From: Candidatus Omnitrophota bacterium
GTDB taxonomy: Bacteria > Omnitrophota > Gorgyraeia > Zapsychrales > Zapsychraceae
Assembly: GCA_050250375.1 (NCBI GenBank)
Contig: JBFWOS010000002.1
Location: forward strand, 453,149 to 517,148
Length of the DNA: 64,000 nucleotides
Reading direction: 5' to 3'
A model generated the notes under the pieces. That model was not told the origin of the DNA and made no database searches. It saw nothing but the letters and a program-made list of their open reading frames with translations. A program made the position numbers and the translations under genes. This document shows, piece after piece, positions 1-64,000 of the stretch. Numbering within the stretch: the first letter of the stretch is position 1; every line of letters starts with the position of its first letter.

Positions 1-187
1 GAAGTCGCGCCATATAGTTTTTTCGGGACGGAAGGGCAGCCAATATTACTCCTGTTTAAAATAATAATATTGTTATTATAAATAAAGTTAATGCGGTTGG
101 GTAATGGTATTCTTATTTTTTTGATCAGGAAGTGGTGCAGGGGTTTAGGGGGCCGGATATACATCTTTTTAGTCTGCAGAATTTCAA

Positions 188-754
188 TTATATGATTCTG
201 TACAGCCACCGTCTGGTCGACTTTTTGTAAAGAACGTAATCTTCACCGAACAGGTCTTCCATGATCTGTTCTTCCCGGGAGACATAGACCCGGTCAAAGA
301 TCAGTAACAGAGTGACCGGTACAAGGAAAAACGGCCAGGTCCCGATCAAAATACCGATCCCCGCGCACACAATCACCCCTCCCACATACATCGGATGCCG
401 GATCGTTTTGTAGATGCCTTCCTGGATGATTTTGACCGGCTGCTCGGCGCAGGATACCGGTGTTGCGGAGCTGATAAATAACTTGCGGGCCCAATAAATC
501 AGCGAACATCCGTCCACGATAAAAAAAAGGCCGATATAGTTGAACGGCGGGGTGACATAATACGCGGGTTTGGTCATAAAATGCAGCAGGATCGCGGTGA
601 AGAGCAGAGTATAGGCGATGTATTGCGGCCTGACCCTGGCCGGGTCAATCAGTGCGGGACGGTGTGTGTTTAATCTGTTCTTGGAAAATTTGATCCGGGC
701 CGCCTTTTTTACGGGTGCGGTCAGTAACGGAAGAACCGGTAAGCAGGTGCACAC
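188..754 (-). CDS. Isoprenylcysteine carboxyl methyltransferase / phospholipid methyltransferase (ICMT/PEMT)-family membrane protein. The start is uncertain: an in-frame GTG at 752-754 or the ATG at 575-577.
   Basis: The C-terminal part reads ...IRHPMYVGGVIVCAGIGILIGTWPFF...DRVYVSREEQIMEDLFGEDY, the typical ICMT/PEMT C-terminal motif region. Several hydrophobic helices precede it. The 188..829 track ORF runs through the tRNA at 770..843, so its 5' part cannot be coding. Confidence 0.55.
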   Translation of the reverse strand: MCTCLPVLPLLTAPVKKAARIKFSKNRLNTHRPALIDPARVRPQYIAYTLLFTAILLHFMTKPAYYVTPPFNYIGLFFIVDGCSLIYWARKLFISSATPVSCAEQPVKIIQEGIYKTIRHPMYVGGVIVCAGIGILIGTWPFFLVPVTLLLIFDRVYVSREEQIMEDLFGEDYVLYKKSTRRWLYRII

Positions 755-769
755 CCTTTGTGTGAGTCT

Positions 770-843
770 TGGAGCGGGTGAACGGAATCGAACCGTCGTA
801 TTAAGCTTGGGAAGCTTACATTCTGCCACTGAATTACACCCGC
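770..843 (-). tRNA. tRNA-Gly (anticodon CCC)
   Basis: A cloverleaf folds from the reverse complement: acceptor GCGGGTG/CACCCGC, D arm ATTC-AGTGGCA-GAAT, anticodon stem TAAGC/GCTTA with loop TTCCCAA (U33, CCC), T arm GACGG-TTCGATT-CCGTT, discriminator U73 and an encoded CCA. Confidence 0.8.
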
Positions 844-906
844 ATATTGAGCATTTTAGGATAACGAGTAAAAATTACAACTAATTTTTTTCATTCCTGT
901 GATGTT

Positions 907-1197
907 CTATTTTTTGAGGATGAAAGATATACGCAGGTCTGCGCCGCAGGCTGTGGCAATTTTCTGAAGCAGGGATACGCTGTAACCCTGGTAATTATTG
1001 CTTTCATACCGTGAAATGGCGGATTTCGTCGTGTGGATTTTTTGGGCTAACTCTTCTTGAGTCAGGTGGGCTTTATGCCGTAATTCGGCGATCTTTTCGG
1101 AAATAACGAGATTTTTATATTCTTCTTCAAAATCTTCCCTGAAATTTTTATTTTCAAGAAGCTTGTCCGCGTATGTTTTGTTTTTACTGGTTTTCAT
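907..1197 (-). CDS. HTH XRE-family antitoxin (HigA-like)
   Basis: The 96-aa product carries the helix-turn-helix LTQEELAQKIHTTKSAISRYES. It lies immediately downstream of the toxin gene and overlaps it by 14 nt. Confidence 0.8.
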   Translation of the reverse strand: MKTSKNKTYADKLLENKNFREDFEEEYKNLVISEKIAELRHKAHLTQEELAQKIHTTKSAISRYESNNYQGYSVSLLQKIATACGADLRISFILKK

Positions 1198-1591
1198 AAT
1201 AACCGCTCTCTTTTATCCGGGATTCATAATCTTTTTTAAATCGGATGGCCTTACGCAATTCTCCGGGATTTACTTTTCGGCCTTTCTTCCGGTAAGCGTT
1301 CGTTATGATGATTCGATGATCCGCACAGAAGAAATTAAAAAAGCGTTCATCCTTGGGTTTAAATTCATAGATTTTTTCTTTCGGGTCAACCAGTCTGAAT
1401 TTTGACTCATCAAAGAGTTTGGCGTATTCGGCCATATATTTGACCAGGGCTAATAATTTGATTTTGACTTGATACTCTGAAGAATCAAAATATTCTTTGG
1501 CCGGCAATTCCCCTTTCTCAGTAAAATAAAATTCAACCTGGAATTTTTCTCCCGTGTAAAGAATATAATCTTCCGGTTTTGGTCTGCTCAT
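1184..1591 (-). CDS. RelE/ParE-superfamily toxin of the HigB / phage Gp49-like type (type II TA toxin)
   Basis: The 135-aa product contains ...IYEFKPKDERFFNFFCADHRIIITNAYRKKGRK..., which resembles the Gp49/HigB-like toxins that precede an XRE antitoxin. The toxin-first order matches HigBA. Confidence 0.7.
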   Translation of the reverse strand: MSRPKPEDYILYTGEKFQVEFYFTEKGELPAKEYFDSSEYQVKIKLLALVKYMAEYAKLFDESKFRLVDPKEKIYEFKPKDERFFNFFCADHRIIITNAYRKKGRKVNPGELRKAIRFKKDYESRIKESGYYENQ

Positions 1592-1608
1592 GAACGACGC
1601 ACCTCAAG

Positions 1609-1626
1609 GTTAGCATATATGCTAAC
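1609..1626. promoter_or_regulatory. Perfect 18-bp palindrome GTTAGCATATATGCTAAC, followed by the ACACGTGT palindrome, just upstream of the higB-like start. Candidate TA autoregulatory operator.
   Basis: Read directly from the sequence. It lies 18-35 nt upstream of the toxin ATG at 1591. Confidence 0.5.
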
Positions 1627-1724
1627 ACGTGTCAATGTTAGACTTCCTGTTCAAGAAAATGGGTTTAAATCGGTTTTGTTTAGGAAAAGGGTTTATTAAA
1701 AGGATTTCTTGGGGGATATTCGTT

Positions 1725-1797
1725 ATTATAAGGAGTTTTAGGATAAAGTCTACACTAATTTGTGTGGGGCGGATCAAAACACCACGCGCGTGGTGTT
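1725..1797 (+). repeat. Copy A of a ~70-bp direct repeat (ttataa..gtttt..agtctacac(t/c)aatttgtg(t/c)gggg(c)cggatcaaaacaccacgcgcgtggtgtt). It ends in the perfect 20-bp palindrome AACACCACGCGCGTGGTGTT at 1778-1797.
   Basis: Near-identical to copy B at 2381-2453. Confidence 0.75.
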
Positions 1798-1842
1798 ATC
1801 GTTCGTCTCACAATGAATGCTGCCTTTTCCGGTGGGTGTCAG

Positions 1843-2317
1843 TCAATCCGAATGAAAACCGATTTTGCGTGTGGGTGAAATTGGCGGCGGTGTCATCAAC
1901 TGCCGGATGGCTTCAAAGACCATCCGGATATCACCGTCGTGTTTCGCCACTTTATTTTCCAGTTCAGCCAGTTTCAACCCAAGTTCTTTATTGGTAACAA
2001 CCATTTCTCTTAGCCGGACAAAAGCGCGCATGATTTGGATATTGACGCGGACGGCCCGTTTGCTTCTGAGAACACTGGAGAGCATCGCCACCCCAGCTTG
2101 AAGTCACAATTTGTGACTTCAAGTTTTTAAACTCCGCGTCGCTCAACTGGAACATAAAATCTTCAGGGAACCGGTTTAGATTGCGTTTAACCGACTGGAC
2201 TAAAACCTTGACTTCAACTTGATAAAGTCTGGCGAGATCCGGGCTAAGCATCACCTTATGACTGCGGACTATGAAAATTTTATGTTCGAGTAATTCTTGT
2301 GGGATAACATCGTTCAT
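1843..2317 (-). pseudogene. ORF6N-domain (KilA-N-like, phage-associated) gene disrupted by an internal deletion and frameshift
   Basis: The N-terminal ORF 1988..2317 gives ...[54 protein letters not shown]. The C-terminal ORF 1843..2091 gives (G)[30 protein letters not shown]... in another frame. The two frames overlap on the same nucleotides (agctggggtggcgatg), so roughly 12 codons are missing. Confidence 0.65.
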
Positions 2318-2380
2318 GTTCCTCCTATGATCAGAGGAAATCGCGGGGGATCAATGTTGACCTGAAATGGACAAGTTCCA

Positions 2381-2453
2381 TTATAAATGGTTTTTTGCTA
2401 TAGTCTACACCAATTTGTGCGGGGCCGGATCAAAACACCACGCGCGTGGTGTT
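2381..2453 (+). repeat. Copy B of the ~70-bp direct repeat, with palindrome AACACCACGCGCGTGGTGTT at 2434-2453
   Basis: Direct sequence match to copy A. Confidence 0.75.
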
Positions 2454-2489
2454 TTGGTCAGCAGAGGTGAAATGTTAAAGAATTATGTC

Positions 2490-3506
2490 TTACTTCTGTT
2501 CATTTTCGTGATGGAGCGCCTCTCCGATCTCTTCCACCGTAAACGTGAATTGGTAGCCGCGGTATTCAGGGGTGTTGCGGATGTTCCGGGGCACTAATTT
2601 TGTTTCCAGCTGTTCATATTGTTCCGGAACCAGGTCAAAGGACAGCGCGCCGGACGGTTTATCGTGTGTTGTGACCAGCACCGTGCCGGCGGGTATTGTG
2701 CATTCAAAGTTTCCAGGCGGCGGAAATTGTCGTTGCGCCGTACCGGTACGGACGGTATCGGCCGGGACTACGTACCGGTCCCCTTTTTTGATGACAAAAT
2801 CGTCCATGTCCAGTTTGGATACACGTTCAAGGGCCAGCGCGATCTCGCGGGCCTGCCGGCGGATGTCGTAAGAATAGGCCTTCAGGTCAAGGGAATTGAA
2901 GTACGCGGCCAGGTTGCCGTAATTCTCCCATCCGCTGTTTTCGCTGATCATTTCGGCCATCTGGTTTCCCAGTTCAAGGTACCCTCTTTTTTTGAGAGTC
3001 CCGCTCAATTCATCCGCCGCTGTGAGCGCCCGGGTGATATTCATGCCCTTGTGAAGTTTCGTCAGCGGATTTTCGAGGATGGTCACACCGATTTCCTGCG
3101 CCTTCTCTTTGTCCCTGAGCGGAAAGACCCTGATCCGCCAATCGCCGGCGCTTGAATCCTCCGTATTGAACGCCGGCACGCCGAATTTCTTCAGGGTGAA
3201 TTCGTTGTCTCTGGGCAAAAGAGCGTCGACATTGATGAGGTATTCCCATTCTTTAAGGCCTTTGCGGTGCAGTTCAACCACGAATGTCCCTGGCAGGGTC
3301 GCCGGATACGTGTGCGAGATTATGATCCTGATCCCCAGTTCTTCCCCCACCGTGTAGGTTGTTTGCGGGGATTCGAGCTTCAGTTCAAACGGTCCGTAGG
3401 AATCGGGTTCAGCGTACGTGCCGGTTAACGGGAAGGCAAACTGAAATAAAAACAGATGGAGAACGAAACAAACGGCGGTTTTGGGAAACGGACGGGTTAA
3501 AATCAT
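2490..3506 (-). CDS. Hypothetical secreted protein (N-terminal signal peptide)
   Basis: A 338-aa ORF with an ATG start and a hydrophobic N-terminus, FVLHLFLFQFAFPLTGTYA. I recognise no family. Confidence 0.5.
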   Translation of the reverse strand: MILTRPFPKTAVCFVLHLFLFQFAFPLTGTYAEPDSYGPFELKLESPQTTYTVGEELGIRIIISHTYPATLPGTFVVELHRKGLKEWEYLINVDALLPRDNEFTLKKFGVPAFNTEDSSAGDWRIRVFPLRDKEKAQEIGVTILENPLTKLHKGMNITRALTAADELSGTLKKRGYLELGNQMAEMISENSGWENYGNLAAYFNSLDLKAYSYDIRRQAREIALALERVSKLDMDDFVIKKGDRYVVPADTVRTGTAQRQFPPPGNFECTIPAGTVLVTTHDKPSGALSFDLVPEQYEQLETKLVPRNIRNTPEYRGYQFTFTVEEIGEALHHENEQK

Positions 3507-3568
3507 GCCTCCATTATATCACACATCATTTCATTACGCGTGTGAGGAAATGGGGTGTTTGAGCGATA

Positions 3569-3994
3569 TTATGATTTTGGGGTGTTTGTTTCGGCTGGAC
3601 GCGGGGCCCAGTTATTGAGGACCCATTGGATGTCGTGGATGCCGTACCAGTCCGGCAGGCTGCCGATGGATGGCGCGAATCCACGAGGGGCTAACGCTTC
3701 AAGCGGGATGAGAAAATTTTCCGGGACAGGCTGAATAATCATCCCCGAAGGTTCCGTCCCCTCACTGAGAACAGACAGATAAATCATGCTCACGGTGTGT
3801 GTGGTGACCCATCCCTGGATGTCGGACAGGATGGAATGTTCATCGGCAAAGGAACGGTCAAGGTCAGCGCTCTGGAGCGTGGCTGGAAAAGCATCTTCGG
3901 AACCGGCACCTGTTTCAAGCATCATGAGGGCCTGCGCCCGGGTGTTGATCAACAGCAGCAAGGTTAAAAATGTGAGCAAAAAAACTTTTCTCAT
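3569..3994 (-). CDS. Hypothetical secreted protein; a truncated paralog of the 4098..4745 product that lacks the PEP-CTERM tail
   Basis: Signal peptide plus shared motifs W(V/F)TT(H/R)TVS(M/T)IYL..., PDW(Y/F)G(I/V)HD(I/V)(Q/E)WVL. It ends about 75 aa early relative to its paralog. Confidence 0.5.
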   Translation of the reverse strand: MRKVFLLTFLTLLLLINTRAQALMMLETGAGSEDAFPATLQSADLDRSFADEHSILSDIQGWVTTHTVSMIYLSVLSEGTEPSGMIIQPVPENFLIPLEALAPRGFAPSIGSLPDWYGIHDIQWVLNNWAPRPAETNTPKS

Positions 3995-4097
3995 GAAACA
4001 AGGTTTTCCAGGTTGAACGATGAAGGAAAAATGAAAACGTATTCTATCAAATGAAATGATGTTGTCAAGACGACAAATTTAAAAGAGTTGAGTTAAA

Positions 4098-4745
4098 TCA
4101 GGCATATTTCCGTTTAAGAAATGCGCCGAGAATCCCGGAGGCAAACAACAAAGCACTGGCCGGTTCCGGGACGGTGGCCGTGATCCCCTGTATCCTTACC
4201 CCAAGGTCCAGGGCGTCATTTTCGTCAAAATTACCGATGACCAGGACCGGTAGAATAGAAATTCCCTCGAAAAAGGCCTCGTCATCCAAGGGATTCTGGG
4301 AAGGTCCGGGCATGCCGACATCTTGCGCGAGGTTAAATTGGACCCAATAATCCCCGGCGGCCAGGACCCATTCCACATCGTGGACCCCAAACCAGTCGGG
4401 CTCATTCCCCTGAGGAATATCAAAAGATTGTCCATAAATGGTGTCAAATGCAAAGGTTGATCCTCCCTCTGGGAGATCTTCGACAATCACGTTAGGAAGT
4501 TCTCCTCCATCTCGAAGAATACCGAGATAGATCGTGCTGACGGTGCGGGTGGTGAACCAGCCTTCCACATCGGTTAATGTGTAATCAAAGTCCAGATGGA
4601 ATTTGGCAAACAAAACAGCCGGGGTGCTTTGGAACTGGTTGTCATTTGGTCCGGGACCAGTGTCAACCAGTACCAGGGCCTGGGCGGATGCCGCGGTGAA
4701 TAGTGTTAAGAGAAGCACAAAAACAGAAACGAAGTTTTTTTTCAT
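4098..4745 (-). CDS. PEP-CTERM sorting-domain protein (putative exosortase substrate)
   Basis: Signal peptide MKKNFVSVFVLLLTLFTAASAQA. The C-terminus VPEPASALLFASGILGAFLKRKYA is a classic PEP motif followed by a TM helix and a basic tail. Confidence 0.75.
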   Translation of the reverse strand: MKKNFVSVFVLLLTLFTAASAQALVLVDTGPGPNDNQFQSTPAVLFAKFHLDFDYTLTDVEGWFTTRTVSTIYLGILRDGGELPNVIVEDLPEGGSTFAFDTIYGQSFDIPQGNEPDWFGVHDVEWVLAAGDYWVQFNLAQDVGMPGPSQNPLDDEAFFEGISILPVLVIGNFDENDALDLGVRIQGITATVPEPASALLFASGILGAFLKRKYA

Positions 4746-4867
4746 GTCAGTCCCCTTTTAGACTTTTAAGCTGGATAAAGTGAAATTATCTTAACAAATT
4801 CCGTTTGGGAGTCAATAGGACAACAACGGACAAGGATGGGCAAAAGAATTACGCGGGTACACGTCCT

Positions 4868-5650
4868 TTATATAAGGCCTGAGCACAATCCCGCGCCGAG
4901 GATGATCAGCATGATCCCGACCAGGATCTGAACGGTATTCAGGGTCACTTTTTTCAAAAGTTTTTTCCCCCAGTAGGCCCCGATGAACGCGGAAATCGTG
5001 GCGGCCAGGACCAGTCCGCCGATATCGGTCATCATTTGAAATTTGGCGGCATAAAAACCGGCCCCGTAAACAGCCAGCCGGCCTAAATCCACCATCACCG
5101 CCAGGACGACATTGGTGCCGATAAATTCTTCCTTGCTGATCCCGGCCTTGATCAGAAACATTGACCGCAGCGCCCCCTGGTTTCCCGACAGCCCCCCGAA
5201 GAATCCCGATAACAGCCCGCCGACGGGCAGGTATTTTTCATCAATGGCCGTTTTCTGAAAGTGCGGACTCAGCTCGAGGGCCGAAAAAATAACAATGATC
5301 AGGCCGACGACCAGCTTGACCAGGGTGATCTCGCGTGTCTGCCCGCCGAATGAATAAGTATGGATCACGGGAAACGCGCTGAAAAAATTCAGCAAAGACG
5401 CCCCGGCCAGGGCCGCTATAATCGCGGGAATACCGAACCGGATCACGATCCGTTTATTGGCCGCGCGGCCGACCAGGAAAATCTTAAAGAGATTATTGGC
5501 GAGGTGAACAACGGCGGTGGCGCCCACCGCGACCGGAACCGGAAAAAACAAAACAAACACGGGCGTGAGGATTGTGCCCAGCCCGAACCCGGAGAAAAGC
5601 GTCAGTCCCGAGGCGACCAGCGCCACGGCGCATACGATTAAATATTCCAT
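4868..5650 (-). CDS. TauE/SafE (DUF81) family sulfite/anion exporter-like membrane protein
   Basis: The 260-aa polytopic membrane protein has two Gly-rich repeat halves (...GFGLGTILTPVFVLFF... and ...GGLLSGFFGGLSGNQGALRSMFL...) typical of TauE/SafE. Confidence 0.7.
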   Translation of the reverse strand: MEYLIVCAVALVASGLTLFSGFGLGTILTPVFVLFFPVPVAVGATAVVHLANNLFKIFLVGRAANKRIVIRFGIPAIIAALAGASLLNFFSAFPVIHTYSFGGQTREITLVKLVVGLIIVIFSALELSPHFQKTAIDEKYLPVGGLLSGFFGGLSGNQGALRSMFLIKAGISKEEFIGTNVVLAVMVDLGRLAVYGAGFYAAKFQMMTDIGGLVLAATISAFIGAYWGKKLLKKVTLNTVQILVGIMLIILGAGLCSGLI

Positions 5651-5676
5651 TTAAATTCTTTCGGATGGTTAATCAT

Positions 5677-6291
5677 TTATTTAATACTGCCGATGAATGT
5701 GAACAATCCCAGTATTCCAAACAAGAATAAACCAAGCATCCCGGCGCACATTGTGAGGTTGCACAGAAAACCAAGCAGAAATAGGGCCACCGATGTTTTT
5801 TGGGAATAGGCCCATCCCATGTTTCCGATTTCCGTTAAACGGATTGTTTTATTCTGAAAATCGGATATGGATGGCGGTATCTGACTCCCGGAAGCGTTTG
5901 AGAGAAAATCTTTGATCGCGCTTTCTTTTAAAGAAAGCAGTTCTGCTTCGGTTTCACTGATCCTATTTCCGGTTTTGTTTCTGGCCGTTTTTCCCTCGTC
6001 ACCGGTTGGTAACTGGGCAAGTTCCGCCTTCAGTTTTTCCAAATCGGATTCCAGACGGGCCGCTCCCTCCTGTGATTCAGGATTGAGGAATGACCGGTTC
6101 TTTAGAATGTTAAACGATTCGGCCGTGAGTTTACGGATATCACTTTTGAGCTGAATGCGTTCCTTGCTGATTTTTATGACCGGGCTGGAATTAATTCCGA
6201 TTTGTCCGAAAAGACCGACCAGAAAAAGAGCCAGGCTGATCCCGGTTGTAACCAGCCAGGAAACCAGTTTTTCTTTTAACGTCATTTCCAT
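5677..6291 (-). CDS. Hypothetical membrane protein (N- and C-terminal TM segments, central coiled coil)
   Basis: A 204-aa ORF. I recognise no family. Confidence 0.4.
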   Translation of the reverse strand: MEMTLKEKLVSWLVTTGISLALFLVGLFGQIGINSSPVIKISKERIQLKSDIRKLTAESFNILKNRSFLNPESQEGAARLESDLEKLKAELAQLPTGDEGKTARNKTGNRISETEAELLSLKESAIKDFLSNASGSQIPPSISDFQNKTIRLTEIGNMGWAYSQKTSVALFLLGFLCNLTMCAGMLGLFLFGILGLFTFIGSIK

Positions 6292-6312
6292 TCAGAAGCC
6301 CGGCTTTTTGGT

Positions 6313-8949
6313 TTAGTCCAGATTTTTCAAGACGTTCTGCAGTTCAGCAATTTCGTGTTCGATCGCCTTCAGCCGTTCCTGCTCTTTTTTGACCACATCG
6401 GCCGGGGCCTTGGCCAGAAAACTTTCATTCGAGAGCCGTTTTTCCAGCGAATCATAATTTTTGTTCAGGGTTTCAATCTGTTTTCGGATCCGTTCTTTTT
6501 CAGCGGCGATGTCAATAAAACTTCCCAGAGGCACAATGCATTTGATCCGGCCCACGATGGCCGTCGCGCAGTTGCTGATCCCGATCCCCTGGCTGATCAC
6601 GGAAATCTTGGAGATATTAGCCCGGGCCTTGATCATCGTCTCATTTTTGAAGATCCGGTCGGAATCTTCTTTGTCCGATTCGATATGGACGGTCAGGGCT
6701 TCTTTCGGGGAGATATTCCACGTGGCGCGGATGTTGCGCACGGCCACGACCAGGTCCATCACGGCCTGCATGTCGGCCTCGACCTGCGCATCAATAACCA
6801 GTTCATCCACTTTAGGCCAGTCCTGCCGGCAGAGCGGTCCCTTCTCTTTATTCAGATGTTCCCAGATTTCCTCGGTGACAAACGGGATAAACGGGTGCAT
6901 CATTTTCAGCGACTCTTCCAGGATCCGCACGATAAGATGCTGGACCGCGGGATCGTCCCACTGGTTCTTGATGATCTCCAGGTACCAGTCGCACAGGTTC
7001 GTCCAGAAAAATTCGTAAATGAGATGTTCGGCCTCGGAATAACGGAAACTCTCGATGGCGGCGCTGACATTTTTCAGGGTTGTGTAGAAACGGGAGACGA
7101 TCCATTTGCTGGCCAGGTCACCTTCAAGGGGAACAAGAAAGCCGGAGGCCGTTGATCTGCTCAGAGGGTCCCCGTCCCTGCTCAAATCCGGCCGGACGTT
7201 CATCAGGATTAACCGGGACGCGTTCCAGATCTTGTTGGCGAAGTTTCGTCCGACTTCAAAGTTGTCTTTAGAGATGTACAGGTCCTGTCCGGAATTGTGG
7301 ATCAGGGAAAACCGCAGCGCGTCCGCGCCGTATTCATCAACGATTTCCAGCGGGTCGATGGCGTTGCCCAGCGACTTGCTCATCTTGCGGCCCTGCGCGT
7401 CACGGACGGTCCCGTGGATAAAAACGTCTTTAAACGGCAGGTCGCCCATGAATTCATATCCGGCCATGATCATGCGCGCCACCCAGAAGAAAATGATTTC
7501 CGAAGCGGTGAACAGCGCGTCACCCGGATAAAAGAATTTCAGGTCATCGTTTTCTTTGGGCCAGCCGAAGGTCGCGAACGGCCACAGCCACGAGGAAAAC
7601 CACGTGTCGAGCACATCTTCGTCCTGACGGAGGATCTGTTTTCCGGAAAGCGTCATCGCCTCTTCCAGATTCTGCGCGGCGTAATGATTGCCGTTTTCAT
7701 CGTACCAGACCGGTATGCGGTGCCCCCACCAGATCTGCCGGGAAATACACCAGTCGCGGATGTTTTCCATCCAGTTCATGTAGACCTTTTCCCAGCGGGC
7801 CGGATGGATTTTAATTTTTCCGTTTTGGACGGCCTCGATGGCCGGCCGGGCCAGCGGTTCCATCCGCACAAACCACTGTTTGGACAGATAAGGTTCGATC
7901 ACGGAACGGCAGCGGTAACAATGTCCGACGGAATGCGTGTGGTCTTCCTGCTTGACAAAGGCCCCGTGTTTTTTCAGGGCGTCCAGGACCCCCTTGCGGG
8001 CGTCAAAGCGGTCCTGCCCTTCAAACGCTCCGGCGTGTTCGTTCATGGTGCCGTCTTCGTTCATCACACGGATAAATTTTAGATTATGCCGGCGTCCCAT
8101 CTCAAAGTCGTTGGGGTCGTGCGCGGGCGTGACCTTGACCGCGCCGCTGCCGAATTTCGGGTCAACGAACTCATCCGCGATGACCGGGATTTCGCGGTGC
8201 AACAAAGGCAGAACAAGAGTCTTTCCCAGCAGGCCTTTGTAACGTTCGTCGTCCGGATGGACCGCGACAGCGGTGTCCCCGAGCATGGTCTCCGGACGGG
8301 TGGTCGCGACCACCACAAACTGGTCCGGGTTGTCTTTAAAAGGATATTTAATGTGCGTGAGCGTGCCCTGTTTTTCCTCGTGTTCGCTTTCTTCGTCGGA
8401 CAAGGCGGTGCGGCAGCGCGGGCACCAGTTGATGATGCGTTCGCCCTGGTAGATCAGGTCTTTGCGGTAGAGTTCAATGAATACTTTTTTCACGGCCTCA
8501 CTGTAGCTGTCGTCCATGGTGAAGGCGGTGCGCGGCCAGTCGCAGGAGGCGCCGATCGCTTTTAACTGGTTGATGATCGTTCCGCCGTACTGCTGTTTCC
8601 AGTCCCACAGCCGCGCGAGCAGTTTTTCCCGGCCGACTTCATGGCGGTTGGTCCCTTCTTTGGCCAGTTGTTTCTCGACGACATTCTGGGTGGCGATCCC
8701 GGCGTGGTCGGTGCCCGGCATCCAGCAGGCCTCAAAACCGTTCATGCGTTTGTAACGGATGATGATGTCCTGCAGGGTGTTATTCAGCGCGTGCCCCATG
8801 TGCAGGATCCCGGTGACGTTCGGCGGCGGGATCGTGATCACGTACGGTTTTTTTCCGCTCGGCACCGCGTGAAAGCAATTGTTCTTTTCCCAGTAATCCG
8901 CCCATTTGGCATCGACGGATTTAAAATCAAAACGTTTATCTAGTTCCAT
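6313..8949 (-). CDS. valS: Valine--tRNA ligase
   Basis: The 878-aa product has the class I HIGH motif (PNVTGILHMGHALN), KMSKS (GRKMSKSLGN) and a C-terminal coiled coil, and aligns by eye to ValRS throughout. Confidence 0.95.
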   Translation of the reverse strand: MELDKRFDFKSVDAKWADYWEKNNCFHAVPSGKKPYVITIPPPNVTGILHMGHALNNTLQDIIIRYKRMNGFEACWMPGTDHAGIATQNVVEKQLAKEGTNRHEVGREKLLARLWDWKQQYGGTIINQLKAIGASCDWPRTAFTMDDSYSEAVKKVFIELYRKDLIYQGERIINWCPRCRTALSDEESEHEEKQGTLTHIKYPFKDNPDQFVVVATTRPETMLGDTAVAVHPDDERYKGLLGKTLVLPLLHREIPVIADEFVDPKFGSGAVKVTPAHDPNDFEMGRRHNLKFIRVMNEDGTMNEHAGAFEGQDRFDARKGVLDALKKHGAFVKQEDHTHSVGHCYRCRSVIEPYLSKQWFVRMEPLARPAIEAVQNGKIKIHPARWEKVYMNWMENIRDWCISRQIWWGHRIPVWYDENGNHYAAQNLEEAMTLSGKQILRQDEDVLDTWFSSWLWPFATFGWPKENDDLKFFYPGDALFTASEIIFFWVARMIMAGYEFMGDLPFKDVFIHGTVRDAQGRKMSKSLGNAIDPLEIVDEYGADALRFSLIHNSGQDLYISKDNFEVGRNFANKIWNASRLILMNVRPDLSRDGDPLSRSTASGFLVPLEGDLASKWIVSRFYTTLKNVSAAIESFRYSEAEHLIYEFFWTNLCDWYLEIIKNQWDDPAVQHLIVRILEESLKMMHPFIPFVTEEIWEHLNKEKGPLCRQDWPKVDELVIDAQVEADMQAVMDLVVAVRNIRATWNISPKEALTVHIESDKEDSDRIFKNETMIKARANISKISVISQGIGISNCATAIVGRIKCIVPLGSFIDIAAEKERIRKQIETLNKNYDSLEKRLSNESFLAKAPADVVKKEQERLKAIEHEIAELQNVLKNLD

Positions 8950-8970
8950 AGGTTCATCTTATTTAGTTAA

Positions 8971-9141
8971 AAGTTTAAGGTGTAAGGTTTAAAGAGATGT
9001 TTTTTGATGGATAGAGAAAGATGAAAAGTAATTCTTTTAGATTGCACTGATTGAATTAACTCCATAAATTTTTTGATACAACTGACTTTTTTTTTTAATT
9101 TCTTCACCATTTTAAATTTTAAACCTTAAACTTTAAACCTT
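8971..9141. repeat. Imperfect ~24-bp inverted repeat (AAGTTTAAGGTGTAAGGTTTAAAG ... TTTTAAACCTTAAACTTTAAACCTT) bracketing the AT-rich valS upstream region
   Basis: The arms at 8971-8994 and 9117-9141 are reverse complements of each other. Confidence 0.5.
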
Positions 9142-9153
9142 CTCCCGTTGTTG

Positions 9154-10707
9154 TTATTCCGCTTTCTGGACGGTCACTTTATATCCGAATATCTGTATCG
9201 TTTCACGGAACTCCGGTTTGTTCCGGATGAAGACCAGTGAATTCTGGTCGGTGAACACCAGGTGCCAGTTGGGAGCGGCCGACAACTGCGCGGTTAAAAT
9301 GGATTTGGAGGCCAGCTTCTTGCTGAGGACCACGATATCGACGTTGTATTGGTTCAGGACCGTCTGCCATTCTTCTGTTCCGGCCAGGAGCCGGTAATAA
9401 GTGTCGTAAATAATATCTCCGAAGGCCGTGTAGCGGCCGTGCATAAAGATTTTATTGTCCGGGTACAGGTCGAACGCCAGGAATCCGCCCCAGTTGATAT
9501 CATTAAAGATATTCCCTTTGAGTTTATTGGCTTTGATAAAATTCGCGGCCCCGTAAGGCTGCATGTCCTTATTGACCCCGTAACCGAACTGGAATTTTTT
9601 CATTTGGGGATGATTGGATGTTAATACCAGCAGGATCAGTCCGAGGGAAACCGCCGCAACCAGGATGCGGTTAGTGAACAATTTTTTCATCCCTTCGGAA
9701 AATTTGGTGTCCGTCAGTAATAGGCTGATTTGCTGGATGATGACGGGCGCCGCCAGGATCGCGAATTCAGCAAAGAAACGGACCATCTTTAGTCCCAAAG
9801 ATGCGGCCATCAAAAAGACCAGCAGATCAAAGATATCGATTTTACGGATCGTGGCAAAGATTACCGCGGTATAAAACGTCAGCGTGAACCAGAACAACGG
9901 AAACAGCTGGTAAGGAAGATCCCTCGGCGGCAGGCATTCCAGCACCCGGTATTTGAGCGCCATATATGTGGCCTCCAGCGGCATGGTAAAAAATTCAAAA
10001 CCGGCCGGAGTGAACACGCAGGCCAGCGCGGACAGCCCCAGGACCGCCCCCAGGTGGTTCACCATTTTCTGGGTCACCGGATGTTTCAGGTTTCCGTCGA
10101 ATAAACTTGGAATATAAAGGGCCATGGCCGCCGCAACCAGATATGTCCCCAGCAGGATCAGGCCGAGCAGGCTCCCGAAATGCAGGTTCGTCCACACAAA
10201 CATCAGCGGGACCACAAACCAGAGGCTTTCCCTCTTCCCTATCTTAAAAGCGTACAGCTGTGTTGATAAATAAGCGATCAGGGCGAACGAAAATACCTGC
10301 GGCCGGACGGTCAGGCGGAAGCGGCACAAAAAAATGGTCAGTAAAAGGATCCAGAACAAAGCGTACACGTTTGCCCCCCGGCAGAGCATGTGTCTCCAGA
10401 TGATCAAAAGGATCAACGCGACCAGCACGGTCTTGACTGTAATCATCCCGGCAAATCCGCTGACCATGTAGATCAGGTACATCACCGGTTCAATCAGCCA
10501 TTCCTGGTTGATGTAAGGCATCCCGGAAACACTGAACGACAGGTGGTCAATGATTTTTAAGGTCGGATTTTCCAGCCAGACCTTTCCATCAATTAACAAG
10601 AGCCACAGGTCGTACGTTTTGATCTTGAACGTCGTCAACAGCCAGGTGCAGGCCATGAGCGTGAGGAACAAGAAACGGTGTGTGTGGGTGTTTTTGGCGT
10701 TTTGCAT
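9154..10707 (-). CDS. Hypothetical polytopic integral membrane protein with at least 10 TM helices and a C-terminal soluble domain
   Basis: A 517-aa ORF with an ATG start. There is no confident family assignment; a membrane glycosyltransferase-like fold is possible. Confidence 0.45.
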   Translation of the reverse strand: MQNAKNTHTHRFLFLTLMACTWLLTTFKIKTYDLWLLLIDGKVWLENPTLKIIDHLSFSVSGMPYINQEWLIEPVMYLIYMVSGFAGMITVKTVLVALILLIIWRHMLCRGANVYALFWILLLTIFLCRFRLTVRPQVFSFALIAYLSTQLYAFKIGKRESLWFVVPLMFVWTNLHFGSLLGLILLGTYLVAAAMALYIPSLFDGNLKHPVTQKMVNHLGAVLGLSALACVFTPAGFEFFTMPLEATYMALKYRVLECLPPRDLPYQLFPLFWFTLTFYTAVIFATIRKIDIFDLLVFLMAASLGLKMVRFFAEFAILAAPVIIQQISLLLTDTKFSEGMKKLFTNRILVAAVSLGLILLVLTSNHPQMKKFQFGYGVNKDMQPYGAANFIKANKLKGNIFNDINWGGFLAFDLYPDNKIFMHGRYTAFGDIIYDTYYRLLAGTEEWQTVLNQYNVDIVVLSKKLASKSILTAQLSAAPNWHLVFTDQNSLVFIRNKPEFRETIQIFGYKVTVQKAE

Positions 10708-10778
10708 GCGGATCGAGGGGGTAGAGATCAGGGACTAGGGACAGCTTTATCCCCAATCCCATATCCCTTGTCCCTTTT

Positions 10779-12347
10779 TTATTTTTTCAAGTCCTTTAAT
10801 AATTTATACTCAATCGCGTCGGTCAGCGCTTCAAAGGAGGCCTCAATGATGTTTTCATGAACGCCGACGGTTGTCCAGGAATCGTGTTCGTCCTGGGATT
10901 CAATCAGGACCCGGACCTTCGCCCCTGTCCCTTCTTTGGTATCAAGCACGCGCACCTTATAGTCGGCCAGGCGCATTTCTTCCAGTTTGGGATAAAATGG
11001 CGTCAGGGCCAGGCGCAGGGCTTTGTCCAGCGCGTCGACCGGACCGTCCCCCTGGACCGCGGCGTATTTTTCTTCGCCTTCAACGCTGAGCCGCACGGTC
11101 GCTTCAGCGAACACCCGTCCGTCCAGGCGTTTCTCGGAGTACGTGCGGAAACTTTCCAGTTTATAAAACGGTTTGTATTTTTTCAGCTGGCGTTTCAGGA
11201 ACAGTTCGAAGGAAGCGTCTGCCGCCTCAAACTGGTAGCCGCCGTGTTCCTTGGCCTGCAATTGTTTCATCAGTTTTTTAGTCTGCGCTGATTTTTTGTC
11301 CAGCACCACATCCATCTGCTGGGCCTTGGTGACGATCGGCATCTTTCCGGCCAGTTCCGAGGTGATGAACCTGCGGTGGTTCCCGACCAGATCAGGGTTG
11401 ATGTGTTCGTAGGCCAGCGGATTTTTCATCATCGCGTCAATGTGCACCCCGCCCTTGTGCGCGAAGGCCGAGTGGCCGATGAACGCGGCGTTGTTCGGGA
11501 TGATGCTGTTGGAAATCTCGCTGATGAAATAACAGGTGTCCATCAGTTTGTCCAGGCTCGATTTCGGGACGCATTCCAGTTTCATTTTGGTCTGCAGGAT
11601 GCCGATGATCGTCGCGAGATTGGCGTTGCCGCAGCGCTCGCCCAGGCCGTTAAATGTTCCCTGGATCTGCATGCAACCGGCCTCAACTGCCGCGATCGAA
11701 TTCGCCACGCCCATTTCCATATCATGGTGGCAGTGGATCCCCAGGTTTACGTCAAAATGATGTTTGATGCTGCTGATAATTTTATAAACTTCACTCGGGA
11801 GCGTCCCGCCGTTGGTGTCGCAGAAAATGATGCAGTCGGCTCCGGCCTCCTGCGCGGTCAGGACGGTCTTAAGCGCGTATTCCGGATTGTTCTTGAACCC
11901 GTCAAAGAAATGTTCGGCGTCGTAGAAGACTTCTTTCTTTTGTTTTTTCAGATAATGGACAGAGTCGTAGATCATCCGGATGTTTTCTTCCAGGGATGTC
12001 TTGATCACATCGGTCACGTGCAGGTCCCAGGACTTGCCGAAGATGCAGATCGTTTTGGTCCCGGACTGGATCAGCGCCCGGATATTGGCGTCTTTGGCCG
12101 TCGGGGTTTTGGCCCGGCGTGTCGAACCGAAGGCCGTGATGACGGCGTTCTTCAGCTTTTTGCCTTTGAAGTGCGCGAAATATTCCTTGTCTTTAGGGTT
12201 GGACCCGGGCCATCCGCCTTCAATATAATGCACCCCCAGGTCATCCAGCTTGTGGGTGATCTTGATCTTGTCGTTAACGGTGTAACTGACCCCTTCCGTC
12301 TGGCTTCCGTCCCGTAAGGTCGTGTCGTATATGATGATCCTTTGCAT
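10779..12347 (-). CDS. cimA: (R)-citramalate synthase / 2-isopropylmalate synthase family enzyme
   Basis: The 522-aa product starts MQRIIIYDTTLRDGSQTEGVSYT (HMGL-like TIM barrel). It has the HxH metal site (GIHCHHDMEMGVANS) and a C-terminal LeuA-dimer regulatory domain. Its length and gene context favour CimA. Confidence 0.8.
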   Translation of the reverse strand: MQRIIIYDTTLRDGSQTEGVSYTVNDKIKITHKLDDLGVHYIEGGWPGSNPKDKEYFAHFKGKKLKNAVITAFGSTRRAKTPTAKDANIRALIQSGTKTICIFGKSWDLHVTDVIKTSLEENIRMIYDSVHYLKKQKKEVFYDAEHFFDGFKNNPEYALKTVLTAQEAGADCIIFCDTNGGTLPSEVYKIISSIKHHFDVNLGIHCHHDMEMGVANSIAAVEAGCMQIQGTFNGLGERCGNANLATIIGILQTKMKLECVPKSSLDKLMDTCYFISEISNSIIPNNAAFIGHSAFAHKGGVHIDAMMKNPLAYEHINPDLVGNHRRFITSELAGKMPIVTKAQQMDVVLDKKSAQTKKLMKQLQAKEHGGYQFEAADASFELFLKRQLKKYKPFYKLESFRTYSEKRLDGRVFAEATVRLSVEGEEKYAAVQGDGPVDALDKALRLALTPFYPKLEEMRLADYKVRVLDTKEGTGAKVRVLIESQDEHDSWTTVGVHENIIEASFEALTDAIEYKLLKDLKK

Positions 12348-12429
12348 AATAATCCTTATTTTTTGATGTAACCCGTGACCGTCTCATTTTGCTGATCCGA
12401 ATCCCCGGTAACAGGCCCCCTCTGGGGTT

Positions 12430-13656
12430 TTATTTAATTTTATCCAGCTCAAACGCTTTATGCAGCGCCTGCGTGGCCTTCTCGGCGGCTTTGGCGTTGA
12501 TGATACACGAAATGCTGATCTCGGATGTTGAAATCATTTCAATATTGACTTTAAGTTTCGCCAGGGTATCAAACATCTTGGCGGCAATTCCGTTATGTGA
12601 ACGCATCCCTGAACCGATGATGGAAACGCGGGCAATATTATCCGTGGATGTGACCTGTCCGGCCTTGATTTTCTTGGCCACATTATTCGAGGCCTCCAGG
12701 GCCTTGGCCAGTTCCTTTTTCGGCACGGTGAAGGAGATGTCCGTCAGTCCGGTGTTCGACACATTCTGGACGATGATGTCGACGTTAACGCCTTTTTTGG
12801 AGATCTCGGTAAAAATACTGGCCGCGATCCCGGTCTGGTCCGGAACGGCGTGAATGGTGATCTTGGCCTCGGATGAATTGCTGGTAATGCCGCGGACGGC
12901 GATATCTTCTATTTTCGGGGTATCTTTGACTATCATGGTTCCTTCCTCCTTGGAAAAGCTTGATCTCACATGGATCGGCACATTAAAACGTTTGGCGACT
13001 TCAATGGAACGGGCCTGCATGACCTGCGCGCCCAGCGAAGCCATCTCGAGCATTTCTTCAAACGTGATGGTTTTAATTTTTCGGGCATCCTTCACCTTGC
13101 GCGGATCGGTGGTAAAGATGCCGGTGACATCGGTATAAATTTCGCAGACCTTGGCTTTTAAGGCGACGGCCAGCGCCACCGCTGTCAGGTCTGACCCGCC
13201 GCGGCCGAGCGTCGTGATTTCATCATCCTCCGTAATCCCCTGATAACCGGCTACGATCACGATCTTGTTCTGCTGATGCGCTTTTTTAATACGCGGCGAT
13301 TCAATGGAAATGACCCGGGCCTTGGTGTGGGACTTGTCCGTCCTGATCCCGACCTGGGGACCGGTAAAGGCAATGGCGTCGAGCCCCAGCGCCTTGATGG
13401 CCATCGCCAGCAGTGCGGATGAAATCTGTTCGCCGGTCGACATCAAAAGGTCCATCTCCCGGTCCGGCGGGTTAGGGCAAAGTTTGAAGGCCATTTCTTC
13501 CAGTTCATCGGTGGTGTCGCCTAACGCGGAAACGACCACGACCAGATTGTTCGTTTTTGTTTTTGAGTCGACGATCCGCTGGGCCACGTTCTTGATCCGG
13601 TCAATATTCGCGACAGAAGAACCGCCGAATTTTAGGACAACAATGTGTTTCTTCAT
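12430..13656 (-). CDS. lysC: Aspartate kinase
   Basis: The N-terminus KKHIVVLKFGGSSV is the amino-acid-kinase fold and there are tandem C-terminal ACT domains. The track start at 13686 is a GTG; an ATG at 13654-13656 with the RBS GGAAGG is the more likely start. Confidence 0.9.
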   Translation of the reverse strand: MKKHIVVLKFGGSSVANIDRIKNVAQRIVDSKTKTNNLVVVVSALGDTTDELEEMAFKLCPNPPDREMDLLMSTGEQISSALLAMAIKALGLDAIAFTGPQVGIRTDKSHTKARVISIESPRIKKAHQQNKIVIVAGYQGITEDDEITTLGRGGSDLTAVALAVALKAKVCEIYTDVTGIFTTDPRKVKDARKIKTITFEEMLEMASLGAQVMQARSIEVAKRFNVPIHVRSSFSKEEGTMIVKDTPKIEDIAVRGITSNSSEAKITIHAVPDQTGIAASIFTEISKKGVNVDIIVQNVSNTGLTDISFTVPKKELAKALEASNNVAKKIKAGQVTSTDNIARVSIIGSGMRSHNGIAAKMFDTLAKLKVNIEMISTSEISISCIINAKAAEKATQALHKAFELDKIK

Positions 13657-13686
13657 CTTAACGTAACTTCCTTTCTTGTCTGACAC

Positions 13687-13745
13687 AAAGTCACAAGGTC
13701 ACAAGTCACACACTCATGTGTCATGTGACGTGTGTCGTGTGACCT
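13687..13745. promoter_or_regulatory. GTCACA/TGTGAC-rich nested-palindrome element in the iPGM-lysC spacer. Candidate attenuator or operator.
   Basis: The sequence is ...aagtcacaaggtcacaagtcacacactcatgtgtcatgtgacgtgtgtcgtgtgaccttt. It has the same composition as the element at 15593-15655. Confidence 0.4.
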
Positions 13746-14948
13746 TTATAAATTTTTCTTAATAAAATATTCAATCATTTCTTCCCCGCTCTTAAACTTG
13801 ATCCCGATTTCCTGCGTGGACGTTTCGGTATAAAGATCCGCGCCGTTGGGCTGAATCCCGTGTCCGTACATCACGAACCCGACCGGTTCATGGGTATGGG
13901 TGCGCAATTCAACCGGAGTCGGATGGTCCGGCAAAACAAGAATGCGGGCATCCGGGTGATTTCCGAAATGGTTCAGAACGGATCCGACAATATGTTTGTC
14001 GACATTTTCGATCGCCTCAATCTTGGCCTTGACGTCTCCGTTATGACCGGCCTCATCCGGGGCTTCAATATGGATGTAGACATAATCATGCCGGGTCAAG
14101 GACTGGATGGCGTATTCGGCCTTGCCTTTGTAATTGGTGTCGTAATATCCGGTTGCCCCGGGCACATCAATGACCTCGAGCCCGGCCAGCCGTCCCAGGC
14201 CATTCACGAGATCCACCGCCGAGATCATTGAGCCGCTAATTCCGAATTTTTCCTTGAACGGAACAAGAATCGGTTTGGTCCCCTGGCCCCACAGCCAGAT
14301 CATCGTGGCCGGATTTTCTTTCAGGTCAACGCGCACCTGGTTGACGGGGTTTTCGGCGAAAATGGTCTTGGACTGTTCCATGATGTCCAGCAGTTTTCCG
14401 GCGAACTGGCCCGCGGGCAGAAATTTTTTAATAGGTTTGTCAATGATATCATGCGGCGGAACCGTCTTGACGGCCAGGAACGCGGGCGGATTCGCGGACT
14501 TGAGCACCATGATATGCCGGTAACTTTTTCCGGGATAAAAGGTCACGTCTTTATCCGTCACCTGGTTCTTAAGCGCTTCAATCAGGATCGCCGCCTCATC
14601 GGTGCGGATGTGTCCGGCGCTGTAATCCTCCATCATTCCGTTCATTTCCGTAATCAGGTTGCAGCGAAACGCGATCTCGTCATCCTTCAGGTCAATGCCC
14701 AGGTTGGCCGCTTCCAGCGGTGAACGCCCGGTCAGGCAGTACTCCGGATTGTAGCCCAGGATGGCCATGTTTCCGACGTCGGAACCGGGCGGGAGTTTAT
14801 CGGGGATGGTCTGCACCAGCCCGCTCATCCCGTTTTTGGCCATGTGGTCCATGTTGGGCGTGCGCGCCACTTCCAGCGGCGTGCGGTTATCCAGGTTTTC
14901 TACCGGATGGTCAAACATACCATCCGGGACGATGACAACATATTTCAT
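13746..14948 (-). CDS. Cofactor-independent phosphoglycerate mutase, archaeal-type (ApgM / alkaline-phosphatase superfamily). It occupies the position of homoserine kinase in the thr cluster.
   Basis: The 400-aa product starts MKYVVIVPDGMFDHP...PNMDHMAKNGMSGL, matching the 2,3-BPG-independent PGM (ApgM) family. It is embedded between thrC/coaB and lysC. Confidence 0.75.
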   Translation of the reverse strand: MKYVVIVPDGMFDHPVENLDNRTPLEVARTPNMDHMAKNGMSGLVQTIPDKLPPGSDVGNMAILGYNPEYCLTGRSPLEAANLGIDLKDDEIAFRCNLITEMNGMMEDYSAGHIRTDEAAILIEALKNQVTDKDVTFYPGKSYRHIMVLKSANPPAFLAVKTVPPHDIIDKPIKKFLPAGQFAGKLLDIMEQSKTIFAENPVNQVRVDLKENPATMIWLWGQGTKPILVPFKEKFGISGSMISAVDLVNGLGRLAGLEVIDVPGATGYYDTNYKGKAEYAIQSLTRHDYVYIHIEAPDEAGHNGDVKAKIEAIENVDKHIVGSVLNHFGNHPDARILVLPDHPTPVELRTHTHEPVGFVMYGHGIQPNGADLYTETSTQEIGIKFKSGEEMIEYFIKKNL

Positions 14949-15592
14949 AATCGGCCTTCCACAATATCAAGCAGTTGATCGACCACCCCGCTGCGGGTGG
15001 TCCCGCTGCTGAGGATCTTGTCCTGTTCAACGACAAATCCCAGATAATTTTGTTCTTTGAGCGTGTTGGCCACCACCAGATCGCAAAAGGCCTCGGTAAA
15101 TAATCCCCGGGTCGACTTGAGAGCGATCTTTTCCGTCATATCCGACTCCAGCTTGAAACCCACGATCAGTGATTTCGGGCTGACCTTGCGGATGGAACGG
15201 ATCAGCTTCGGTAACGGGATCAGGTTCAGGGTGATGTTTGGTTCGTCCGACTTGATCTTTTTTTTCAGCGGGTTTTTGATCGTGTAATCGCTGACAGCGG
15301 CCGCGTGAAAGATCACGTCATAATGTTTTTTTTCTTCAACGAGCTCGTGGCGGATGATCCGCATTAAGTCCGTGTAATATTTAAACGGTTTGACCACGAT
15401 CCCGTTTGATTCCATCCGGCGTTCGACCGGACCTTCAACCAGGGTGACTTTGGCCCCGCGTTTTTTGCATTTGAGCGCGAGGGTCTGCCCCAGTTCTCCG
15501 GTGGAGATGTTGCTGATGACCCGGACATCGTCGATCGGGACCCAGGTGGGCCCGCAGGTGATCAGAACAGATTTATTTTTCAGAGTATTCAT
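14945..15592 (-). CDS. coaB: Phosphopantothenate--cysteine ligase (CoaB domain protein)
   Basis: VLITCGPTWVPIDDVRVISNISTGELGQTLALKCKKRGAKVTLV matches the DFP/CoaB C-terminal domain. The track start at 15616 is a GTG; the ATG at 15590-15592 is the likely start. Confidence 0.7.
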   Translation of the reverse strand: MNTLKNKSVLITCGPTWVPIDDVRVISNISTGELGQTLALKCKKRGAKVTLVEGPVERRMESNGIVVKPFKYYTDLMRIIRHELVEEKKHYDVIFHAAAVSDYTIKNPLKKKIKSDEPNITLNLIPLPKLIRSIRKVSPKSLIVGFKLESDMTEKIALKSTRGLFTEAFCDLVVANTLKEQNYLGFVVEQDKILSSGTTRSGVVDQLLDIVEGRL

Positions 15593-15655
15593 ATTTAGAC
15601 ACAGGATACATGTCACACGTCACATGTGTCGTTGTGACCTGTGACCTTGTGACGT
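15593..15655. promoter_or_regulatory. Second GTCACA/TGTGAC-rich palindromic element, in the thrC-coaB spacer
   Basis: The sequence is acaggatacatgtcacacgtcacatgtgtcgttgtgacctgtgaccttgtgacgtttata. Confidence 0.4.
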
Positions 15656-16714
15656 TTATAGTCCGATTTCTTTCAACACCGCCAGGATATCCGCCTCCAC
15701 CGTCACCGGTTTGCCGATGGCATTGATCGCCGTGTTCGGATCTTTTAATCCGTGCCCGGTCAGCGTGCACACCAGGGTCGCCTCCTGGTCATTCTTAAAA
15801 TATCCGCGTTTGTGCAGTTTTAAAACTCCAGCGACGCTGGCCGCGGACGCCGGTTCGCAAAAGACCCCGCTGAAGGCGGCCAGGATCTGGTAGGCCTCCA
15901 GGATTTCTTCATCCGTCACGGCCTCAATCAAACCGCCGGATTCGTCCCGGGCGGCGACCGCCTGTTTCCAGCTGGCCGGATTGCCGATACGGATGGCGGT
16001 GGCGATGGTTTCCGGTTTTTCGATAATCTTGTTATGCACGATCGGCGCCGCTCCGGCGGCCTGAAACCCGAGCATTTTCGGCAGGCGTTCGCTGAGACTG
16101 GCCTGCTCATATTCGTTGTAACCTTTCCAGTACGCAGTGATGTTGCCGGCGTTCCCGACCGGGATCGCGTGAAAATGCGGCGCGTCACCCAGTGCGTCGC
16201 AGATCTCAAAAGCCGCGGTCTTCTGTCCTTCAATCCGGTAAGGGTTGATGGAGTTGACCAGTTCCACCGGAAAATCATCCGCGATCTTTTTGACCAGGTT
16301 GAGCGCGTCATCAAAGTTGCCCTTGATCTGGATCACCTTGGCCTTGTGGATCATGGCCTGGGCCAGTTTACCGAGGGAAATATTTCCTTCAGGGATCAGG
16401 ACCACGCATTCCATCGTGCCGCTTTTGGCCGCGTACGCGGCGGCGGACGCGGAGGTGTTTCCGGTCGAGGCGCACATCACGACCTTGGCATTTTTTTCCT
16501 TGGCCATGGAGATCGCCATAGTCATCCCCCGGTCTTTGAATGAACCCGTCGGGTTAAGCCCTTCGTATTTGAGATACACATTCAGGCCGGTGCGTTTCGA
16601 CAAATCTTCGGAATAGATCAGCGGGGTGTTGCACTCCATCAGGCTCACAATGTTTTCATCTTTGATCTTCGGTAAAAATTTCCGGTATGTCCGGATCAGT
16701 CCCTGGTAACTCAT
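15656..16714 (-). CDS. thrC: Threonine synthase
   Basis: The 352-aa product has the PLP-lysine motif NPTGSFKDRGMT. Its start codon overlaps the hom stop by 1 nt. Confidence 0.9.
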   Translation of the reverse strand: MSYQGLIRTYRKFLPKIKDENIVSLMECNTPLIYSEDLSKRTGLNVYLKYEGLNPTGSFKDRGMTMAISMAKEKNAKVVMCASTGNTSASAAAYAAKSGTMECVVLIPEGNISLGKLAQAMIHKAKVIQIKGNFDDALNLVKKIADDFPVELVNSINPYRIEGQKTAAFEICDALGDAPHFHAIPVGNAGNITAYWKGYNEYEQASLSERLPKMLGFQAAGAAPIVHNKIIEKPETIATAIRIGNPASWKQAVAARDESGGLIEAVTDEEILEAYQILAAFSGVFCEPASAASVAGVLKLHKRGYFKNDQEATLVCTLTGHGLKDPNTAINAIGKPVTVEADILAVLKEIGL

Positions 16715-18024
16715 TATAATTTCTCCATCCGGATCGCCACGGGTTTGCTTTTGACGCTGGCGAGTTTTTCGATTTTGTTTAACGCGCTTCGCAGGGCCTT
16801 TTCTGTGGTGTAATCGGTCAGCATGATAACCGGGACGGCCTTTAAATCAAGGTCATGCGCCTGCTGCGTCACTGAATTGATCCCGATCCCCGCGCGGCCC
16901 AGGATCCCGGTGACCTGCGACAGGACCCCCGGTTTATCGGCGGCCAGGATGCGGATATAAAATTTTGTTTCGATATGGTCGATGGTCTTCAGCCGGATCC
17001 CTTTGGCCTGCGAGTAACGGTTGCAATACAGCGGGTTGTTCGGCGCGTTCACGGAATTGATCAGGTCGGCGATCACCCCGCTCGCGGCGGCCATCTGCCC
17101 GGCGCCTTCCCCGGAGATCATCACATTGCCTAACGGTTCGGTGTTCAGATAAAACGCGTTAAAAATGCCGTGCACGGTAGACAAAGGATGGCTCTTTGAG
17201 ATCAGCGTCGGATGAACGCGGACTTCCAGGTTGCCTTTGGATTCTTTGGCAATCGCCAGCAATTTGATCGACAAATCAAGGCTTTCGGCATAGGTGATAT
17301 CAATATGGGAAATGTCCGTGATCCCTTCCGTATAGATTAATTTGACCGGAAGCATTTTGCCGAACGCGAGAAAAGTCAGGATGGCCAGCTTATGGGCCGT
17401 GTCCATCCCGTTGACATCCAGCGTCGGGTCGGACTCGGCGTACCCCCTGGCCTGCGCGTCTTTCAGGGCCTCGGCAAACGAACAATGCCGGGTGGTCATC
17501 TCATCCAGGATAAAATTGCACGTCCCGTTGATGATCCCGTACAGGCCTTTAAATGAGTTTCCGGCGATGGTCTCGGAAATTGTTTTGATGATCGGGATGC
17601 CGGCGCCGACCGCGGATTCAAAATAGATGTGCCGGCCGTGTTCCTGGGCCAGTTTGAATAATTCCAGTCCGTGATTGGCGATCAGGGCCTTGTTGGCCGT
17701 GATCACATCCTTGCCGTTTTTCAGGGCGCGTTCAACAATCTGTTTGGCCGGCTGTTTCCCGCCGATCAGTTCAATGACCAGATCGATTTTCGGATCGTCC
17801 AGGATATCGTTAAAATTTTTGGTCCGTTTGACCGCGCCCATTCCGGCCGTGCTTTTTTTATGGATGCTGCGGTCGCAGACCGCTAAAAGATGAAAATCCG
17901 CGCCGTATTTTTCTTTGTAGACGCTTTTGTTTTTTTTCAGGATCTGGGCGACCCCCTGGCCCACCACACCGTAACCGATCAGTCCGATATTGATGCGGTC
18001 GAAATTATTTCGCGGATTAGTCAT
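16714..18024 (-). CDS. hom: Homoserine dehydrogenase
   Basis: The 436-aa product has an N-terminal NAD-binding motif IGLIGYGVVGQGV, a catalytic domain and a C-terminal ACT domain. Confidence 0.9.
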   Translation of the reverse strand: MTNPRNNFDRINIGLIGYGVVGQGVAQILKKNKSVYKEKYGADFHLLAVCDRSIHKKSTAGMGAVKRTKNFNDILDDPKIDLVIELIGGKQPAKQIVERALKNGKDVITANKALIANHGLELFKLAQEHGRHIYFESAVGAGIPIIKTISETIAGNSFKGLYGIINGTCNFILDEMTTRHCSFAEALKDAQARGYAESDPTLDVNGMDTAHKLAILTFLAFGKMLPVKLIYTEGITDISHIDITYAESLDLSIKLLAIAKESKGNLEVRVHPTLISKSHPLSTVHGIFNAFYLNTEPLGNVMISGEGAGQMAAASGVIADLINSVNAPNNPLYCNRYSQAKGIRLKTIDHIETKFYIRILAADKPGVLSQVTGILGRAGIGINSVTQQAHDLDLKAVPVIMLTDYTTEKALRSALNKIEKLASVKSKPVAIRMEKL

Positions 18025-18403
18025 GGGGTGCTCCGTCAGAATTTTTAAAGAAGGCGATCAGTTTGTCCAGCACGACCGTGGCTTCCGTGTTCAGGTTATC
18101 AAACTCGAGCCGGGTTTCATAGATCATGTTCTTGACCTTTTCATTGCTGCCTCGCACGACCCCTTCAAGGATGGTGGTCCCGGTTATAAACGGGGTGTTG
18201 AGTTCGACCCCCATCCGGATTCCGATCTCAAACGGCTGGGCTGTGATAAAACACATCCCGCCCTGGCTGATATTTTTCAGCTGGGTGAGTTCCGTCTTGT
18301 TTTCCGGCGTCCTGACGTCAAAATAACGCAGCAGGAAGTTCTTTTTAAACCTCTTGTACCTGCGTTTTTCCGAAAAATCGTCCTGTTTTTTCTTGGGAAG
18401 CAT
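18017..18403 (-). CDS. PilZ-domain protein (putative c-di-GMP receptor)
   Basis: The 128-aa product contains EKRRYKRF...LKNISQGGMCF, the RxxxR ... (D/N)xSxxG PilZ signature. Its 3' end overlaps the hom start by 8 nt. Confidence 0.65.
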   Translation of the reverse strand: MLPKKKQDDFSEKRRYKRFKKNFLLRYFDVRTPENKTELTQLKNISQGGMCFITAQPFEIGIRMGVELNTPFITGTTILEGVVRGSNEKVKNMIYETRLEFDNLNTEATVVLDKLIAFFKNSDGAPHD

Positions 18404-18521
18404 GTTGTGCTCCTTTTGTAATCAACATGAGCGGGGACCGGTGATCTGTAATCCGTGACCTTTTCCTGTCAGGTCCCTGGTCCCGTGTTGATGGGTCCCT
18501 TTAATCCTATTTATAGAAATA

Positions 18522-18595
18522 TCGGAGCGGTGAGATTCGAACTCACGACCACTTGTACCCCATACAAGTGCGCTAGCCAGCTGCGCTACGCCCCG
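18522..18595 (-). tRNA. tRNA-Pro (anticodon GGG)
   Basis: The cloverleaf has acceptor CGGGGCG/CGCTCCG with one G-U pair, D arm GCGC-AGCTGGCTA-GCGC, anticodon stem CTTGT/ACAAG with loop ATGGGGT (U33, GGG, G37), T arm GTGAG-TTCGAAT-CTCAC, C1:G72 and A73 as expected for tRNA-Pro. CCA is not encoded. Confidence 0.75.
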
Positions 18596-18764
18596 GATAT
18601 GGAAAAAATTGAACGCAAAGTCTAAAATAAATCATATGTAACTATATATTATTATTTCTTTTAATACGAGGCATAATTATACAGTAAATGAATAAAATCG
18701 CAAAGTAAAAATCCAGCTTTAAAAAATATTAAATTCTTTAAGAATTCCGGTAAATTTATATATA

Positions 18765-19424
18765 ATGGAGACAATGCGATCTCCGATTTTTCCTGTTTTC
18801 CGTCTTTTATTGTTGACCATCCTCCCCATGGGCGGGTTTTTGTTGAATTGTAACCCGGTTCATGCGCAGGAATCCGCTTCCCTATCCGAACGGCAAAAGC
18901 AGGTTGAGGCCTATCTGACTGAATTTGCCGCGGCGGAATTCAGGGCGGTTTATCCCCGGATTTACCAGGCATTAATCAATGCCCTGAACAAACTGCCGGA
19001 AGAAGTCTTTGTGGATGTTACTGACCGGGCGTCACCGGTCATCTTTATCAATTCGATTACCAGCGGGATCGCCCGCTACGCCAATTCCAAGGAGTTCTAT
19101 TTTAACGACGGTGATCTCCCGGCCCTTCAGGACGGTTTTTATCTGGTGATCCTGGGAGATGAATTGAATAATTCCGAACATGTCGGGGCGATTGAAGGGG
19201 TTATCCTGCATGAACTGGCCCATGATTTTCTCAAACATCTGCGGGCGCCGAAACATAACTGCGAGATGGAGCGTGAAGCGAACCGGCTGGTCAAAAGCTG
19301 GGGGTACGCGAAGGAATATGAGCAGGCGTCTGAAGCGTTCGGGGCCAAACATCCCGGTGACAGCCCCTGCGCGGATTATTTCCGCAAACAGGAAGAATTA
19401 AAGAATCAAAGCCAATCACAATAG
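18765..19424 (+). CDS. Small secreted protein with an HExxH motif (putative zinc metallopeptidase-like)
   Basis: The 219-aa product has a signal peptide (LLLLTILPMGGFLLNCNPVHA) and the motif VILHELAHDFLKH. It converges on the 3' end of the 4821-aa gene. Confidence 0.45.
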   Translation: METMRSPIFPVFRLLLLTILPMGGFLLNCNPVHAQESASLSERQKQVEAYLTEFAAAEFRAVYPRIYQALINALNKLPEEVFVDVTDRASPVIFINSITSGIARYANSKEFYFNDGDLPALQDGFYLVILGDELNNSEHVGAIEGVILHELAHDFLKHLRAPKHNCEMEREANRLVKSWGYAKEYEQASEAFGAKHPGDSPCADYFRKQEELKNQSQSQ

Positions 19425-19484
19425 TGGAGTCCCACAAAGAGCGAACATCTCGCCGAAGCCGAACTCCCCTATCTTTTTGTTTTT

Positions 19485-22400
19485 TCAACGGATAAATGCA
19501 AGGTCGCGGGCGGAGGCGGAAGAAAGTTTCTGCCGGGTTATCTTTTCCATCGGGTAATCAGCGGACGACGGAGTCTTTTGCGGAACAGGTTTGCTCACCG
19601 CATCGGCCGGAGTTTCATCCGGCGTATTCAATCCTAACAGCAGGTACAGATTTGTCACCGGCGTGATATTGATGATCACCGGCTGGATCCCGTTGATCTG
19701 AGCGGGAATCATTGGCATCAGCCCGTTTTCGAACCGGATGTGTTCCCCCGTTTCTTCCAGACGCATATTTTTTGTATTAAAGTCGACCCCGCCCAGGTCT
19801 TTGGAAGTCATCGCTTCATCTGACCGGACCGTTTTCTTGAGTGCATCCGCCAGATCCCCGACGGTTGCGAACGATTTATGCCGGATAGTCAGGTGAGATG
19901 GCACAAAATCGACATCATGCCCTTCATAACCGATCTGAACAGTGACAGTAGTCCCCAGGAATTCAGCCATGGAGTTAAACGAAACGCTGATCCCTTTTTC
20001 CCTCAACTCGGCTGAGATTTTTGCCTGCGTGGCAGGTTTATACAATTCTTCCTGTTCGGATAAGACATCCGGAGTTGCCCCGTTTAAGTATTCGAGCAAA
20101 ACTTTATCGGCCGTCATCGCCTGGTCGGCAAACAAAAGATTTAATTCAACCGGGCTCACCAGGTGGTTGGCTTTCAACCAGATGTAAAAGGTCTGGTTGA
20201 CGACCGGCGCATCGTTCGGCTGTTCGAAATTGTTTGAAATTCCGGCAAACCGCAGGGATTCACCCAGGTCACGGATCAGCGCGCGGTTATTGATTTTCTT
20301 GAAAACCTCATGGACCATCGCCAGATTCAGCTGGACGATTTGTTCCTCAGTCAGGGAAACTTCCCAGACGGTATAGGCCAGTGCGGCGAGGATGTCCGTT
20401 TCGGAAATCTTGGAATGATCCAGGATTCCGGCCCGTTCATAATAATATTTTCGCATCAAGGTGACCCCGGGATCAAACAGGATTTCTTTTCCTTCCTGGT
20501 CGAGATAACTGCGGGTGGCATGTTCCAGATGAAAGACCGGCAGGGTGTGTGACGCGCCCCGGATCACGGCAATCTTTTTTCCGGGATATTGGATGTGCAG
20601 GTCACGGATCTGTTCGGTCAAGGCCATATCACGGCGGTAATGCAGGTCAGCGATGGATTGGATGGTTTCCTTAAAATGTTCAATGGCCGCGTCAGGGTCT
20701 CCGGTAAGGTTACGGACGGATTGAACGAGTTCCCGGTTCAATCCCAGCAATTGTTCCTTCCAGCCGGCTTGCGGCGCGCGCGATCCGGCAATGATCTTTC
20801 CGCTGTTTTCGATGGCCTTCAGGATAGTCCGCGGGGATTTGAACAGCGGGTCAGGAGTCTTGAACGATTGCAGCAACTGATCGGCGGTCATCCCGTTTTG
20901 GTCGGCGACGTTTTGATACTCCCGGCTCAAGGCGGATCCCTCGTCAATTTCTTCAAGAACAATAATATCCGCGGCCTGGACCGAATCGCGGATCTTGTCC
21001 CGGTGTCTGGCCATGGTCAGGTGATTGCCGTAAACAAAATGGACACTGTCCCGGTCTTCGGCCTGCATCGCGGAATCCGGATAATACGGCGGTACATTCA
21101 GCAGTTTATTGGCCAGATCGATGAGCGCGGCCTGGTTTAAATTTTTTCGTAATTGGATCAGATTGATAAAGGCGTCGGCCAGCCGGACAAACTCGGGAGA
21201 ATCACCCGCTTCCTGCTGGTCGGCAATGTCCTGCCCGGTAATCGCACGCGGACGTTCAGGATCATTGGTCTGAATAAGAAAATGGAAAAGTTCTCCGCGG
21301 GCCAGATTTTTCAGATACCGGCGGAACAACCGTTCGTTCGGCTGCAGGACCGTCATCCAGTGGTGCAGAAATTCACGGAATGGATCGCCGTTCAGGGAGG
21401 CGGAACGCTGGGTCGTCATAGCGCCGAAACGGTAAAGCTGCGCGGCCCGGCGCTGAATATCTTTGTCTTTGTTGTCGATCATGTTCGTAAACAGATAATC
21501 CAGTTCCGCTGCGATCAGAACCGGGCTGACGCGGTTCTTCCGTCCGTTTGACTCTTCCTTAAAGGCCGCGGCTGTCGAAACAACATTACGTTCCAGGTCC
21601 TGGAGGTTTTCGGCCAGCATCGACTGGTCGTCCCCAATCCCCAGTTCTTTCATGAACGCATTGAAGATCAGTTTGGCCAATCCCCGGAGATAAAAATCGC
21701 TGTTGAGATAAAATTTGAGTCCGGTCGCGTTTACGTGCTGCAGGGAAACGACCGTTTGGACGGATTCCGACCACCGGCCTTCTTCATCACGTTCAAAAAG
21801 AGGCAGAGTCTCGGTCGTGACCTTTAAAGGTGTTTTGGAGTTGCGGGTATTAAAATGGACCGTAAATACTTCTGCAAACCGGACAGAACGGTTAAAGTGG
21901 TTCTGCGCCTCTGAATCTGTTTTGAGTTTGTCCGGATTCTCTGTATAAATGATGACCCGGTCGATCTTTCCGGCTTTATTGGTTTTCCGGAAGGAATAGT
22001 CTTGCTGATAAGATTTCTGCACCGCGGTCATGACCGGGACAATGACGGATTCATAAAAATCGGCGGATTGAGATATTGTGGCGCGCGCGATTTCTCCCAT
22101 CATCGCATGATCTTTGATGCGTCCGTCGGCATCGAAAGTTACGACCTTGCCGGCGGCTTCAACGGATAATTCACCTTCGGACGCCAGCTGAATAGAGGCG
22201 ATATTCCGGGCAATATGGTCGACCATAAAATATCCGTCCTGCTTGAATTTATGGACAATGATCTCGCGCCTGTCCGCGTCCGGCCCTTCGCTGGCCTCGT
22301 AGATTTCCGCCTTGCGGATGCCCAGGGCGTTGGCCAGTTTCACGACCGCTTCCGTCGGGTTCATCCCGAGGCTGGTCAGCTCCATCACCATGATATTGTT

Positions 22401-25400
22401 TCGGGTGGCGATCGCTTCGATTTCGGCGTAAAGTTCTTTTTTGATCGCATCCATCGGGTCAACAAATTCGACAGTTTCTCCGGTCTTAATGTCCGGGTGA
22501 TTGCTGGCCGTGACTTTTCCGTTTTCATCCAGACGGACCAGAAAGTTGGACCAGGTGACGGCGCGCTGAACAGCCCCGCTGCGGTACCCGAGATCGTCCC
22601 CGCGGTTGTAGATTCGTCCTTCATCCGGATCGAGGTTAGCGCCGATGGTAATTCCTTTTATATCGGACTTGACCACATTGCCGTTGTTGATCACCAATGT
22701 GCCCAGCTTTTGTGTGCCGTCTTCGTTCAGGATTTCGATGGTCTCGTTGACCTGGGTCCGGGTGCTGGTCCGGATGACGGATCCATCGGTCTTTTTCAGG
22801 GTGATCTCGCGCAATTCACGGACGGTCAATAAATGTTTCAGCATCGCCTCCTTGGTGGAGCCCTTGACGCCGCCGAAGTTAACACTCATCCCGCTGACGG
22901 CGAGAATCCCTTTGGCGGCCAGTTTTGCCTCCATCCCTACAAAGGCGTTGTTGGAGCCTTCAATAATGATCAGCGGATCGCGTCCGGCGACATCGCCTTT
23001 ACCGCGCAGCAAGTCAATGGTTTTATCGTTGATCACCCCGCCCATCGCCGCCGGCACGAGCAGATCAATATCAACGATTTCCTTATTAAGGATATCCGTT
23101 CCGGCCAGATGCTCAACACCTATCCGTTCCGGCATCCATTGAAGGACGTTGCGGTCTCCCGGCTGGACATTGTTTAAATTTTGTAATTCTTCAAGGGTGA
23201 ACCCTTCGGGTTTGTAGACCGTCCCGTTGATGTCGGAAATGGCAACGACAATGTATCCCTCCCGGGCCAGTTTCAGGGCGATGGATCCGCCGACATCACC
23301 GGCCCCGATGACCGCCACTTTCAGTTTGGAAGGATCGAGCCCTTTGTAATTGATGATGGCCTGGATGCTGCTGAGGGTCGAATGTCCGGTCACGGCCAGG
23401 TCCACATGCGAGATCGCGCCGACACGGGCAGAACCGCCGGTCACCGCGCTGCCGATAATTTTCTGGATTTCGTCCGCCAGCTGTCCGGTGAACACTTTTT
23501 CCGGAATAAATAATCCGTTCTCGCGGCCGTTCGGTAAGGCCAGGATCAGCCGTTCGCGCATGCGTTCCATCAGGGAATCTTTAAGGAATAGGCTGCCGTT
23601 TTCGACCTCGATTTCTTTAAGGGCGCGTCCGTATTGGGCCAATGTCAGGCTGTAAAGGTCAACGCCGTGGGCCCGGAGCAGTTCGATTTCGTTTTTTAGA
23701 TGGTCCGTGTATCGTTTGATGATCCCGGCAATGATTGTTTCCTGGTTGGCGGAAGACATACCGACATCCGGGCCGCCGTCATAAACTTCCATCAGTCCGA
23801 CGTCGACCATGGCCGTCGCCCAGGCCTTGAGCAGGGTGTCCTTGAGCGGGAGCGCATCCTGGCTGACGCCGAAATAAGTCTTGGCCCCGGCGTAGCCGAT
23901 CCCGGCCAGGACATTTTTGGAATACTGCGAAACAGAGAGATTATTCAAATCGTTGTAAGCGCCTTTCATGATATCAAAGGCCACTTCATCCACATTGCGT
24001 TTGAGCGGATCATTGGCCCGGGCCACCGGCTCGGCGTAACGGATGCCGCCTTTGGTGTGGTCGGCCTTGCTGATGTCGACCAGCTGGGTGATCGCGTAAA
24101 AACGGTCTGGCAGATAAATAAAGATAATTTCTTTTTTGATTTCAATCCCGGTCATTTTGACGCCGTCGAAACGCAGCGCGATCGCCTCATTTTTTTCGCG
24201 CATGTTTATATCCGCGTTGGTCTGTTTGATCAGTTTGATCCCGCGTTCAAATAAAACCGTTAACCATCGGGTTTCGGCGCGTTCCAACATCCCCCGGATT
24301 TCTTTCTCCTTAACGTCCTGGTAAACAAAGCCGATCATGGCCCGCGCGATATCTGGATGGGCGACTAATTCTTTTCTGGCCTCAATGCTGTCGAACACCG
24401 GGCCCTTCCCCTGTTTGGATTCATAATGCGAAAGGATTTCCAGGAACTGCGTCGTTCCCAGCAGGATATCCCGCCGGGCCGCGGCGACATCCGGGATGGC
24501 CTGGTCCAGTCCGGAGCGGTTCATTTTTTGTTCGCGTTGGTCATGGATGTAACGGACAGCTTCGGGGTTTGTTTCCCGTTTTTTAGAGGCGGCCGCTTTA
24601 CCCAATCCCTGTTCTTCGATGGTTCCGGCTGTTTGTTCAGCCTCCGGCATTTGATCATCGGCGATCCCGATGCGTGAATAGAGGCTGGGTAATTGATGGC
24701 GCTGGAAGATCGACGGTGCTCCCTGCCGGACCTGCCGGTCATGGGCCTTTTCCGCGGCCACGGCCTGTCCGATGCTGATATCATAGGTCCCGCGTTTGGC
24801 GGATTCAAAACGGATATTCCCGTACCCGTCTTCGGTTTCCGACTCATTTTGTTCCTCAAGCCTTCCGAGCGCGTTAAAAATATAATGTTTGCCGTCCAGG
24901 GTAATCCCCAGGTCGCTGGCCACCACCAGGCGTTTGATGGCAATCTTCCGGGCCAGGTACGGCGGAAAGAAATAACCCTCGCGGTTCAGATGATCAATGA
25001 CATCGCTGATCACCTGGATAATATATGTGTCTTTAGAGTGTTCCAGCCGCTCTTTTTTGGCGGAGATCAGGTCGGCGATTTTTCTGGCGGCCTGGGCCGG
25101 TGTGAATCCCCGTCGGACGAGTTCCAGGACCATGGTGTTCATCCGGAAAGCGATCCCGGCAATATCGTTGTAAGCGGTCTCCTGGATTTCATCCAGAGGG
25201 TTAATAAACCTGACCGGCAATCCCGCCGGCAGTCCGGGATGATTGCTCTTGACGATGACATTGTCCTGGTTCTGGACGACCAGGTAATTTCCCCAGATAA
25301 CCGTGCGCTGGAGATTGGTCACCCGGTAATTTAAATCAATGCCGTGGCTGTGGACCCGTCCGGTGTTGATGTCAACCGACATGCCGACCACAAGATCCGG

Positions 25401-28400
25401 GATATTCGAACCGACCACGCGGCCGTTTTCGATGATCAGCTGGCCAGAGGCGGATTCACCGGTCAGGTCAACCTGTTCATTGATGACCGGGTTAGACTCA
25501 GCAACGATATCGGATTTCTCAGTCCTTAAAATGTAACGCTGTAATTGTTCAGAGGTAAAGCGGTGTTTGATAAAATCTTCTAGCCAGGACCCGTAGGCGC
25601 CGCCGAAACCGATGCTGGTGGACTTCAAAGCGAGTATGCCTTTTTCCGCGAGTTGTTTTTCAAACCCTTCAAATGAGTTAAAACCGGCTTCCAGATAAAT
25701 CAGCGGTTGACGTCCCGGCTGGTCGTTGTTCCCGCGCATTTTTGCGATATTGTTCGGGTTGACCGTCCGGCCCGGTGCGGCGGAAATAAAAATATCCAGG
25801 TCCACCTGGTCTTTGTCCAGGATCGCGCCGTTCGACAGATGCTGCACCCCGTTTTCTTCCGGCAGCCATTTCGTCACATTACGCTGGTTAATGTTGATGG
25901 ATTCCAGCCGCTGTAATTCAACGGTGCTGAAACCTTCCGGGTTGTAGACGGTGCCGTGGATGTCTTCAATCGCGACGACCTTGTAACCCAGGCGGGTCAG
26001 CATCAAGGCCAGCGAACCGCCGGTGGTCGCGCCTTTGATCCCGATTTTGGTCCCGTGTTTTTCCAGTTTCAAATAATCAATGATGGCCTCGACACTCATG
26101 GCCGTGCTGTACGCGGCCAGTGACCATTCTTTGAGGGAAATATCGTCTTCCTTTGTCAGCAGTCCGGTCGTTGCCGCGCCGATGGTGCGCGCGAGATCAT
26201 CTTTTAATTTTGAATTGAACAGTTTGACCAGGGATGTGCCGCCGTTCTGTCGTCCCAGCGGGGCGAGCGCCACCACCCGCTGGCGCAGGACATCGATCAG
26301 CGGTTCCTGTAAAAATTTTCCGCGGACGGTCCCCTGTTCCAGATCAGCCAGCAGACCGCCGTATTCCGTGGTGGTCAGGGAGCTGAGATTCTCGCCGACC
26401 TTGGATTTAATCATCTCCAGTTCATATTGCAGGTGCTGGAGGTAACGCTGGTTGATGGCTTCCGACAAGGTGTTTTGATCTTTCGCTGTCATGCCCGATT
26501 CGGTCCCGATCACGTAACGCGAAGCCAGCCCGGCATCGACCATCGCCGTCGCGAACCCCTTTAAATGTCTTGATTTGATATTGACCGCGTCCGGATGGAC
26601 CACCAGCACGGTTTTCGCCCCGGCGTACGGGGTCTGGGTGATCGTGTTGCGGTAATATTTGGAACGCGAGATCAGGTCGGTTTCCGTGTAGGCGTCTTTA
26701 AATATCTCAAACGCAGCCCGGTCGGATACGACAAATTTTCCGTGTTTGGTTCTTTCCTGCGGAATTTTGTACCTCAACCCGCCTTCCGCCAGATCACCCT
26801 TGCCGTCTTCATGGTCCACGATCTGGGTGATCGCGTAAAAATAACCGGCCTTATAAGTGAAGACGACCGCTTTCACCTGGGGGTCTTTGGTCAGGGATTC
26901 ACCATCAAAGACCACGGCCACCGGATCATCTTCTTGCCGGAGCACTGAATCAATGCTGGTTGACTTTATATTTTTAAATCCCAGTTCAAATAAAAGGCGC
27001 AGCCACAGCGTTTTGGTCTTTCCGATTTCAGCCAACACCTCGGCTTCAAGATTTTTGTCCGTCAGGTAACGGTTCAGGACAGCGGCGACCGCCGGGTTTT
27101 CCGCCAATTCTTTGCGGGCGGCGATGCCGTCGAACAATTTACCACCCTCCTTGTGCCCGAATATTTCTAGAAACTGGGTCGCGGCCAGTAAGACGTCGCG
27201 GCCGGCCGGAGTCACCAGGTCTTTTAATGCAGTGTCCAGACCGCTGCGGTTTTCCCTTTGATGACGGATATCGCTGATAAAAAGTTTTTCCGATTTGAAT
27301 TTATCGCCCGCCATATCCGGCGGACGTGAATCGTCTTCACCCAGCATCGCGAAATCCGGGGCATAGATCCGGGCGGCATCGGTGATGGAGATTTCCTGGC
27401 CGTCCTGCGTGCGGACCAGGAATTCATAACCGTCCTGGTGCGGGATGATTTGTAACAGGGCCAGGTTTGTCATTTCTTCGGTGTTGGCGCGCCGGATATC
27501 AATGCTCGTAAAAGGATGCATCTTACTTTTGTAAGCCTGGTAAAAATCATCCGGGAGCATATAAAGTCTTTTAGCCATTCCGGAAGCGGCCGGTTTGATC
27601 TCCGTCTGGATCACTTCCGGGCGCAGCGGATCAGCCACGATCTTGACGGACATCGCCTGCAGCATGGCCTGGCGGTTCACGAGCCACATGAATACCTCTT
27701 TAATAAAATCAAGTTCCACTTGCTGGGTCGGCAGTTTGTCTTTCGGGAATCCGAGAAAGGCCTGGGTGACTTCCTCTTTGTTCTTTAAAGTATAGGTCTG
27801 CACATCAAAATCACGGCTTAACGCGGCCAGGATTTCATAGATCAACTTTGGTTCGATCGGTGTATACCGTCTGGAATTATCGGACAACCAGAGGCTGAAC
27901 ATGCGGATGGGTTTTGGCGGATGACCAATATCATAAAATCCGGTAATACCGTTGTAATCAATATCCTTGTGGTTCGGGCTCAGGACCATGAGCATCTGTT
28001 CAATCGCTTCAATGTTCGCATGCAGTTCCCTGGCGGAGTATTCCCGGTCTTTGTCGATGCGGGACAGCATGGCCTGGTCCGCGGGCGTGACATTGATCCG
28101 TTCATTCGTCCGGTCGATGACGATTGAGAAATCTCCGTCACGGATGAACAATTCGGTGGCCTTGTCGTTCGTTTCATTTTTGATCCAGCCGAAGACCCGG
28201 TCATCCCCCCCGGCGGCCAGGATTTTACGCTGCAGGGTCCGGCGCGCGGACCGTCTTTGATCCGCCGTCCCGACCATGGCTTCATCCAGCAACGGTTCTT
28301 CCAGGACAACGATCCGGCGGATGATGGATGCGTCGAAGAAATGCCCGCCGACCGCGTGGATGGCGGTCGGTTTCATCCCGTCATTGAAGCGGTCAAAAAT

Positions 28401-31400
28401 TATTTCATTAGCGTCACCGAAAACATCTTCAATCAATAACCGTGATCCCCACAGCAACGCGACTTCAGAGGCTTCATCCGCGCGGTAAAAATCCGTGAGT
28501 TCGGCGAAAGAATTAAAATATCTTTTTGTGTACGGGCGTGACGGGTTCGCGTTGAACAGGTTAAACGGCAGGGCCAGTTCTTTGTTGTAAATCATATTTC
28601 TTAATTGGGGGTCCATCGGGCCGGCGGCTGTTTCAATCAGGTCGATGAACCGGCCCCAGTCAATCGAGTTGCCGATCAGATAAATCAGAGTCGCGAAAAA
28701 TCCGTTCGGGTAGTCCAGTTCCAGGCTGTCAACCGGCGCGTTCAGCCAGATCGTGGTGGTGCCGGCTCTGGGTGAAATGGTCAGGTGCTGGCGCAAACGG
28801 TTTGAGCGCTGCGCGAAAAACTGGATCAGGTTGTTTGAATCGTACGGCCGGCCGAAACGGTTTAAGGCCTCGACCATCATGAGGACCATCTGTTCGTCCA
28901 GTTCGGGAGAAATTCCTTTCTTTTTAACAAACTCGTCCCAATTATCCAAAAGCCGTTTCAGGTCCAGCGTATCACCCAGGGCAAAGGCCACAAACGACGG
29001 GTTCACGTGTAATAACCGGCCCAAATACCGGGTGTAATCACCCAGCATTGCTCCGTCGGCGCTGACGAATTCGACCGCGCCCAGCCCGATCGGGATATCT
29101 TCCACTTCATATTGGGCTTTGGAAAACGTGATGAAATAGACGTCTTTGGTCAGGCCGGCGGGTGTCAATAATGTCCCGCGGTTGCCTTCTCCTTTAGAAA
29201 TTATGATATCTGCCTTGTCCCAGGCCCGGACAAAATCCGGGGTGGCCCGGCGCAGGTCGGTCCCTCTGGTCTTGGACCCGCTTGAAATGACCCTGATCTG
29301 TCCGCTCGTTGCGTGTTTCCCAAAATATTGTTTGACTTCATCCAGGTACAATAAGGTCTTAATGTCATCGGCGGTGACATCGTTGTCCGCTTCCACGGCC
29401 TTTCCGACCAGGGTCACGGAGTGCCCGCCTTTGAGGATGAACAGGATCAAAGGCAGGTCATAAATATATTCAATGATGTTGTCAAAGAGATAAACCACAT
29501 TCTTCGGTTCCTTCTCCATCAATTCGGCGACCAGCCGGGACGTATCCCGCTGATGATACAAGATATCTTCATTCAGGTAGGACTGGATATATTCTTCAAG
29601 CGAACGCGGGTCGCCTTCCAGGATCCGTCGACGGAATTCGGTTGAGCTGGTGATGTTCCCCTTAAGAGCGAGTTCGACCGCGCGTAATCCCCTTTCATAC
29701 CCCCCGCGGCTTTGCTCGACATAGGCCTGCAGTTGCGGCAGGAATTCCAGGGCGATATCGAGGGCCTTGGTTTTATAATTCGACATCGGTTCACGCACGT
29801 TCGCCAATTCTTTAATATAGTCGTAGCCGACCTCTTCGATTTCACGCAGGGTCAGCTGGTTCAGACTCTCCCGGGACAGGAAGTTGTCCAGCATTTGGCG
29901 CGCGTTGCCGGCCGGTCTTTTTCCATGCCTGAGCGCGATTTCAAGATAACCCCTTAGATGTTCCTGGACCCTCTTGCGCACCATCGGATCGCCGTATAAA
30001 CGGCGGCCGGGAAGGTAATCACCGGGTTCCTGGACAAAGATCGGGCTGACCGGGTCCGTCCGCAGGAACGCTCGCAAAAATCCGTCATCGTTGTCCGTGG
30101 TGGTATCGGCTTCCATCGCCTGGTCGGCATGAATGATCACCCGGGCCTCGTCTAATAAACGCGTTCGGTCCAGGTAGGTCCGGCCGATCTTTTTTCCATC
30201 CACCTTGACCGAGACCCTCTTGGGGTCGCGTTTGCCGATGTTGAGCAGTCCCTGGACGGTTGTGCCGGGTTCGACAAAATAAACCCGCGCCTCTTTTCGT
30301 TCGTTGGTGATATTGATTTTAAATTTTGTTTTATGGCGGATGTCTTCTTTAATTAACGCAACGACGCGTGTTAACTGCCGGGCGGCCGCGGCATCCGGTG
30401 TCTCTGCGGAAAGGAGCCGGATGGATGTCTGAATTCGTTTCGCGGCGCGGATGAGTCCCGGTTCCACGTGCGCCAGGTCAAAATATTCCTGGTTGAGTTC
30501 CGTTAACAGGTCACGCGCTGAGATGTATTCACCTTCTTTAATTAATAATCCGATGCCTTCGATCCGCTGGGTGATGTCGTCGTCGCGGAATTCCAGGAAC
30601 AGGCTGGTCGCGCTGACCTTCAGGTGAGCGGCGATCCGGTCGATGTCTTTTAAGCGTTTGTCCAGCTGGGCAATGACGCCCTGCAGGTGGGCCTCGGCCC
30701 GTTTAAAATCGTCAGCCTCAATGAGCGTGATCACCGGAGCCAGGTCAATGGTGGCAAAGATTTTAGGGACGACAAATCCCCTGCCTGTCCACTGCTGAAG
30801 TTCACGCAGTTTTTCGATCATCACTTCCCTGTTATGCTGGGACAGGGGTGTTTTGCGTCCGCGTTCTTTGCGCTGGTCGGCTTCTTTTAATTTCTTCGCG
30901 TAATAGGTCAGGTCCGTTTTGTTTTTCAATACGACCATGTACTGCGCCAGTTCCGAAGCGATCTTTTTGACCTGGCCGTCAAACGCCTTGCGCAGTCCCC
31001 GGTACGGCACGTCGCTCCAGACCATCTGTTTGGGAAAATGGATATTCGCGGTCAGGCTTTCCACGCGTGATTTGATGTCGTCTTTGATCTCGCCCGCTTC
31101 CAGTTTTTGTCCCGGGGTCAGCCGGCTGATCACATCTTTTAAATCCTTCAGGTCCTGCGTGATATTTTTGTACCGTTCGAGTGTGACCAGATAATGCAGG
31201 CTGTACAGGCCGGTCAGTTCATCAATTTTTTCCAGCGCCTGGGCAATCTCGCCGCGGTTGGCTTGTAAACGGATCTGGTCAAGCCGGGTGTGCACATTGA
31301 TCGGCCGTTTCTGGCGGACCAGCACGGTCGGTTCATCCTGGCCGTCTTTTTCATCCACATCAATATCAAAAGTTCCGAGCCGGTAGGTCCTGACCCGGTT

Positions 31401-33950
31401 CCCGAGCCAGTCATTGGTCTCAAATGATTTTCGCAATTGTTGTCCGCGCAGCCGCTGGATGCGGTATTCCAGTTCGATCTCAAGGGCATTGGCGCTGTTG
31501 ATCGCACCTTCCAGCGCGTTTAACGCCGGCACCGGATGGCGGATGCCGTCGCGGGAGTTTCCGGTCAGGAGCATTCCGGCAACGAGGATTTGGACCTTGA
31601 TCAACAAGCGTTTGTTGCGGATCGAATCGAGATTCAGACGGCTTAGTTCCGCCTTATTTTTACGGATGTCCGCCAGTTCAATCATGCGCGACAATTTGCG
31701 GCGGTTGTCTTTTAATTCTTTGAGGGCCTGGCTGTAAAATTCGTAAGACTCACCGGAATGGATCTTCACCGGCATGTCGGAATAAAGATTTCTTAACTGG
31801 TTGACCAGCATCTGCTCGCGCAGTTCAACCGCCTGATATTGTTCCGGGGTAGACGCTTCACGGCGTTGGGCGATGATCTGTTCCAGTTCCCCGTACAGGA
31901 TGCCTAACTGCTGGCGGATCTCGATCGAGGCGCGGCGTTCGGTCTCGCGTTCATTCTCTTCGCGTTCCGGGACTTTCCCCCACGCGGGGACCCTGATCTC
32001 CAGCCGGTCTTCCGTTGACATCATGGCCTGGTCCGAGTGGTCGATATTCAGGCTGATCGCGGCCAGCAGGTTTGACAGGCGCATGTGGACCAGTTCCGCC
32101 AGTCCCACCCGCTTGAGCAAATCATTCCCGACGGCATCCGGCAGTTCCAGATAAAACCCGGTGAATTGCCGTTTGATGACGGTCAACTGCGGCGCCTGTT
32201 CAGCCGGCTGCGCGGTTGAATCCGCGCGGAAAAGCGGGACCGTTTTTAATTCCCCGGCAAGATGCTGCTGGATTTCCCGGATTGAATCGACATCCGCGTC
32301 CGCGGCCGGTTCGTCCGGATCGTGTTCCCAGAGCGTGATGACATCCGCGCTGACGGTTTGTCCCCGAGCGTTTAAAAATTCTCCGGATTTGAAGATGTCC
32401 GGTTTATAGGTTTCATCCGCGATGGTGATGCGGTCGATCATTTTTAAAATCCCGTTTAGAAGTGATTTCTTTTTGGCGGAGGATAATAAAGCAGAATCAC
32501 CGCCGGTGGGAAATAATTTTTGTCCGCCGTAAACGACCTCAATGTGGACTTCATTGGCCATGGAATACATGTTGAACTGGCCGAACTGGTCTTTGGTTTT
32601 ATTCCGCAGTTTCCCGGCGACCAGCGTCAGGATGATGTTAAACGCGGTGTCGTGCGGGAATTGGGCCAGCAGTTCACTCCGGAAAAAGACTTTGATATTC
32701 TTGGCCGGGTCCTCTGAGGCGATCTTTCTGGCCGCCTCAATGTGAAATTCCAGATCATCTTCGTTGACGAAAATGGCCTGGTCCGCGCTCTGCAGTCCGG
32801 CATAAGTTGAGACCGTTTTAAATTCTCTGGTCGCGGCGGCTTTCTGTAGGGCGTCGGTCAAGCCGGTCTCGAGTTTTTTCTCCGACAGCTGGGCCATGTC
32901 CACCCCGCCCGAAAAGTACCGGCGAGGAATCGTCTCGTGGCTGACCGCGTCAATATCTTCTTTAATGTAATCAAACACGCCGCGTTTGAAGGCCGCGATG
33001 TACTGGTTATAAATTTTTTCCTTGATATCTTTTTCCGCGAGGTCAACCCCGCTGATCTTGTTCTGGTCGACATAAATCCGGCCGAGCACGCTCTCTTTCA
33101 GGTTCTTCTTGTACCACGCGGCGAGGATCAGGGAATGGAACATCTGGCGCAGCGGGGCGAAATTTTTTCCTTCATTGATTTCCCGTTCGATTTCCGGGAT
33201 CAGGACCTCCCGGACAATATCACTGTTAACGCCGGTGCGGATCGTTTCATCCGTTGCGGCCGGCGCGTCCATGGCGGAATGGTGTTCCAAAGCGAGGTAA
33301 TCTTCTTCCAGCATGACTTTAAGGTGGCTGTCGGAAACAAAGACATGGTTGTCGTTGACAAAGACTTTGGCCCGTTCCGGCACAATCCAAATTTTATTAA
33401 AGGTGTTGAGCGGGATATCGGTGGTCCCGAATTGGCTCTGTGCTTTGCGGTAGACACGGTCCCAGAATTTTTTTCCCAGTTCGTCTTCCGGATAAAGCAT
33501 TGAGGCGCTGAGCTGTTTTAACAGGTAATCCTGCGCGAGCATGTCCCGGCCCATCGCGGTCTGGCTGAGCGGCTGGGCGATGATGCGGTCTTTTTCATAA
33601 GGCGAAAGGTTGACCCACATCTGGTCTTCCGGCACGGTCAGCGCGGCAAAGAAATAATTGATCAGTTTTTGGGATTCAGTCCTGAAGGCCTCTCCGGCCA
33701 GGCGGTCATCCCCGGTATCAATGAGGAAATCCACGTTTAAAGGATCGGCTGTGTCAATGCGCATCCCCGTGATAATCGCGGGGGTAAAGACGGCGCTGGT
33801 CTGGACCATCAGCCCGGGCTGGGGCAAAAGCACCATCTGGGCATAGGCCAGCTGCGGGGCGATCATGTTCAGGCAGAAACACACGATCACGGACCAGATC
33901 ACGCACCGGCGGCTTAAACGTTCAAGAGTTTGTTTGAATGGTTTACTCAT
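19485..33950 (-). CDS. Giant secreted multidomain protein (4821 aa): signal peptide, shared N-terminal module, DUF89-like domain, two ~900-aa tandem units each carrying a Glu/Leu/Phe/Val-dehydrogenase-like domain, and a shared C-terminal module
   Basis: A single uninterrupted ORF with an ATG start, a signal peptide ending ...LAYAQ and no internal stops over 14.4 kb. The domain calls rest on motifs: PYAGAKTV versus GGAKGG, NAD-binding [36 protein letters not shown], and the DUF89-like SKGEGNRG. Confidence 0.85.
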   Translation of the reverse strand: [4821 protein letters not shown]

Positions 33951-34001
33951 AGTTCTAAATACGGGACAAAAAAACGGCCCGTTAAAATGACAAAATCATA
34001 G

Positions 34002-34050
34002 AACTAAAGTTATGTTTGGAATTTTCTTTCGATTGGGGAATTTGGAATCA
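34002..34050 (-). promoter_or_regulatory. Bipartite upstream motif shared with the 2429-aa gene. On the gene strand it reads TGATTCCAAATTCCCCAATC-N17-ATAACTTTAGTT.
   Basis: Both boxes recur, 20/20 nt and 12/12 nt identical with 16-17-nt spacing, at 50416-50463 upstream of the second giant gene. Confidence 0.5.
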
Positions 34051-34134
34051 GATCATTTTCAGATCTGAGTATGAAATAAGTATATTATATATATATACCC
34101 TTGTCAATTTTTAATACAGGGGAATTTTTTTCGG

Positions 34135-34878
34135 TTACGGCAGGAATTGGGCCCATTGTTTTTCGACTGTTTTGGCGTCCGTTTTTAAACCAAGGGCCAT
34201 TTCCCGGGAAATCTTGTCCGGGAAAATATCCTCTTCGCCTTTTTCCAGGGACTCAAGGATATTGTTGACCAGTTGGGCGGGTGATGTTTTTTCCAGCTGA
34301 AGGTCTTTCGTCATCTCGGTGTCGGTTGCCCCGGGATAAACACCGGTGACGATTGTTCCGGCGGCAGCCAGTTCACCGCGGAGGCTTTGGGTCAGCGAAT
34401 GCACCGCCGCTTTGGTGGCCGAGTACGTCCCTAAGGCCGGGATCCCGACCAGTCCGGCGACCGAGGAAATATTGATGATCTGTCCCCCGCCGTTCCTTTT
34501 TAAAACCGGCTGAAAGGCGCGCACCATATTTAATAATCCGAAATAATTGACCTCCATTTCTCCCCGGGCGGAACGCATGTCCGGCGCGCCGACGAGCGCG
34601 GCGTAATCGGCCCGTCCCGCGTTATTGATCAGCACGTTGACATCCAGGGCGGCAGCCGCGGCAGCCAGGACTTCACTTTCGTTGGTGACGTCCAGGCGAA
34701 CGGGTTTGATCCGTTCCGGTGCAAGCGCGGTCAATTCTTTAAGGGATTCGATGTTCCGGGCCCCCGCGTAGATTTTTTTGACGCCCCGTTTGATCAATTC
34801 TTCCGCAAAGGCCTTGCCGATCCCGCGGTTGGCCCCGGTGATCAGGACGATTGAACCTTGGATATTAAATTTTTTCAT
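34135..34878 (-). CDS. Short-chain dehydrogenase/reductase (SDR) family oxidoreductase
   Basis: It begins at the internal ATG (MKKFNIQGSIVLITGANRGIGKAF, the TGxxxGxG Rossmann motif) and has the YxxxK site (YSATKAAVH). The upstream 145 codons of the 34135..35313 track ORF are an R/P/G-rich antisense shadow of the ada-like gene. Confidence 0.85.
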   Translation of the reverse strand: MKKFNIQGSIVLITGANRGIGKAFAEELIKRGVKKIYAGARNIESLKELTALAPERIKPVRLDVTNESEVLAAAAAALDVNVLINNAGRADYAALVGAPDMRSARGEMEVNYFGLLNMVRAFQPVLKRNGGGQIINISSVAGLVGIPALGTYSATKAAVHSLTQSLRGELAAAGTIVTGVYPGATDTEMTKDLQLEKTSPAQLVNNILESLEKGEEDIFPDKISREMALGLKTDAKTVEKQWAQFLP

Positions 34879-35717
34879 GAGGCATTCCTTTCTGAAAAGG
34901 CTGATTCCCAGCCGTTGATGACGGATTTTCGGTCGGCGCCCCAGCGGTAACCGCCGGTCTCGCCTGTCTCTTTGATCACGCGGTGGCAGGGGATGATGTA
35001 AGCGACCGGGTTTTTTCCGATGGCTGACCCGGCTGCCCGGGCCGCCCGGGGGTTGCCGGCCATGGCCGCGATGTGCGAATAACTCACGAGTTGTCCGCGG
35101 GGGATCTTGAGCAGGGCCTCCCAGACCTTGATCTGAAAATCGGTCCCCCTGATCTGAAGCCGGATCGGTTGTCCGGGAATAACCTGTTGATTGAAAAATG
35201 CCTGAACCGTTTTGGCCTGATTCCCCGGCTCTTCTGCCAGCCGCGCGAGTGTCCAGCGGGCTTTTAATTCTTTCAGCGCGCCGGTCCGGTTCGTCACAAA
35301 ACTCAAATGGCAAATGCCTTTGCAGGTTTCAGCCAGCAAAAATTCGCCGAACGGGCTGGGATAAAAACCGTACTGAATGCGGGTGTCCTTCCCTTTGTTT
35401 TTGAACTGCCCCGGGCTCATGGCCTCGATCTTTACAAACAGGTCGTGCAGCCGGCCCGGACCGCTCAGGCCCACATCGTAGGCGGTGTCGAGGGTGGATT
35501 GGCCTTCTTTCAAAAGTCTTTTGGCGTGTTCAATGGTGAGATACTGGACAAACGCCTTGGGGCTTACCCCGGCCCAGTCTTCAAACATGCGCTGGAAATG
35601 AAATTTGCTCAGGCGGACCTGCCGGGCAACCTCCTCCAGGGAAGGCTGCTGCCGGTAATTTTCTTTAAGATATCGGATCGCCGTCTCAATGCGGGCGTAA
35701 GGAGTAACTTCGTTCAT
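34875..35717 (-). CDS. AraC-family HTH fused to methylated-DNA--protein-cysteine methyltransferase (Ada-like regulator/repair protein)
   Basis: The N-terminus has an AraC-type HTH (...SLEEVARQVRLSKFHFQRMFEDWAGVSPKAFVQYLTIEHAKRLL...). The C-terminus has the MGMT active site IPCHRVI. Its stop overlaps the SDR start (ATGA). Confidence 0.8.
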   Translation of the reverse strand: MNEVTPYARIETAIRYLKENYRQQPSLEEVARQVRLSKFHFQRMFEDWAGVSPKAFVQYLTIEHAKRLLKEGQSTLDTAYDVGLSGPGRLHDLFVKIEAMSPGQFKNKGKDTRIQYGFYPSPFGEFLLAETCKGICHLSFVTNRTGALKELKARWTLARLAEEPGNQAKTVQAFFNQQVIPGQPIRLQIRGTDFQIKVWEALLKIPRGQLVSYSHIAAMAGNPRAARAAGSAIGKNPVAYIIPCHRVIKETGETGGYRWGADRKSVINGWESAFSERNAS

Positions 35718-35837
35718 GGAGATCACTATAACTCAAAACCGCGAATCCTCCAATCCGATTCTTGCGGTGCGGAAAAATTTCTAATGGTCAAATCATTCCT
35801 GATCTTATCGGATGGGGATGTTCTGCTTTGGTCAAGA

Positions 35838-38144
35838 TTATGCGGACTGCGGTAACTTCACCGTAAAAGTCGTTCCGTCCCCCACCGTGGATTTCACTTC
35901 AATAGTACCGCCATGATTCTTGATGATTTCATAACAGATGCTCAACCCCAGCCCCGTTCCCTGTCCGATGGGCTTGGTCGTAAAAAACGGATCGAAAATT
36001 TTCTTTACGGTCTCGGGAGCGATGCCGGTCCCCGTGTCCGTGATGTCCACGCAAACATGCCGGTCCTCCGCGTACGTTTTGATGTGAATCTTTCCCTTCC
36101 CAACGATCGCGTGGCAGGCATTCACCAGGATATTGAGAAACACCTGGCCCAGCCGCTGCGGGTAACAGCGAATGGCCGGCGTGTCGCCGTAGTCTTTGCT
36201 CAGCTCGGCTTTGTATTTTATTTCGTTGTGCACGATTTTTAAAATGTCTTCGATGACCTCTTCGATTTGGGCGGTTTCCATGGAGGCGTCATGGTCGTCC
36301 CGGGAAAACACCCTTAAATCCAGCACGATTTTTTTGATCCGTTCCAGGCCCTGGGACGATTGCTTCAATAATTCGGTGATGTCGCCCCTGATGAAGTCCA
36401 GGCCGGTTTCCCGTTCGAATTTGTTGAGCGCGTCCACCGTCAACCGGGCCTTGCCGATGTCCCCGGCCTCAATGTGTTTTTTGATGTCATCAACGACCTG
36501 AAGGATTTTTGTGTAGACCTGAACATATTCTTTGAGCGCGTCCATGTTGGAACTGATGAACCCGACGGGGTTATTGATCTCATGGGCCACCCCTCCGGCC
36601 AGTATGCCGACCGTAGCCATCTTGGAAGACTGGATCAGCTGGGCCTGGGTGGTCTTGAGCTGGTTAAAGGCCGTTTCGAGCGCTTCCTGCGAGTGTTTGC
36701 GTTCGGTGATGTCACGGTCGACGCCGCGGTAACCGGCCAGGCCGCCAGTGGCATCGAGGACCGGGACCGCAAATGTTTCGATGATGACATTCCGGCCGTC
36801 TTTGTGCGCCTTGCGGTTGAGGAAACCCTGAAGAGTTTCTTTGCGTCCGAAGGCGTCGAACGCGGCCTTGCGCAGCGCTTCTTTTTCCCCGGACAAAAAG
36901 AAATCATAAAAAAAACGGCCCAGCACTTCATCAGGGGCATACCCCAGGATTTTTTCGACCAGCGGGCTTGAATATGTATACCGGCCCTGCGCGTCCACTT
37001 CCCAGATCCAGTCCCCGGTGTTGGCCGCGATGTCTTTAAAGCGTTTCTGTTCATTTTCGAGCACGGCGATGGAAACCGTGGACTTTTTTAATTGGTGCAC
37101 CATCGTGTTGAAGGCCAGGCCCAGGTCGCCGATTTCATCTTTGGAAACAACCTTCACCTCCGTTTCCAGGTTGCCCCGGGCGACCGTTTCGCTCGCGCGC
37201 GCCAGGGATTTGATCGGCCGCAGGATATTGGTCGTCAGGATCAGGGCCAGGATACCGATGATCAAAATCGAGGCCAGGACGATCAGGGTCAATTGTTTTT
37301 TCATCTGGTGAATAATGCTGTAGACCTCGTCTTTGTCCTGGATGATCCCCAGCCGCCAGCCCTCGACGCGGTACTCCTGGCTGCCGTCCAGGGTGGTATA
37401 AAAACAGATTTTGTCCGTCTTGTCTTCGTCCGTGAACTCAATGATCCCGGACGGACGGGCGAGCAGTTTGTCTTGTAGGCCGTCGGGTTTGATCTTGGAC
37501 AGGATTTTTTCCTTGTCCGGGATGGAGACGATTTTCCCGTTGGCGTCCGTGATGAAGACAAAGCCGGTGTTGCCGATCCTGATTTTGTCCGTGACCTCCC
37601 AGATCCGCTCCAGCCCGATTCTACCCGCGAGCACGGCGATGACCTCGCCGTCCTTGCCGAAGACCGGGGCCGTGACCACCATCACGAATTTGGTGGGGTG
37701 CGTGATGACGTGCACCGGCGAAAACATTATTTTTCCCTTCAGCGCGGCCTTAAACCAGGCTTTGTGCCGCCAGTCTCCCCGGAAATCATATTTCAGGGTG
37801 GCCAGGATGACGCCGCTCGGGTCGATGAGTGAGATGTCGTCAAAGGCCCGGAACAGGTCGGCCAGCTTCTGCATCTCCCGGGTCTTGTCCTCCAGCGAGA
37901 CGTCGGTTGAACTGATCAGGTGGCTGCCGGCCAGCAGGCGGATATGCTCGACGGCATCGGAGATCTCCGTGTCGACGATGATCCCCAGCGTTTCGATGAG
38001 GTTCGACGCCCCCTGCGTAATGACGTCAAGGGTATTGTCTTTTTCCTGCCGGTAAAACAGATAAGAAACGGTCAGCAGCGGCACAAAGGCCACGACCAGA
38101 AAGAAGATGATGATCTTGGTGTACAGGCTTTTTTTTAGAAGCAT
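35838..38144 (-). CDS. Sensor histidine kinase (N-terminal TM, periplasmic Cache-like domain, HAMP, PAS, HisKA, HATPase_c)
   Basis: The 768-aa product has a PAS domain (DWIWEVDAQGRYTYSSPLVEKILGYAPDEVLGRFF), an H-box HEINNPVGF and a G2 box GTGLGLSICYEI. Confidence 0.85.
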   Translation of the reverse strand: MLLKKSLYTKIIIFFLVVAFVPLLTVSYLFYRQEKDNTLDVITQGASNLIETLGIIVDTEISDAVEHIRLLAGSHLISSTDVSLEDKTREMQKLADLFRAFDDISLIDPSGVILATLKYDFRGDWRHKAWFKAALKGKIMFSPVHVITHPTKFVMVVTAPVFGKDGEVIAVLAGRIGLERIWEVTDKIRIGNTGFVFITDANGKIVSIPDKEKILSKIKPDGLQDKLLARPSGIIEFTDEDKTDKICFYTTLDGSQEYRVEGWRLGIIQDKDEVYSIIHQMKKQLTLIVLASILIIGILALILTTNILRPIKSLARASETVARGNLETEVKVVSKDEIGDLGLAFNTMVHQLKKSTVSIAVLENEQKRFKDIAANTGDWIWEVDAQGRYTYSSPLVEKILGYAPDEVLGRFFYDFFLSGEKEALRKAAFDAFGRKETLQGFLNRKAHKDGRNVIIETFAVPVLDATGGLAGYRGVDRDITERKHSQEALETAFNQLKTTQAQLIQSSKMATVGILAGGVAHEINNPVGFISSNMDALKEYVQVYTKILQVVDDIKKHIEAGDIGKARLTVDALNKFERETGLDFIRGDITELLKQSSQGLERIKKIVLDLRVFSRDDHDASMETAQIEEVIEDILKIVHNEIKYKAELSKDYGDTPAIRCYPQRLGQVFLNILVNACHAIVGKGKIHIKTYAEDRHVCVDITDTGTGIAPETVKKIFDPFFTTKPIGQGTGLGLSICYEIIKNHGGTIEVKSTVGDGTTFTVKLPQSA

Positions 38145-38153
38145 CTTTAACCG

Positions 38154-39197
38154 TTACGGTTTGATTTGCTTGAGCAGATGGAATATTTTTAAATATTCCC
38201 CTTCCGTCTCTCCCAAATCCAGGATATATTCCCCTCTTTGCAGAACATCCTTCGGGGGAGAGATGACCGGGTTCTCGAGAATCTCCTTGTTCAGGTAAGG
38301 TTCCGCCTCGATCGTGACCGGGTAGAAAAACATGTTGGAGTTGCGGGCGACATTCTCGGGTTTCATGAGAAAATTGATCAGCTGATAAGCCTCTTCCCTG
38401 TGAGGGCTGTCGATGCTGATGACAAGGTTGTCCAGGCCAAAGCTGAAGCCTTCTTTCGGATAGACATATTTAATATCGTCCCGGTCCCCGGCGTAGGTCA
38501 TCATGTCTCCGTTGTAGGTCTGGGCGATCCACCATTCGCCGCTCATCACTTTTTCGAGATTGCCGATCGTGTCGCCGAATTGCACGCCGTTGGCTTTAAG
38601 GAGCAGGGCGTTTTCCTGGACCTTCTTCAGTTCCTGGGGATCGGTTGTGTTGACTGAGAAACGGGAATATTTTAACACCGCGCTCATCGCGTCGCGGTTG
38701 TCATCCATAAGAGCGATTTTATCTTTGTATTTCGGGTCCCAGAGCACCGACCAGCTGTCGACATCCGCCGGGACAAATTTGGTGTTGATGGCCAGGCCCG
38801 CCGCCCCCCAAAGGCCGGCCACGACCGAATATTTGTTTTTCGGGTCATACGGAGGGTTCCTGAATTGTTTTTTGATGTGCTGCGTGCCGGTTATTTTGGA
38901 CAGGTCCAGTTCCTCAAGCAGCCTGGATTCGATGAGGACCGGGATCGTTTCATCCGACGCCAGGATCACGTCAAACCCGCCGGGCTCGGACTGGATCTCG
39001 GAGAGCATCATGTCCTTGGTTTCGTATTCCCGCAGGATCACCTTGACCCCGGTCTGTTTTTCGAAATCATCCAGGATCGCCTGGTCCGTGTATTCATACC
39101 AGTTGTAAAAGTACACCGCTTTTTCCCCCTGGGCAAAGCCGGGGTGGGTGAACAGCGAAAAGAGTAAAAGCCACAGGAAACAGGACAGTTTTCTCAT
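38154..39197 (-). CDS. Periplasmic solute-binding protein, PotD/PotF (polyamine) family
   Basis: It has a signal peptide and type II SBP-fold motifs, and lies immediately downstream of the sensor kinase. Confidence 0.65.
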   Translation of the reverse strand: MRKLSCFLWLLLFSLFTHPGFAQGEKAVYFYNWYEYTDQAILDDFEKQTGVKVILREYETKDMMLSEIQSEPGGFDVILASDETIPVLIESRLLEELDLSKITGTQHIKKQFRNPPYDPKNKYSVVAGLWGAAGLAINTKFVPADVDSWSVLWDPKYKDKIALMDDNRDAMSAVLKYSRFSVNTTDPQELKKVQENALLLKANGVQFGDTIGNLEKVMSGEWWIAQTYNGDMMTYAGDRDDIKYVYPKEGFSFGLDNLVISIDSPHREEAYQLINFLMKPENVARNSNMFFYPVTIEAEPYLNKEILENPVISPPKDVLQRGEYILDLGETEGEYLKIFHLLKQIKP

Positions 39198-39464
39198 CAG
39201 TCGGCCTCCTTGCCGTGTTTTAAAGGGGACATTTTTTCGTAAATGCGCTATTTTGTTATACTTCGAATTGCGGGACTATACAACGGTTAAATCAGAAAAC
39301 TGGCGGCAGGAAAATTGCATAACTTAACAAGATACAAGAAACAAACAAATTCCAATGAACAAGTTTCAAACAAAAAATATTGGTTTGGTTTTTGGGATTT
39401 GGTTATTTTTTGATATTTGTGTCTTGTCTTTAGTAACTTTCTCTATTGATTAAGTCCGATTGTT

Positions 39465-40091
39465 TTATGCCCCCGGATCAGAACTTAATAAGTTTTCATA
39501 TGTGTCATTATGAACAACCTTTTCATTCGATTCTTTTAGGCTTTTATAATACTTCAGGGCTTCTTTTTGATCAAATGCAGTAGAATTTTCATTTGAATAA
39601 TAAGAGAATAAATCATTTGCTGCGAACGTACAGCCGTTTTTAAAAGCTTGGTTAAACCAATAGATCATTTTTTCTTGATCGTGCGGGACTCCTTTAGCGC
39701 ATTGATAACAAAGGCCTAACCAACGCATAGCCTTTTCATCTCCCTTGTCCGCATCCCGCATAAAAAGATCAAAGGCTTTTTTGTAGTAGCTGTTTGATAA
39801 GTTGTTATCTTTTGTTGAGTTTTTAATATTATTCGATTCGAGTGAAGGATCATATATCAGGCCAAGAAAATAATGGGCTTCGGCAAAGTCTTGGGCTGAA
39901 CTTCTTTCAAACCAGAGAAGGGCTATTGAAATGTCTGGAGAAACACCATTCCCAACTAAGTAGGCCTCACCGATCACGAATTGAGCTTTGGGGTTCCCTT
40001 CCTCTGCAAATGGTAAAATGATTGAGAGGGACTCCTTAAATTTATTTTCTGCATATAATTTAAAACCGTCTTGGAATGAAGGAGTATTCAT
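39465..40091 (-). CDS. Sel1-like repeat protein
   Basis: Repeated AxxxxGxxYxxGxGVxxD Sel1 motifs (e.g. AQFVIGEAYLVGNGVSPD, AMRWLGLCYQCAKGVPHD). Confidence 0.7.
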   Translation of the reverse strand: MNTPSFQDGFKLYAENKFKESLSIILPFAEEGNPKAQFVIGEAYLVGNGVSPDISIALLWFERSSAQDFAEAHYFLGLIYDPSLESNNIKNSTKDNNLSNSYYKKAFDLFMRDADKGDEKAMRWLGLCYQCAKGVPHDQEKMIYWFNQAFKNGCTFAANDLFSYYSNENSTAFDQKEALKYYKSLKESNEKVVHNDTYENLLSSDPGA

Positions 40092-40189
40092 ATTGTTTTA
40101 TCTCAGTTCCAGATCCACCAACGCTCCATCCACAGGCTTTGTTGAGACGCCGGACTTGGTGTGCAGGTCTTTAATGGCCTTTTGACAAT

Positions 40190-41086
40190 TTAGTCGACTC
40201 CGGTGCCACTTAATCTTTTCAACTCAATATGGGCAAATTGTTTGTCTTCATCATTACATGCCAAATCGATACAAATTTTCTGATACATTTCAATTGCTTT
40301 TGGCACTTCATTATTTGCTACATACGCAAAAGCTAAATTAAAATATGCATCAATATAATCAGATTGTAAATTAATTACCTTTTTAAAAAAAATTATCGCT
40401 GTCTTATAATCTGCATTTTCATATGAACATAAACCCATGTTAAAATTCGCTTCTACATGATTTGAGTTTTTTTCTAAGATATGGTGAAGATATTTTTCTG
40501 CTGTTTCAAATTTTTTAATTCCAATATATATTTTAGCTAACCCAATGTACGAATTGTAATTGTCAGCAGAAATCGTTATAGATTCTTTATAGTCATTTAT
40601 TGCAGCATCATAATTATAAGTACAATAATTTGACCAAGCTCTATTGGAATAAGCCATAGAATTATTAGGGTCTATCTCGATGGCTTTGGTGTAATCCTTT
40701 AAACTTTTGTCATATAATTTTAACTTAGAATATGTTAAACCCCGATTGATGTAGGAATTGACATGCTGAGGACTGAGCTCTAGGGCTTTCGTATAATCTG
40801 AAATAGCTTCATCAAAAGAATTAATTATTCTATAAACGTTTGCCCGATTATAGAATGCTTCATAAAAAGGCACACTAATTCTTATTGAACTTGTATAATC
40901 TGCGATTGCTTTTTCATATTCTTCTAGATCAGCATAAGAGTTTCCACGATTATAGTATATATCCCCATTGCTGGCATCAATCTCAAGAGCCTTGGTATAG
41001 TATGTAATGGCTTTAACATGACACCCATTAATGCGGTAATTATGAGCTTCTTCACAATATTTTTCGATTAGTTCTTCAGAATTCAT
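40190..41086 (-). CDS. Tetratricopeptide (TPR) repeat protein
   Basis: About 8 tandem 34-aa repeats of the form AIxxYxKAIEIDPNNxxAYxNRG. Confidence 0.75.
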   Translation of the reverse strand: MNSEELIEKYCEEAHNYRINGCHVKAITYYTKALEIDASNGDIYYNRGNSYADLEEYEKAIADYTSSIRISVPFYEAFYNRANVYRIINSFDEAISDYTKALELSPQHVNSYINRGLTYSKLKLYDKSLKDYTKAIEIDPNNSMAYSNRAWSNYCTYNYDAAINDYKESITISADNYNSYIGLAKIYIGIKKFETAEKYLHHILEKNSNHVEANFNMGLCSYENADYKTAIIFFKKVINLQSDYIDAYFNLAFAYVANNEVPKAIEMYQKICIDLACNDEDKQFAHIELKRLSGTGVD

Positions 41087-41127
41087 AGTTACAATTTATC
41101 TTTTAATGGCCTTATTTTTTTGTAAAG

Positions 41128-41190
41128 TTCCGGGGACACGTGCTTAATTATTGCGCGACTATTTTTCTAATTGGGTACGTGTCCCCGGAA
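41128..41190. repeat. Perfect 14-bp inverted repeat TTCCGGGGACACGT ... ACGTGTCCCCGGAA with a 35-nt spacer and a following T-run on the + strand
   Basis: Read directly from the sequence. It lies between the 75-aa ORF and the TPR gene. Confidence 0.5.
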
Positions 41191-41201
41191 TTCCACTTTT
41201 T

Positions 41202-41429
41202 TCAAACATTAATTTCATACTTCCGTGACAGCGCGTCGCCATTCACGGCATTGAGAAACGCTTTGAGTTTTTTGTTGGGGATATTGATTTCGGTCACTTT
41301 GTCGTGCGTGGCGTCTTCGAAGATGATGTTGATGCACCGCTTCCCCTGTTCATCCGGGTAATGTTTGACATACATCCGGAACTCACTCCCGAATTCGCTC
41401 CATTCGATGATTTCGTTTAATTTGGACAT
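41202..41429 (-). CDS. Hypothetical small protein (75 aa)
   Basis: An ATG-start ORF with plausible, non-repetitive composition. No family recognised. Confidence 0.35.
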   Translation of the reverse strand: MSKLNEIIEWSEFGSEFRMYVKHYPDEQGKRCINIIFEDATHDKVTEINIPNKKLKAFLNAVNGDALSRKYEINV

Positions 41430-41521
41430 CTTTATTGCCCTTTCTAATATTCATCTTTAAGGGGTTTTGTCTTTGAGGTTCTTTCAAATTAGCGCGCTGT
41501 TCCGTATCTTTTAATAATAAA

Positions 41522-42469
41522 CTATTTTGGCGTACATCGTTTAAAACGAAATGCGATCTCTTCAATGATAATTTCTAACGTATCACTGTCAATGACTCTA
41601 TACTTTGGGTCATTTTCGATTGTTGAATTGGGTAAATAAAAGCCTTCTTCAAAACATCCACTAGGACCACAAAAAATGACAGAATATTTACTATCCTCAG
41701 ATCTATTGATGGCAATTCCAAAATCATGCGAGCAATCCGTCTTCCAGAAACCAATGTAGGGGTGTTTTTTTTTCCATTTAAGAGTAGTTGTAATAGTCTC
41801 TGAGTTTTCATGAAAGCCTACCTCACCGCGTGCCAATCGACCGTTCATGATTTTCTTTTGAGAAACAATTTTTCCGGTCTCATCATATTCACTTAATACG
41901 CCGGTATATTCACCATTTTGTTTAGAAATAAGAGCGCCATTTTTATCATATTCTTCAAAGTTAGTGAGTTTTAATTTTTTAATATCAAATTTCCTGAATA
42001 ATTTTCCATTTGGATGATATTCTTTTCTATATCCATCTCCATAATAGTAAGAGGATTCATATTTTAATGTACCGTCCAAGAAATATCTCCAAACTCGTTG
42101 AGTTTTACGATCAGGCATTCCATTCTCAAAATTATGCTCATGCTGTAATGTGCCGTCTTTATTAAATTTTTGAACGAGCCCTTCAACGATATCATCTTTA
42201 TAATTATATGTTTGTTCCAAGTTACCATTGGCCGTATATTGTTTCAGTGTGCCTTGTTTTTTTCCGTCAACATACATAACTTCTTGATACAAGTTTCCAT
42301 TTTCATGATACCTTTTTGATGGGCCATGTCTCTTGCCGTCTTTATAAGTTCGTTCGTACTGCATTTGACCGTTCGGAAAGAATTCTTTACGAATCTCGGT
42401 TTCTTGGGCGTGAACGGTTACTTGTAGTAGCAAAGCCCAAAAAAATGTGGTAAATAGTATTTTTTTCAC
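41522..42469 (-). CDS. MORN-repeat / YwqK-like repeat lipoprotein-like secreted protein
   Basis: It has a signal peptide and repeated YxxGKxxGxxxxYxxNGxL units. Confidence 0.6.
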   Translation of the reverse strand: MKKILFTTFFWALLLQVTVHAQETEIRKEFFPNGQMQYERTYKDGKRHGPSKRYHENGNLYQEVMYVDGKKQGTLKQYTANGNLEQTYNYKDDIVEGLVQKFNKDGTLQHEHNFENGMPDRKTQRVWRYFLDGTLKYESSYYYGDGYRKEYHPNGKLFRKFDIKKLKLTNFEEYDKNGALISKQNGEYTGVLSEYDETGKIVSQKKIMNGRLARGEVGFHENSETITTTLKWKKKHPYIGFWKTDCSHDFGIAINRSEDSKYSVIFCGPSGCFEEGFYLPNSTIENDPKYRVIDSDTLEIIIEEIAFRFKRCTPK

Positions 42470-42562
42470 TCTAACCTTCTATGGATTTTTATGGTGGTGT
42501 ATTTTTTATAGTCTTGATTATACGACCAATCGCGGATAATTCCTAGTCTGATTTCACGGGTT

Positions 42563-42700
42563 TTAACGCGCCAGGGTGAGTTTGGGGGCGGCGGGGATTT
42601 TTTCGTTTGGTCCGGCATGGCCCAGGATAAACGGCATTAAAGGAACGGGTTTGAAGTCGATGATGACCTCAAGAGTCAGACCTCTTCGACTTTTCCCAAG
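42563..42700 (-). pseudogene. Orphan 3'-terminal fragment of a giant-protein gene. It encodes only the shared C-terminal module (...[36 protein letters not shown]).
   Basis: 42563-42662 is about 90% identical at the nucleotide level to the last ~100 nt (43041-43140) of the 2429-aa gene. The protein motif PVIIDIRPV -> EVIIDFKPV is retained further upstream, but there is no N-terminal body. Confidence 0.6.
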
Positions 42701-43001
42701 TGGAATATAAAAGGGCTGGAAAAAAAGCCATTTGTTCTTCACGAAAAGACTCCTGAATAAATCTTTCATTCAGTTTCTTAAGTAATTCTTCTTTCGTTAA
42801 ATCAGGATGGCGGCGTTTTATTTCTCCGGAGACGCGCGAACGCGCCAGATCATGCAGTTCAAATGCCAACTGGATTCTTTGGTAGGGTTTAAGCCGGCGC
42901 AGGTATTGACGCTGCTGAGTGCTTGATTCGTGTCTATCCATAAATACCTCTACGTGTTTAACTGATAAACCTATAATACTGTCTTTTTCTGTTTTAGACA
43001 A
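42669..43001 (-). CDS. Hypothetical small charged protein (110 aa)
   Basis: An ATG-start ORF lying between the 2429-aa gene and the orphan fragment, and overlapping the fragment in another frame. No family recognised. Confidence 0.35.
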   Translation of the reverse strand: MSKTEKDSIIGLSVKHVEVFMDRHESSTQQRQYLRRLKPYQRIQLAFELHDLARSRVSGEIKRRHPDLTKEELLKKLNERFIQESFREEQMAFFPALLYSTWEKSKRSDS

Positions 43002-43040
43002 GACTGAAAAAATATTCCAGGTTTTATTTTAAATGAATAA

Positions 43041-46000
43041 CTATCGCGCCAGGGTAAGTTTGGGGGCGGCGGGGGTTTCTTCGTTTGGTCCGGCATGGCC
43101 CAGGATAAACGGCAGGTACAGGACGGGGCGGATGTCGATGATGACCGGGAAGTATCCGCCGATGTGCATGAGTTCCAGCGGCTGTTCCTGGATGGGCAGC
43201 GGGATGCCGAAGTCATCACGTTTGATCTGTAAATCCAGCCAGCGCGGGTTTAAGTCGATCCCCCCCACGGACTTGATCGTCTGTTCTTCGGCGGACATCA
43301 TGTGGTCCTTTTTGGGATCGGACGTCCGGACGTGGGCCAGGACTTCCGGGTTGAGGACATTTTCCGGGATCTTGCCGTCAATCAGGCGCCTGAGGTTCAG
43401 CATGGCGCGCGCGATCTTGAATTGCCTGACCTTCCAGACGGCGGCGGCCGTGTGGCCGGACAGTTTGACATTGGTGAGCTGTTCCCCCTCATCGTTGACA
43501 AACCGGCGCTGGCTTTCCCCTTCGTCGTTTAAGACGTCCAGCCGGATCTGAACGCCGGGGTGTTCGATGGCGTAATGGATCAGCGCGTTTTCATCCACCT
43601 GGAATTTGCTCGCGTTGATCAGGACGCGCACCGGGCCTTCTGCGTCCAGACCGAATTGCTGCAGGGCCTCTTCGTTCACCCATTCGACATTGCGCTGTTT
43701 GGAGGAATCGTCCAGGGTGGTGACAATATTACTGCGCCGGAAGAAATCCATTTTGTCGGCGTAGGCCGGCGCTTTCATGCCGGGCCCGTACACCTTGCGG
43801 CGGTTGTCGGCGATCTGGCTGAACGCGTCATGTTTGGCCTCCAGGTCGCGGGTGTCCATGCTTTCGGTATCAATCAGGAGATTAACGCCGAAGGCCAGCG
43901 CCCGTTTCGCCAGGGCTGTCCCGATGCGCCGGATGCCGTGCACGCCGAACGTCTGACGGGCGAGGCCCGTCTGAAGGACGTTGCTATCCTTAATAAAAAT
44001 CTGGTCCGCGTCAATCACGACCCCTTTGACCTTTTCCTTGTCCCGCAGGCTTTTGTAGGCCTTGTCCGACGGTGTTTTCAGGATATAATCGGACGACCGC
44101 ACCAGTTCCGATTCCTCCACGAGTTTTAAATTGATCGAGATCCCTTTGATCTCGGAGTTTTTTATGATCGTCTGGATCAGGTCCTGGATCCGCCGGCGTG
44201 TGGATTCGCTCAGTTGTTCATATTCTTTGCGCAACACATAAATGGTGGCGGCCTGGTGGATGACGGCGGTTTCCAGCAGGTTGACCCCGGCGGTCTGCAG
44301 TCCCAGGATCCCGATCGTGGTGTGGATGCCGGCTTCGTCGTTCTGCCCGATCTGGTCGTGGTAAACGGTTGAATCGGGCGACACGCCGGTCTTGGCGTAT
44401 TTTCCGGAGCGGCCGAATTCAAACATCTCGTCCAGTTTCAGGGCTTTTTTGAGCAGCATGTACCACATGATGTGGGCCGCGTTGAGGCGTTCTTCGTTTG
44501 TCTTGGGCTTGACGCCCGAGAGTTTGACCGAGCCGGGTGTTTGTTCGAAGGAGACAAGCTGTCCGTAAACGCCGTCTAACGCCAGGGCGATATTCTGTTC
44601 GGCCACGGCGATGGTCGTCGGGCCGGGCGCGGTCGTGACCACGGTCTGGTGGCGGGTCGCCGCGTCCAGGTCGATATTGTGTTCGGCCGTGGCAAATAAG
44701 ACCAGGCCTTTCAGGTCGGCCTTTTCAAAGAAGGCGTCGTCAAAGCGGGTGTTGCAGTAACCCACGCAGAAGTCGTAGTCTTTCTGCGAGACGATCTGTC
44801 CGACGTTCGGGTCAATCCCGGCGATCAGACGCCCGTCTTTCTCAACGACCTCGGACTCGCTGCCGATGATGTCAAAATTGATATCGGAGAAATTGTCGCG
44901 CAGGGCCTCGATCATGTCCGGGTTGAGCGGTTCGACGACAAGAACGTTTGTCTTCCCCCTCTGCGAGGTCATCCGTTTAAATTTGAGTCCGGCCAGGGTG
45001 ACGTCGGTTTCTTTGTGGTACAGCACGTGGCCGTTTAAGATATTATGCGGGACCTGGAAGTTCATCAGCCGTTCCAGATTGTCCAGGGCGCGCTGAACTT
45101 TAAGCCGGCGGACCTGCGGAACGGCGGCGGCGGTGTGGCCGGCCACTTTGATATTGGGCAGCGGATTGTTCGACGCGTCCCTGAAGCGCTGGTGGGCGTC
45201 GCCTTTTTCTTCCTGGTTCACCACGTCCAGGCGGACTTCGACGTCCGGACGGTCCCGTAAATAATGCAGCAAGGCCTCTTCATCGATCAGGTTTTTGACC
45301 TGGCTGACAATGGCGCGCACGTCGCCCTTGGCGGACACGCCGAATTGTTCCAGTTTTTCGGCGTCAATCCACGATTCCGTTTCCGTGGTTAAAGGTGTTA
45401 AGGTCGTAATGATATTGCTCTGCTGCATGAAATGATCAAGGTCAACAAAAACGGCCCTTTGCTGTTCCGGGCCAGCGTCCCGCAGCATGAAAAATGACAG
45501 GCTGTTGAGGAAGTCGATTTTTTCCGTATACATCGGACGGGTGGATTCCCTTTGGTTGATCAGGGCGGTCGCGCGCAGGGCGATCACCCGCTGGGCCACG
45601 GCCTTTCCGATGCGTCCCAGCCCCTGTATCCCGACTTTCAAACCGGCCAACGAAAGTGAAAGCGTGGCCGGGTCTTTGATAAAAATGGTCTGCGGGTCGA
45701 CGTCGATCGGGTGCGCGTCCAGGAAATCACTTAAAGTCCTGTTCTGCCGGGCGGCCGGGGTGGCGATGGTGTAATCGGACACTTCCACCAGCACTTCTTT
45801 GGGCAGCGGTTTGATGGAGATTTTCATATCGTATTTACGTTTATTTTCTTCCATCGTTTTGATGAGGGATTGAAACCGCTCTTTGGCGGTTTCGTCCAGA
45901 TTTTTGTATTCATCTTCATCAACATAAATGGTGGATAATTCATGGGTGATGGCCATCTCGATGAGCCGTTCACCGACGGAATCAAGGCCCAGGATCCCCA

Positions 46001-49000
46001 GGCTGGTGTGGATGTCGGCCTCTTTGTTCTGCCCGAGCTGGTCGTGGTAGACGGTGGCCTGCGCGCCCACACCCGTGCGCACGTAACGTCCCTTGGTGGC
46101 GAAGGTGAACATTTCATTGAGTTTGAGCGACTGCTGCAGGAGCCGGTACCAGATGATCTGCGCTTGGGCATCGGGGTCCGCGCCGGTTTCCCGGACCAGA
46201 TCCGTCATGCGGCCGGTGGCCAATGTTTCTTCGGACAAGACCTTGCCCGCGTAAATGGAATCCAGCATCAGGCCGATATTTTGTTCCGCGACGGCCACGG
46301 TGGTCGGGCCCGGGGCGTTGGTCACAACGATGTCGTTGCGGCTGGCCGCGTCCAGGTCGATGTTATGAACGCCGGTGGAAAACAGGATCAGTCCCTTAAT
46401 TTCGGATGTGTCAAAGAATTCTTGGTCAAAGGTCTCGTTCACGTACCCGAGGACATAGTCGTAATGTTTGGCCTTGACCAGATCTTTGAGTTTGCCGCGC
46501 ACGCCGGGGATCCAGTTGGCCGTGTCGTCTTCGACAATCTCGGAGTCCGGCTGGATGATGTCGAAGTCCACATTCCCCATCTTTTTATGCAGCATGGAAA
46601 TGATGTCCGGGCCGATGGGTTCAACAACAAGAATGCGCGCCCGCGGATTGGGGACTTTTAAGACCAGGAATTTGAGGCCGTGCATGGTTGTCTCTGTGAC
46701 TTCGAGTTTCGGCCCGCTGACCATCCGATCAATTGTGTCATCGGTGTGCGGGATCCCCATCGAGGTCAAGACCTTGGCGATCCGGTGGCTGGACAGGCGG
46801 TACTGGTTCGGATAAGGAAAAATGTCCGGCAGCTGATTGGTGTCCATGCGCCATTTTACGGAATTCCAGAAATCCGGCTGAAACAAATCGCCGTGGATTC
46901 TTGTAAATTCTTTCTGGAATATTAACGGGATTTTCAGTTCCGCGAACAGTAAACCCGGATACACCCGGAAACGGTTTTTGCTGTCTTCCCTGGCCGGCAG
47001 TGTGACGACCGGCGGCTGGACCTTGCGGTAACTGGGGGCTGTGCGGAATTCTGTTTCTTCAATGCGGCCCAGGCCGGCATTGTTCATATAAACGACCCGG
47101 CCCCAGGACGTGATCCCGAAATGCCTCAGCGACATGTCTAAAGGGAAAATCCCCATCGACGCCAAATGTTTGATGTTCCAGCCGATTTTAATCAGGATAT
47201 CCAGCTGGGCGGCCGCATCGCTCTGGGCCCAAATGTCGGCAACCGGCGTGATATGCCGCTGCGCGAACATATTGATAAATGTGATGTGCGTTTCATCCAC
47301 AAAAATATCGGCGCCGGCCTCGCGTTTGAGCAGATCGACCAGTTCCGGGTCTACCATCGAAATGGGAAAACGCACATTCGAATACGCCCAGGAATCCAGC
47401 AGCTGCCCGTGCCGGTTTGATTTATGGATATCGCGGTAGGTATCCACGATATGCCCCCGGTTGGGTGCGTTATCCCTGATCACTTTAATGACGATGGGTG
47501 ATCCGGGTACCGCCATGGTGATCGACTGGTCCCCGTCCCCCAGATATTGAAGCCTGTTTCCGCTTTGTTCCATTTGTTCGTACAGTTCACCGAGATAGAT
47601 TTGCTGGGAACGCTGCGTGAGCCCGACTAGGTCGTAAATCTGCGCGAGGCTGACTTCCGGGAAAATGTCGGCGATGAAACGGATGACCTCCGGAAAATCC
47701 GGCGCGTTGATCATGAACGACGAACGGGTCGAGGACAGCAAAAGGTTTTTTGAGGTTAAATAATCGGTGACGACCGCGTCGATGACGACGCCGTTGTTCG
47801 GGTGTTTCAGCGCGATGATCAGCGGCACCGGTTTGTCATTGGTCAGAAAACGGCCGACCACGTACGCGGCCTTGTTGCGGTAAAACAGGGGTTTAAGGAC
47901 TTCAATCCCTTTGATCTCGACGTCCGCAGGCAGATGGGACAGCTGTTCCTCCAGCATCGCCGCGGTGATTTCGATATCCGTATCAGGGGTTTCGTACAAA
48001 TCCCGCAGGTCAAAGTCGTTGAGGATGGCCTGCACCGTCTCGCGCAGCGCCTGCGGTCCCTGGTACGGGTGCTGATGAATGACCTTGTCCGCAGGTGTCC
48101 GGATCCCGGAAACGGGTGTTGTCTTGTAATCTTTACGTAAAGGAAAATATGTCAGCCGGCTCATGACGGAATCCAGGAAACTTAACAGCAGGTCCTGTTT
48201 GTAATAGTCCTCCTGCGTTTCATAGTTGTGGCGAAGCATTGTGCGGATTTCGTCCCAGATGTGGACGTCGTCGATATATTCGCCCAGGATCATGCCGATG
48301 ATCTGGGTGGTCTGGTTGCTGATGCTTTCCTGCATTTCAAGCCGCATCTGTGAATAAATCAGGTTGCCGCGCCAGTCTTTATCACGGAAGAAAATCCGGG
48401 CCTTGTCCGTGGTCCGTTTAAAATGCAGGTAATATTCTTCAAAGCTGTGCTGGAATTCCGTGACGGCGGCGTTGAGGGTGGTCTCGTACGGTCCGGCCCG
48501 GTAATCCAGGATTGTTTTTTTGCTGTAATCGGCGCGATGGCGCAGGATAAATTTAAACATCTGTTGGCGCTGGTCATCGGTCAGATCATTCTGCGCGCTT
48601 AAGGAAGATTGGTTCCAGTCGCTGGGCGTGATGGTGTTGTACGCGCCGAACACAAAATGGACATGTTCGGTTTTATCCGGATTGTCGATGAACCATTCCA
48701 TTTCCCGGGCGAGTTCGTCGCGTTGCGGATGCGAAAACAAGTCGCGCGGCACCAGGACAAAGACCGGTTTGTCTTCGGTCGCGCGGGACGTGACGGCTTC
48801 CAGCAGTTTTTCGGCCGGGACATTGTCTTCCGTAAAAAATTCCTGGAAGCTCTCCTGCCAGGTGGACAGGCCGGAGACGGCGGCCAGCGCGGGATAACTG
48901 TGCTGCCAGGTGTCGAACCCGAGCAGGTACCCCCCTTCATATCCGGACAGCGGGATCCGGTCGATGAAATCATAAACGGTCATGGCTTTTTGGCGGATCA

Positions 49001-50330
49001 TCTCAAATCCGTCAAGATTGGTCCCGTAGAATTCGTTTCTCAAATTCCGCAACTCTTCCGTTAGGTTCACCGGATGCAGGATTTTGATTTGTTTCCTCGC
49101 GATCATCTGGCGCAGGGTGTCGTCTGATAAAGGTGCTGCCTCGTCTTCGCCGGACAACATGGCGGTGTCCGCGTTGGCCCCGATGTCGTATAAATCGGCG
49201 GTGACCTTAAAGAGCCGGGTATTCTGCGCGGAGTAATCATTAAGCATGGCCTGGTCCCCGGGGGTCAATGCGGCCGGGTCGCCGGTCAGGACGCGTAAAT
49301 TCCGCTGCTGGACGGGAAGCAGCCCGCCGGAAAAATATTGCCGGGGTAACACCTTGTGACTGACCGGGTCGACGTCTTCTCGGATAAAATTATACACCCC
49401 CACTGTAAAGGCCTTCATATACTGCTCATAGATTTTAGCGTTGAGCGTTTCATCCGCCGAGTCAATGCCCCGGATTTTATTGCGGTTCACATACGTCTGG
49501 GCCAGCAGGCTTTTTTTCAGCGTCATTTTATACCAGGTGGCAAGGATCATGGCGTGATACATCTGGCGCAGCGGGGCAAATGTCTTGCCGTTGTTCACTT
49601 CCTTTTCAATTTCCGGGATGATGTGTTCCCGGATCAGGCCGGTCAAACGCTGGTCGTCTTTGACGGCTGATTCATCCGTCGGCCGGGCGGCATCCAGGTA
49701 ATCCTTTTCCAGCATGACGGTCAGGTGGCTTTGGATCACGTAAGCGCCCTGGGTGTGTTCGTACACCACCGCGTTGTCCGGAACGATCCAGATTTTATGC
49801 AGGAAATCATTAATATCCATTTCCGGCGCATTGGTCTCTTTCAGCGCTTTGGACCAGAAGGTCCGGCCGGGCTCCTGGTCGGGATGCAGGAGCGACGCCG
49901 TTAATTGTTTCAATAAATAGTCCTGGCTTAACAAATCCCGCCCCATCCCGGTCCGGCCCAGCCCTTCGGCCACCATCCGGTTTTGTTCGTGGGGTGATAA
50001 ATTGACCCACATTTCATCTTCGGGGACGGTTAAGGACGCTAAAAAATATTTGATCAGCCGGGCGGATTCATCCTGGAATTCGGCGCGGCCGTAGGGGTCG
50101 CCGCCGGCCTTGATCATAAAATCAAAACGCAAAGGGTGTTCGGGGTTAAGGATGATGCCGGTCAGCAGGGCGGGTGTGTAATTTTCCGTCGGTGTGATCA
50201 GGGTTCCGGGCACGGGCAGGTGGCTGGTCTGGGCAAGAAGTACAGACGGCGCCGCGAGTTGTATTAAGAAGACAAACGCGGTGGCGCAAACCAGGGCTTT
50301 AAATCCGAATTGTCGCGAAGAACGTGCCAT
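43041..50330 (-). CDS. Giant secreted multidomain protein (2429 aa): signal peptide, shared N-terminal module, full-length AceK-like isocitrate dehydrogenase kinase/phosphatase homolog, two tandem D-isomer-specific 2-hydroxyacid-dehydrogenase-like units, and the shared C-terminal module
   Basis: An ATG start with signal peptide ...SVLLAQ. The AceK-like segments include [16 protein letters not shown]..., [21 protein letters not shown] and [10 protein letters not shown]. The 2-Hacid_dh motifs are [33 protein letters not shown] and GHTAAAV, each present twice. Confidence 0.85.
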   Translation of the reverse strand: [2429 protein letters not shown]

Positions 50331-50415
50331 GAGTTAAACCTGTCCGTTTTTATGGATCACAGTCAACAAAAATAATCCGTTCACGGTTATTTTTGATTTG
50401 TTTTTGCACAGTTTT

Positions 50416-50463
50416 AACTAAAGTTATTATTGCAAACTGGAAGGATTGGGGAATTTGGAATCA
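50416..50463 (-). promoter_or_regulatory. Second copy of the bipartite giant-gene upstream motif (AACTAAAGTTAT ... GATTGGGGAATTTGGAATCA on the + strand)
   Basis: It matches 34002-34050. Confidence 0.5.
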
Positions 50464-50501
50464 ATATTGAATTGATATAAGAATATATTGTTTTAATATT
50501 A

Positions 50502-51614
50502 TTGTCAAATAATATTCTAAATTCCCCCGCTTTTATTTATAATAGCTTCATGACTACTTCCGTGTCGAACTCCAGTCTTCAGGAACTGATCAGCCAGATC
50601 AGCTCCATTTATCTTAAGGCGCAGGACGATTCTAAAAAACAGGTCAACCAGATCATTGTCGAGGCGTACTGGCAGATCGGCCGGCGGATCGTTGAGGTCG
50701 AACAGAAAGGCCGGCAGCGGGCGGTTCAGGGGGACGAACTCCTGATCAACCTCTCCAGAGCATTGAGCGAAACGTTGGGAAGCGGGTTTTCCATCACCAA
50801 TCTGCAATACATGCGGCAGTATTTCCTGGCTTACCCAAAACACCACGCGCGTGGTGATTTGCCCTGGACCCATTACCGCACCCTGCTGACGGTCAAAGAT
50901 CCGGAATTGCGGGCCTATTACGAAAAACAGGCCAGCACACACCAGTGGAGCAGCCGTGACCTGGACCGGTATTTAAAGCTGGACAAAGTGGAGCGGGAAC
51001 GTATTGCTTTGTCCGGTTCTAACCCAAAAGAGACGTCTGACCCGGAACCTGCTTTTGAGATTGTCCGGGGTCCCTTATACACTTATTCCCTGACCAATGC
51101 ACCGATGGGTCCATCCATTCAAAGCCCTTTGATGGTGGACTGCGGTTTTCAGATCTTTAAAGAAATGACTTTCAAAAAGATCGGCCCGCTCAAGAGCGGG
51201 GATCTCGTTTCCTGCAAAAAAACGTCCGATGATTTTCAGCTACGCAAGACCGACCTCCCTCCCGGCCGGCTTTATGTTTACAAGGCCCTGGTGGAACGGG
51301 TGGTTGACGGCGACACGCTCCTTTGCCTGATCGATGCGGGCTTCCACAATTGGACCCGCCAGCGTCTGCGTCTTCGCAACATCAACACCCCGGAAATCAA
51401 CACCCCCCGCGGCCAAAAGGCCAAGGCGTTTGTACAGGAATCCCTCACCCATTGCGAGTTTGTGATTGTCAAAACCTACAAGACCGATAAATATGACCGG
51501 TATCTCGCGGATGTCTTTTATCTGAACGGCGTGAAATATCCCGACGTGGTGGCCGAAGAAGGACGATTGCTCAACCAGGATTTGGTTGAGAACAATCTTG
51601 CAAGTTTGTATTAA
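50502..51614 (+). CDS. Fusion of a YhcG-type N-terminal domain (DUF1016_N) with a staphylococcal-nuclease-like (SNase/thermonuclease) domain. The start is uncertain: TTG at 50502 or ATG at 50550.
   Basis: The N-terminus (...QYFLAYPKHHARGDLPWTHYRTLLTVKDPELRAYYEKQASTHQWSSRDLDRYL) matches the YhcG N-domain. The C-terminus (VVDGDTLLCLIDAG...RLRLRNINTPE...PRGQKAKAF....DKYDRYLADVFY) matches the SNase fold motifs DGDT / R(L/I)xGIDxPE / DRYGR. Confidence 0.6.
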   Translation: MSNNILNSPAFIYNSFMTTSVSNSSLQELISQISSIYLKAQDDSKKQVNQIIVEAYWQIGRRIVEVEQKGRQRAVQGDELLINLSRALSETLGSGFSITNLQYMRQYFLAYPKHHARGDLPWTHYRTLLTVKDPELRAYYEKQASTHQWSSRDLDRYLKLDKVERERIALSGSNPKETSDPEPAFEIVRGPLYTYSLTNAPMGPSIQSPLMVDCGFQIFKEMTFKKIGPLKSGDLVSCKKTSDDFQLRKTDLPPGRLYVYKALVERVVDGDTLLCLIDAGFHNWTRQRLRLRNINTPEINTPRGQKAKAFVQESLTHCEFVIVKTYKTDKYDRYLADVFYLNGVKYPDVVAEEGRLLNQDLVENNLASLY

Positions 51615-51623
51615 ATAAATTCT

Positions 51624-52628
51624 TTATTCGGCTTTGGATTTTCTTGTCATTAAATTCGCGACGGCTTCGGCGGGTTCTTTGCCTTTGTAGAGGATGTTGT
51701 AGATTTCTTCGGTGATCGGCATTTCGATTTCATATTTTTGGGCGAGTTTGAAGGCGCTCTTGGCGGTCTCCACTCCCTCGGCGACCATGTCCATGGAATT
51801 GAGGATTTTATCGATGGGTTTGCCCCGGCCGATCTGTTCCCCGACGGAGCGGTTGCGGCTGTCGGGACTGGTGCAGGTCGTCACCAAGTCGCCCAGTCCG
51901 CTTAACCCGTTAAATGTTTTGGCCTTGGCCCCCATCGCTTTTCCCAGCCGGGAAATCTCGGTCAGTCCCCGGGTCAGGATCGCGGCCTTGGTGTTGGACC
52001 CGTAACCCAGCCCGTCACACACCCCGCAGGCCAGCGCGATCACGTTCTTCAGGCTGCCGCCGAGTTCCACCCCGGCCACGTCCGGGTTGGTGTAAATCCG
52101 GAAGGTCTGGGAATGAAAAATGGCCTGGAGTTTCTTGGCGATCGACATGTTTTTGCAGGCGATGACCGCGGTGGTCGGGATCTTTTTCGCCACTTCAACG
52201 GCGATGGTCGGTCCGGACAGGACCGCGATGTTATTGCGTTCGAGCTCCCGTTCAATGATCTGGGAAATACGCAGCAGGCTGTCGTGGTCGAATCCCTTGG
52301 TCACGCTCAGGATGATCTTGTCGGTCAGGTCGACCTTGGTTTTTTTGATCTGTTTGAGGACATCCGCCGTGAATTTTGACGGAACGGCAAAGACGATGAT
52401 TTCACAATGGGCCAGGGCCGCGGCCAGGTCGGCTTCCGGCGTGATTAATTTGGCCAAACGGACTCCGGGCAAAAATTTGGAGTTGTAGCGGTTCTTTTTC
52501 ATCTGGCGGACATAATCCGGAAACGGTCCCCAGAGGTTGACCGGGTAATTGTTGCTGGCGAGGTGAACGGCCAGGGTCGTCCCCCAGCTGCCGTCGCCAA
52601 TGATGCTGATCGTGTTTACTTTAGTCAT
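51624..52628 (-). CDS. gpsA: NAD(P)H-dependent glycerol-3-phosphate dehydrogenase
   Basis: The 334-aa product has the N-terminal Rossmann motif ISIIGDGSWGTTLAVHLA and a typical GpsA C-terminal domain. Confidence 0.9.
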   Translation of the reverse strand: MTKVNTISIIGDGSWGTTLAVHLASNNYPVNLWGPFPDYVRQMKKNRYNSKFLPGVRLAKLITPEADLAAALAHCEIIVFAVPSKFTADVLKQIKKTKVDLTDKIILSVTKGFDHDSLLRISQIIERELERNNIAVLSGPTIAVEVAKKIPTTAVIACKNMSIAKKLQAIFHSQTFRIYTNPDVAGVELGGSLKNVIALACGVCDGLGYGSNTKAAILTRGLTEISRLGKAMGAKAKTFNGLSGLGDLVTTCTSPDSRNRSVGEQIGRGKPIDKILNSMDMVAEGVETAKSAFKLAQKYEIEMPITEEIYNILYKGKEPAEAVANLMTRKSKAE

Positions 52629-52732
52629 AAATTCAGTCCAATCGCTGTTAACCCGTTAAAATTATACACAGGTTTTATTCGACTTAAAGTGAATTTCACG
52701 AAAATTTAAAACGGCCGAAAATCGGCCCCGGA

Positions 52733-54598
52733 TCATTTGTTGACTTGGAAAAGGACGAACGTTTCGTTTTCGTGGCGTTTGATGAGGGCGGAATTGCTGT
52801 TTTTCGGGGCGGCAAAACGGGTAAAAACAATGTAATCCGCCTTGTATTTGGCCAGGCCGTTGACGATGGCCGACTGCAGCGGTCCGTCGGGGATGACCTT
52901 AAAATGTTCGATGTCGGAGATCCGCTGTTTCCACTCTTTGAGGGCCGCGTAATCAAAACCGACAATCCCGCAGTCCCGGTAAGACACGATGATCTCGCGT
53001 TCCGACCCGATGCGGAAACCGCCCATTTCCATGTTGTGCGGGACCATCAAGAGCGCGTCCTTGGGCGTGTTCTGTTTAACAAACTGTTGCATCTCCTCCC
53101 AGTTGCGCTGCAGCTGCCAGAACCCCCCGCCTTTGGTGGTGATCCGGACATAATGGTAATGCAGGATTCCGAAATAAACCAGCATCACGGCCAGCGGGAT
53201 CAGCAGAAAACAGACCCTGGCGCACTTTACCGCCCCCTGTCCTTTCCTGAACGATAAAATCCCGTACAGGAGGCTTAAGCTCAGCGCACTGCCGGCCAGG
53301 AATTTCAATTTGCTTCCGGATAAATCAAAGTGCCGGTAAAGGACATAATACAGGACGGCAACCAGCGCGATATCCACGAGGCTGATCCATCCGATCTTCT
53401 CATCCGAATGACCGGTGACCACCGGTTCGCGGCGGCGGACCGCAACTGCCAGGGCCGTGACCGCCAAAATCAAGACGCCGATGATGTCCTTAAAACACAG
53501 CAGCATAAACAGGACCGCGGCCCAATACGCCTGGCTCAGGTTCTGCCCTTCCATTTTGCGTCCGATCCACACCGTCGTGTATCCCATCAGGATGAAATTC
53601 AGATACTGGGTGTTGCGGATGAGGTTCAGGTCGATGATAAAACGGCTGGGCACGTTGTATGAAAAAATGAAAGAAATAACCAGCAGTCCGAAAGCGCCCA
53701 GACAAACCGCCTGCGATTGTTTTGACTGACGGAACGGTTCGTTGAAGATTAGATTGAACAGATACAGGGCCATCAAAAACAGGTACGGTCCCAGGGCGAA
53801 CAGCGCTGTGGCGAAACCGGAAAAGACTTCCGTCAGCGGCCTGGTCTGGAATAGAAAATTCTGCGGGCAGGCCAGCATAAAGAGTTCCTGCCAGCCGTCG
53901 TAGAAACCGGGTGCGGCCTCGGGTCGGCTGAGTTTGTTCTGAATCATCCAGACCAGAAACGGCAGCGCGCTCATCACAAAAGCCGCGGAGGAAATCAGCA
54001 GTTGTTTAAAGCGCCGGTCCAAAAGCAGGTACAGACAAGCGTACATCATCGGAAACAATGCGTACAGGGCGTTAAAGTTGGCGGCGGCGCCGAACAGGAC
54101 GGCCGCGAGCACAGTCCGGTCCCTGTAAAGATAATAGATCCCGGCCATGATGACGGCCAGGGCGAATTCCTGGTGCGAAAAGGTGCGGTACAAAAATTCC
54201 TCGGTCCTCCCGATTAGAAATGACATCAGGACGGCGCTCACCCCAATCAAGGTGCTGCCCGAGACATGCCTCCACAATTTCAGGGAAAAGAAAAACAGGA
54301 AATAACGGCTGAGCAGATAAAGAAAAAGATAAGCCGCCGGGACCTGCTCGACACGGATGATTTTTGCCAAAAGCGGATAAAGATACGAGGTGAAATTTTT
54401 GGCCAGGCTCTCGACATAATAATCACCTTGGTAAAGTTCAGGATCAATAAGGTGTTTTAATAAGGGGATTTCAAGCGCCTGGTCGTCCCAGGCGTAGATG
54501 TAGCGGTTGGTCAGTAAAAACAGGGCCAGGATTATTCCGGTCAGAAGCCACTGGTTTTGGAAGAACTGTTTGAAATTATTTCCAGACAAAGACTTCAC
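52733..54598 (-). CDS. Large polytopic membrane protein, possibly a GT-C-type glycosyltransferase (partner of the adjacent GT2)
   Basis: The 621-aa product has at least 12 TM helices and a C-terminal soluble domain. It overlaps the upstream GT2 gene by 23 nt. Confidence 0.45.
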   Translation of the reverse strand: MKSLSGNNFKQFFQNQWLLTGIILALFLLTNRYIYAWDDQALEIPLLKHLIDPELYQGDYYVESLAKNFTSYLYPLLAKIIRVEQVPAAYLFLYLLSRYFLFFFSLKLWRHVSGSTLIGVSAVLMSFLIGRTEEFLYRTFSHQEFALAVIMAGIYYLYRDRTVLAAVLFGAAANFNALYALFPMMYACLYLLLDRRFKQLLISSAAFVMSALPFLVWMIQNKLSRPEAAPGFYDGWQELFMLACPQNFLFQTRPLTEVFSGFATALFALGPYLFLMALYLFNLIFNEPFRQSKQSQAVCLGAFGLLVISFIFSYNVPSRFIIDLNLIRNTQYLNFILMGYTTVWIGRKMEGQNLSQAYWAAVLFMLLCFKDIIGVLILAVTALAVAVRRREPVVTGHSDEKIGWISLVDIALVAVLYYVLYRHFDLSGSKLKFLAGSALSLSLLYGILSFRKGQGAVKCARVCFLLIPLAVMLVYFGILHYHYVRITTKGGGFWQLQRNWEEMQQFVKQNTPKDALLMVPHNMEMGGFRIGSEREIIVSYRDCGIVGFDYAALKEWKQRISDIEHFKVIPDGPLQSAIVNGLAKYKADYIVFTRFAAPKNSNSALIKRHENETFVLFQVNK

Positions 54599-55280
54599 GG
54601 AGATTTTCCCACATGTAAGCCGCTCCCCACTTCAGGACCTGCAATTTGGCTACCCCGCCCTCCCGGGCCGGTTCATCGCCGGGGATCTCGGTAATCTTCA
54701 GATTTCGTTTGGCGGCGCGGATCGACAAAAGCGGTTCCCAGCTCACAACGGTCCGGAACAGTTTTTCTTCAAAGGCGTAACTTTCATCCTTGTCGAGGTC
54801 CAGTTCCTGGATCAGGTCTTTGCGGTAAATCCGGTAAATCACCATCGCGTCGTGGTAACGGTGTCCGTGCAGCAGGCTGATCGAGGTGGAAAACATCCAG
54901 TTCCCGAACGAGGTGACCGGTGTGTCGTCGTAACTTTTGGCGCCCGCCGCATACCGGGAGACAATAACCATGTCGTACCCTTTTTTAAATGTTTCAATCG
55001 CCCGGGGGATCAGTTCGGGGATGGAATTGCCGTCAGGGCTGAACGTGAGGATGACGTCCCCTTTTACATGCGGCAGGCATTCCATGTAGGCGTGGCGCAT
55101 GCCCATCTTTTTTTGGATGACCACGTCATAGCCCTGTTCACGGGCGTATTCGACCGTTCCATCGGTGGACTGGCCGTCCACCACCAGGATCTGGTCGACC
55201 CATGCACGGTCGACTTTCGGCATGATCTCTTTCATGCCGGTGATTTCATTCAAGGTTGGAACAACGAGCGTTATCTTCAT
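54576..55280 (-). CDS. Family 2 glycosyltransferase (polyprenol-phosphate sugar transferase-like, DPM1/ArnC-type)
   Basis: The N-terminus MKITLVVPTLNEITGMKE...VVDGQSTDGT is the GT-A DxD-type N-terminus. Confidence 0.75.
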   Translation of the reverse strand: MKITLVVPTLNEITGMKEIMPKVDRAWVDQILVVDGQSTDGTVEYAREQGYDVVIQKKMGMRHAYMECLPHVKGDVILTFSPDGNSIPELIPRAIETFKKGYDMVIVSRYAAGAKSYDDTPVTSFGNWMFSTSISLLHGHRYHDAMVIYRIYRKDLIQELDLDKDESYAFEEKLFRTVVSWEPLLSIRAAKRNLKITEIPGDEPAREGGVAKLQVLKWGAAYMWENLREVFVWK

Positions 55281-55320
55281 AATAATAAAACATTATACCG
55301 TCTGTTTATTAAAGTGGAAG

Positions 55321-55350
55321 GTTTAATTTTGATAAAAGCGGCCGAAGGAT
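55321..55350 (-). terminator. Rho-independent terminator downstream of the tRNA cluster (stem GCGGCC...GGCCGC followed by UUUUAUC on the minus strand)
   Basis: The hairpin is gcggccgaaggattatgggccgc, with a T-run on the transcript strand. Confidence 0.55.
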
Positions 55351-55408
55351 TATGGGCCGCCAAATTCATCTGAATGTGGTGAGTTTCACCAGTTTGCCTT
55401 TGGCAAAA

Positions 55409-55482
55409 TGGAGCGGGCGATGAGAATCGAACTCACGTATCTAGCTTGGAAGGCTAGTGTTCTACCACTGAACTACGCCCGC
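55409..55482 (-). tRNA. tRNA-Gly (anticodon TCC)
   Basis: The cloverleaf has acceptor GCGGGCG/CGCCCGC, anticodon loop CTTCCAA, T loop TTCGATT, U73 and an encoded CCA. Confidence 0.85.
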
Positions 55483-55581
55483 AAAAATTTCTGAAGAGAT
55501 TTTTGCGACGCTCGTTATAAACCTTCCGGTTCATGACGGCCCGCAAGAATTCACGATGAGGATTTTTTCCTTTGGAAAAAA

Positions 55582-55666
55582 TGGTGGGCAGTGGAGGATT
55601 CGAACCCCCGAAGGGAAACCCAACAGATTTACAGTCTGTCCTCGTTGACCGCTTGAGTAACTGCCC
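55582..55666 (-). tRNA. tRNA-Tyr (anticodon GTA), type II with a long variable arm
   Basis: It has acceptor GGGCAGT/ACTGCCC, a 3-bp D stem, anticodon stem ACAGA/TCTGT with loop CTGTAAA, a variable-arm hairpin GGGTTTCCC, A73 and CCA. Confidence 0.8.
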
Positions 55667-55765
55667 AAAGTACTGATAAAGAACTCTAACAAAGTTTAAC
55701 TAAATAATAAGCAGTAAGTTGAAGAATCAATCCGCAACTTACTGCTTGCCGTTAACTTCTTAGAA

Positions 55766-55841
55766 TGGAGCTGGCGAGAGGCTTCGAACCCCCGACCTGC
55801 TGATTACAAGTCAGCTGCTCTACCAACTGAGCTACGCCAGC
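55766..55841 (-). tRNA. tRNA-Thr (anticodon TGT)
   Basis: It has acceptor GCTGGCG/CGCCAGC, D arm GCTC-AGTTGGTA-GAGC, anticodon stem GCTGA/TCAGC with loop CTTGTAA, T loop TTCGAAG and CCA. Confidence 0.75.
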
Positions 55842-56115
55842 AAAGCTGAAATTTATCGTATAATTTCAAAAAATCTCTGAAAACGAGTCCTATTTATACC
55901 AGATTTATAGTGGGCTGTAAAGAATGTTTTTTTGAGTTTTGGATATACAAGACATTGGACGATTGGTTGATATGACGCAACAATTTAAGAGAGACTTGGT
56001 TCGATGGGTTTCTTTTTTATAATTCGTTTTTAGGGTTTTAAGTGAATTTTATTGAGAAAAATGTACGTTAAAGAAAAGGCCACCACAGATGTGGTGGCCT
56101 TTTCTGGGGCAGTTT

Positions 56116-56442
56116 TTATTTACCCTCTGTCCATAATTTTTGCAGTTTTGCCCGGAAGTCTTCTTTAGACTTTGCTTGGGCAATTGTTGACTGCCAACAA
56201 ACACCCATGGCTTCCAAGGTGGCGTCAGCGACCTTGTCCATCATCGGTCCCCACGCTTTTTGGATCTTGGGTTTAAGGATATCCACCTGGACTTGCTGGA
56301 CGGCTTGTTTAAACGCCTGGTTCCACATGTCAACCCCGCATGAAAAAGGGTCTGCGCTTGTGGTCGGACATTTTCCTTGAGCGGTTTGTGAGCTTGTTTC
56401 GCAGCAAGCATCTTGTTCTGATGTGTTACATTGATTTCCCAT
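56116..56442 (-). CDS. Hypothetical small Cys-rich protein (108 aa)
   Basis: The N-terminus is CNTSEQDACCETSSQTAQGKCPTTSADPFSCG and the rest is helical. No family recognised. Confidence 0.35.
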   Translation of the reverse strand: MGNQCNTSEQDACCETSSQTAQGKCPTTSADPFSCGVDMWNQAFKQAVQQVQVDILKPKIQKAWGPMMDKVADATLEAMGVCWQSTIAQAKSKEDFRAKLQKLWTEGK

Positions 56443-56542
56443 TTTATTTCTCCCTGTTAAAAATAGTTTTGTTTATGTACCGTACGGTACAGAAAATATA
56501 TACCATTCGGTACACTTTGTCAATGATTTTTAAGGGGTAAAA

Positions 56543-57148
56543 TCAGCGGGGTTGTTGAAATGATTTCAGGAAAAGTAAAATGTGTTTGACGGAATTTTTG
56601 AACGAAGAAGTGTCTTTTTGGATTTTTGAAACCAGCATCCCTCCCTGCATGGTGACAAAACACAGTTCAGCGAGTGCCTGAGGGTCAGCGGTCGGTTTCA
56701 GCCGGCCTTGGGATTTAAGACGCGTAAAAAATTCAGCCACAGGCTGGATGGACAAATTGAAAATACGGTTGATTTCTTGGCGGATAACTTCATCATCGGC
56801 GGTTAATTCGTATCCGATGGTCGCCATAGGACAGCCCCGTTCACAGCAGATATGGTCCTGGTATTGAATAAAAAAAGTAAACCATTTTTCGAGATCTTTC
56901 CAAGAATTGATGTCATATTTGACAGGCAACTGCCGGTTGCAGAATTTTTCACAAAAATCCTTGATGACGGCGGCAATCAGATCTTCTTTATTTTTAAAAT
57001 AATGATAAAACTGGCTTTTTCCTGTGCCCGATTTGGCCAGGATTTCTTCGACACCTGTGGCGTTGACACCTTGTTTGTGAAACAACTCAAAAGCTGTCTG
57101 GATAATTTTGGATTGGGTTTTTTGACCCCTGGGTTGAAGATTTGACAT
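56543..57148 (-). CDS. TetR/AcrR-family transcriptional regulator
   Basis: The N-terminal HTH TAFELFHKQGVNATGVEEILAKSGTGKSQFYHYF has the TetR-typical signature. Confidence 0.85.
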   Translation of the reverse strand: MSNLQPRGQKTQSKIIQTAFELFHKQGVNATGVEEILAKSGTGKSQFYHYFKNKEDLIAAVIKDFCEKFCNRQLPVKYDINSWKDLEKWFTFFIQYQDHICCERGCPMATIGYELTADDEVIRQEINRIFNLSIQPVAEFFTRLKSQGRLKPTADPQALAELCFVTMQGGMLVSKIQKDTSSFKNSVKHILLFLKSFQQPR

Positions 57149-57213
57149 AGTTCAATTGTACTATGTAGAACCTGATCGTCAAGAGTGTATCGCCTTTGAT
57201 CTGGGTTTCGTCA

Positions 57214-60200
57214 TTAAGGGGTATAGGCGCTTAAGGTTAAAATGCCCGTGTCGTCTTCCTTAATATACGGGGATTGGCTGCGGATGGAGATTTCCGGATT
57301 GTCCTCATCCTGCGCCGGATCGGCGATTCCCAGCAGGAGCGGGAGATTATTCACGGGGATGATCTGGAAGATCACCGGGGCAAAACCGTCCAGGGGCATG
57401 GATTCCAGTTCCCGCAAAATGAGCGGATCCAGCGGAACGGTCATGTTGATCCCCTTCCCTCTTTTTTCGATAATCAAATCGGCCGGGTTAAGATCGATCC
57501 CCCCGACCCTTTCGCTGGTGGCGGTTGGAGTCACATCTTCCGCTACGATTTGCGGCGGGATATCCGTTGCGGCGACGACCGCCGGCGTTTCGATGTCTGT
57601 GACCGGCGATACAGTAGTTCCGGCCGGCAATTCAGTCCCTCTCAAATCGTTCTGGTATTTCGTGTACAGGGTCGGCAAATCCGTTTCAAAATTAAAGCGG
57701 TAACTGCTGCGCATGCGGACATCGTCATCGGGATCTTCCTGAACGTTCCAGACGCTGGCGCCGATGGCTTTATAAAAATTCTGCTGGCGGGTGACCGCCG
57801 GTCTATTCCAGAAATTATAGGACCACCAGGCGGATGTCACATTCCCCTGGGTTTTTTCGGCGATGTTGGTAAATGTCCGGTGGAGCAGCCAGCTGGCGGC
57901 CTGTGTTCCCTGGAATTCCGGGGCAACCACAAAATCACTCATGTAAACGGCATTGCCGTTGCCGTTATATTGGACGATGGCATAACCGACCGGTTCATTG
58001 TTCGTATCCAGCAGGACAAAACTGTAATCATCCATATTGCTGCGGTTTTCGATGGGGTTTAAACGGAAGCGCATGATCTGCCCGTTTAAAACCCGGTATT
58101 TCTGGTTGCTCAACAGCATTTCTTTGGTCAGCGGCGCGATGCGGATTTGCTGATTATTAATCGTCTGGACATCGGCCAGGACCGCGTTGTCGCTTTGCCC
58201 TAAAGCCGTCTGGTCCAGTCCGGCGATTGCCTGGTTTAAGTCGTTGCTCAGGTCCTCCATGCTTTCATAATTTTCATTCGGATTGGCGAACAGGGCCTTT
58301 TCAACGATCGCCCAGATACTGGCCGGCATGTCATTCTGAGGTGTCCCGTCAAAAGTCGTTGTTCCTCTGAATTCCGCGGGATTAACCGGCGCGAGGGTCA
58401 TGGTCTCTTTATTCAGCATTGCATCGTTAATCGTGGCCCTGGCCCGGGAAAATGTATTGAGCAGGATTTCTCCGATGACGATCATATCCCGGTACTTGAT
58501 GCCGGCCTGCAGAGACCTGACGTCGGTCTTGTCGAGGTCCATTTTTAAGGTGTCCCAATCGATCAGGCGCGGACGGCCGGTTGTTTCATCAATGATAATA
58601 TTTTCCGTATGGAGATCCCCGTGAAACGCCCCGTACGTCGTGGAGATGTAAGCGATTTCCCGGGCGACCTCCGCCAGAATCCTTAATCGTTCCCCCCGGT
58701 CAGTGACGGCATCAAAATGGGTGCCGCGGATGAATTGCATTTCGATCATATTCGGTTGCAGCGAAATATTGTCTTCCAGATTGGCGTTGGGCATGGCGAC
58801 GAATTGTTTGACCCGTTCGTCATTACGGACGGCCAGAAAGAATTCAAGCAGGCTGATTTTATCCATTGAGATAATATTGTCTAACAAAAACTGGCTGAAA
58901 AATTTGATGGCCAGCGGTTCGCTTTCCGTCCCGTCCGCCCTGATCTCCACGCCACGGAATACCGGCTTGAGCAGGTCCGCGGCAATAATTTCCTCCAGCC
59001 GGTAATCTTTTCCTTTAACCCGGATGACCACCGGGCGCCGGTCAACGATGACCTGTTTTAATTCGTCCAGCAGCTGCTGGGAGCGGTCCCCGAAGAAATC
59101 ATCCACATTGATCTCGACCTGTTCACCGGTTGATGCCAGGACAGCATTGTCGGATGTGGCCAGACGCACGCCGGCCTCAAAAAACGGCAGGGCGTTCGCC
59201 GCGTCGTACTGCTGAACAACAATCTGCTGACTGAGCGCGGTATCGTTGGTGATCTCAACCGTTGTCCGGGTGCCGGTCACTCCGTCCTCTTCGGTTGCCT
59301 GACGCGCGGCCGGGCTGACGGCCCGCCCGTTCAGGTCCGATAAAACCGTCGGAGCTGAATCAATGTACACCCGCAAAAGGCTCTGGTATTGTCTGAGGAA
59401 TTCATTCCGTTGCCGGTTGTCCCGGCTGACGTCTGCCAGCCGCTGGCGGACCTGTTCGAGAAAACGCGCGATCGGCGCCTCAATCGGACGGGTTTCACCC
59501 GGGGTGTCTCCGGTTAAATCACTGATCAGTGTCTGCAGCGCGCCTGTCAGGAAACTGTAATTCCGGCGCTGGAATTCCCTGAATTCTTCTTCGACAAAAC
59601 GTTCGGACACGCCTAATGTGTCGGGATCAACGCGGGATGAATCCTGGTTGACGATGCCGGAACGCAGACCGCCGGTCACCGGGTCAACCCCGCTTTCCAC
59701 CATGAACGTGACGCCTTTGGGCTGAACAGGCCGGGTCAATTCACGGACGACCCGCAGATTGTTATTATCGAGCGACCCGAACTGCAGTTCCATCCCACCG
59801 GAAAAATATTTACGCGGGATCAGTTCCTGGGAGACGGGATCAAATTCTTCCTTGATGTAATTGTAGACGCCGACCTTGAACGCCTCGAGGTATTGATCGT
59901 AAATTTTCTGTTTGATTTCCTTGTCAGCCACATCAACCCCGCCGGTCTTGCTCTGGTCCAGGTAAATCCGTCCCAGCAGGCTCTCTTTCAGGTTGCGTTT
60001 GAACCAGGTCGCCAGGATCATGGAATGGTAGACCTGGCGCAGGGTGGCGAAATGTTTGCCTTCGTTGACTTCTTTTTCGATGGCCGGGATCAGGATCTCC
60101 CGGATGATCTCGGCCGTCACGGTCCTTTGTTCCCGCGTCTGTTCATCGGTAGCGGCTTCGGATTGTTTGAGATTTTTATTCTGGTCGAATTCGGTGTGGG

Positions 60201-60891
60201 CGATGTAATCCTGTTCCAGCATGACCTTCAGTTTGCTTTCGACCACAAAGGCCGTGTCGCCGTTTTCATAAACCACCGCGTTGTCCGGGACGATCCAGAC
60301 TTTGATGAACGTATCCAGCTGGAGTTCGGCGGAACCGTATTTCCGGACGATTTTCTGCCGGACATCGTTCCAGAAATGTTCCCCCAGCTTATCTTCCGGG
60401 TACATCATGGAGGCCGTCAATTGTTTGAGCACATAGTCCTGGGCCAGCAGGTCGCGCCCCATTTCCGTGACGCCGAATTTGTCCGGGATGATCCGCTGTT
60501 TTTCAAAAGGCGACAAATTGACCCACAGGTCTTTTTCCGGAATGGTTAATGAGGCCAGAAAATATTTGATGAGCCGGTTGGACTCTTCATACAAAAAGGA
60601 ATCCACGGTCTTTTCATCCCCTGTTTCCAGGATAAAATCAAAACGCAGCGGATTGTTGGGATAAATGCGCAGTCCCTTGATCAGGGTCGGATTGTAGAGA
60701 TTGCTGGTCTTGACCATCTGTCCCGGGGTGGTCAGGTGGAGCGCAGACAACCATGGTTGCGGTCCCGGCCGTTCTTGCGCGTAAGTATATTGAGCCGGCA
60801 CAGTCAGGCCAAAACCGATCATGAAAATGATCAGCGCTGTTACCAGGCGTGAGCCTCTGGATGATTGCCGTTTTTGTAGCCACTGAAACAT
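57214..60891 (-). CDS. Giant secreted multidomain protein (1225 aa): signal peptide, shared N-terminal module, RIO/Kdo/APH-type protein-kinase-like domain, GNAT acetyltransferase-like domain, and the shared C-terminal module
   Basis: An ATG start with signal peptide ...QYTYAQ. The kinase catalytic-loop and metal-binding motifs are [14 protein letters not shown] and LIDWD. The GNAT motif is [17 protein letters not shown]. The C-terminal module is GGIDLNP...[17 protein letters not shown]. Confidence 0.85.
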   Translation of the reverse strand: [1225 protein letters not shown]

Positions 60892-61048
60892 GATTAATAT
60901 CCCCGATCCGTATATACTACTAATATTATTCAGATAGCCTAAGTATAATACAAATTATGAATTGTCGCAAAGGTTGGTTTGCAATGATTTCGGGCCGGTT
61001 TTTGGGCCGGAAGAGGATTGGTGTGTTTATGGATGTGACGGATTGAGG

Positions 61049-62212
61049 CTATTTGGCGGCAGGGTCATTCTGATAAACGAGTTTTCCCTGTTTATCGTAG
61101 ACTTCACTGTAGGTCAGTTCCCCCAGATCGTAGATATTCTTGCTGCGTAATTTTCCGTTCGGATAATATTCCCTGACGATGCTGGATTTCTGGTCATCGT
61201 TGGACTCGATGATTTTTTTGAGCGTTCCGTCATCGTAAAATTCTTTGGTGACGCCGATCAGCTGGTTTTCCCTGAAGGTGGCGTCAACCAGGATTTGCCC
61301 GGCCTGGTTAAAGGCCTTGGTCGGTCCGTCCAGTTTATCGTATTTGTACTGGCCGGTGCCGCGCAAGGATCCGTCCTCATGATAAGTTGCGACCTCGCCC
61401 AGCCGGTTGCCTTTGACATAATGTTCTTTGCTTTTCAATTGGCCGGACGGATAGAATTCCTTGGATTGGCCTTCCAGCAGGCCGTCTTTAAAGTTCTGGA
61501 TCAGTTTCCATTCCCCGTTCTTGTAATATTCACGGACGACCCCGTCCAGTTTGCCGTCTTTGTAATTCTGCAGTTTCTGCATTTTTCCATCGCGGAAATA
61601 TTCGCGGTGGGCGCCATGCGGTTCTCCGTTTTGGAACCCCCTGACGCTGAGGACTGTCCCGTCCGAGAAATAACTTTTCGTGAGGCCGTCCAGTTTTCCG
61701 TTCTTGAATTCTTCCTCGCGCATGAGGGCCTTATTTTCATAATACGTTTTAAAGGTTCCGGTTTTTAAATCATTTATGTGCTGGCCGGTGATGCTGATCT
61801 CACCGTTAGGATGGTAGGACGTGTAAGGGCCGTCCAGTTTTCCCTCTTTGACGTTAACCAGTTCTTTGAGCGCGCTGGTGTCGTAATACTCGCGGATTTC
61901 TCCGTCCAGCTGGTCATTTTTGTGCTGGCCGTCCAGGTGCATGACCCCGTTGGGATAGAACTTTTTGAACGGTCCTTCTTTTTTTCCATCGCTGTAATTG
62001 AAGATGCGGTTGATGCTCCCGTCCGCATAGTATTCCGTGGACAAACCGTCCCTTTTGGCATCTTTGTAATTTTCTTCAAGCCGGACATTTCCATCGGGGA
62101 ATTTCTGGATGAACATGCCGTTTCGCGGGGGCCGGTTTTCGCATCCGGCCGCAATGCAGACCAGGCCGGATAGGATCAGACCGATAAGATATTTTGTCTT
62201 GGGTGCGTACAT
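61049..62212 (-). CDS. MORN-repeat / YwqK-like lipoprotein
   Basis: It has a lipobox (LVCIAAGC) after the internal ATG at 62210-62212 and about 14 tandem repeats of the form DGxxxxYYxNGxLxxxxxYxxGKL. Confidence 0.6.
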   Translation of the reverse strand: MYAPKTKYLIGLILSGLVCIAAGCENRPPRNGMFIQKFPDGNVRLEENYKDAKRDGLSTEYYADGSINRIFNYSDGKKEGPFKKFYPNGVMHLDGQHKNDQLDGEIREYYDTSALKELVNVKEGKLDGPYTSYHPNGEISITGQHINDLKTGTFKTYYENKALMREEEFKNGKLDGLTKSYFSDGTVLSVRGFQNGEPHGAHREYFRDGKMQKLQNYKDGKLDGVVREYYKNGEWKLIQNFKDGLLEGQSKEFYPSGQLKSKEHYVKGNRLGEVATYHEDGSLRGTGQYKYDKLDGPTKAFNQAGQILVDATFRENQLIGVTKEFYDDGTLKKIIESNDDQKSSIVREYYPNGKLRSKNIYDLGELTYSEVYDKQGKLVYQNDPAAK

Positions 62213-62213
62213 G

Positions 62214-62678
62214 TTAACTGATAAATGACCAACTGATCTTGCCGTCGGACTTTCCAACGGTAATCAGCAATTTCGGTTTTGAGATTGAATCGATAAAAGT
62301 TTTATTGACCGGGTAAAATTCAACCGCCCAGGTTGACTCATCGAGTTTTTTCAAGTTCGGTTTCATAAGGTAATATTCTGTTTCATAACCGCGGAAGATC
62401 ACTTCGCTCTGCGCGATCACAACGGCTTCAGATTCGGAAATACCGTCGATTTTTTCGACCTTGAACTGATACGCGTGCATGATCTTGAACTTGTCGGCGG
62501 TCACATCGGGTTTATCTTTGGCCGACGGATTTTCATCCGGTGCTGACGGTGTATACGGGGAGTGTTGATCCAAGAATGCGGTTACTGGTGTATATCCGGA
62601 AAATTGCGATGTAACGCTGCAGCCAGAGAAAATCATTAATAAAAAAAATAAATTTATCCTGTTGGGGAGTCGATGCAT
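62214..62678 (-). CDS. Hypothetical lipoprotein
   Basis: Signal peptide with lipobox (LLMIFSGC) after the internal ATG. No family recognised. Confidence 0.4.
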   Translation of the reverse strand: MHRLPNRINLFFLLMIFSGCSVTSQFSGYTPVTAFLDQHSPYTPSAPDENPSAKDKPDVTADKFKIMHAYQFKVEKIDGISESEAVVIAQSEVIFRGYETEYYLMKPNLKKLDESTWAVEFYPVNKTFIDSISKPKLLITVGKSDGKISWSFIS

Positions 62679-62928
62679 GGTTTCCTTTTTTCGCGCAAGA
62701 AAATACAGCCGCACAATGTTTATCGTCACATTAGTATAAATTTGACAACTGTTTAAATATACCGGTCAAATATTGCTATAGTGTAAAATATTACCAACCG
62801 GCTGTCAATATGACATAAGTGTACAGACTCAGACAGTGAACAAGCCGTAAATTCGCTATTTTTATTCAGAATTTTGGATATAATGTACATAATACGCCGT
62901 GAGCCGTATGGATTAAACCTTTCAGAAT

Positions 62929-64000
62929 ATGTTATCACAACTAACCATTAAAAATTTTGGGCTGATTGATGAGGTCTCCCTTGATCTTCAAAAAGGACTG
63001 AATGTCCTGACCGGTGAGACCGGGGCCGGGAAATCGATTCTTATTGAAGCCCTGCGGGTTGCCCTTGGCGGGCGGATCACCGCGACCCATGTCCGTGATC
63101 CCCAGAAAGAATGTGTGATTGAAGCCGTTTTCGACCTGGCCGAGGCCGCGGGGATCAACCGGGATGTGGTCGGTGAATTCTTCAGTGACGGTGAACCCCA
63201 GCTGATCATCCAGCGGGTCTACCAGGCCGACGGCCGGGGCAAGATCAAGATCAACGGTCTGACCGTGACCGCCGGCCAGTTGAAAACAGTCGGCCAGCAG
63301 CTCATTGATTTCCACGGGGCGCATGACCACCAGATGCTCCTCTCCCCCGAATGCCATATCCGGATGCTGGACCGGTTGATTGATTTCGGTGAAAGCCTCG
63401 GGCAATACCGACAGCAATACCAGGAGTATGAACGTCTCAGCCGCCAGCAGCGGGAAATCCAGAATCTGGCCCAGTCCAGGGAACGGGAACTGGATATGCT
63501 CAACCACCAGGTCACCGAACTCGGACAGGTCCCGCTGGAAGAACAGGATTACGAACAGGTCAAGAGTGACGTGGCCAAGATTGACAATATGGAACGCCTG
63601 AATGAATGCCTGGGACAGTTGCTGGATATCTTTGATAATTCTGAATACGGGATCAGCCGCAAAACGCAGGAACTCTTTTCCCCCATGCGGGTCCTCAATA
63701 ATATCGACGAGTCGACCGCTGATCTGATGGCGGAACTTACCGGACTGCAGGCCCAGGGAGATGATTTGTTGGCCCGTCTGAATGATTACGCCTCCAGCCT
63801 CTCTTTTGATTCGAAAGAGGCGGATGAAGTCCACCGCCGGGATGACATCTACGATGACCTTCTGCGCAAATACGGTCCGGGAATCGGGGATGCCAAAATA
63901 TTTTATGAAAATGCCCGGGAACGGCTGGACCTTTTATCCAACCTGGAACACAATGATGTCAAACTTAAAGAAGCGATCGAACAGGTCAAAAAAGACCTGG
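62929..64000 (+). CDS. recN: DNA repair protein RecN (5' part; runs off the window)
   Basis: It starts MLSQLTIKNFGLIDEVSLDLQKGLNVLTGETGAGKSILIEAL, the SMC-like N-terminus with a Walker A motif. It is not in the ORF track because no stop falls within the window. Confidence 0.9.
   Translation, partial: MLSQLTIKNFGLIDEVSLDLQKGLNVLTGETGAGKSILIEALRVALGGRITATHVRDPQKECVIEAVFDLAEAAGINRDVVGEFFSDGEPQLIIQRVYQADGRGKIKINGLTVTAGQLKTVGQQLIDFHGAHDHQMLLSPECHIRMLDRLIDFGESLGQYRQQYQEYERLSRQQREIQNLAQSRERELDMLNHQVTELGQVPLEEQDYEQVKSDVAKIDNMERLNECLGQLLDIFDNSEYGISRKTQELFSPMRVLNNIDESTADLMAELTGLQAQGDDLLARLNDYASSLSFDSKEADEVHRRDDIYDDLLRKYGPGIGDAKIFYENARERLDLLSNLEHNDVKLKEAIEQVKKDL

Follow-up and report, generated by a model that had tools for sequence, protein, structure and literature searches.

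A YhcG-type N-terminal domain joined to a staphylococcal-nuclease fold, and a palindrome at a fixed position inside the genes of this family

A stretch of 64,000 nucleotides from a Candidatus Omnitrophota bacterium, called the window hereafter, encodes a protein in which a YhcG-type N-terminal domain (DUF1016_N) is followed by a small beta unit and by a C-terminal staphylococcal-nuclease (SNase) fold, and the coding sequence contains a palindrome that recurs at one fixed position in genes of the same family. The best explanation of these findings, to which a probability of roughly 0.55 was assigned, is that the protein is a three-part nuclease of the YhcG kind, belonging to an old subfamily that would operate in a setting of genome conflict, and that the dyad would be a cis-element proper to the family. 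To our knowledge, no DUF1016 protein has been characterised experimentally, and the relatives of this one already bear the RefSeq name "DUF1016 N-terminal domain-containing protein".

Open reading frame and domain architecture

The open reading frame occupies positions 50502..51614 of the forward strand and yields 370 aa from a TTG codon (open reading frame listing). The sequence-only reading had taken this whole interval for the gene, which is correct for the frame but not for its start: TTG 50502, 48 nt upstream of ATG 50550, is improbable as an initiation codon, and the coding sequence is likely to be 50550..51614 (+; 354 aa and a stop codon) because ATG 50550 is the start in all close homologues and in the NCBI record. 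The orthologues P0002 and P0003 use the same Met, and the NCBI/Logan protein P0001, which begins MTTSVS, is 100% identical over the 354 aa. The fusion of a YhcG-type N-domain with an SNase domain, proposed from the letters alone, was borne out by Pfam, by PDB sequence search and by AlphaFold/Foldseek, and the motifs VVDGDTLLCLIDAG, RLRNINTPEINTPRGQKAKAF and DKYDRYLADVFY quoted in its favour are all found in the protein, whose AlphaFold model presented a pLDDT of 89.

Three modules make up the protein, namely DUF1016_N, a beta unit of about 60 aa and the C-terminal SNase fold. The first (50598..50987, +) was matched by Pfam PF17761 over aa 33-162 of the 370-aa frame, with E=6.5e-35 and 120.7 bits (cut-off 32.8), which places the protein in the DUF1016 family by its N-domain. 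An alignment with one canonical YhcG by BLASTP was confined to aa 13-138. In the predicted structure, DUF1016_N is composed of six helices and its fold weakly resembles ParB/Noc-HTH. When the model of aa 1-240, covering the N-domain and the beta unit, was compared with the PDB by Foldseek, the top 20 matches were all to ParB/Noc DNA-binding domains, weak in score (E 0.035-0.5, TM ~0.3, prob 0.84-1.0), and all matches below E=0.5 were ParB/Noc proteins; the Pfam HTH_ParB profile was likewise weak and under its cut-off (E=0.16). The second module, an unassigned five-strand beta unit delimited by the model secondary structure and the family alignment (51072..51254, +), had no match in Pfam, and it presented the conserved motifs RGxLYTY and VDCGF, with D197, G199 and F200 invariant or nearly so.

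The third module (51276..51611, +) was recognised as an SNase fold by Pfam, PDB sequence search, PHROG and Foldseek. The Pfam SNase profile PF00565 matched aa 288-370 of the 370-aa frame with E=1.7e-8 and 35.3 bits (cut-off 21), spanning profile positions 1-77 of 107, and the PDB sequence search retrieved the S. aureus thermonuclease with E~5e-5. The PHROG 452 'endonuclease' profile matched with E=1e-27. Moreover, Foldseek superposed the model on the S. aureus nuclease with a target TM of 0.68, E~3e-7, an rmsd of 2.5 and 27% identity over 117 columns, and the pLDDT across the SNase region was 95-98. The domain covers about 112 aa (243-354 in the 354-aa numbering), placed after the separate beta unit, and not the last ~150 aa that had been attributed to it. 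The earlier statement that a PD-(D/E)XK nuclease is missing from the C-terminus holds: profile, sequence and predicted structure all point to SNase, and neither YhcG_C PF06250 nor PD-(D/E)XK was matched by Pfam in this protein even at E<=1. The protein falls outside the NCBIfam NucI and EcnA equivalogs, with 31.1 bits against a curated cut-off of 250 for the former and 28.8 against 180 for the latter.

Distribution and age of the fusion

The family comprises 269 clusters, and more than 336 relatives were found in GTDB species-representative genomes. They were observed in Omnitrophota, in Rickettsiales, on Leptospira plasmids and in other hosts, with at least two paralogues in several genomes. 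The SNase variant is an old, widespread and unstudied subfamily spread across several phyla, and not the product of a recent swap. The domain replacement suggested earlier is therefore retained as a property of the whole subfamily in several phyla, and not as a local event in this genome.

A palindrome at one codon-level position

When 9 or more of 13 positions had to be complementary, 31 of the 74 SNase-type genes presented a dyad at one fixed centre, which precedes a conserved Trp codon by exactly 16 nt. The same threshold was reached by 0.15% of 22,273 same-phase control centres and by 4.2% after synonymous shuffling, and a stricter requirement of at least 11 of 13 gave 35% versus 0.34%. 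The presence of the dyad is bimodal across the SNase-type genes, and many members, among them those of Rickettsiales and Leptospira, are devoid of it. Its position is kept in Omnitrophota, Actinomycetota, Bacteroidota, Cyanobacteriota and Pseudomonadota, and on viral contigs. Double (compensatory) changes occurred in 12 of the 13 pairs, and the central pairs are complementary as well (pair 19-22 in 30/31 and pair 20-21 in 26/31); the orthologues retain the palindrome by such compensatory changes, with the half-site sequence drifting freely. Canonical YhcG genes also present a dyad, centred at –18 nt: 26 of 40 such genes from viral contigs have it, and so does E. coli K-12 yhcG, where it occupies NC_000913.3 3368204-3368236. 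In canonical genes the dyad measures about 29 bp, against 26 bp in the SNase-type genes, whose centre lies at –16 instead of –18 nt because their loop is one codon shorter. The unrelated ORF6N family carries a similar element at its own fixed motif. No description was found in the literature on DUF1016/ORF6N palindromes or on intragenic palindromes or operators.

In the window gene, the 26-bp dyad (CAAAACACCACGC and GCGTGGTGATTTG on the two sides of its centre) lies at 50836..50861, with no strand assigned, and comprises 16 perfect nucleotides (50841-50856) flanked by outer arms in which one pair is mismatched. The residues encoded are P-K-H-H-A-R-G-D-L, within the loop that comes before the conserved LPWTHY, and the centre of the dyad precedes the Trp codon by 16 nt. 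Another copy, with 26 perfect nucleotides, is found at 2431-2456 (–) within a repeat of about 65 nt (2388..2456), and the remaining one, with 20, at 1778-1797 (–) within the other copy of that repeat (1733..1797). The in-gene dyad has 21 consecutive bases in common with the 2431-2456 copy and matches the 1778-1797 copy too, so that three matches were observed in the window against 0 expected. The in-gene element had been introduced as the third copy of a 20-bp palindrome: the three matches stand, but this copy is perfect over 16 nt, or extends over 26 nt with a mismatch.

On the minus strand, a promoter-like TAGACT-16-TATAAT is placed 24 nt downstream of the 2431-2456 copy, before a broken ORF6N gene, and the 1778-1797 copy is followed at 26 nt by the same promoter-like sequence, before a Gp49-like/HTH_3 gene pair. 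Each of the two intergenic copies is found shortly before a promoter-like site, a point in favour of the best explanation. The idea that these copies are what is left of a DUF1016 gene was discarded, since their similarity stops at the palindrome itself. Rfam at gathering threshold identified only 5 tRNAs in the whole window, none of them at any palindrome copy.

Extra copies of the palindrome were seen only in this window. For each gene, further copies of its own palindrome were sought as a sign of a regulon. There were none in the flanks of 19 SNase-type genes besides this one (up to 6-10 kb on each side), none on plasmids of Arthrobacter or Hymenobacter and none among 3559 E. coli genomes. 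A scan of metagenome contigs with AAACAYCACGSSCGTGRTG retrieved at least 120 loci, and among the matches listed none encoded the protein (tblastn) and nearly all were single chance matches.

Several familiar kinds of element were considered and rejected. A mobile repeat insert in the style of the Rickettsia palindromic elements was discarded because the loop is of equal length in homologues with and without the palindrome. An intrinsic terminator fails as a general explanation, as most palindromes of the family have no T-tract after the stem; a terminator scan of the window copy flagged the antisense strand only. For a –1 frameshift signal, the candidate C_CCA_AAA before the stem occurs in the window only, is not conserved and has the wrong spacer.

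A rival to a protein-binding site is that the palindrome acts as a folded structure, either a hairpin in the mRNA of a toxic nuclease, throttling its translation or stability, or a hairpin or cruciform in the DNA. This is a credible possibility, somewhat short of even odds. It accounts for the conservation of pairing without conservation of sequence (12/13 pairs covary) and for the joint change of both arms in orthologues, even where this alters the encoded amino acids, and it is also favoured by predicted RNA stems of –11 to –13.5 kcal/mol, by one pair at which all 7 departures from pairing are G.U in the sense strand, and by the lack of further copies both in E. coli and on plasmids. However, the centre is complementary too, although as the loop of a hairpin it would be free to vary, and the mismatches present no overall excess of G.U (10 G.U-type, 8 A.C-type and 26 others). 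Moreover, the same sequence at two promoter-proximal intergenic sites of the window is not predicted by pure structure.

Gene neighbourhood

The window gene is located between a gene of 2429 aa and gpsA, with which it is convergent. A promoter-like TTGATA-16-TAATAT (50472..50499, +) was detected, by consensus scan only, in the 219-nt divergent intergenic region that it shares with the 2429-aa gene. The position next to gpsA is held in orthologues whose identity ranges from 86% to 54%, so the gene looks resident, which counts against a defence or mobile setting. No defence or mobile genes lie next to it within the window, and no RM, Abi, GmrSD or Cas3 genes were seen beside its orthologues. In the wider family, the 144 immediate neighbours of relatives are heterogeneous. 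Some relatives adjoin type I RM together with Fic and patatin, others AbiEii together with GmrSD, and still others Cas3, PIN, ORF6N or canonical YhcG. A full-length relative was also found on 25 Leptospira plasmids. A search for a conserved partner gene (immunity protein, methylase etc.) revealed none, the 271 neighbours being distributed in 234 clusters. Canonical YhcG genes are located within type I RM and BREX operons (PMC9881135). The sequence-only reading had spoken of a putative defence or mobile-element nuclease; this is plausible, given that relatives occur in islands of RM/Abi genes and on plasmids of Leptospira, but the locus in the window is that of a stable chromosomal resident beside gpsA.

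A housekeeping nuclease of DNA repair, recombination or nucleic-acid turnover in this Omnitrophota lineage, with no part in defence or mobility, would suit that locus, given the fixed place convergent with gpsA in all orthologues, the lack of adjacent defence genes in the window and the occurrence elsewhere of DXP reductoisomerase, aminotransferase or peptidase M24 among the neighbours. It is nevertheless an unlikely explanation, in view of a family that is patchy, has several copies in some genomes, is carried on plasmids in Leptospira and adjoins RM/Abi/Cas3 elsewhere, and of an N-domain family typical of RM/BREX islands (PMC9881135).

Conservation of the active site

The alignment places D255 (51312-51314) at the SNase position D21, R274 (51369) at R35, T280 at T41, E282 (51393) at E43 and R317 (51498) at R87, all on the plus strand. 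The catalytic and metal-binding residues of SNase are D21, D40, T41, R35, E43 and R87, and those expected of such a domain were thus recovered with one exception, the Ca2+ ligand D40, which is Asn here (N279, 51384, +). The equivalents of D21, R35, E43 and R87 are each conserved in 117-119 of 120 relatives, and from this alignment the active site appears to be under purifying selection. The D40 position is occupied by D in 91 of the 120 relatives and by N in 26, and the Leptospira relatives have Trp.

This substitution is a point in favour of a dead or weak SNase domain, in which the OB-fold would persist as a nucleic-acid-binding module and the protein would be a DNA-binding regulator. The Asn is shared by the query clade, and the Pfam SNase match is weak or absent in several relatives. 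The reading is nonetheless highly improbable, since the other four catalytic residues are retained at 117-119/120 with the Asn-bearing members included; dead domains seldom keep their catalytic residues near-invariant, and the side-chain oxygen of Asn is still able to ligate metal.

Proposed explanation and its significance

The protein is presumably cytoplasmic, as it has no signal peptide. It would act as a stand-alone nuclease in which the helical DUF1016_N is most likely a DNA-binding module of the ParB helix-turn-helix type, and the SNase (OB-fold) domain would be the cutting module that replaces the usual NucS/Hjc-like PD-(D/E)XK. The N-domain would hold or select the nucleic acid, and the SNase domain would hydrolyse it by means of Asp/Arg/Glu/Arg and a divalent metal. 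The setting would be genome conflict, with a part in defence or in the upkeep of mobile elements, and the same is suspected of canonical YhcG. In the preferred reading, the dyad would be a conserved cis-element for DNA-level control of its own gene, bound by the dimeric product of that gene or serving as a roadblock.

A narrower proposal is that the dyad, of 26-33 bp, is recognised by a dimer of the protein's own ParB-like N-domain, for autoregulation or 'self' marking, with ORF6N as an analogous case; the stretch that codes for a loop of the DNA-binding domain would then double as the site to which the protein binds. ParB proteins bind palindromes of about 16 bp, and one B. subtilis parS site reportedly lies inside the spo0J coding sequence. 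The free drift of the half-sites and the lack of extra copies elsewhere speak against an own binding site and fit a structure-forming element equally well as an operator, and this proposal is rather doubtful. A functionless palindrome, perpetuating itself in a tolerant loop and kept perfect by template-switch mutation, is very improbable: template switching in quasi-palindromes yields perfect centres and simultaneous changes on both arms, as seen here, and the encoded loop is variable and the palindrome missing in many members (Rickettsiales, Leptospira), but one codon-level position across several phyla and viral contigs, the bimodal presence and the similar element of ORF6N at its own fixed motif all stand against it.

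Loci of type I RM, BREX and mobile elements often contain YhcG/DUF1016 proteins. As this subfamily shows, their N-domain is a portable module that is paired with two unrelated nuclease folds, which argues that the N-domain targets or senses and that the nuclease is an exchangeable effector. The dyad provides a concrete handle on the family, as its position, and not its sequence, is conserved in both effector variants; its occurrence in E. coli K-12 yhcG makes its role accessible in a model organism. If functional, it would represent an undescribed class of intragenic cis-element in genes typical of defence islands and would call for caution in the codon-optimised expression of such genes.

Comparison with known systems

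E. coli YhcG/COG4804 (DUF1016_N PF17761 and YhcG_C PF06250) has a homologous N-domain and the same plan of a helical N-module followed by a C-terminal nuclease, whereas the protein described here lacks the PD-(D/E)XK domain and has the beta unit and the SNase fold instead. The C-terminus of canonical YhcG is a PD-(D/E)XK domain with an E-D-E(I/L/V)K motif, akin to DUF91 and to the YraN-like and archaeal Holliday-junction resolvases (PMC1189080). Similarly, at least 25 models of the candidate defence system PDC-S02 in PADLOC match the N-domain, with E down to 8e-45, but only over the first ~150-170 residues, the nuclease part of the models being unmatched. S. aureus nuclease A shares with the protein the OB-fold and the equivalents of D21, R35, T41, E43 and R87; the differences are that the protein described here has no signal peptide and that its domain carries Asn at D40, is placed behind two modules and has a shorter C-terminal region. 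As for ParB/Noc, the similarity is weak and the CTPase N-domain of those proteins is absent here; their parS/NBS sites are palindromic, as is the dyad of the window gene, whose binding by the protein is putative.

A DUF1016_N protein with a C-terminal SNase domain

The open reading frame at 50502–51614 of the plus strand counts 370 aa from its TTG codon. Because the identical NCBI/Logan protein P0001 (354 aa, from a 1.0-Mb contig of a Candidatus Omnitrophota MAG) and the orthologues begin at the ATG at 50550 (MTTSVS...), the coding sequence was taken as 50550–51614; the frame first read is thus present, with a start more likely at this ATG than at TTG 50502. Pfam placed two domains in the window protein, DUF1016_N at E=6.5e-35 and SNase at E=1.7e-8 (35.3 bits; cut-off, 21), and found no YhcG_C. 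The protein also matched S. aureus thermonuclease chains (E~5e-5) and the PHROG 452 'endonuclease' family (E=1e-27), and it scored far under the NCBIfam cut-offs for NucI and EcnA, therefore belonging to no named nuclease equivalog. Its N-terminus reads as hydrophilic, without a signal peptide.

The AlphaFold2 model, built on 120 relatives (mean pLDDT 89), comprised a helical part of six helices (aa 7–144), a five-stranded beta unit (aa 178–233), which drew no domain assignment although few motifs of the family alignment are better conserved than its RGxLYTY and VDCGF, and a beta-barrel with helices (aa 243–347). Foldseek searches against the PDB returned solely SNase entries among the 50 matches listed (E~3e-7, target TM 0.68, rmsd 2.5 over 117 columns, 27% identity). 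Together with the two Pfam matches, these results confirmed the sequence-only reading of a YhcG-type N-domain joined to an SNase-like C-terminus, and they spoke against a PD-(D/E)XK fold in the C-terminal half. The top 20 PDB matches of the aa 1–240 model (pLDDT 81.5) were ParB/Noc DNA-binding domains, all weak (E 0.035–0.5, probability 0.84–1.0), with which a sub-threshold Pfam HTH_ParB match (E=0.16) is consistent; a ParB-like HTH in the predicted N-domain is a lead and not a result.

Alignment with SNase placed the catalytic residues D21, R35, E43 and R87 at D255 (kept in 117 of 120 relatives), R274 (119/120), E282 (117/120) and R317 (119/120), T41 being present as T280. The expected Ca2+-binding Asp residues were found in part: D21 is kept, and D40 is replaced by N279, a position holding Asp in 91 and Asn in 26 of the 120 relatives. 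The SNase-type active site is thus under purifying selection, and Asn in place of D40 is a recurring variant rather than decay; relatives on Leptospira plasmids have Trp there. The earlier observation and interpretation of this gene hold, and the protein is a variant of an already known, uncharacterised kind, present and automatically annotated in public databases. To our knowledge, the DUF1016_N-SNase variant is without a published description. The domain swap taken alone is of modest interest; more surprising is a family-wide palindrome anchored on a codon, which is directly testable in E. coli.

Distribution and genomic context

A protein search yielded 269 clusters, nearly all of 320–370 aa with PF17761 and PF00565, and almost all of those named by organism came from Omnitrophota. 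More than 336 relatives in species-representative genomes were among the matches listed, several genomes carrying at least two copies, and the taxa included Omnitrophota, Planctomycetales-labelled MAGs, Rickettsiales, Leptospira, Latescibacterota, Elusimicrobiota and others. A full-length relative, named 'DUF1016 N-terminal domain-containing protein' in RefSeq, occurred on 25 Leptospira plasmids. In phage records the two halves matched separately and the full architecture was found in none.

The plasmid relatives belong to cultured pathogenic Leptospira (L. interrogans pLiSL44, L090:5962-6954, and 24 other plasmids) and share 28% identity over 344 aa, their SNase domain being no longer seen by Pfam. 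On pLiSL44 the gene adjoins an Rpn-family recombination-promoting nuclease and an IS982 transposase.

No constant neighbour accompanied SNase-type genes, since 271 flanking ORFs fell into 234 clusters. The 144 immediate neighbours were mixed: ORF6N (3), helicase/ResIII (3–4), canonical YhcG (2), Cas3 (2) and PIN (2), besides DXP reductoisomerase, aminotransferases and peptidases. In one Omnitrophota genome, one paralogue lay beside type I RM, Fic, DUF3800 and patatin genes and the other beside AbiEii, an EcoRI methylase and GmrSD. The window gene and its orthologues P0002, P0003, P0006, P0007 and P0008 (86–54% identity) were convergent with gpsA in every case, and a giant gene lay divergently upstream in the window and in four of the five orthologues, being absent in P0006. 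The gene thus behaves as a resident of its lineage. Distribution and context indicate that the proposed domain replacement was real, and ancient rather than local.

The giant gene (43041–50330, minus strand; 2429 aa) encodes AceK-like regulatory (E=1.8e-45) and kinase (5.8e-37) domains and two D-2-hydroxyacid-dehydrogenase modules, preceded by an N-terminal hydrophobic segment. Genes at the orthologous position in relatives encode 1958–5136 aa, some with ELFV dehydrogenase domains.

A palindrome anchored on a conserved Trp codon

The sequence AAACACCACGCGCGTGGTG occurs three times in the window, against 0 expected by chance, and its copies are among the few long inverted repeats there. The intergenic copies are perfect over 20 nt (1778–1797) and 26 nt (2431–2456), and represent two of the window's four inverted repeats with perfect arms of at least 10 nt. 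The third copy, previously described as a 20-bp palindrome within the gene, is indeed there (50836–50861), perfect over 16 nt (arms of 8 nt) or spanning 26 nt with one mismatched pair. It codes for PKHHARGDL, a loop ahead of the conserved LPWTHY. Orthologues carried the palindrome at exactly the same place, maintained through changes in both arms, some of which altered the amino acid: CACCACGC|GCGTGGTG in the window gene, CAAAACATCACGC|GCGTGATGTTTTG in P0002, CAAAACATCACGG|CCGTGATGTTTTG in P0003 and GGGCACGC|GCGTGCCC in P0006. In P0007 (54% identity) it was lost.

With the LxW[ST]HY-like Trp motif as an anchor, we surveyed 74 SNase-type genes. In 28 of them, the gene's longest perfect inverted repeat fell in the 30-nt bin just 5′ of the Trp codon (other bins, 1–5). 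With the centre fixed 16 nt 5′ of this codon, at least 9 of 13 positions were complementary in 31/74 genes, compared with 0.15% of 22,273 same-codon-phase centres at other places in the same genes; shuffling of synonymous codons gave 4.2%. At least 11/13 was reached in 35%, against 0.34% in the shuffles. Pairing was bimodal and stopped sharply at 13 nt per arm, the longest arms (17 nt) forming a perfect 34-nt palindrome, and the sequence varied from lineage to lineage. Among the 31 palindrome-bearing genes, both-side changes occurred at 12 of 13 pairs, and the covariation score was 0.80 (shuffles, 0.19; slid partners, 0.06–0.21); the paired-cell percentage of this set is biased because it was chosen for pairing, the unselected figures being those on all 74 genes. 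Rickettsiales and Leptospira members lacked the palindrome.

The palindrome is not confined to the SNase variant and is also a feature of canonical PD-(D/E)XK yhcG. Of 40 distinct canonical genes from IMG/VR viral contigs, 26 had an inverted repeat whose centre lay exactly at –18 nt relative to the Trp codon, its arms measuring at least 7 and up to 15 nt; this was the gene's longest repeat in 23/40, and in several others it was shifted by loop insertions. Six of nine canonical plasmid genes had it (Segatella, Pseudanabaena, Citrobacter, Arthrobacter, Rhodococcus, Hymenobacter), and in Burkholderia the arms reached 14 nt. E. coli K-12 yhcG carries the 33-nt near-perfect palindrome AAAGATTTGGCAGAC-gct-GTCTGCCAAATCTTT (NC_000913.3 3368204-3368236; L214:6205-6237); of the 3559 E. 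coli genomes having it, 3524 match it with at least 99% identity. The TTG codon of the conserved Leu is where the 3′ arm ends in both subfamilies.

In at least two E. coli strains (e.g. NZ_CP092449.1), yhcG is cut off exactly at the 3′ arm, beside a small transposase gene, so that this dyad may be a rearrangement or insertion breakpoint; a further locus entry for the E. coli palindrome is L307:2501-2531.

Palindromes were also observed in ORF6N-domain genes (PADLOC PDC-S05 type), a second, unrelated family with an intragenic dyad at a fixed position. All five genes examined had their own 25–31-nt palindrome, with arms of 12–15 and a loop of 1–3 nt (window 2097–2123; L024:7316-7342; L066:7392-7418; L077:2061-2091; L007:271-295), which in the three with checked translation and motif (window, L066, L077) is intragenic, at L[RK]SQ[IF]xTS, with compensatory changes such as GAAGTCAC/GTGACTTC versus GAGGTCAC/GTGACCTC. 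At 3 of 80 loci, the gene directly downstream of the SNase-type one is ORF6N. The window ORF6N gene (1843–2317, minus strand) is broken into ORFs 1988–2317 and 1843–2091, overlapping in different frames; compared with the intact L077 homologue (...SSWGGRR...), the stretch past SSWGG is absent, the gene being interrupted a few bases 3′ of its internal palindrome.

The intergenic copies lie in direct repeats of ~65 nt (1733–1797 and 2388–2456), each containing a 20–26-nt palindrome followed by the promoter-like TAGACT-16-TATAAT on the minus strand. The ORF6N pseudogene follows one repeat, and a toxin-antitoxin-like pair, Gp49-like (1184–1591) and HTH_3 (907–1197), adjoining a tRNA gene (773–843), follows the other; together they resemble a small island that shares a control cassette. 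The window's longest inverted repeat (56072–56105; 16-nt arms, AGAAAAGGCCACCACA-ga-TGTGGTGGCCTTTTCT) lies just past a three-tRNA cluster (55412–55841), is probably a terminator, and shares a CCACCAC/GTGGTGG core with the in-gene palindrome. The perfect 14-nt palindrome ATTTCCCGGGAAAT at 34199–34212 is apparently identical to the B. subtilis Noc-binding-site consensus, a match that may be due to chance (any particular 14-mer is expected ~5e-4 times in 64 kb).

Possible nature of the palindrome

We tentatively favour, at a probability of roughly 35–40%, a dyad acting at the DNA level as a protein-binding or roadblock site. The central bases are complementary (pair 19–22 in 30/31 genes, pair 20–21 in 26/31), which a hairpin loop does not need, and mismatch types lack an overall G.U excess. 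The identical sequence recurs 24–26 nt upstream of the two promoter-like TAGACT-16-TATAAT sequences, ahead of the broken ORF6N gene and of the Gp49-like/HTH_3 pair, and the ParB-like look of the modelled N-domain would point the same way. A hairpin, conserved for its structure only, is about as likely: the half-site sequence drifts freely while pairing stays, and beyond the window no extra copies were found in 3559 E. coli genomes (the median of 2 matches in each genome being one site on both strands), on two plasmids, or in the flanks of 19 other genes, up to 6–10 kb each side. Recombination-type roles take the remaining share. A neutral origin by quasi-palindrome template switching is improbable, fitting poorly with a position conserved across phyla. 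Literature searches turned up no paper on an intragenic YhcG-family palindrome.

Comparison with canonical YhcG

YhcG was described as a helical N-domain of ~200 aa, of then undefined fold, followed by a PD-(D/E)XK domain that has DUF91 and YraN-like/archaeal Holliday-junction resolvases as relatives (Kosinski et al., PMC1189080). The sampled canonical plasmid yhcG genes were part of type I RM or BREX operons, in agreement with a 17-fold enrichment of DUF1016 genes beside inversion-targeted RM genes (PMC9881135). DUF1016 genes are also reported on mobile elements of Rickettsia, Enterococcus and Clostridium (PMC4316617). The BLASTP alignment of canonical YhcG with the window protein was limited to aa 13–138, and the models of the PADLOC candidate system PDC-S02 likewise aligned with the N-domain only. 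The dyad is common to both subfamilies and one codon longer in canonical YhcG than in the SNase type.

Follow-up and report, generated by a model that had tools for sequence, protein, structure and literature searches.

The bifunctional aminoglycoside-modifying enzyme AAC(6')-Ie/APH(2'')-Ia combines a GNAT domain with a phosphotransferase of the kinase fold and serves in cytoplasmic resistance. Among the kinases, RIO1/RIO2, Bud32/PRPK and OspG/NleH are minimal forms that dispense with the activation loop, and RIO and Bud32 also lack a full Hanks-like C-lobe. OspG and NleH are secreted effector kinases and thus earlier examples of minimal kinases that are exported and act in another cell. In MARTX toxins, conserved N- and C-terminal regions surround shuffled enzyme modules, and the motifs between the modules are processing sites.

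The Omnitrophota, an uncultured phylum of ultra-small bacteria, are considered host-dependent or predatory. According to two papers, this phylum encodes very long 'multi-enzyme metabolic' proteins or Archaeovorins of at least 10-30 kaa, the N-termini of which carry C39/S8 peptidase domains or TM segments, and both papers face cytoplasm-type enzymes that are predicted to lie outside the membrane (10.1101/2023.11.21.568195; 10.64898/2026.06.07.730766).

Here, we describe a 1225-aa protein encoded on a stretch of 64,000 nucleotides from a Candidatus Omnitrophota bacterium, called the window in the following. A first-pass annotation had proposed that this protein is secreted and carries a RIO/Kdo/APH-type kinase-like domain followed by a GNAT-like domain, a pair reminiscent of effectors that modify small molecules or proteins. 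Sequence comparisons and structure models confirm both domains and make it rather likely that they are active modules, which serve as interchangeable cargo in an exported member of an Omnitrophota protein family, here called the bracket family.

Gene Organization and Selection

The gene was called as an ORF at 57214..60891 on the minus strand, to which all coordinates below refer, and encodes 1225 aa plus stop. Its product is 100% identical to the NCBI entry 'MAG: GNAT family N-acetyltransferase [Candidatus Omnitrophota bacterium]' and consists, from its N-terminus onwards, of a signal peptide, the N-domain, a linker, the kinase module, the GNAT module and the C-domain. The three strings quoted in the first-pass annotation, AFHGDLHTENIIIDETTGRPRLIDWDT, YSFVLLDTNNEPVGYAIVQ and MSDFVVAPEFQGTQAASWLL, are all located inside this ORF. 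The orthologs P0002 and P0003 show 74% identity and are the only proteins that match the linker (aa 371-600, 59092..59781), of which the modelled part, aa 371-430, mostly forms short beta strands.

Comparison with the ortholog indicates purifying selection in every domain, with dN/dS values of 0.11 for the N-domain, 0.15 for the linker, 0.12 for the kinase module and 0.20 for the C-domain. The GNAT module (pN 0.26, pS 0.78) is the least conserved folded domain, at 60% identity. Chromosomal synteny around the gene is kept at the ortholog locus, and an origin from a mobile element was rejected on these grounds. No conserved partner gene emerged: of the neighbors in the window (two MORN_2 proteins, a TetR and small ORFs), none recurs at 80 related loci, and clustering the ORFs in the 3 kb upstream of family loci returned only other family members, arranged in tandem.

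A Family with Shared Terminal Domains

The N-terminal bracket domain (aa ~46-370, 59782..60756; LNLPxPGxMV … WVNLSPYE … RKYFSGG) spans ~330 aa; more than 100 proteins that differ completely in their middle parts match it at 50-60% identity. Its C-terminal counterpart (aa ~1128-1200, 57292..57510; VGGIDLNP…GKGI…PLDP…LE…PLDGFAPVIFQIIPVNNLPLLLGIA) comprises ~70 aa from GGIDLNP to NLPLLLG, is followed by an acidic tail ending in …LSAYTP, and is 35-60% identical to the C-termini of 116 out of 117 non-ortholog family matches. More than 4000 proteins share only aa ~1-370 and ~1115-1200 with the 1225-aa protein, while their middle parts are unrelated. The elements that define the family, i.e., a signal peptide, LNLPxPG…WVNLSPYE…RKYFSGG and GGIDLNP…NLPLLLG, are all found in the protein studied here.

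Neither domain has a match in Pfam or NCBIfam, and the family profile, when compared with PDB sequences, yields low-complexity and coiled-coil matches in the cargo columns only, with none for the N- or C-domain. The AF2 model of the N-domain reaches a pLDDT of 69.7 and a pTM of 0.75, and Foldseek finds nothing significant for it in PDB or BFVD (best E 0.018 and 0.034). ClyA-family alpha-pore-forming toxins (NheA, MakA/B/E, SmhA, Cry6Aa) lead the weak PDB matches and were not accepted as evidence, given a TM of ~0.12 and a prob of at most 0.15. The C-domain is not confidently folded in its AF2 model (pLDDT 29-69).

At least 581 bracket-family loci are present in species-representative genomes; the best 80 of them belong almost exclusively to Omnitrophota MAGs, often with several loci per genome. 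The window holds three members, including the query. A paralog of 4821 aa (19485..33950), detected by tblastn with the N-domain (51% identity, E 8e-117) and the C-domain (E 3e-9), has an ARMT1-like phosphatase and a Glu/Leu/Phe/Val dehydrogenase among its Pfam cargo. The other, of 2429 aa (43041..50330; N-domain 47% identity, E 2e-99; C-domain E 2e-8), includes AceK regulatory and kinase domains as well as D-2-hydroxyacid dehydrogenase domains, each Pfam model matching in two stretches. Across the family, Pfam reports PGM, UGPase, PGK, GPI, FBA/GAPDH, PP2C, HATPase, Pkinase, REC, GGDEF and HEAT, together with AceK, DnaJ and HTH, and this other cargo matches active enzyme families at full length. 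Apparently, we are dealing with a very large, Omnitrophota-specific and undescribed family that carries cytoplasm-type enzymes as swappable cargo. Our literature search for the bracket domains returned only the two papers on giant proteins, in which the passages searched do not mention them.

The Kinase-like Module

The protein-kinase-like module (aa 601-894, 58210..59091) was recognized by alignment, by profile comparison with PDB and by AF2/Foldseek. It contains the string AFHGDLHTENIIIDETTGRPRLIDWDT (aa 755-781, 58549..58629), which holds the catalytic loop and the metal-binding Asp and also aligns with capreomycin phosphotransferase; among all six reading frames of the window, the pattern HxDxxxxN…DxD is found at this place only. 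The N-lobe provides the beta3 Lys K663 (PLAIKFF) and the hinge MIEMQFIRG, the catalytic loop reads H757-G-D759-LHTE-N764, the DFG-equivalent is I-D778-W-D780, and the C-lobe contributes the alphaF residue D802 and a subdomain-XI-like PNENYESMEDL. Relative to ordinary Hanks kinases, ~22 residues are missing, and with them the activation segment, the P+1 loop and the APE motif, and the Arg of subdomain XI, the partner of APE, is replaced by N873 (PNENY).

Conservation of the catalytic Lys and Asp, which the first-pass annotation had named as a check, holds in 13 diverged modules of 18-29% identity: K663, G723, N764, D778 and D780 are invariant, and H757, D759 and D802 are nearly so. Other positions are less strict. 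The Gly-rich loop of the query, AADLLKPVFRGV, is degenerate and lacks GxGxxG. E683 sits in alphaC, in a column that varies between E, N, D, K, I, R and G across the modules and that, by profile alignment, lies one turn off the Glu of StkP.

If the RIO/Kdo/APH label were correct, the protein could be a small-molecule kinase of this type fused to a GNAT, both acting jointly on one target, either in the manner of AAC(6')-APH(2'') or as a secreted effector with two activities. Several observations agree with it. In Pfam, the query scores 21.0 bits with APH (PF01636, cut-off 23.2), 16.8 bits with RIO1 (cut-off 22) and 13.7 bits with Pkinase (cut-off 31.7), all sub-threshold, as is the Bud32 model with 22.9 bits. 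A single-sequence PDB search ranks the phosphotransferases of capreomycin (E 0.0064) and viomycin (E 0.32) highest, the IDWD motif follows the style of APH and choline kinases, and RIO, Bud32 and APH typically lack the activation segment as well. Relatives of the module cross the Pfam gathering scores of RIO1 and APH, but likewise that of Pkinase (PF00069), for which P0125 scores 37.0 bits.

However, the APH and RIO1 matches are confined to the core between hinge and DFG. The APH match (aa 732-784) covers profile positions 147-199 of 239, including the Brenner motif HxDxxxxN…D, and the RIO1 match (aa 708-779) covers positions 75-148 of 187 and does not represent a full-length RIO domain; in the relatives that score above 22 bits with RIO1 (PF01163), coverage is again limited to the core. 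A RIO-specific N-terminal helix was not detected in the module. In contrast, the profile built from the 13 modules aligns end to end with Hanks kinases. It retrieves 1077 kinase sequences from PDB at E<=0.01, with StkP (5e-15) and S. aureus PknB (3e-14, profile positions 21-287) as best matches; E values range from 5e-15 to 3e-13 for StkP/PknB and from 5e-15 to 1e-9 for bacterial Hanks kinases overall, and the top 60 PDB matches contain neither RIO nor APH. The C-lobe takes part in this similarity, as profile positions 234-286 match a further stretch of StkP, NCBIfam PknD positions 252-294 align with query aa 850-892, and alphaF to alphaI also align with ordinary STKs. According to these alignments, the C-lobe helices alphaF to alphaI are homologous to those of ePKs. 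Ordinary Hanks kinases also make up the weak tail of the exhaustive search with the module, and the AF2 model (pLDDT mostly 85-95) finds GAK, Mps1, PknI and RIPK2 in Foldseek with prob 1.0. A Pfam TCAD9 match (24 bits, cut-off 40) was dismissed as generic kinase-core similarity.

By profile and modeled fold, the module is placed between Pkinase, RIO1 and APH and is closest to Hanks/eukaryotic-type kinases (StkP, PknB, PknI, GAK). The RIO/Kdo/APH label thus captures the missing activation segment and the HGD…IDWD core, while it fails for alphaF to alphaI and for the closest relationship in profile and fold.

The GNAT Module

The GNAT acetyltransferase module (aa 909-1084, 57640..58167) scores 27.1 bits with both PF00583 Acetyltransf_1 (cut-off 20.7) and PF13508 Acetyltransf_7 (cut-off 27). 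Its PDB matches are the thialysine/SSAT-like acetyltransferases 2fe7 and 12jc (E 7e-5), and its AF2 model (pLDDT ~80-88) resembles Naa10/Naa50/YqjY/PA2271 in Foldseek, with a TM of ~0.7 and prob 1.0. The suggested succession of a kinase-like domain with catalytic loop and DFG-equivalent and a GNAT is therefore borne out, with signals above chance, by profiles, Pfam and Foldseek. Only the spacing needs correction, since the GNAT strings YSFVLLDTNNEPVGYAIVQ (aa 956-974, 57970-58026) and MSDFVVAPEFQGTQAASWLL (aa 984-1003, 57883-57942) do not follow ~130 aa after the kinase motif, as had been noted, but after a gap of ~175 aa.

The beta4-alpha3 loop reads P991-EF-Q994-GTQAA-SW1001LL and the motif-B region R1035-QQNF-Y1040-KAIGA. 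P991, G995, W1001, R1035, Y1040, G1044 and A1045 are invariant in the GNAT modules, and motif B in alpha4, R-x-x-x-F-Y-x-x-I-G-A, aligns with FYRSIGA of 2fe7/12jc, its Tyr being the putative general acid. The pyrophosphate loop Q/RxxGxG/A of motif A, which had also been named as a check, is half present: in Q994-G-T-Q-A-A999, Gly is absent from position 4 and is not conserved there in the module family, which has Q/E/S/P/A at position 4 and A or S at position 6. In GNAT proteins, this loop binds through backbone amides. The atypical QGTQAA loop lowers confidence in the predicted acetyl-CoA binding, which may occur nonetheless. Only 8 related modules were found in 1.84e9 representative proteins; judged by profile and model, the module is a divergent GNAT acetyltransferase.

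The degenerate Gly-rich loop, the variable alphaC Glu and the missing Gly at position 4 mean that either module could be a weak enzyme or a pseudoenzyme. In the extreme case, both would be dead and kept for binding ligands or proteins, as structural parts of a surface or periplasmic scaffold, which would suit the predicted export to a place without ATP and acetyl-CoA and the position of the GNAT as least conserved folded domain. Yet such diverged kinase modules all keep K663, N764, D778 and D780, and nearly all keep H757 and D759, and the GNAT residues R1035, Y1040, G1044 and A1045 do not vary either. The kinase module and the N-domain have comparably low dN/dS values, and the remaining family cargo belongs to active enzyme families. 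We consider two dead modules unlikely.

Module Shuffling and Junction Motifs

The pairing and the relatives of both modules were recorded in an exhaustive HMMER search of 1.84 billion representative proteins. Kinase and GNAT modules occur together only in the ortholog cluster described here. The kinase module is otherwise found, without GNAT, alongside M23 or trypsin-like peptidases, adenosine deaminase or a methyltransferase (sub-threshold), and the GNAT module elsewhere is alone or duplicated, with HATPase and HTH domains. A pairing limited to one ortholog cluster provides no evidence of a co-evolved bifunctional unit, and the kinase-acetyltransferase pair of the first-pass annotation is not a conserved unit. 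The two domains are not a dedicated bifunctional enzyme but two independently shuffled, interchangeable cargo modules. Together with the Hanks-like alignments, this argues against a RIO/Kdo/APH-type kinase that acts jointly with its GNAT on one target, which we regard as improbable.

The boundaries of the modules carry a short sequence motif. DNAVLA is found at aa 581-586 (59134..59151), 20 aa upstream of the kinase module, and a second time at aa 901-906 (58174..58191), directly before the GNAT module. In P0005, P0121 and P0123, each homologous GNAT module follows a motif of the form D(S/T/N)A(M/V)LA. Family-wide, DxA[MVL][LMIVF] occurs 229 times, compared to 45±7 in shuffles, and is placed where modules begin and, towards the C-domain, 7-28 aa ahead of GGID. 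By this placement in the sequences, the DxA(M/V)L motif marks module junctions.

Signal Peptide and Localization

In agreement with the annotation as an exported protein, the N-terminus (aa 1-38, 60778..60891) resembles, on inspection, a cleavable Sec-type signal peptide. It has a basic n-region (K7, R8, R12, R15), the hydrophobic core LVTALIIFMIGFGL and a putative signal-peptidase I site, TYA|QE, and thus appears to combine the basic n-region, the h-region of 10-20 aa and the small-x-small motif of Sec (signal peptidase I) substrates. The same n/h/c layout with 'xYA|Q' recurs in the 45 listed family N-termini, and 111 out of 137 family proteins have a Met start and an LNLP-type motif within 120 aa. 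A Tat signal was rejected (one conserved Arg, no RR motif), as was a lipoprotein signal (no Cys). The C-terminal 120 aa show no Pfam/NCBIfam match at E<=1 to known sorting or secretion domains, the types considered being T9SS CTD, PEP-CTERM, GlyGly-CTERM, autotransporter barrel and RTX/T1SS, and the AF2 model of the C-terminus has no confident beta-sandwich or barrel.

Alternatively, the protein may not be exported, with an uncleaved anchor or the N-domain tethering it in a cytoplasmic, membrane-associated 'metabolon', where kinase and GNAT would act as regulators comparable to AceK and Pat/AcuA. Throughout the family, the cargo is of the cytoplasmic type and depends on cofactors (glycolysis, AceK, HATPase, REC, GGDEF, DnaJ, HTH), the h-region and its flanks (YRxLSxF…) are conserved beyond the needs of a generic signal, and topology calls for the giant Omnitrophota proteins are admitted to be uncertain in the respective papers (10.1101/2023.11.21.568195; 10.64898/2026.06.07.730766). 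Against this stand the charge distribution, with 4 K/R ahead of the hydrophobic core and no K/R right behind it, which follows the positive-inside rule; the helix-breaking Pro and the small-x-small 'YA|Q' in the listed N-termini, which agree with a Sec signal that is cleaved off and leaves the mature part outside; and the lack of a second TM segment that would return the cargo to the inside. Retention in the cytoplasm is therefore very unlikely in our view.

Proposed Role

For the exported cargo protein that we favor, the following course may be envisaged. The protein would be threaded through Sec and its signal peptide cut after A38. The shared N- and C-domains would then bring every family member to one destination or assembly, because both are conserved whatever the cargo. 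Kinase and GNAT would transfer phosphate from ATP and acetyl from acetyl-CoA, respectively, to a protein or small-molecule target. A Sec-exported location offers neither ATP nor acetyl-CoA, so that activity would need a further delivery step. The enzymes may act in a host cell, on the cell surface or in the periplasm. Most likely would be the cytoplasm of another cell, or a cofactor-supplied compartment shared with the metabolic cargo of the family, since ATP and acetyl-CoA are cytoplasmic only and the Omnitrophota are thought to depend on hosts or prey. In a shared compartment, kinase and GNAT could regulate that metabolic cargo. The 'effector logic' suggested for the two modules is plausible because they need the cytoplasmic cofactors ATP and acetyl-CoA.

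A wider interpretation is possible but doubtful: the bracket may represent an undescribed, phylum-wide export or delivery route that brings dozens of enzymes per genome onto or into host or prey, with DxA(M/V)L as processing sites that release the modules and with kinase and GNAT as host-modifying effectors. Glycolytic enzymes, AceK, PP2C, HATPases and the kinase-GNAT pair would then be the cargo of this route.

As divergent members of well-known superfamilies, the kinase and the GNAT offer little new on their own; it is their setting that matters. ATP-, NAD- and acetyl-CoA-dependent enzymes stand behind a predicted Sec signal in thousands of Omnitrophota proteins, which bears on the puzzle of cytoplasm-type enzymes predicted outside the membrane, until now raised only for 'giant' proteins. 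This puzzle becomes tractable through the bracket domains and the junction motif, which offer expressible proteins of 0.7-1.2 kaa, mutable motifs and peptides for searches in metaproteomes.

Comparison with Known Systems

The Hanks-type Ser/Thr kinases (PknB, PknA, StkP, PknI) are the best profile and fold matches of the kinase module. They have in common with it the beta3 Lys, the hinge xxMEyxxG, the H-x-D-x-x-x-x-N loop, the DFG Asp, the alphaF Asp and a subdomain-XI-like helix, P..xYxS..eL..DL. The module differs from them by HGD instead of HRD, DWD instead of DFG, Asn instead of the Arg that pairs with APE, the loss of the activation segment (~22 residues with P+1 loop and APE) and the degenerate Gly-rich loop; it has no PASTA or TM parts and is embedded in a multi-module protein bearing a predicted Sec signal. 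It shares the compact kinase core without activation segment with RIO1/RIO2, Bud32/PRPK and OspG/NleH, but, unlike RIO and Bud32, keeps a full Hanks-like C-lobe from alphaF to alphaI. The GNAT module agrees with SSAT/thialysine acetyltransferase and Naa10/Naa50 in a PF00583 score above cut-off, a fold TM of ~0.7 and the motif-B Arg and Tyr, and deviates in its loop QGTQAA, which replaces R/QxxGxG/A.

As in AAC(6')-Ie/APH(2'')-Ia, a GNAT and a kinase fold reside on one polypeptide; here, however, the two stand in the opposite order, the kinase is of the ePK-like and not the APH kind, their pairing lacks conservation, and the context is modular and predicted to be exported. With MARTX toxins, the bracket family shares conserved ends, a variable array and short junction motifs that end in Leu plus a small residue (here DxAML|A). 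There is no homology in sequence or fold, the signal is of the Sec type and not a type I secretion signal, and neither RTX-type repeats nor a cysteine-protease domain were found in the 1225-aa protein with Pfam and NCBIfam. The cargo consists largely of housekeeping metabolic enzymes, not toxins, and processing at DxAML may be proposed by analogy.

The giant Omnitrophota proteins belong to the same phylum and have the same repertoire of cargo, with HATPase_c, GNAT PF00583, PGM, HEAT, glycolytic enzymes and kinases. The ~330-aa N-domain, the GGIDLNP C-domain and the DxAML motif are not mentioned in the passages searched on these proteins, and the proteins in which we see them measure 0.7-4.8 kaa, compared to at least 10-30 kaa for the giant proteins.

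Open reading frame and genomic setting

The 1225-aa query protein is encoded on the minus strand (57214-60891) and is identical to the NCBI entry 'MAG: GNAT family N-acetyltransferase [Candidatus Omnitrophota bacterium]'. A homology search revealed two full-length orthologs with 74% identity. The three sequence strings from which the first-pass annotation had derived a RIO/Kdo/APH-type kinase followed by a GNAT domain were all found in the protein, at aa 755-781 (58549-58629), aa 956-974 (57970-58026) and aa 984-1003 (57883-57942), and a six-frame translation of the window contains the pattern HxDxxxxN…DxD a single time. The distance from the kinase motif to the GNAT strings, put at about 130 aa, is in fact approximately 175 aa. 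The observation as such is confirmed; its interpretation is partly supported.

The gene is surrounded by housekeeping genes (ValRS, LeuA, aspartokinase, iPGM, ThrC, homoserine dehydrogenase, GpsA), a synteny that is kept in the ortholog locus L081. Between the gene and a tRNA-Gly/Tyr/Thr cluster (55409-55841) lie a TetR-family gene (56543-57148) and a 108-aa ORF without Pfam match (56116-56442). Both are missing from the gene calls of L081, where synteny is otherwise kept, pointing to a local insertion beside the tRNAs.

Shared ends and variable cargo

More than 4000 matches to the whole query protein were obtained. Apart from the two orthologs, the matches examined by BLAST align mainly at aa ~1-370 (50-60% identity) and ~1115-1200 (35-60%), and a few of them also have the kinase or the GNAT module in common with the query. 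Between the shared ends, Pfam identifies phosphoglucomutase and UTP-glucose-1-phosphate uridylyltransferase, glycolytic-type enzymes (phosphoglycerate kinase, glucose-6-phosphate isomerase, aldolase, GAPDH), transketolase, PPDK and glutamate dehydrogenase, the domains PP2C, HATPase_c, receiver, GGDEF and HTH, and also ordinary protein kinases, peptidases, DnaJ and HEAT. We refer to these proteins, in which conserved terminal domains enclose variable enzyme cargo, as the bracket family.

Two further members are encoded on the minus strand of the window: one of 4821 aa (19485-33950) with an ARMT1-like phosphatase and a Glu/Leu dehydrogenase, and one of 2429 aa (43041-50330) with AceK regulatory and kinase domains and D-2-hydroxyacid dehydrogenase domains, where the AceK and dehydrogenase models each match in two stretches. 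Large parts of both proteins are without Pfam match. A scan of species-representative genomes yielded at least 581 family loci. The best 80 of these are nearly all located in Omnitrophota MAGs, with multiple copies in several genomes; other labels are some 'uncultured Planctomycetales' and one record 'bacterium'. A single N-domain locus among the 80 (L045, DYOU01000064.1, 6.3 kb) comes from a MAG that bears the label Candidatus Elulimicrobium (Patescibacteria group), and could reflect either a binning error or a rare transfer. Three IMG/VR contigs classed as viral (L083, L084, L085) carry N-domain relatives (51-54% identity) within ~10 kb of a contig end; they are probably either misclassified or host sequence that flanks a prophage.

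As read from their sequences, the family N-termini listed are classic Sec signals: a hydrophobic core of 15-20 aa comes after a basic n-region, and a helix-breaking Pro and the putative cleavage site 'xYA|Q' precede the mature end LNLPxPGxMV. For the subsequent N-domain, sequence searches of PDB, Pfam and NCBIfam gave no match, and its model (pLDDT 69.7, pTM 0.75) matched no structure of PDB or BFVD significantly. The C-domain follows the consensus GGIDLNPxxLxLQxxGxGIxFxxPxDxxxLExxxIxGFxPVIxQIxPVTNLPLLLG, continued by an acidic tail; it matches no known sorting domain and gives no confident fold in AF2 (pLDDT 29-69). Many members end in …(L/I)-S-(A/S)-(I/V/L)-x, e.g., …QLSAI, …LSSIK, …ISALN and …VSYLN; the query tail (57214-57300) ends in …LSAYTP.

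Apart from further family members in tandem, no conserved partner gene was found near family members. MORN_2-repeat proteins (61049-62257 and 41522-42469, both minus strand) adjoin two of the three family genes of the window. At the position of the one upstream of the query gene, L081 has a 388-aa gene (6700-7866), matched by position; none of 80 other family loci showed a MORN_2 neighbour. A low-GC island at ~39200-42900 (GC 0.28-0.40 vs ~0.52 elsewhere) with Sel1-repeat, TPR and MORN_2-repeat genes may be horizontally acquired. A gene at 50502-51614 (plus strand) with a DUF1016 N-terminal and a staphylococcal-nuclease domain is placed between two family genes, and L081 has it in the corresponding position.

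The kinase-like module

The predicted succession of a kinase-like and a GNAT domain is borne out by profile searches, AF2/Foldseek and Pfam GNAT scores. For the kinase-like module (aa 601-894; 58210-59091, minus strand), no kinase family of Pfam or NCBIfam exceeds its threshold with the query alone; APH reaches 21.0 bits (cut-off 23.2), RIO1 16.8 (22) and Pkinase 13.7 (31.7), and TCAD9 (24 bits) and Bud32 (22.9 bits) are likewise sub-threshold. An exhaustive HMMER search with aa 601-1092 against 1.84 billion representatives returned just 20 matches at E<=1e-3. About a dozen are related modules within other large proteins, five of which (P0121-P0124 and P0126) share the N-terminal domain of the query according to BLAST, and ordinary Hanks-type kinases make up the weak tail.

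Alignment with the relatives reveals the beta3 Lys (PLAIK663FF), the hinge MIEMQFIRG, the catalytic loop H757-G-D759-LHTE-N764, the DFG-equivalent I-D778-W-D780, the alphaF segment KYRD802MIVIGEILL and a subdomain-XI-like PNENYESMEDL. Over 13 modules, which share only 18-29% identity, K663, G723, N764, D778 and D780 never vary, and H757, D759 and D802 hardly do; the catalytic Asp and Lys are among them. Compared to Hanks kinases, a deletion of ~22 residues takes out activation segment, P+1 loop and APE, and Asn stands in place of the usual Arg partner of APE.

The 13-module profile matches 1077 PDB kinase sequences, led by S. pneumoniae StkP (5e-15), S. aureus PknB (3e-14; profile positions 21-287) and M. 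tuberculosis PknB (3e-13), then PknA and CK2. In the AF2 model of aa 590-1225, most of the kinase part reaches a pLDDT of ~85-95, and Foldseek assigns probability 1.0 to GAK, Mps1, RSK2, M. tuberculosis PknI and RIPK2. RIO and APH are absent among the top 60 PDB profile matches. Relatives of the module do exceed Pfam cut-offs (RIO1 up to 38.6 bits, Pkinase 37.0, APH 25.6), with the RIO1 and APH matches limited to the hinge-to-DFG core. The proposed RIO/Kdo/APH label fits in part: the resemblance is confined to this core and to the absent activation loop, and the best profile matches are Hanks kinases. In our reading, the module forms a clade of its own within the protein-kinase-like superfamily, with Hanks-type N-lobe and C-lobe and, as in RIO/Bud32/APH, no activation loop. 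An APH-type pair acting on small molecules, to which the APH scores would point and the PDB profile matches would not, appears unlikely.

The GNAT module

The GNAT module (aa 909-1084; 57640-58167, minus strand) passes the Pfam cut-offs of Acetyltransf_1 (27.1 bits; 20.7) and Acetyltransf_7 (27.1; 27). SSAT-like thialysine acetyltransferases are its PDB sequence matches (7e-5), and the model (pLDDT ~80-88) superimposes with a Foldseek TM of ~0.7 on Naa10, Naa50, YqjY, PA2271 and DDE_3044. The GNAT fold is supported, with SSAT/Naa-type GNATs as closest relatives. Related modules are present in P0005 and in the small TPR protein P0129, and as two copies each in P0121 and P0123; P991, G995, W1001, L1003, W1023, R1035, Y1040, G1044 and A1045 are invariant among them, and R1035 and Y1040 line up with the motif-B region of solved enzymes. 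The pyrophosphate loop, expected as Q/RxxGxG/A, reads Q-G-T-Q-A-A vs R-G-V-G-A-G in solved relatives, and the canonical Gly at position 4 is not conserved across the module family; the textbook motif A is present by half only. CoA binding by the predicted module is probably supported.

Selection and module shuffling

Nei-Gojobori estimates between the query gene and its ortholog in L081 gave dN/dS values of 0.11 for the N-domain, 0.15 for the linker, 0.12 for the kinase, 0.20 for the C-domain, 0.43 for the pre-C linker and 0.65 for the tail, the least constrained part between the orthologs. Selection on the kinase is as strong as on the most conserved part of the protein. For the GNAT module, pN is 0.26 and pS, which is saturated, 0.78. 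On these values, selection maintains both of the enzyme modules. That both are pseudoenzymes would agree with the degenerate Gly-rich loop of the query and the non-conserved alphaC Glu column, which are caveats to the kinase reading; beside this constraint, it has a low probability.

The motif DxA[MVL][LMIVF] is enriched five-fold in the family (229 observed vs 45±7 in shuffles) and located at module boundaries. In the query, DNAVLA stands just before the kinase module (aa 581-586; 59134-59151) and just before the GNAT module (aa 901-906; 58174-58191). The motif opens every homologous GNAT module and lies 7-28 aa upstream of GGID in 24 of 122 proteins. DxA(M/V)L is a candidate for a processing site or for a linker signature.

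The two modules had been described as a kinase-plus-acetyltransferase pair. Among the 1.84 billion representatives, HMMER finds them together only in the ortholog cluster of the query. Elsewhere, the kinase module accompanies M23 or trypsin-like peptidases, adenosine deaminase or (sub-threshold) a methyltransferase, and the GNAT module HATPase and HTH domains or a second GNAT. Both are independently shuffled cargo and not one unit.

Proposed function and comparison with known systems

Two enzyme folds with conserved catalytic-type residues are under purifying selection, the Sec-type N-terminus and the bracket domains are family-wide, and junction motifs separate the modules. We propose, with somewhat better than even confidence and from sequence-derived evidence, that the protein would be exported through Sec and cleaved after A38, that the bracket domains would set a common destination, and that phosphoryl and acetyl transfer would take place there.

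ATP and acetyl-CoA are cytoplasmic, as would suit a protein that is not exported; next to the Sec signals of the family, such a non-exported protein is improbable. Omnitrophota are described as host-dependent or predatory in two reports (PMC10066038; 10.1101/2023.11.21.568195). Because of both the cofactors and this lifestyle, the exported protein would most plausibly act in the cytoplasm of another cell. Alternatively, it may act in a cofactor-supplied compartment shared with the metabolic cargo of the family, which kinase and acetyltransferase could regulate. AceK regulates isocitrate dehydrogenase in other bacteria, and the AceK cargo of the neighbouring 2429-aa paralog provides a model for such regulation.

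For a specialist, the surprise lies in the bracket architecture around kinase and GNAT rather than in the domains themselves. Two preprints on giant proteins (10.1101/2023.11.21.568195; 10.64898/2026.06.07.730766) list the cargo families seen here and raise the same puzzle of topology; N-domain, C-domain and junction motif are not described in the passages searched. The closest relatives of the kinase module are Hanks kinases, and minimal kinases without activation loop (RIO, Bud32, OspG/NleH) are its functional analogy. The AAC-APH bifunctional enzyme is an analogy for kinase and GNAT on one protein, and MARTX-like modular toxins and the 'multi-enzyme' giant proteins of Omnitrophota are analogies for the protein as a whole.
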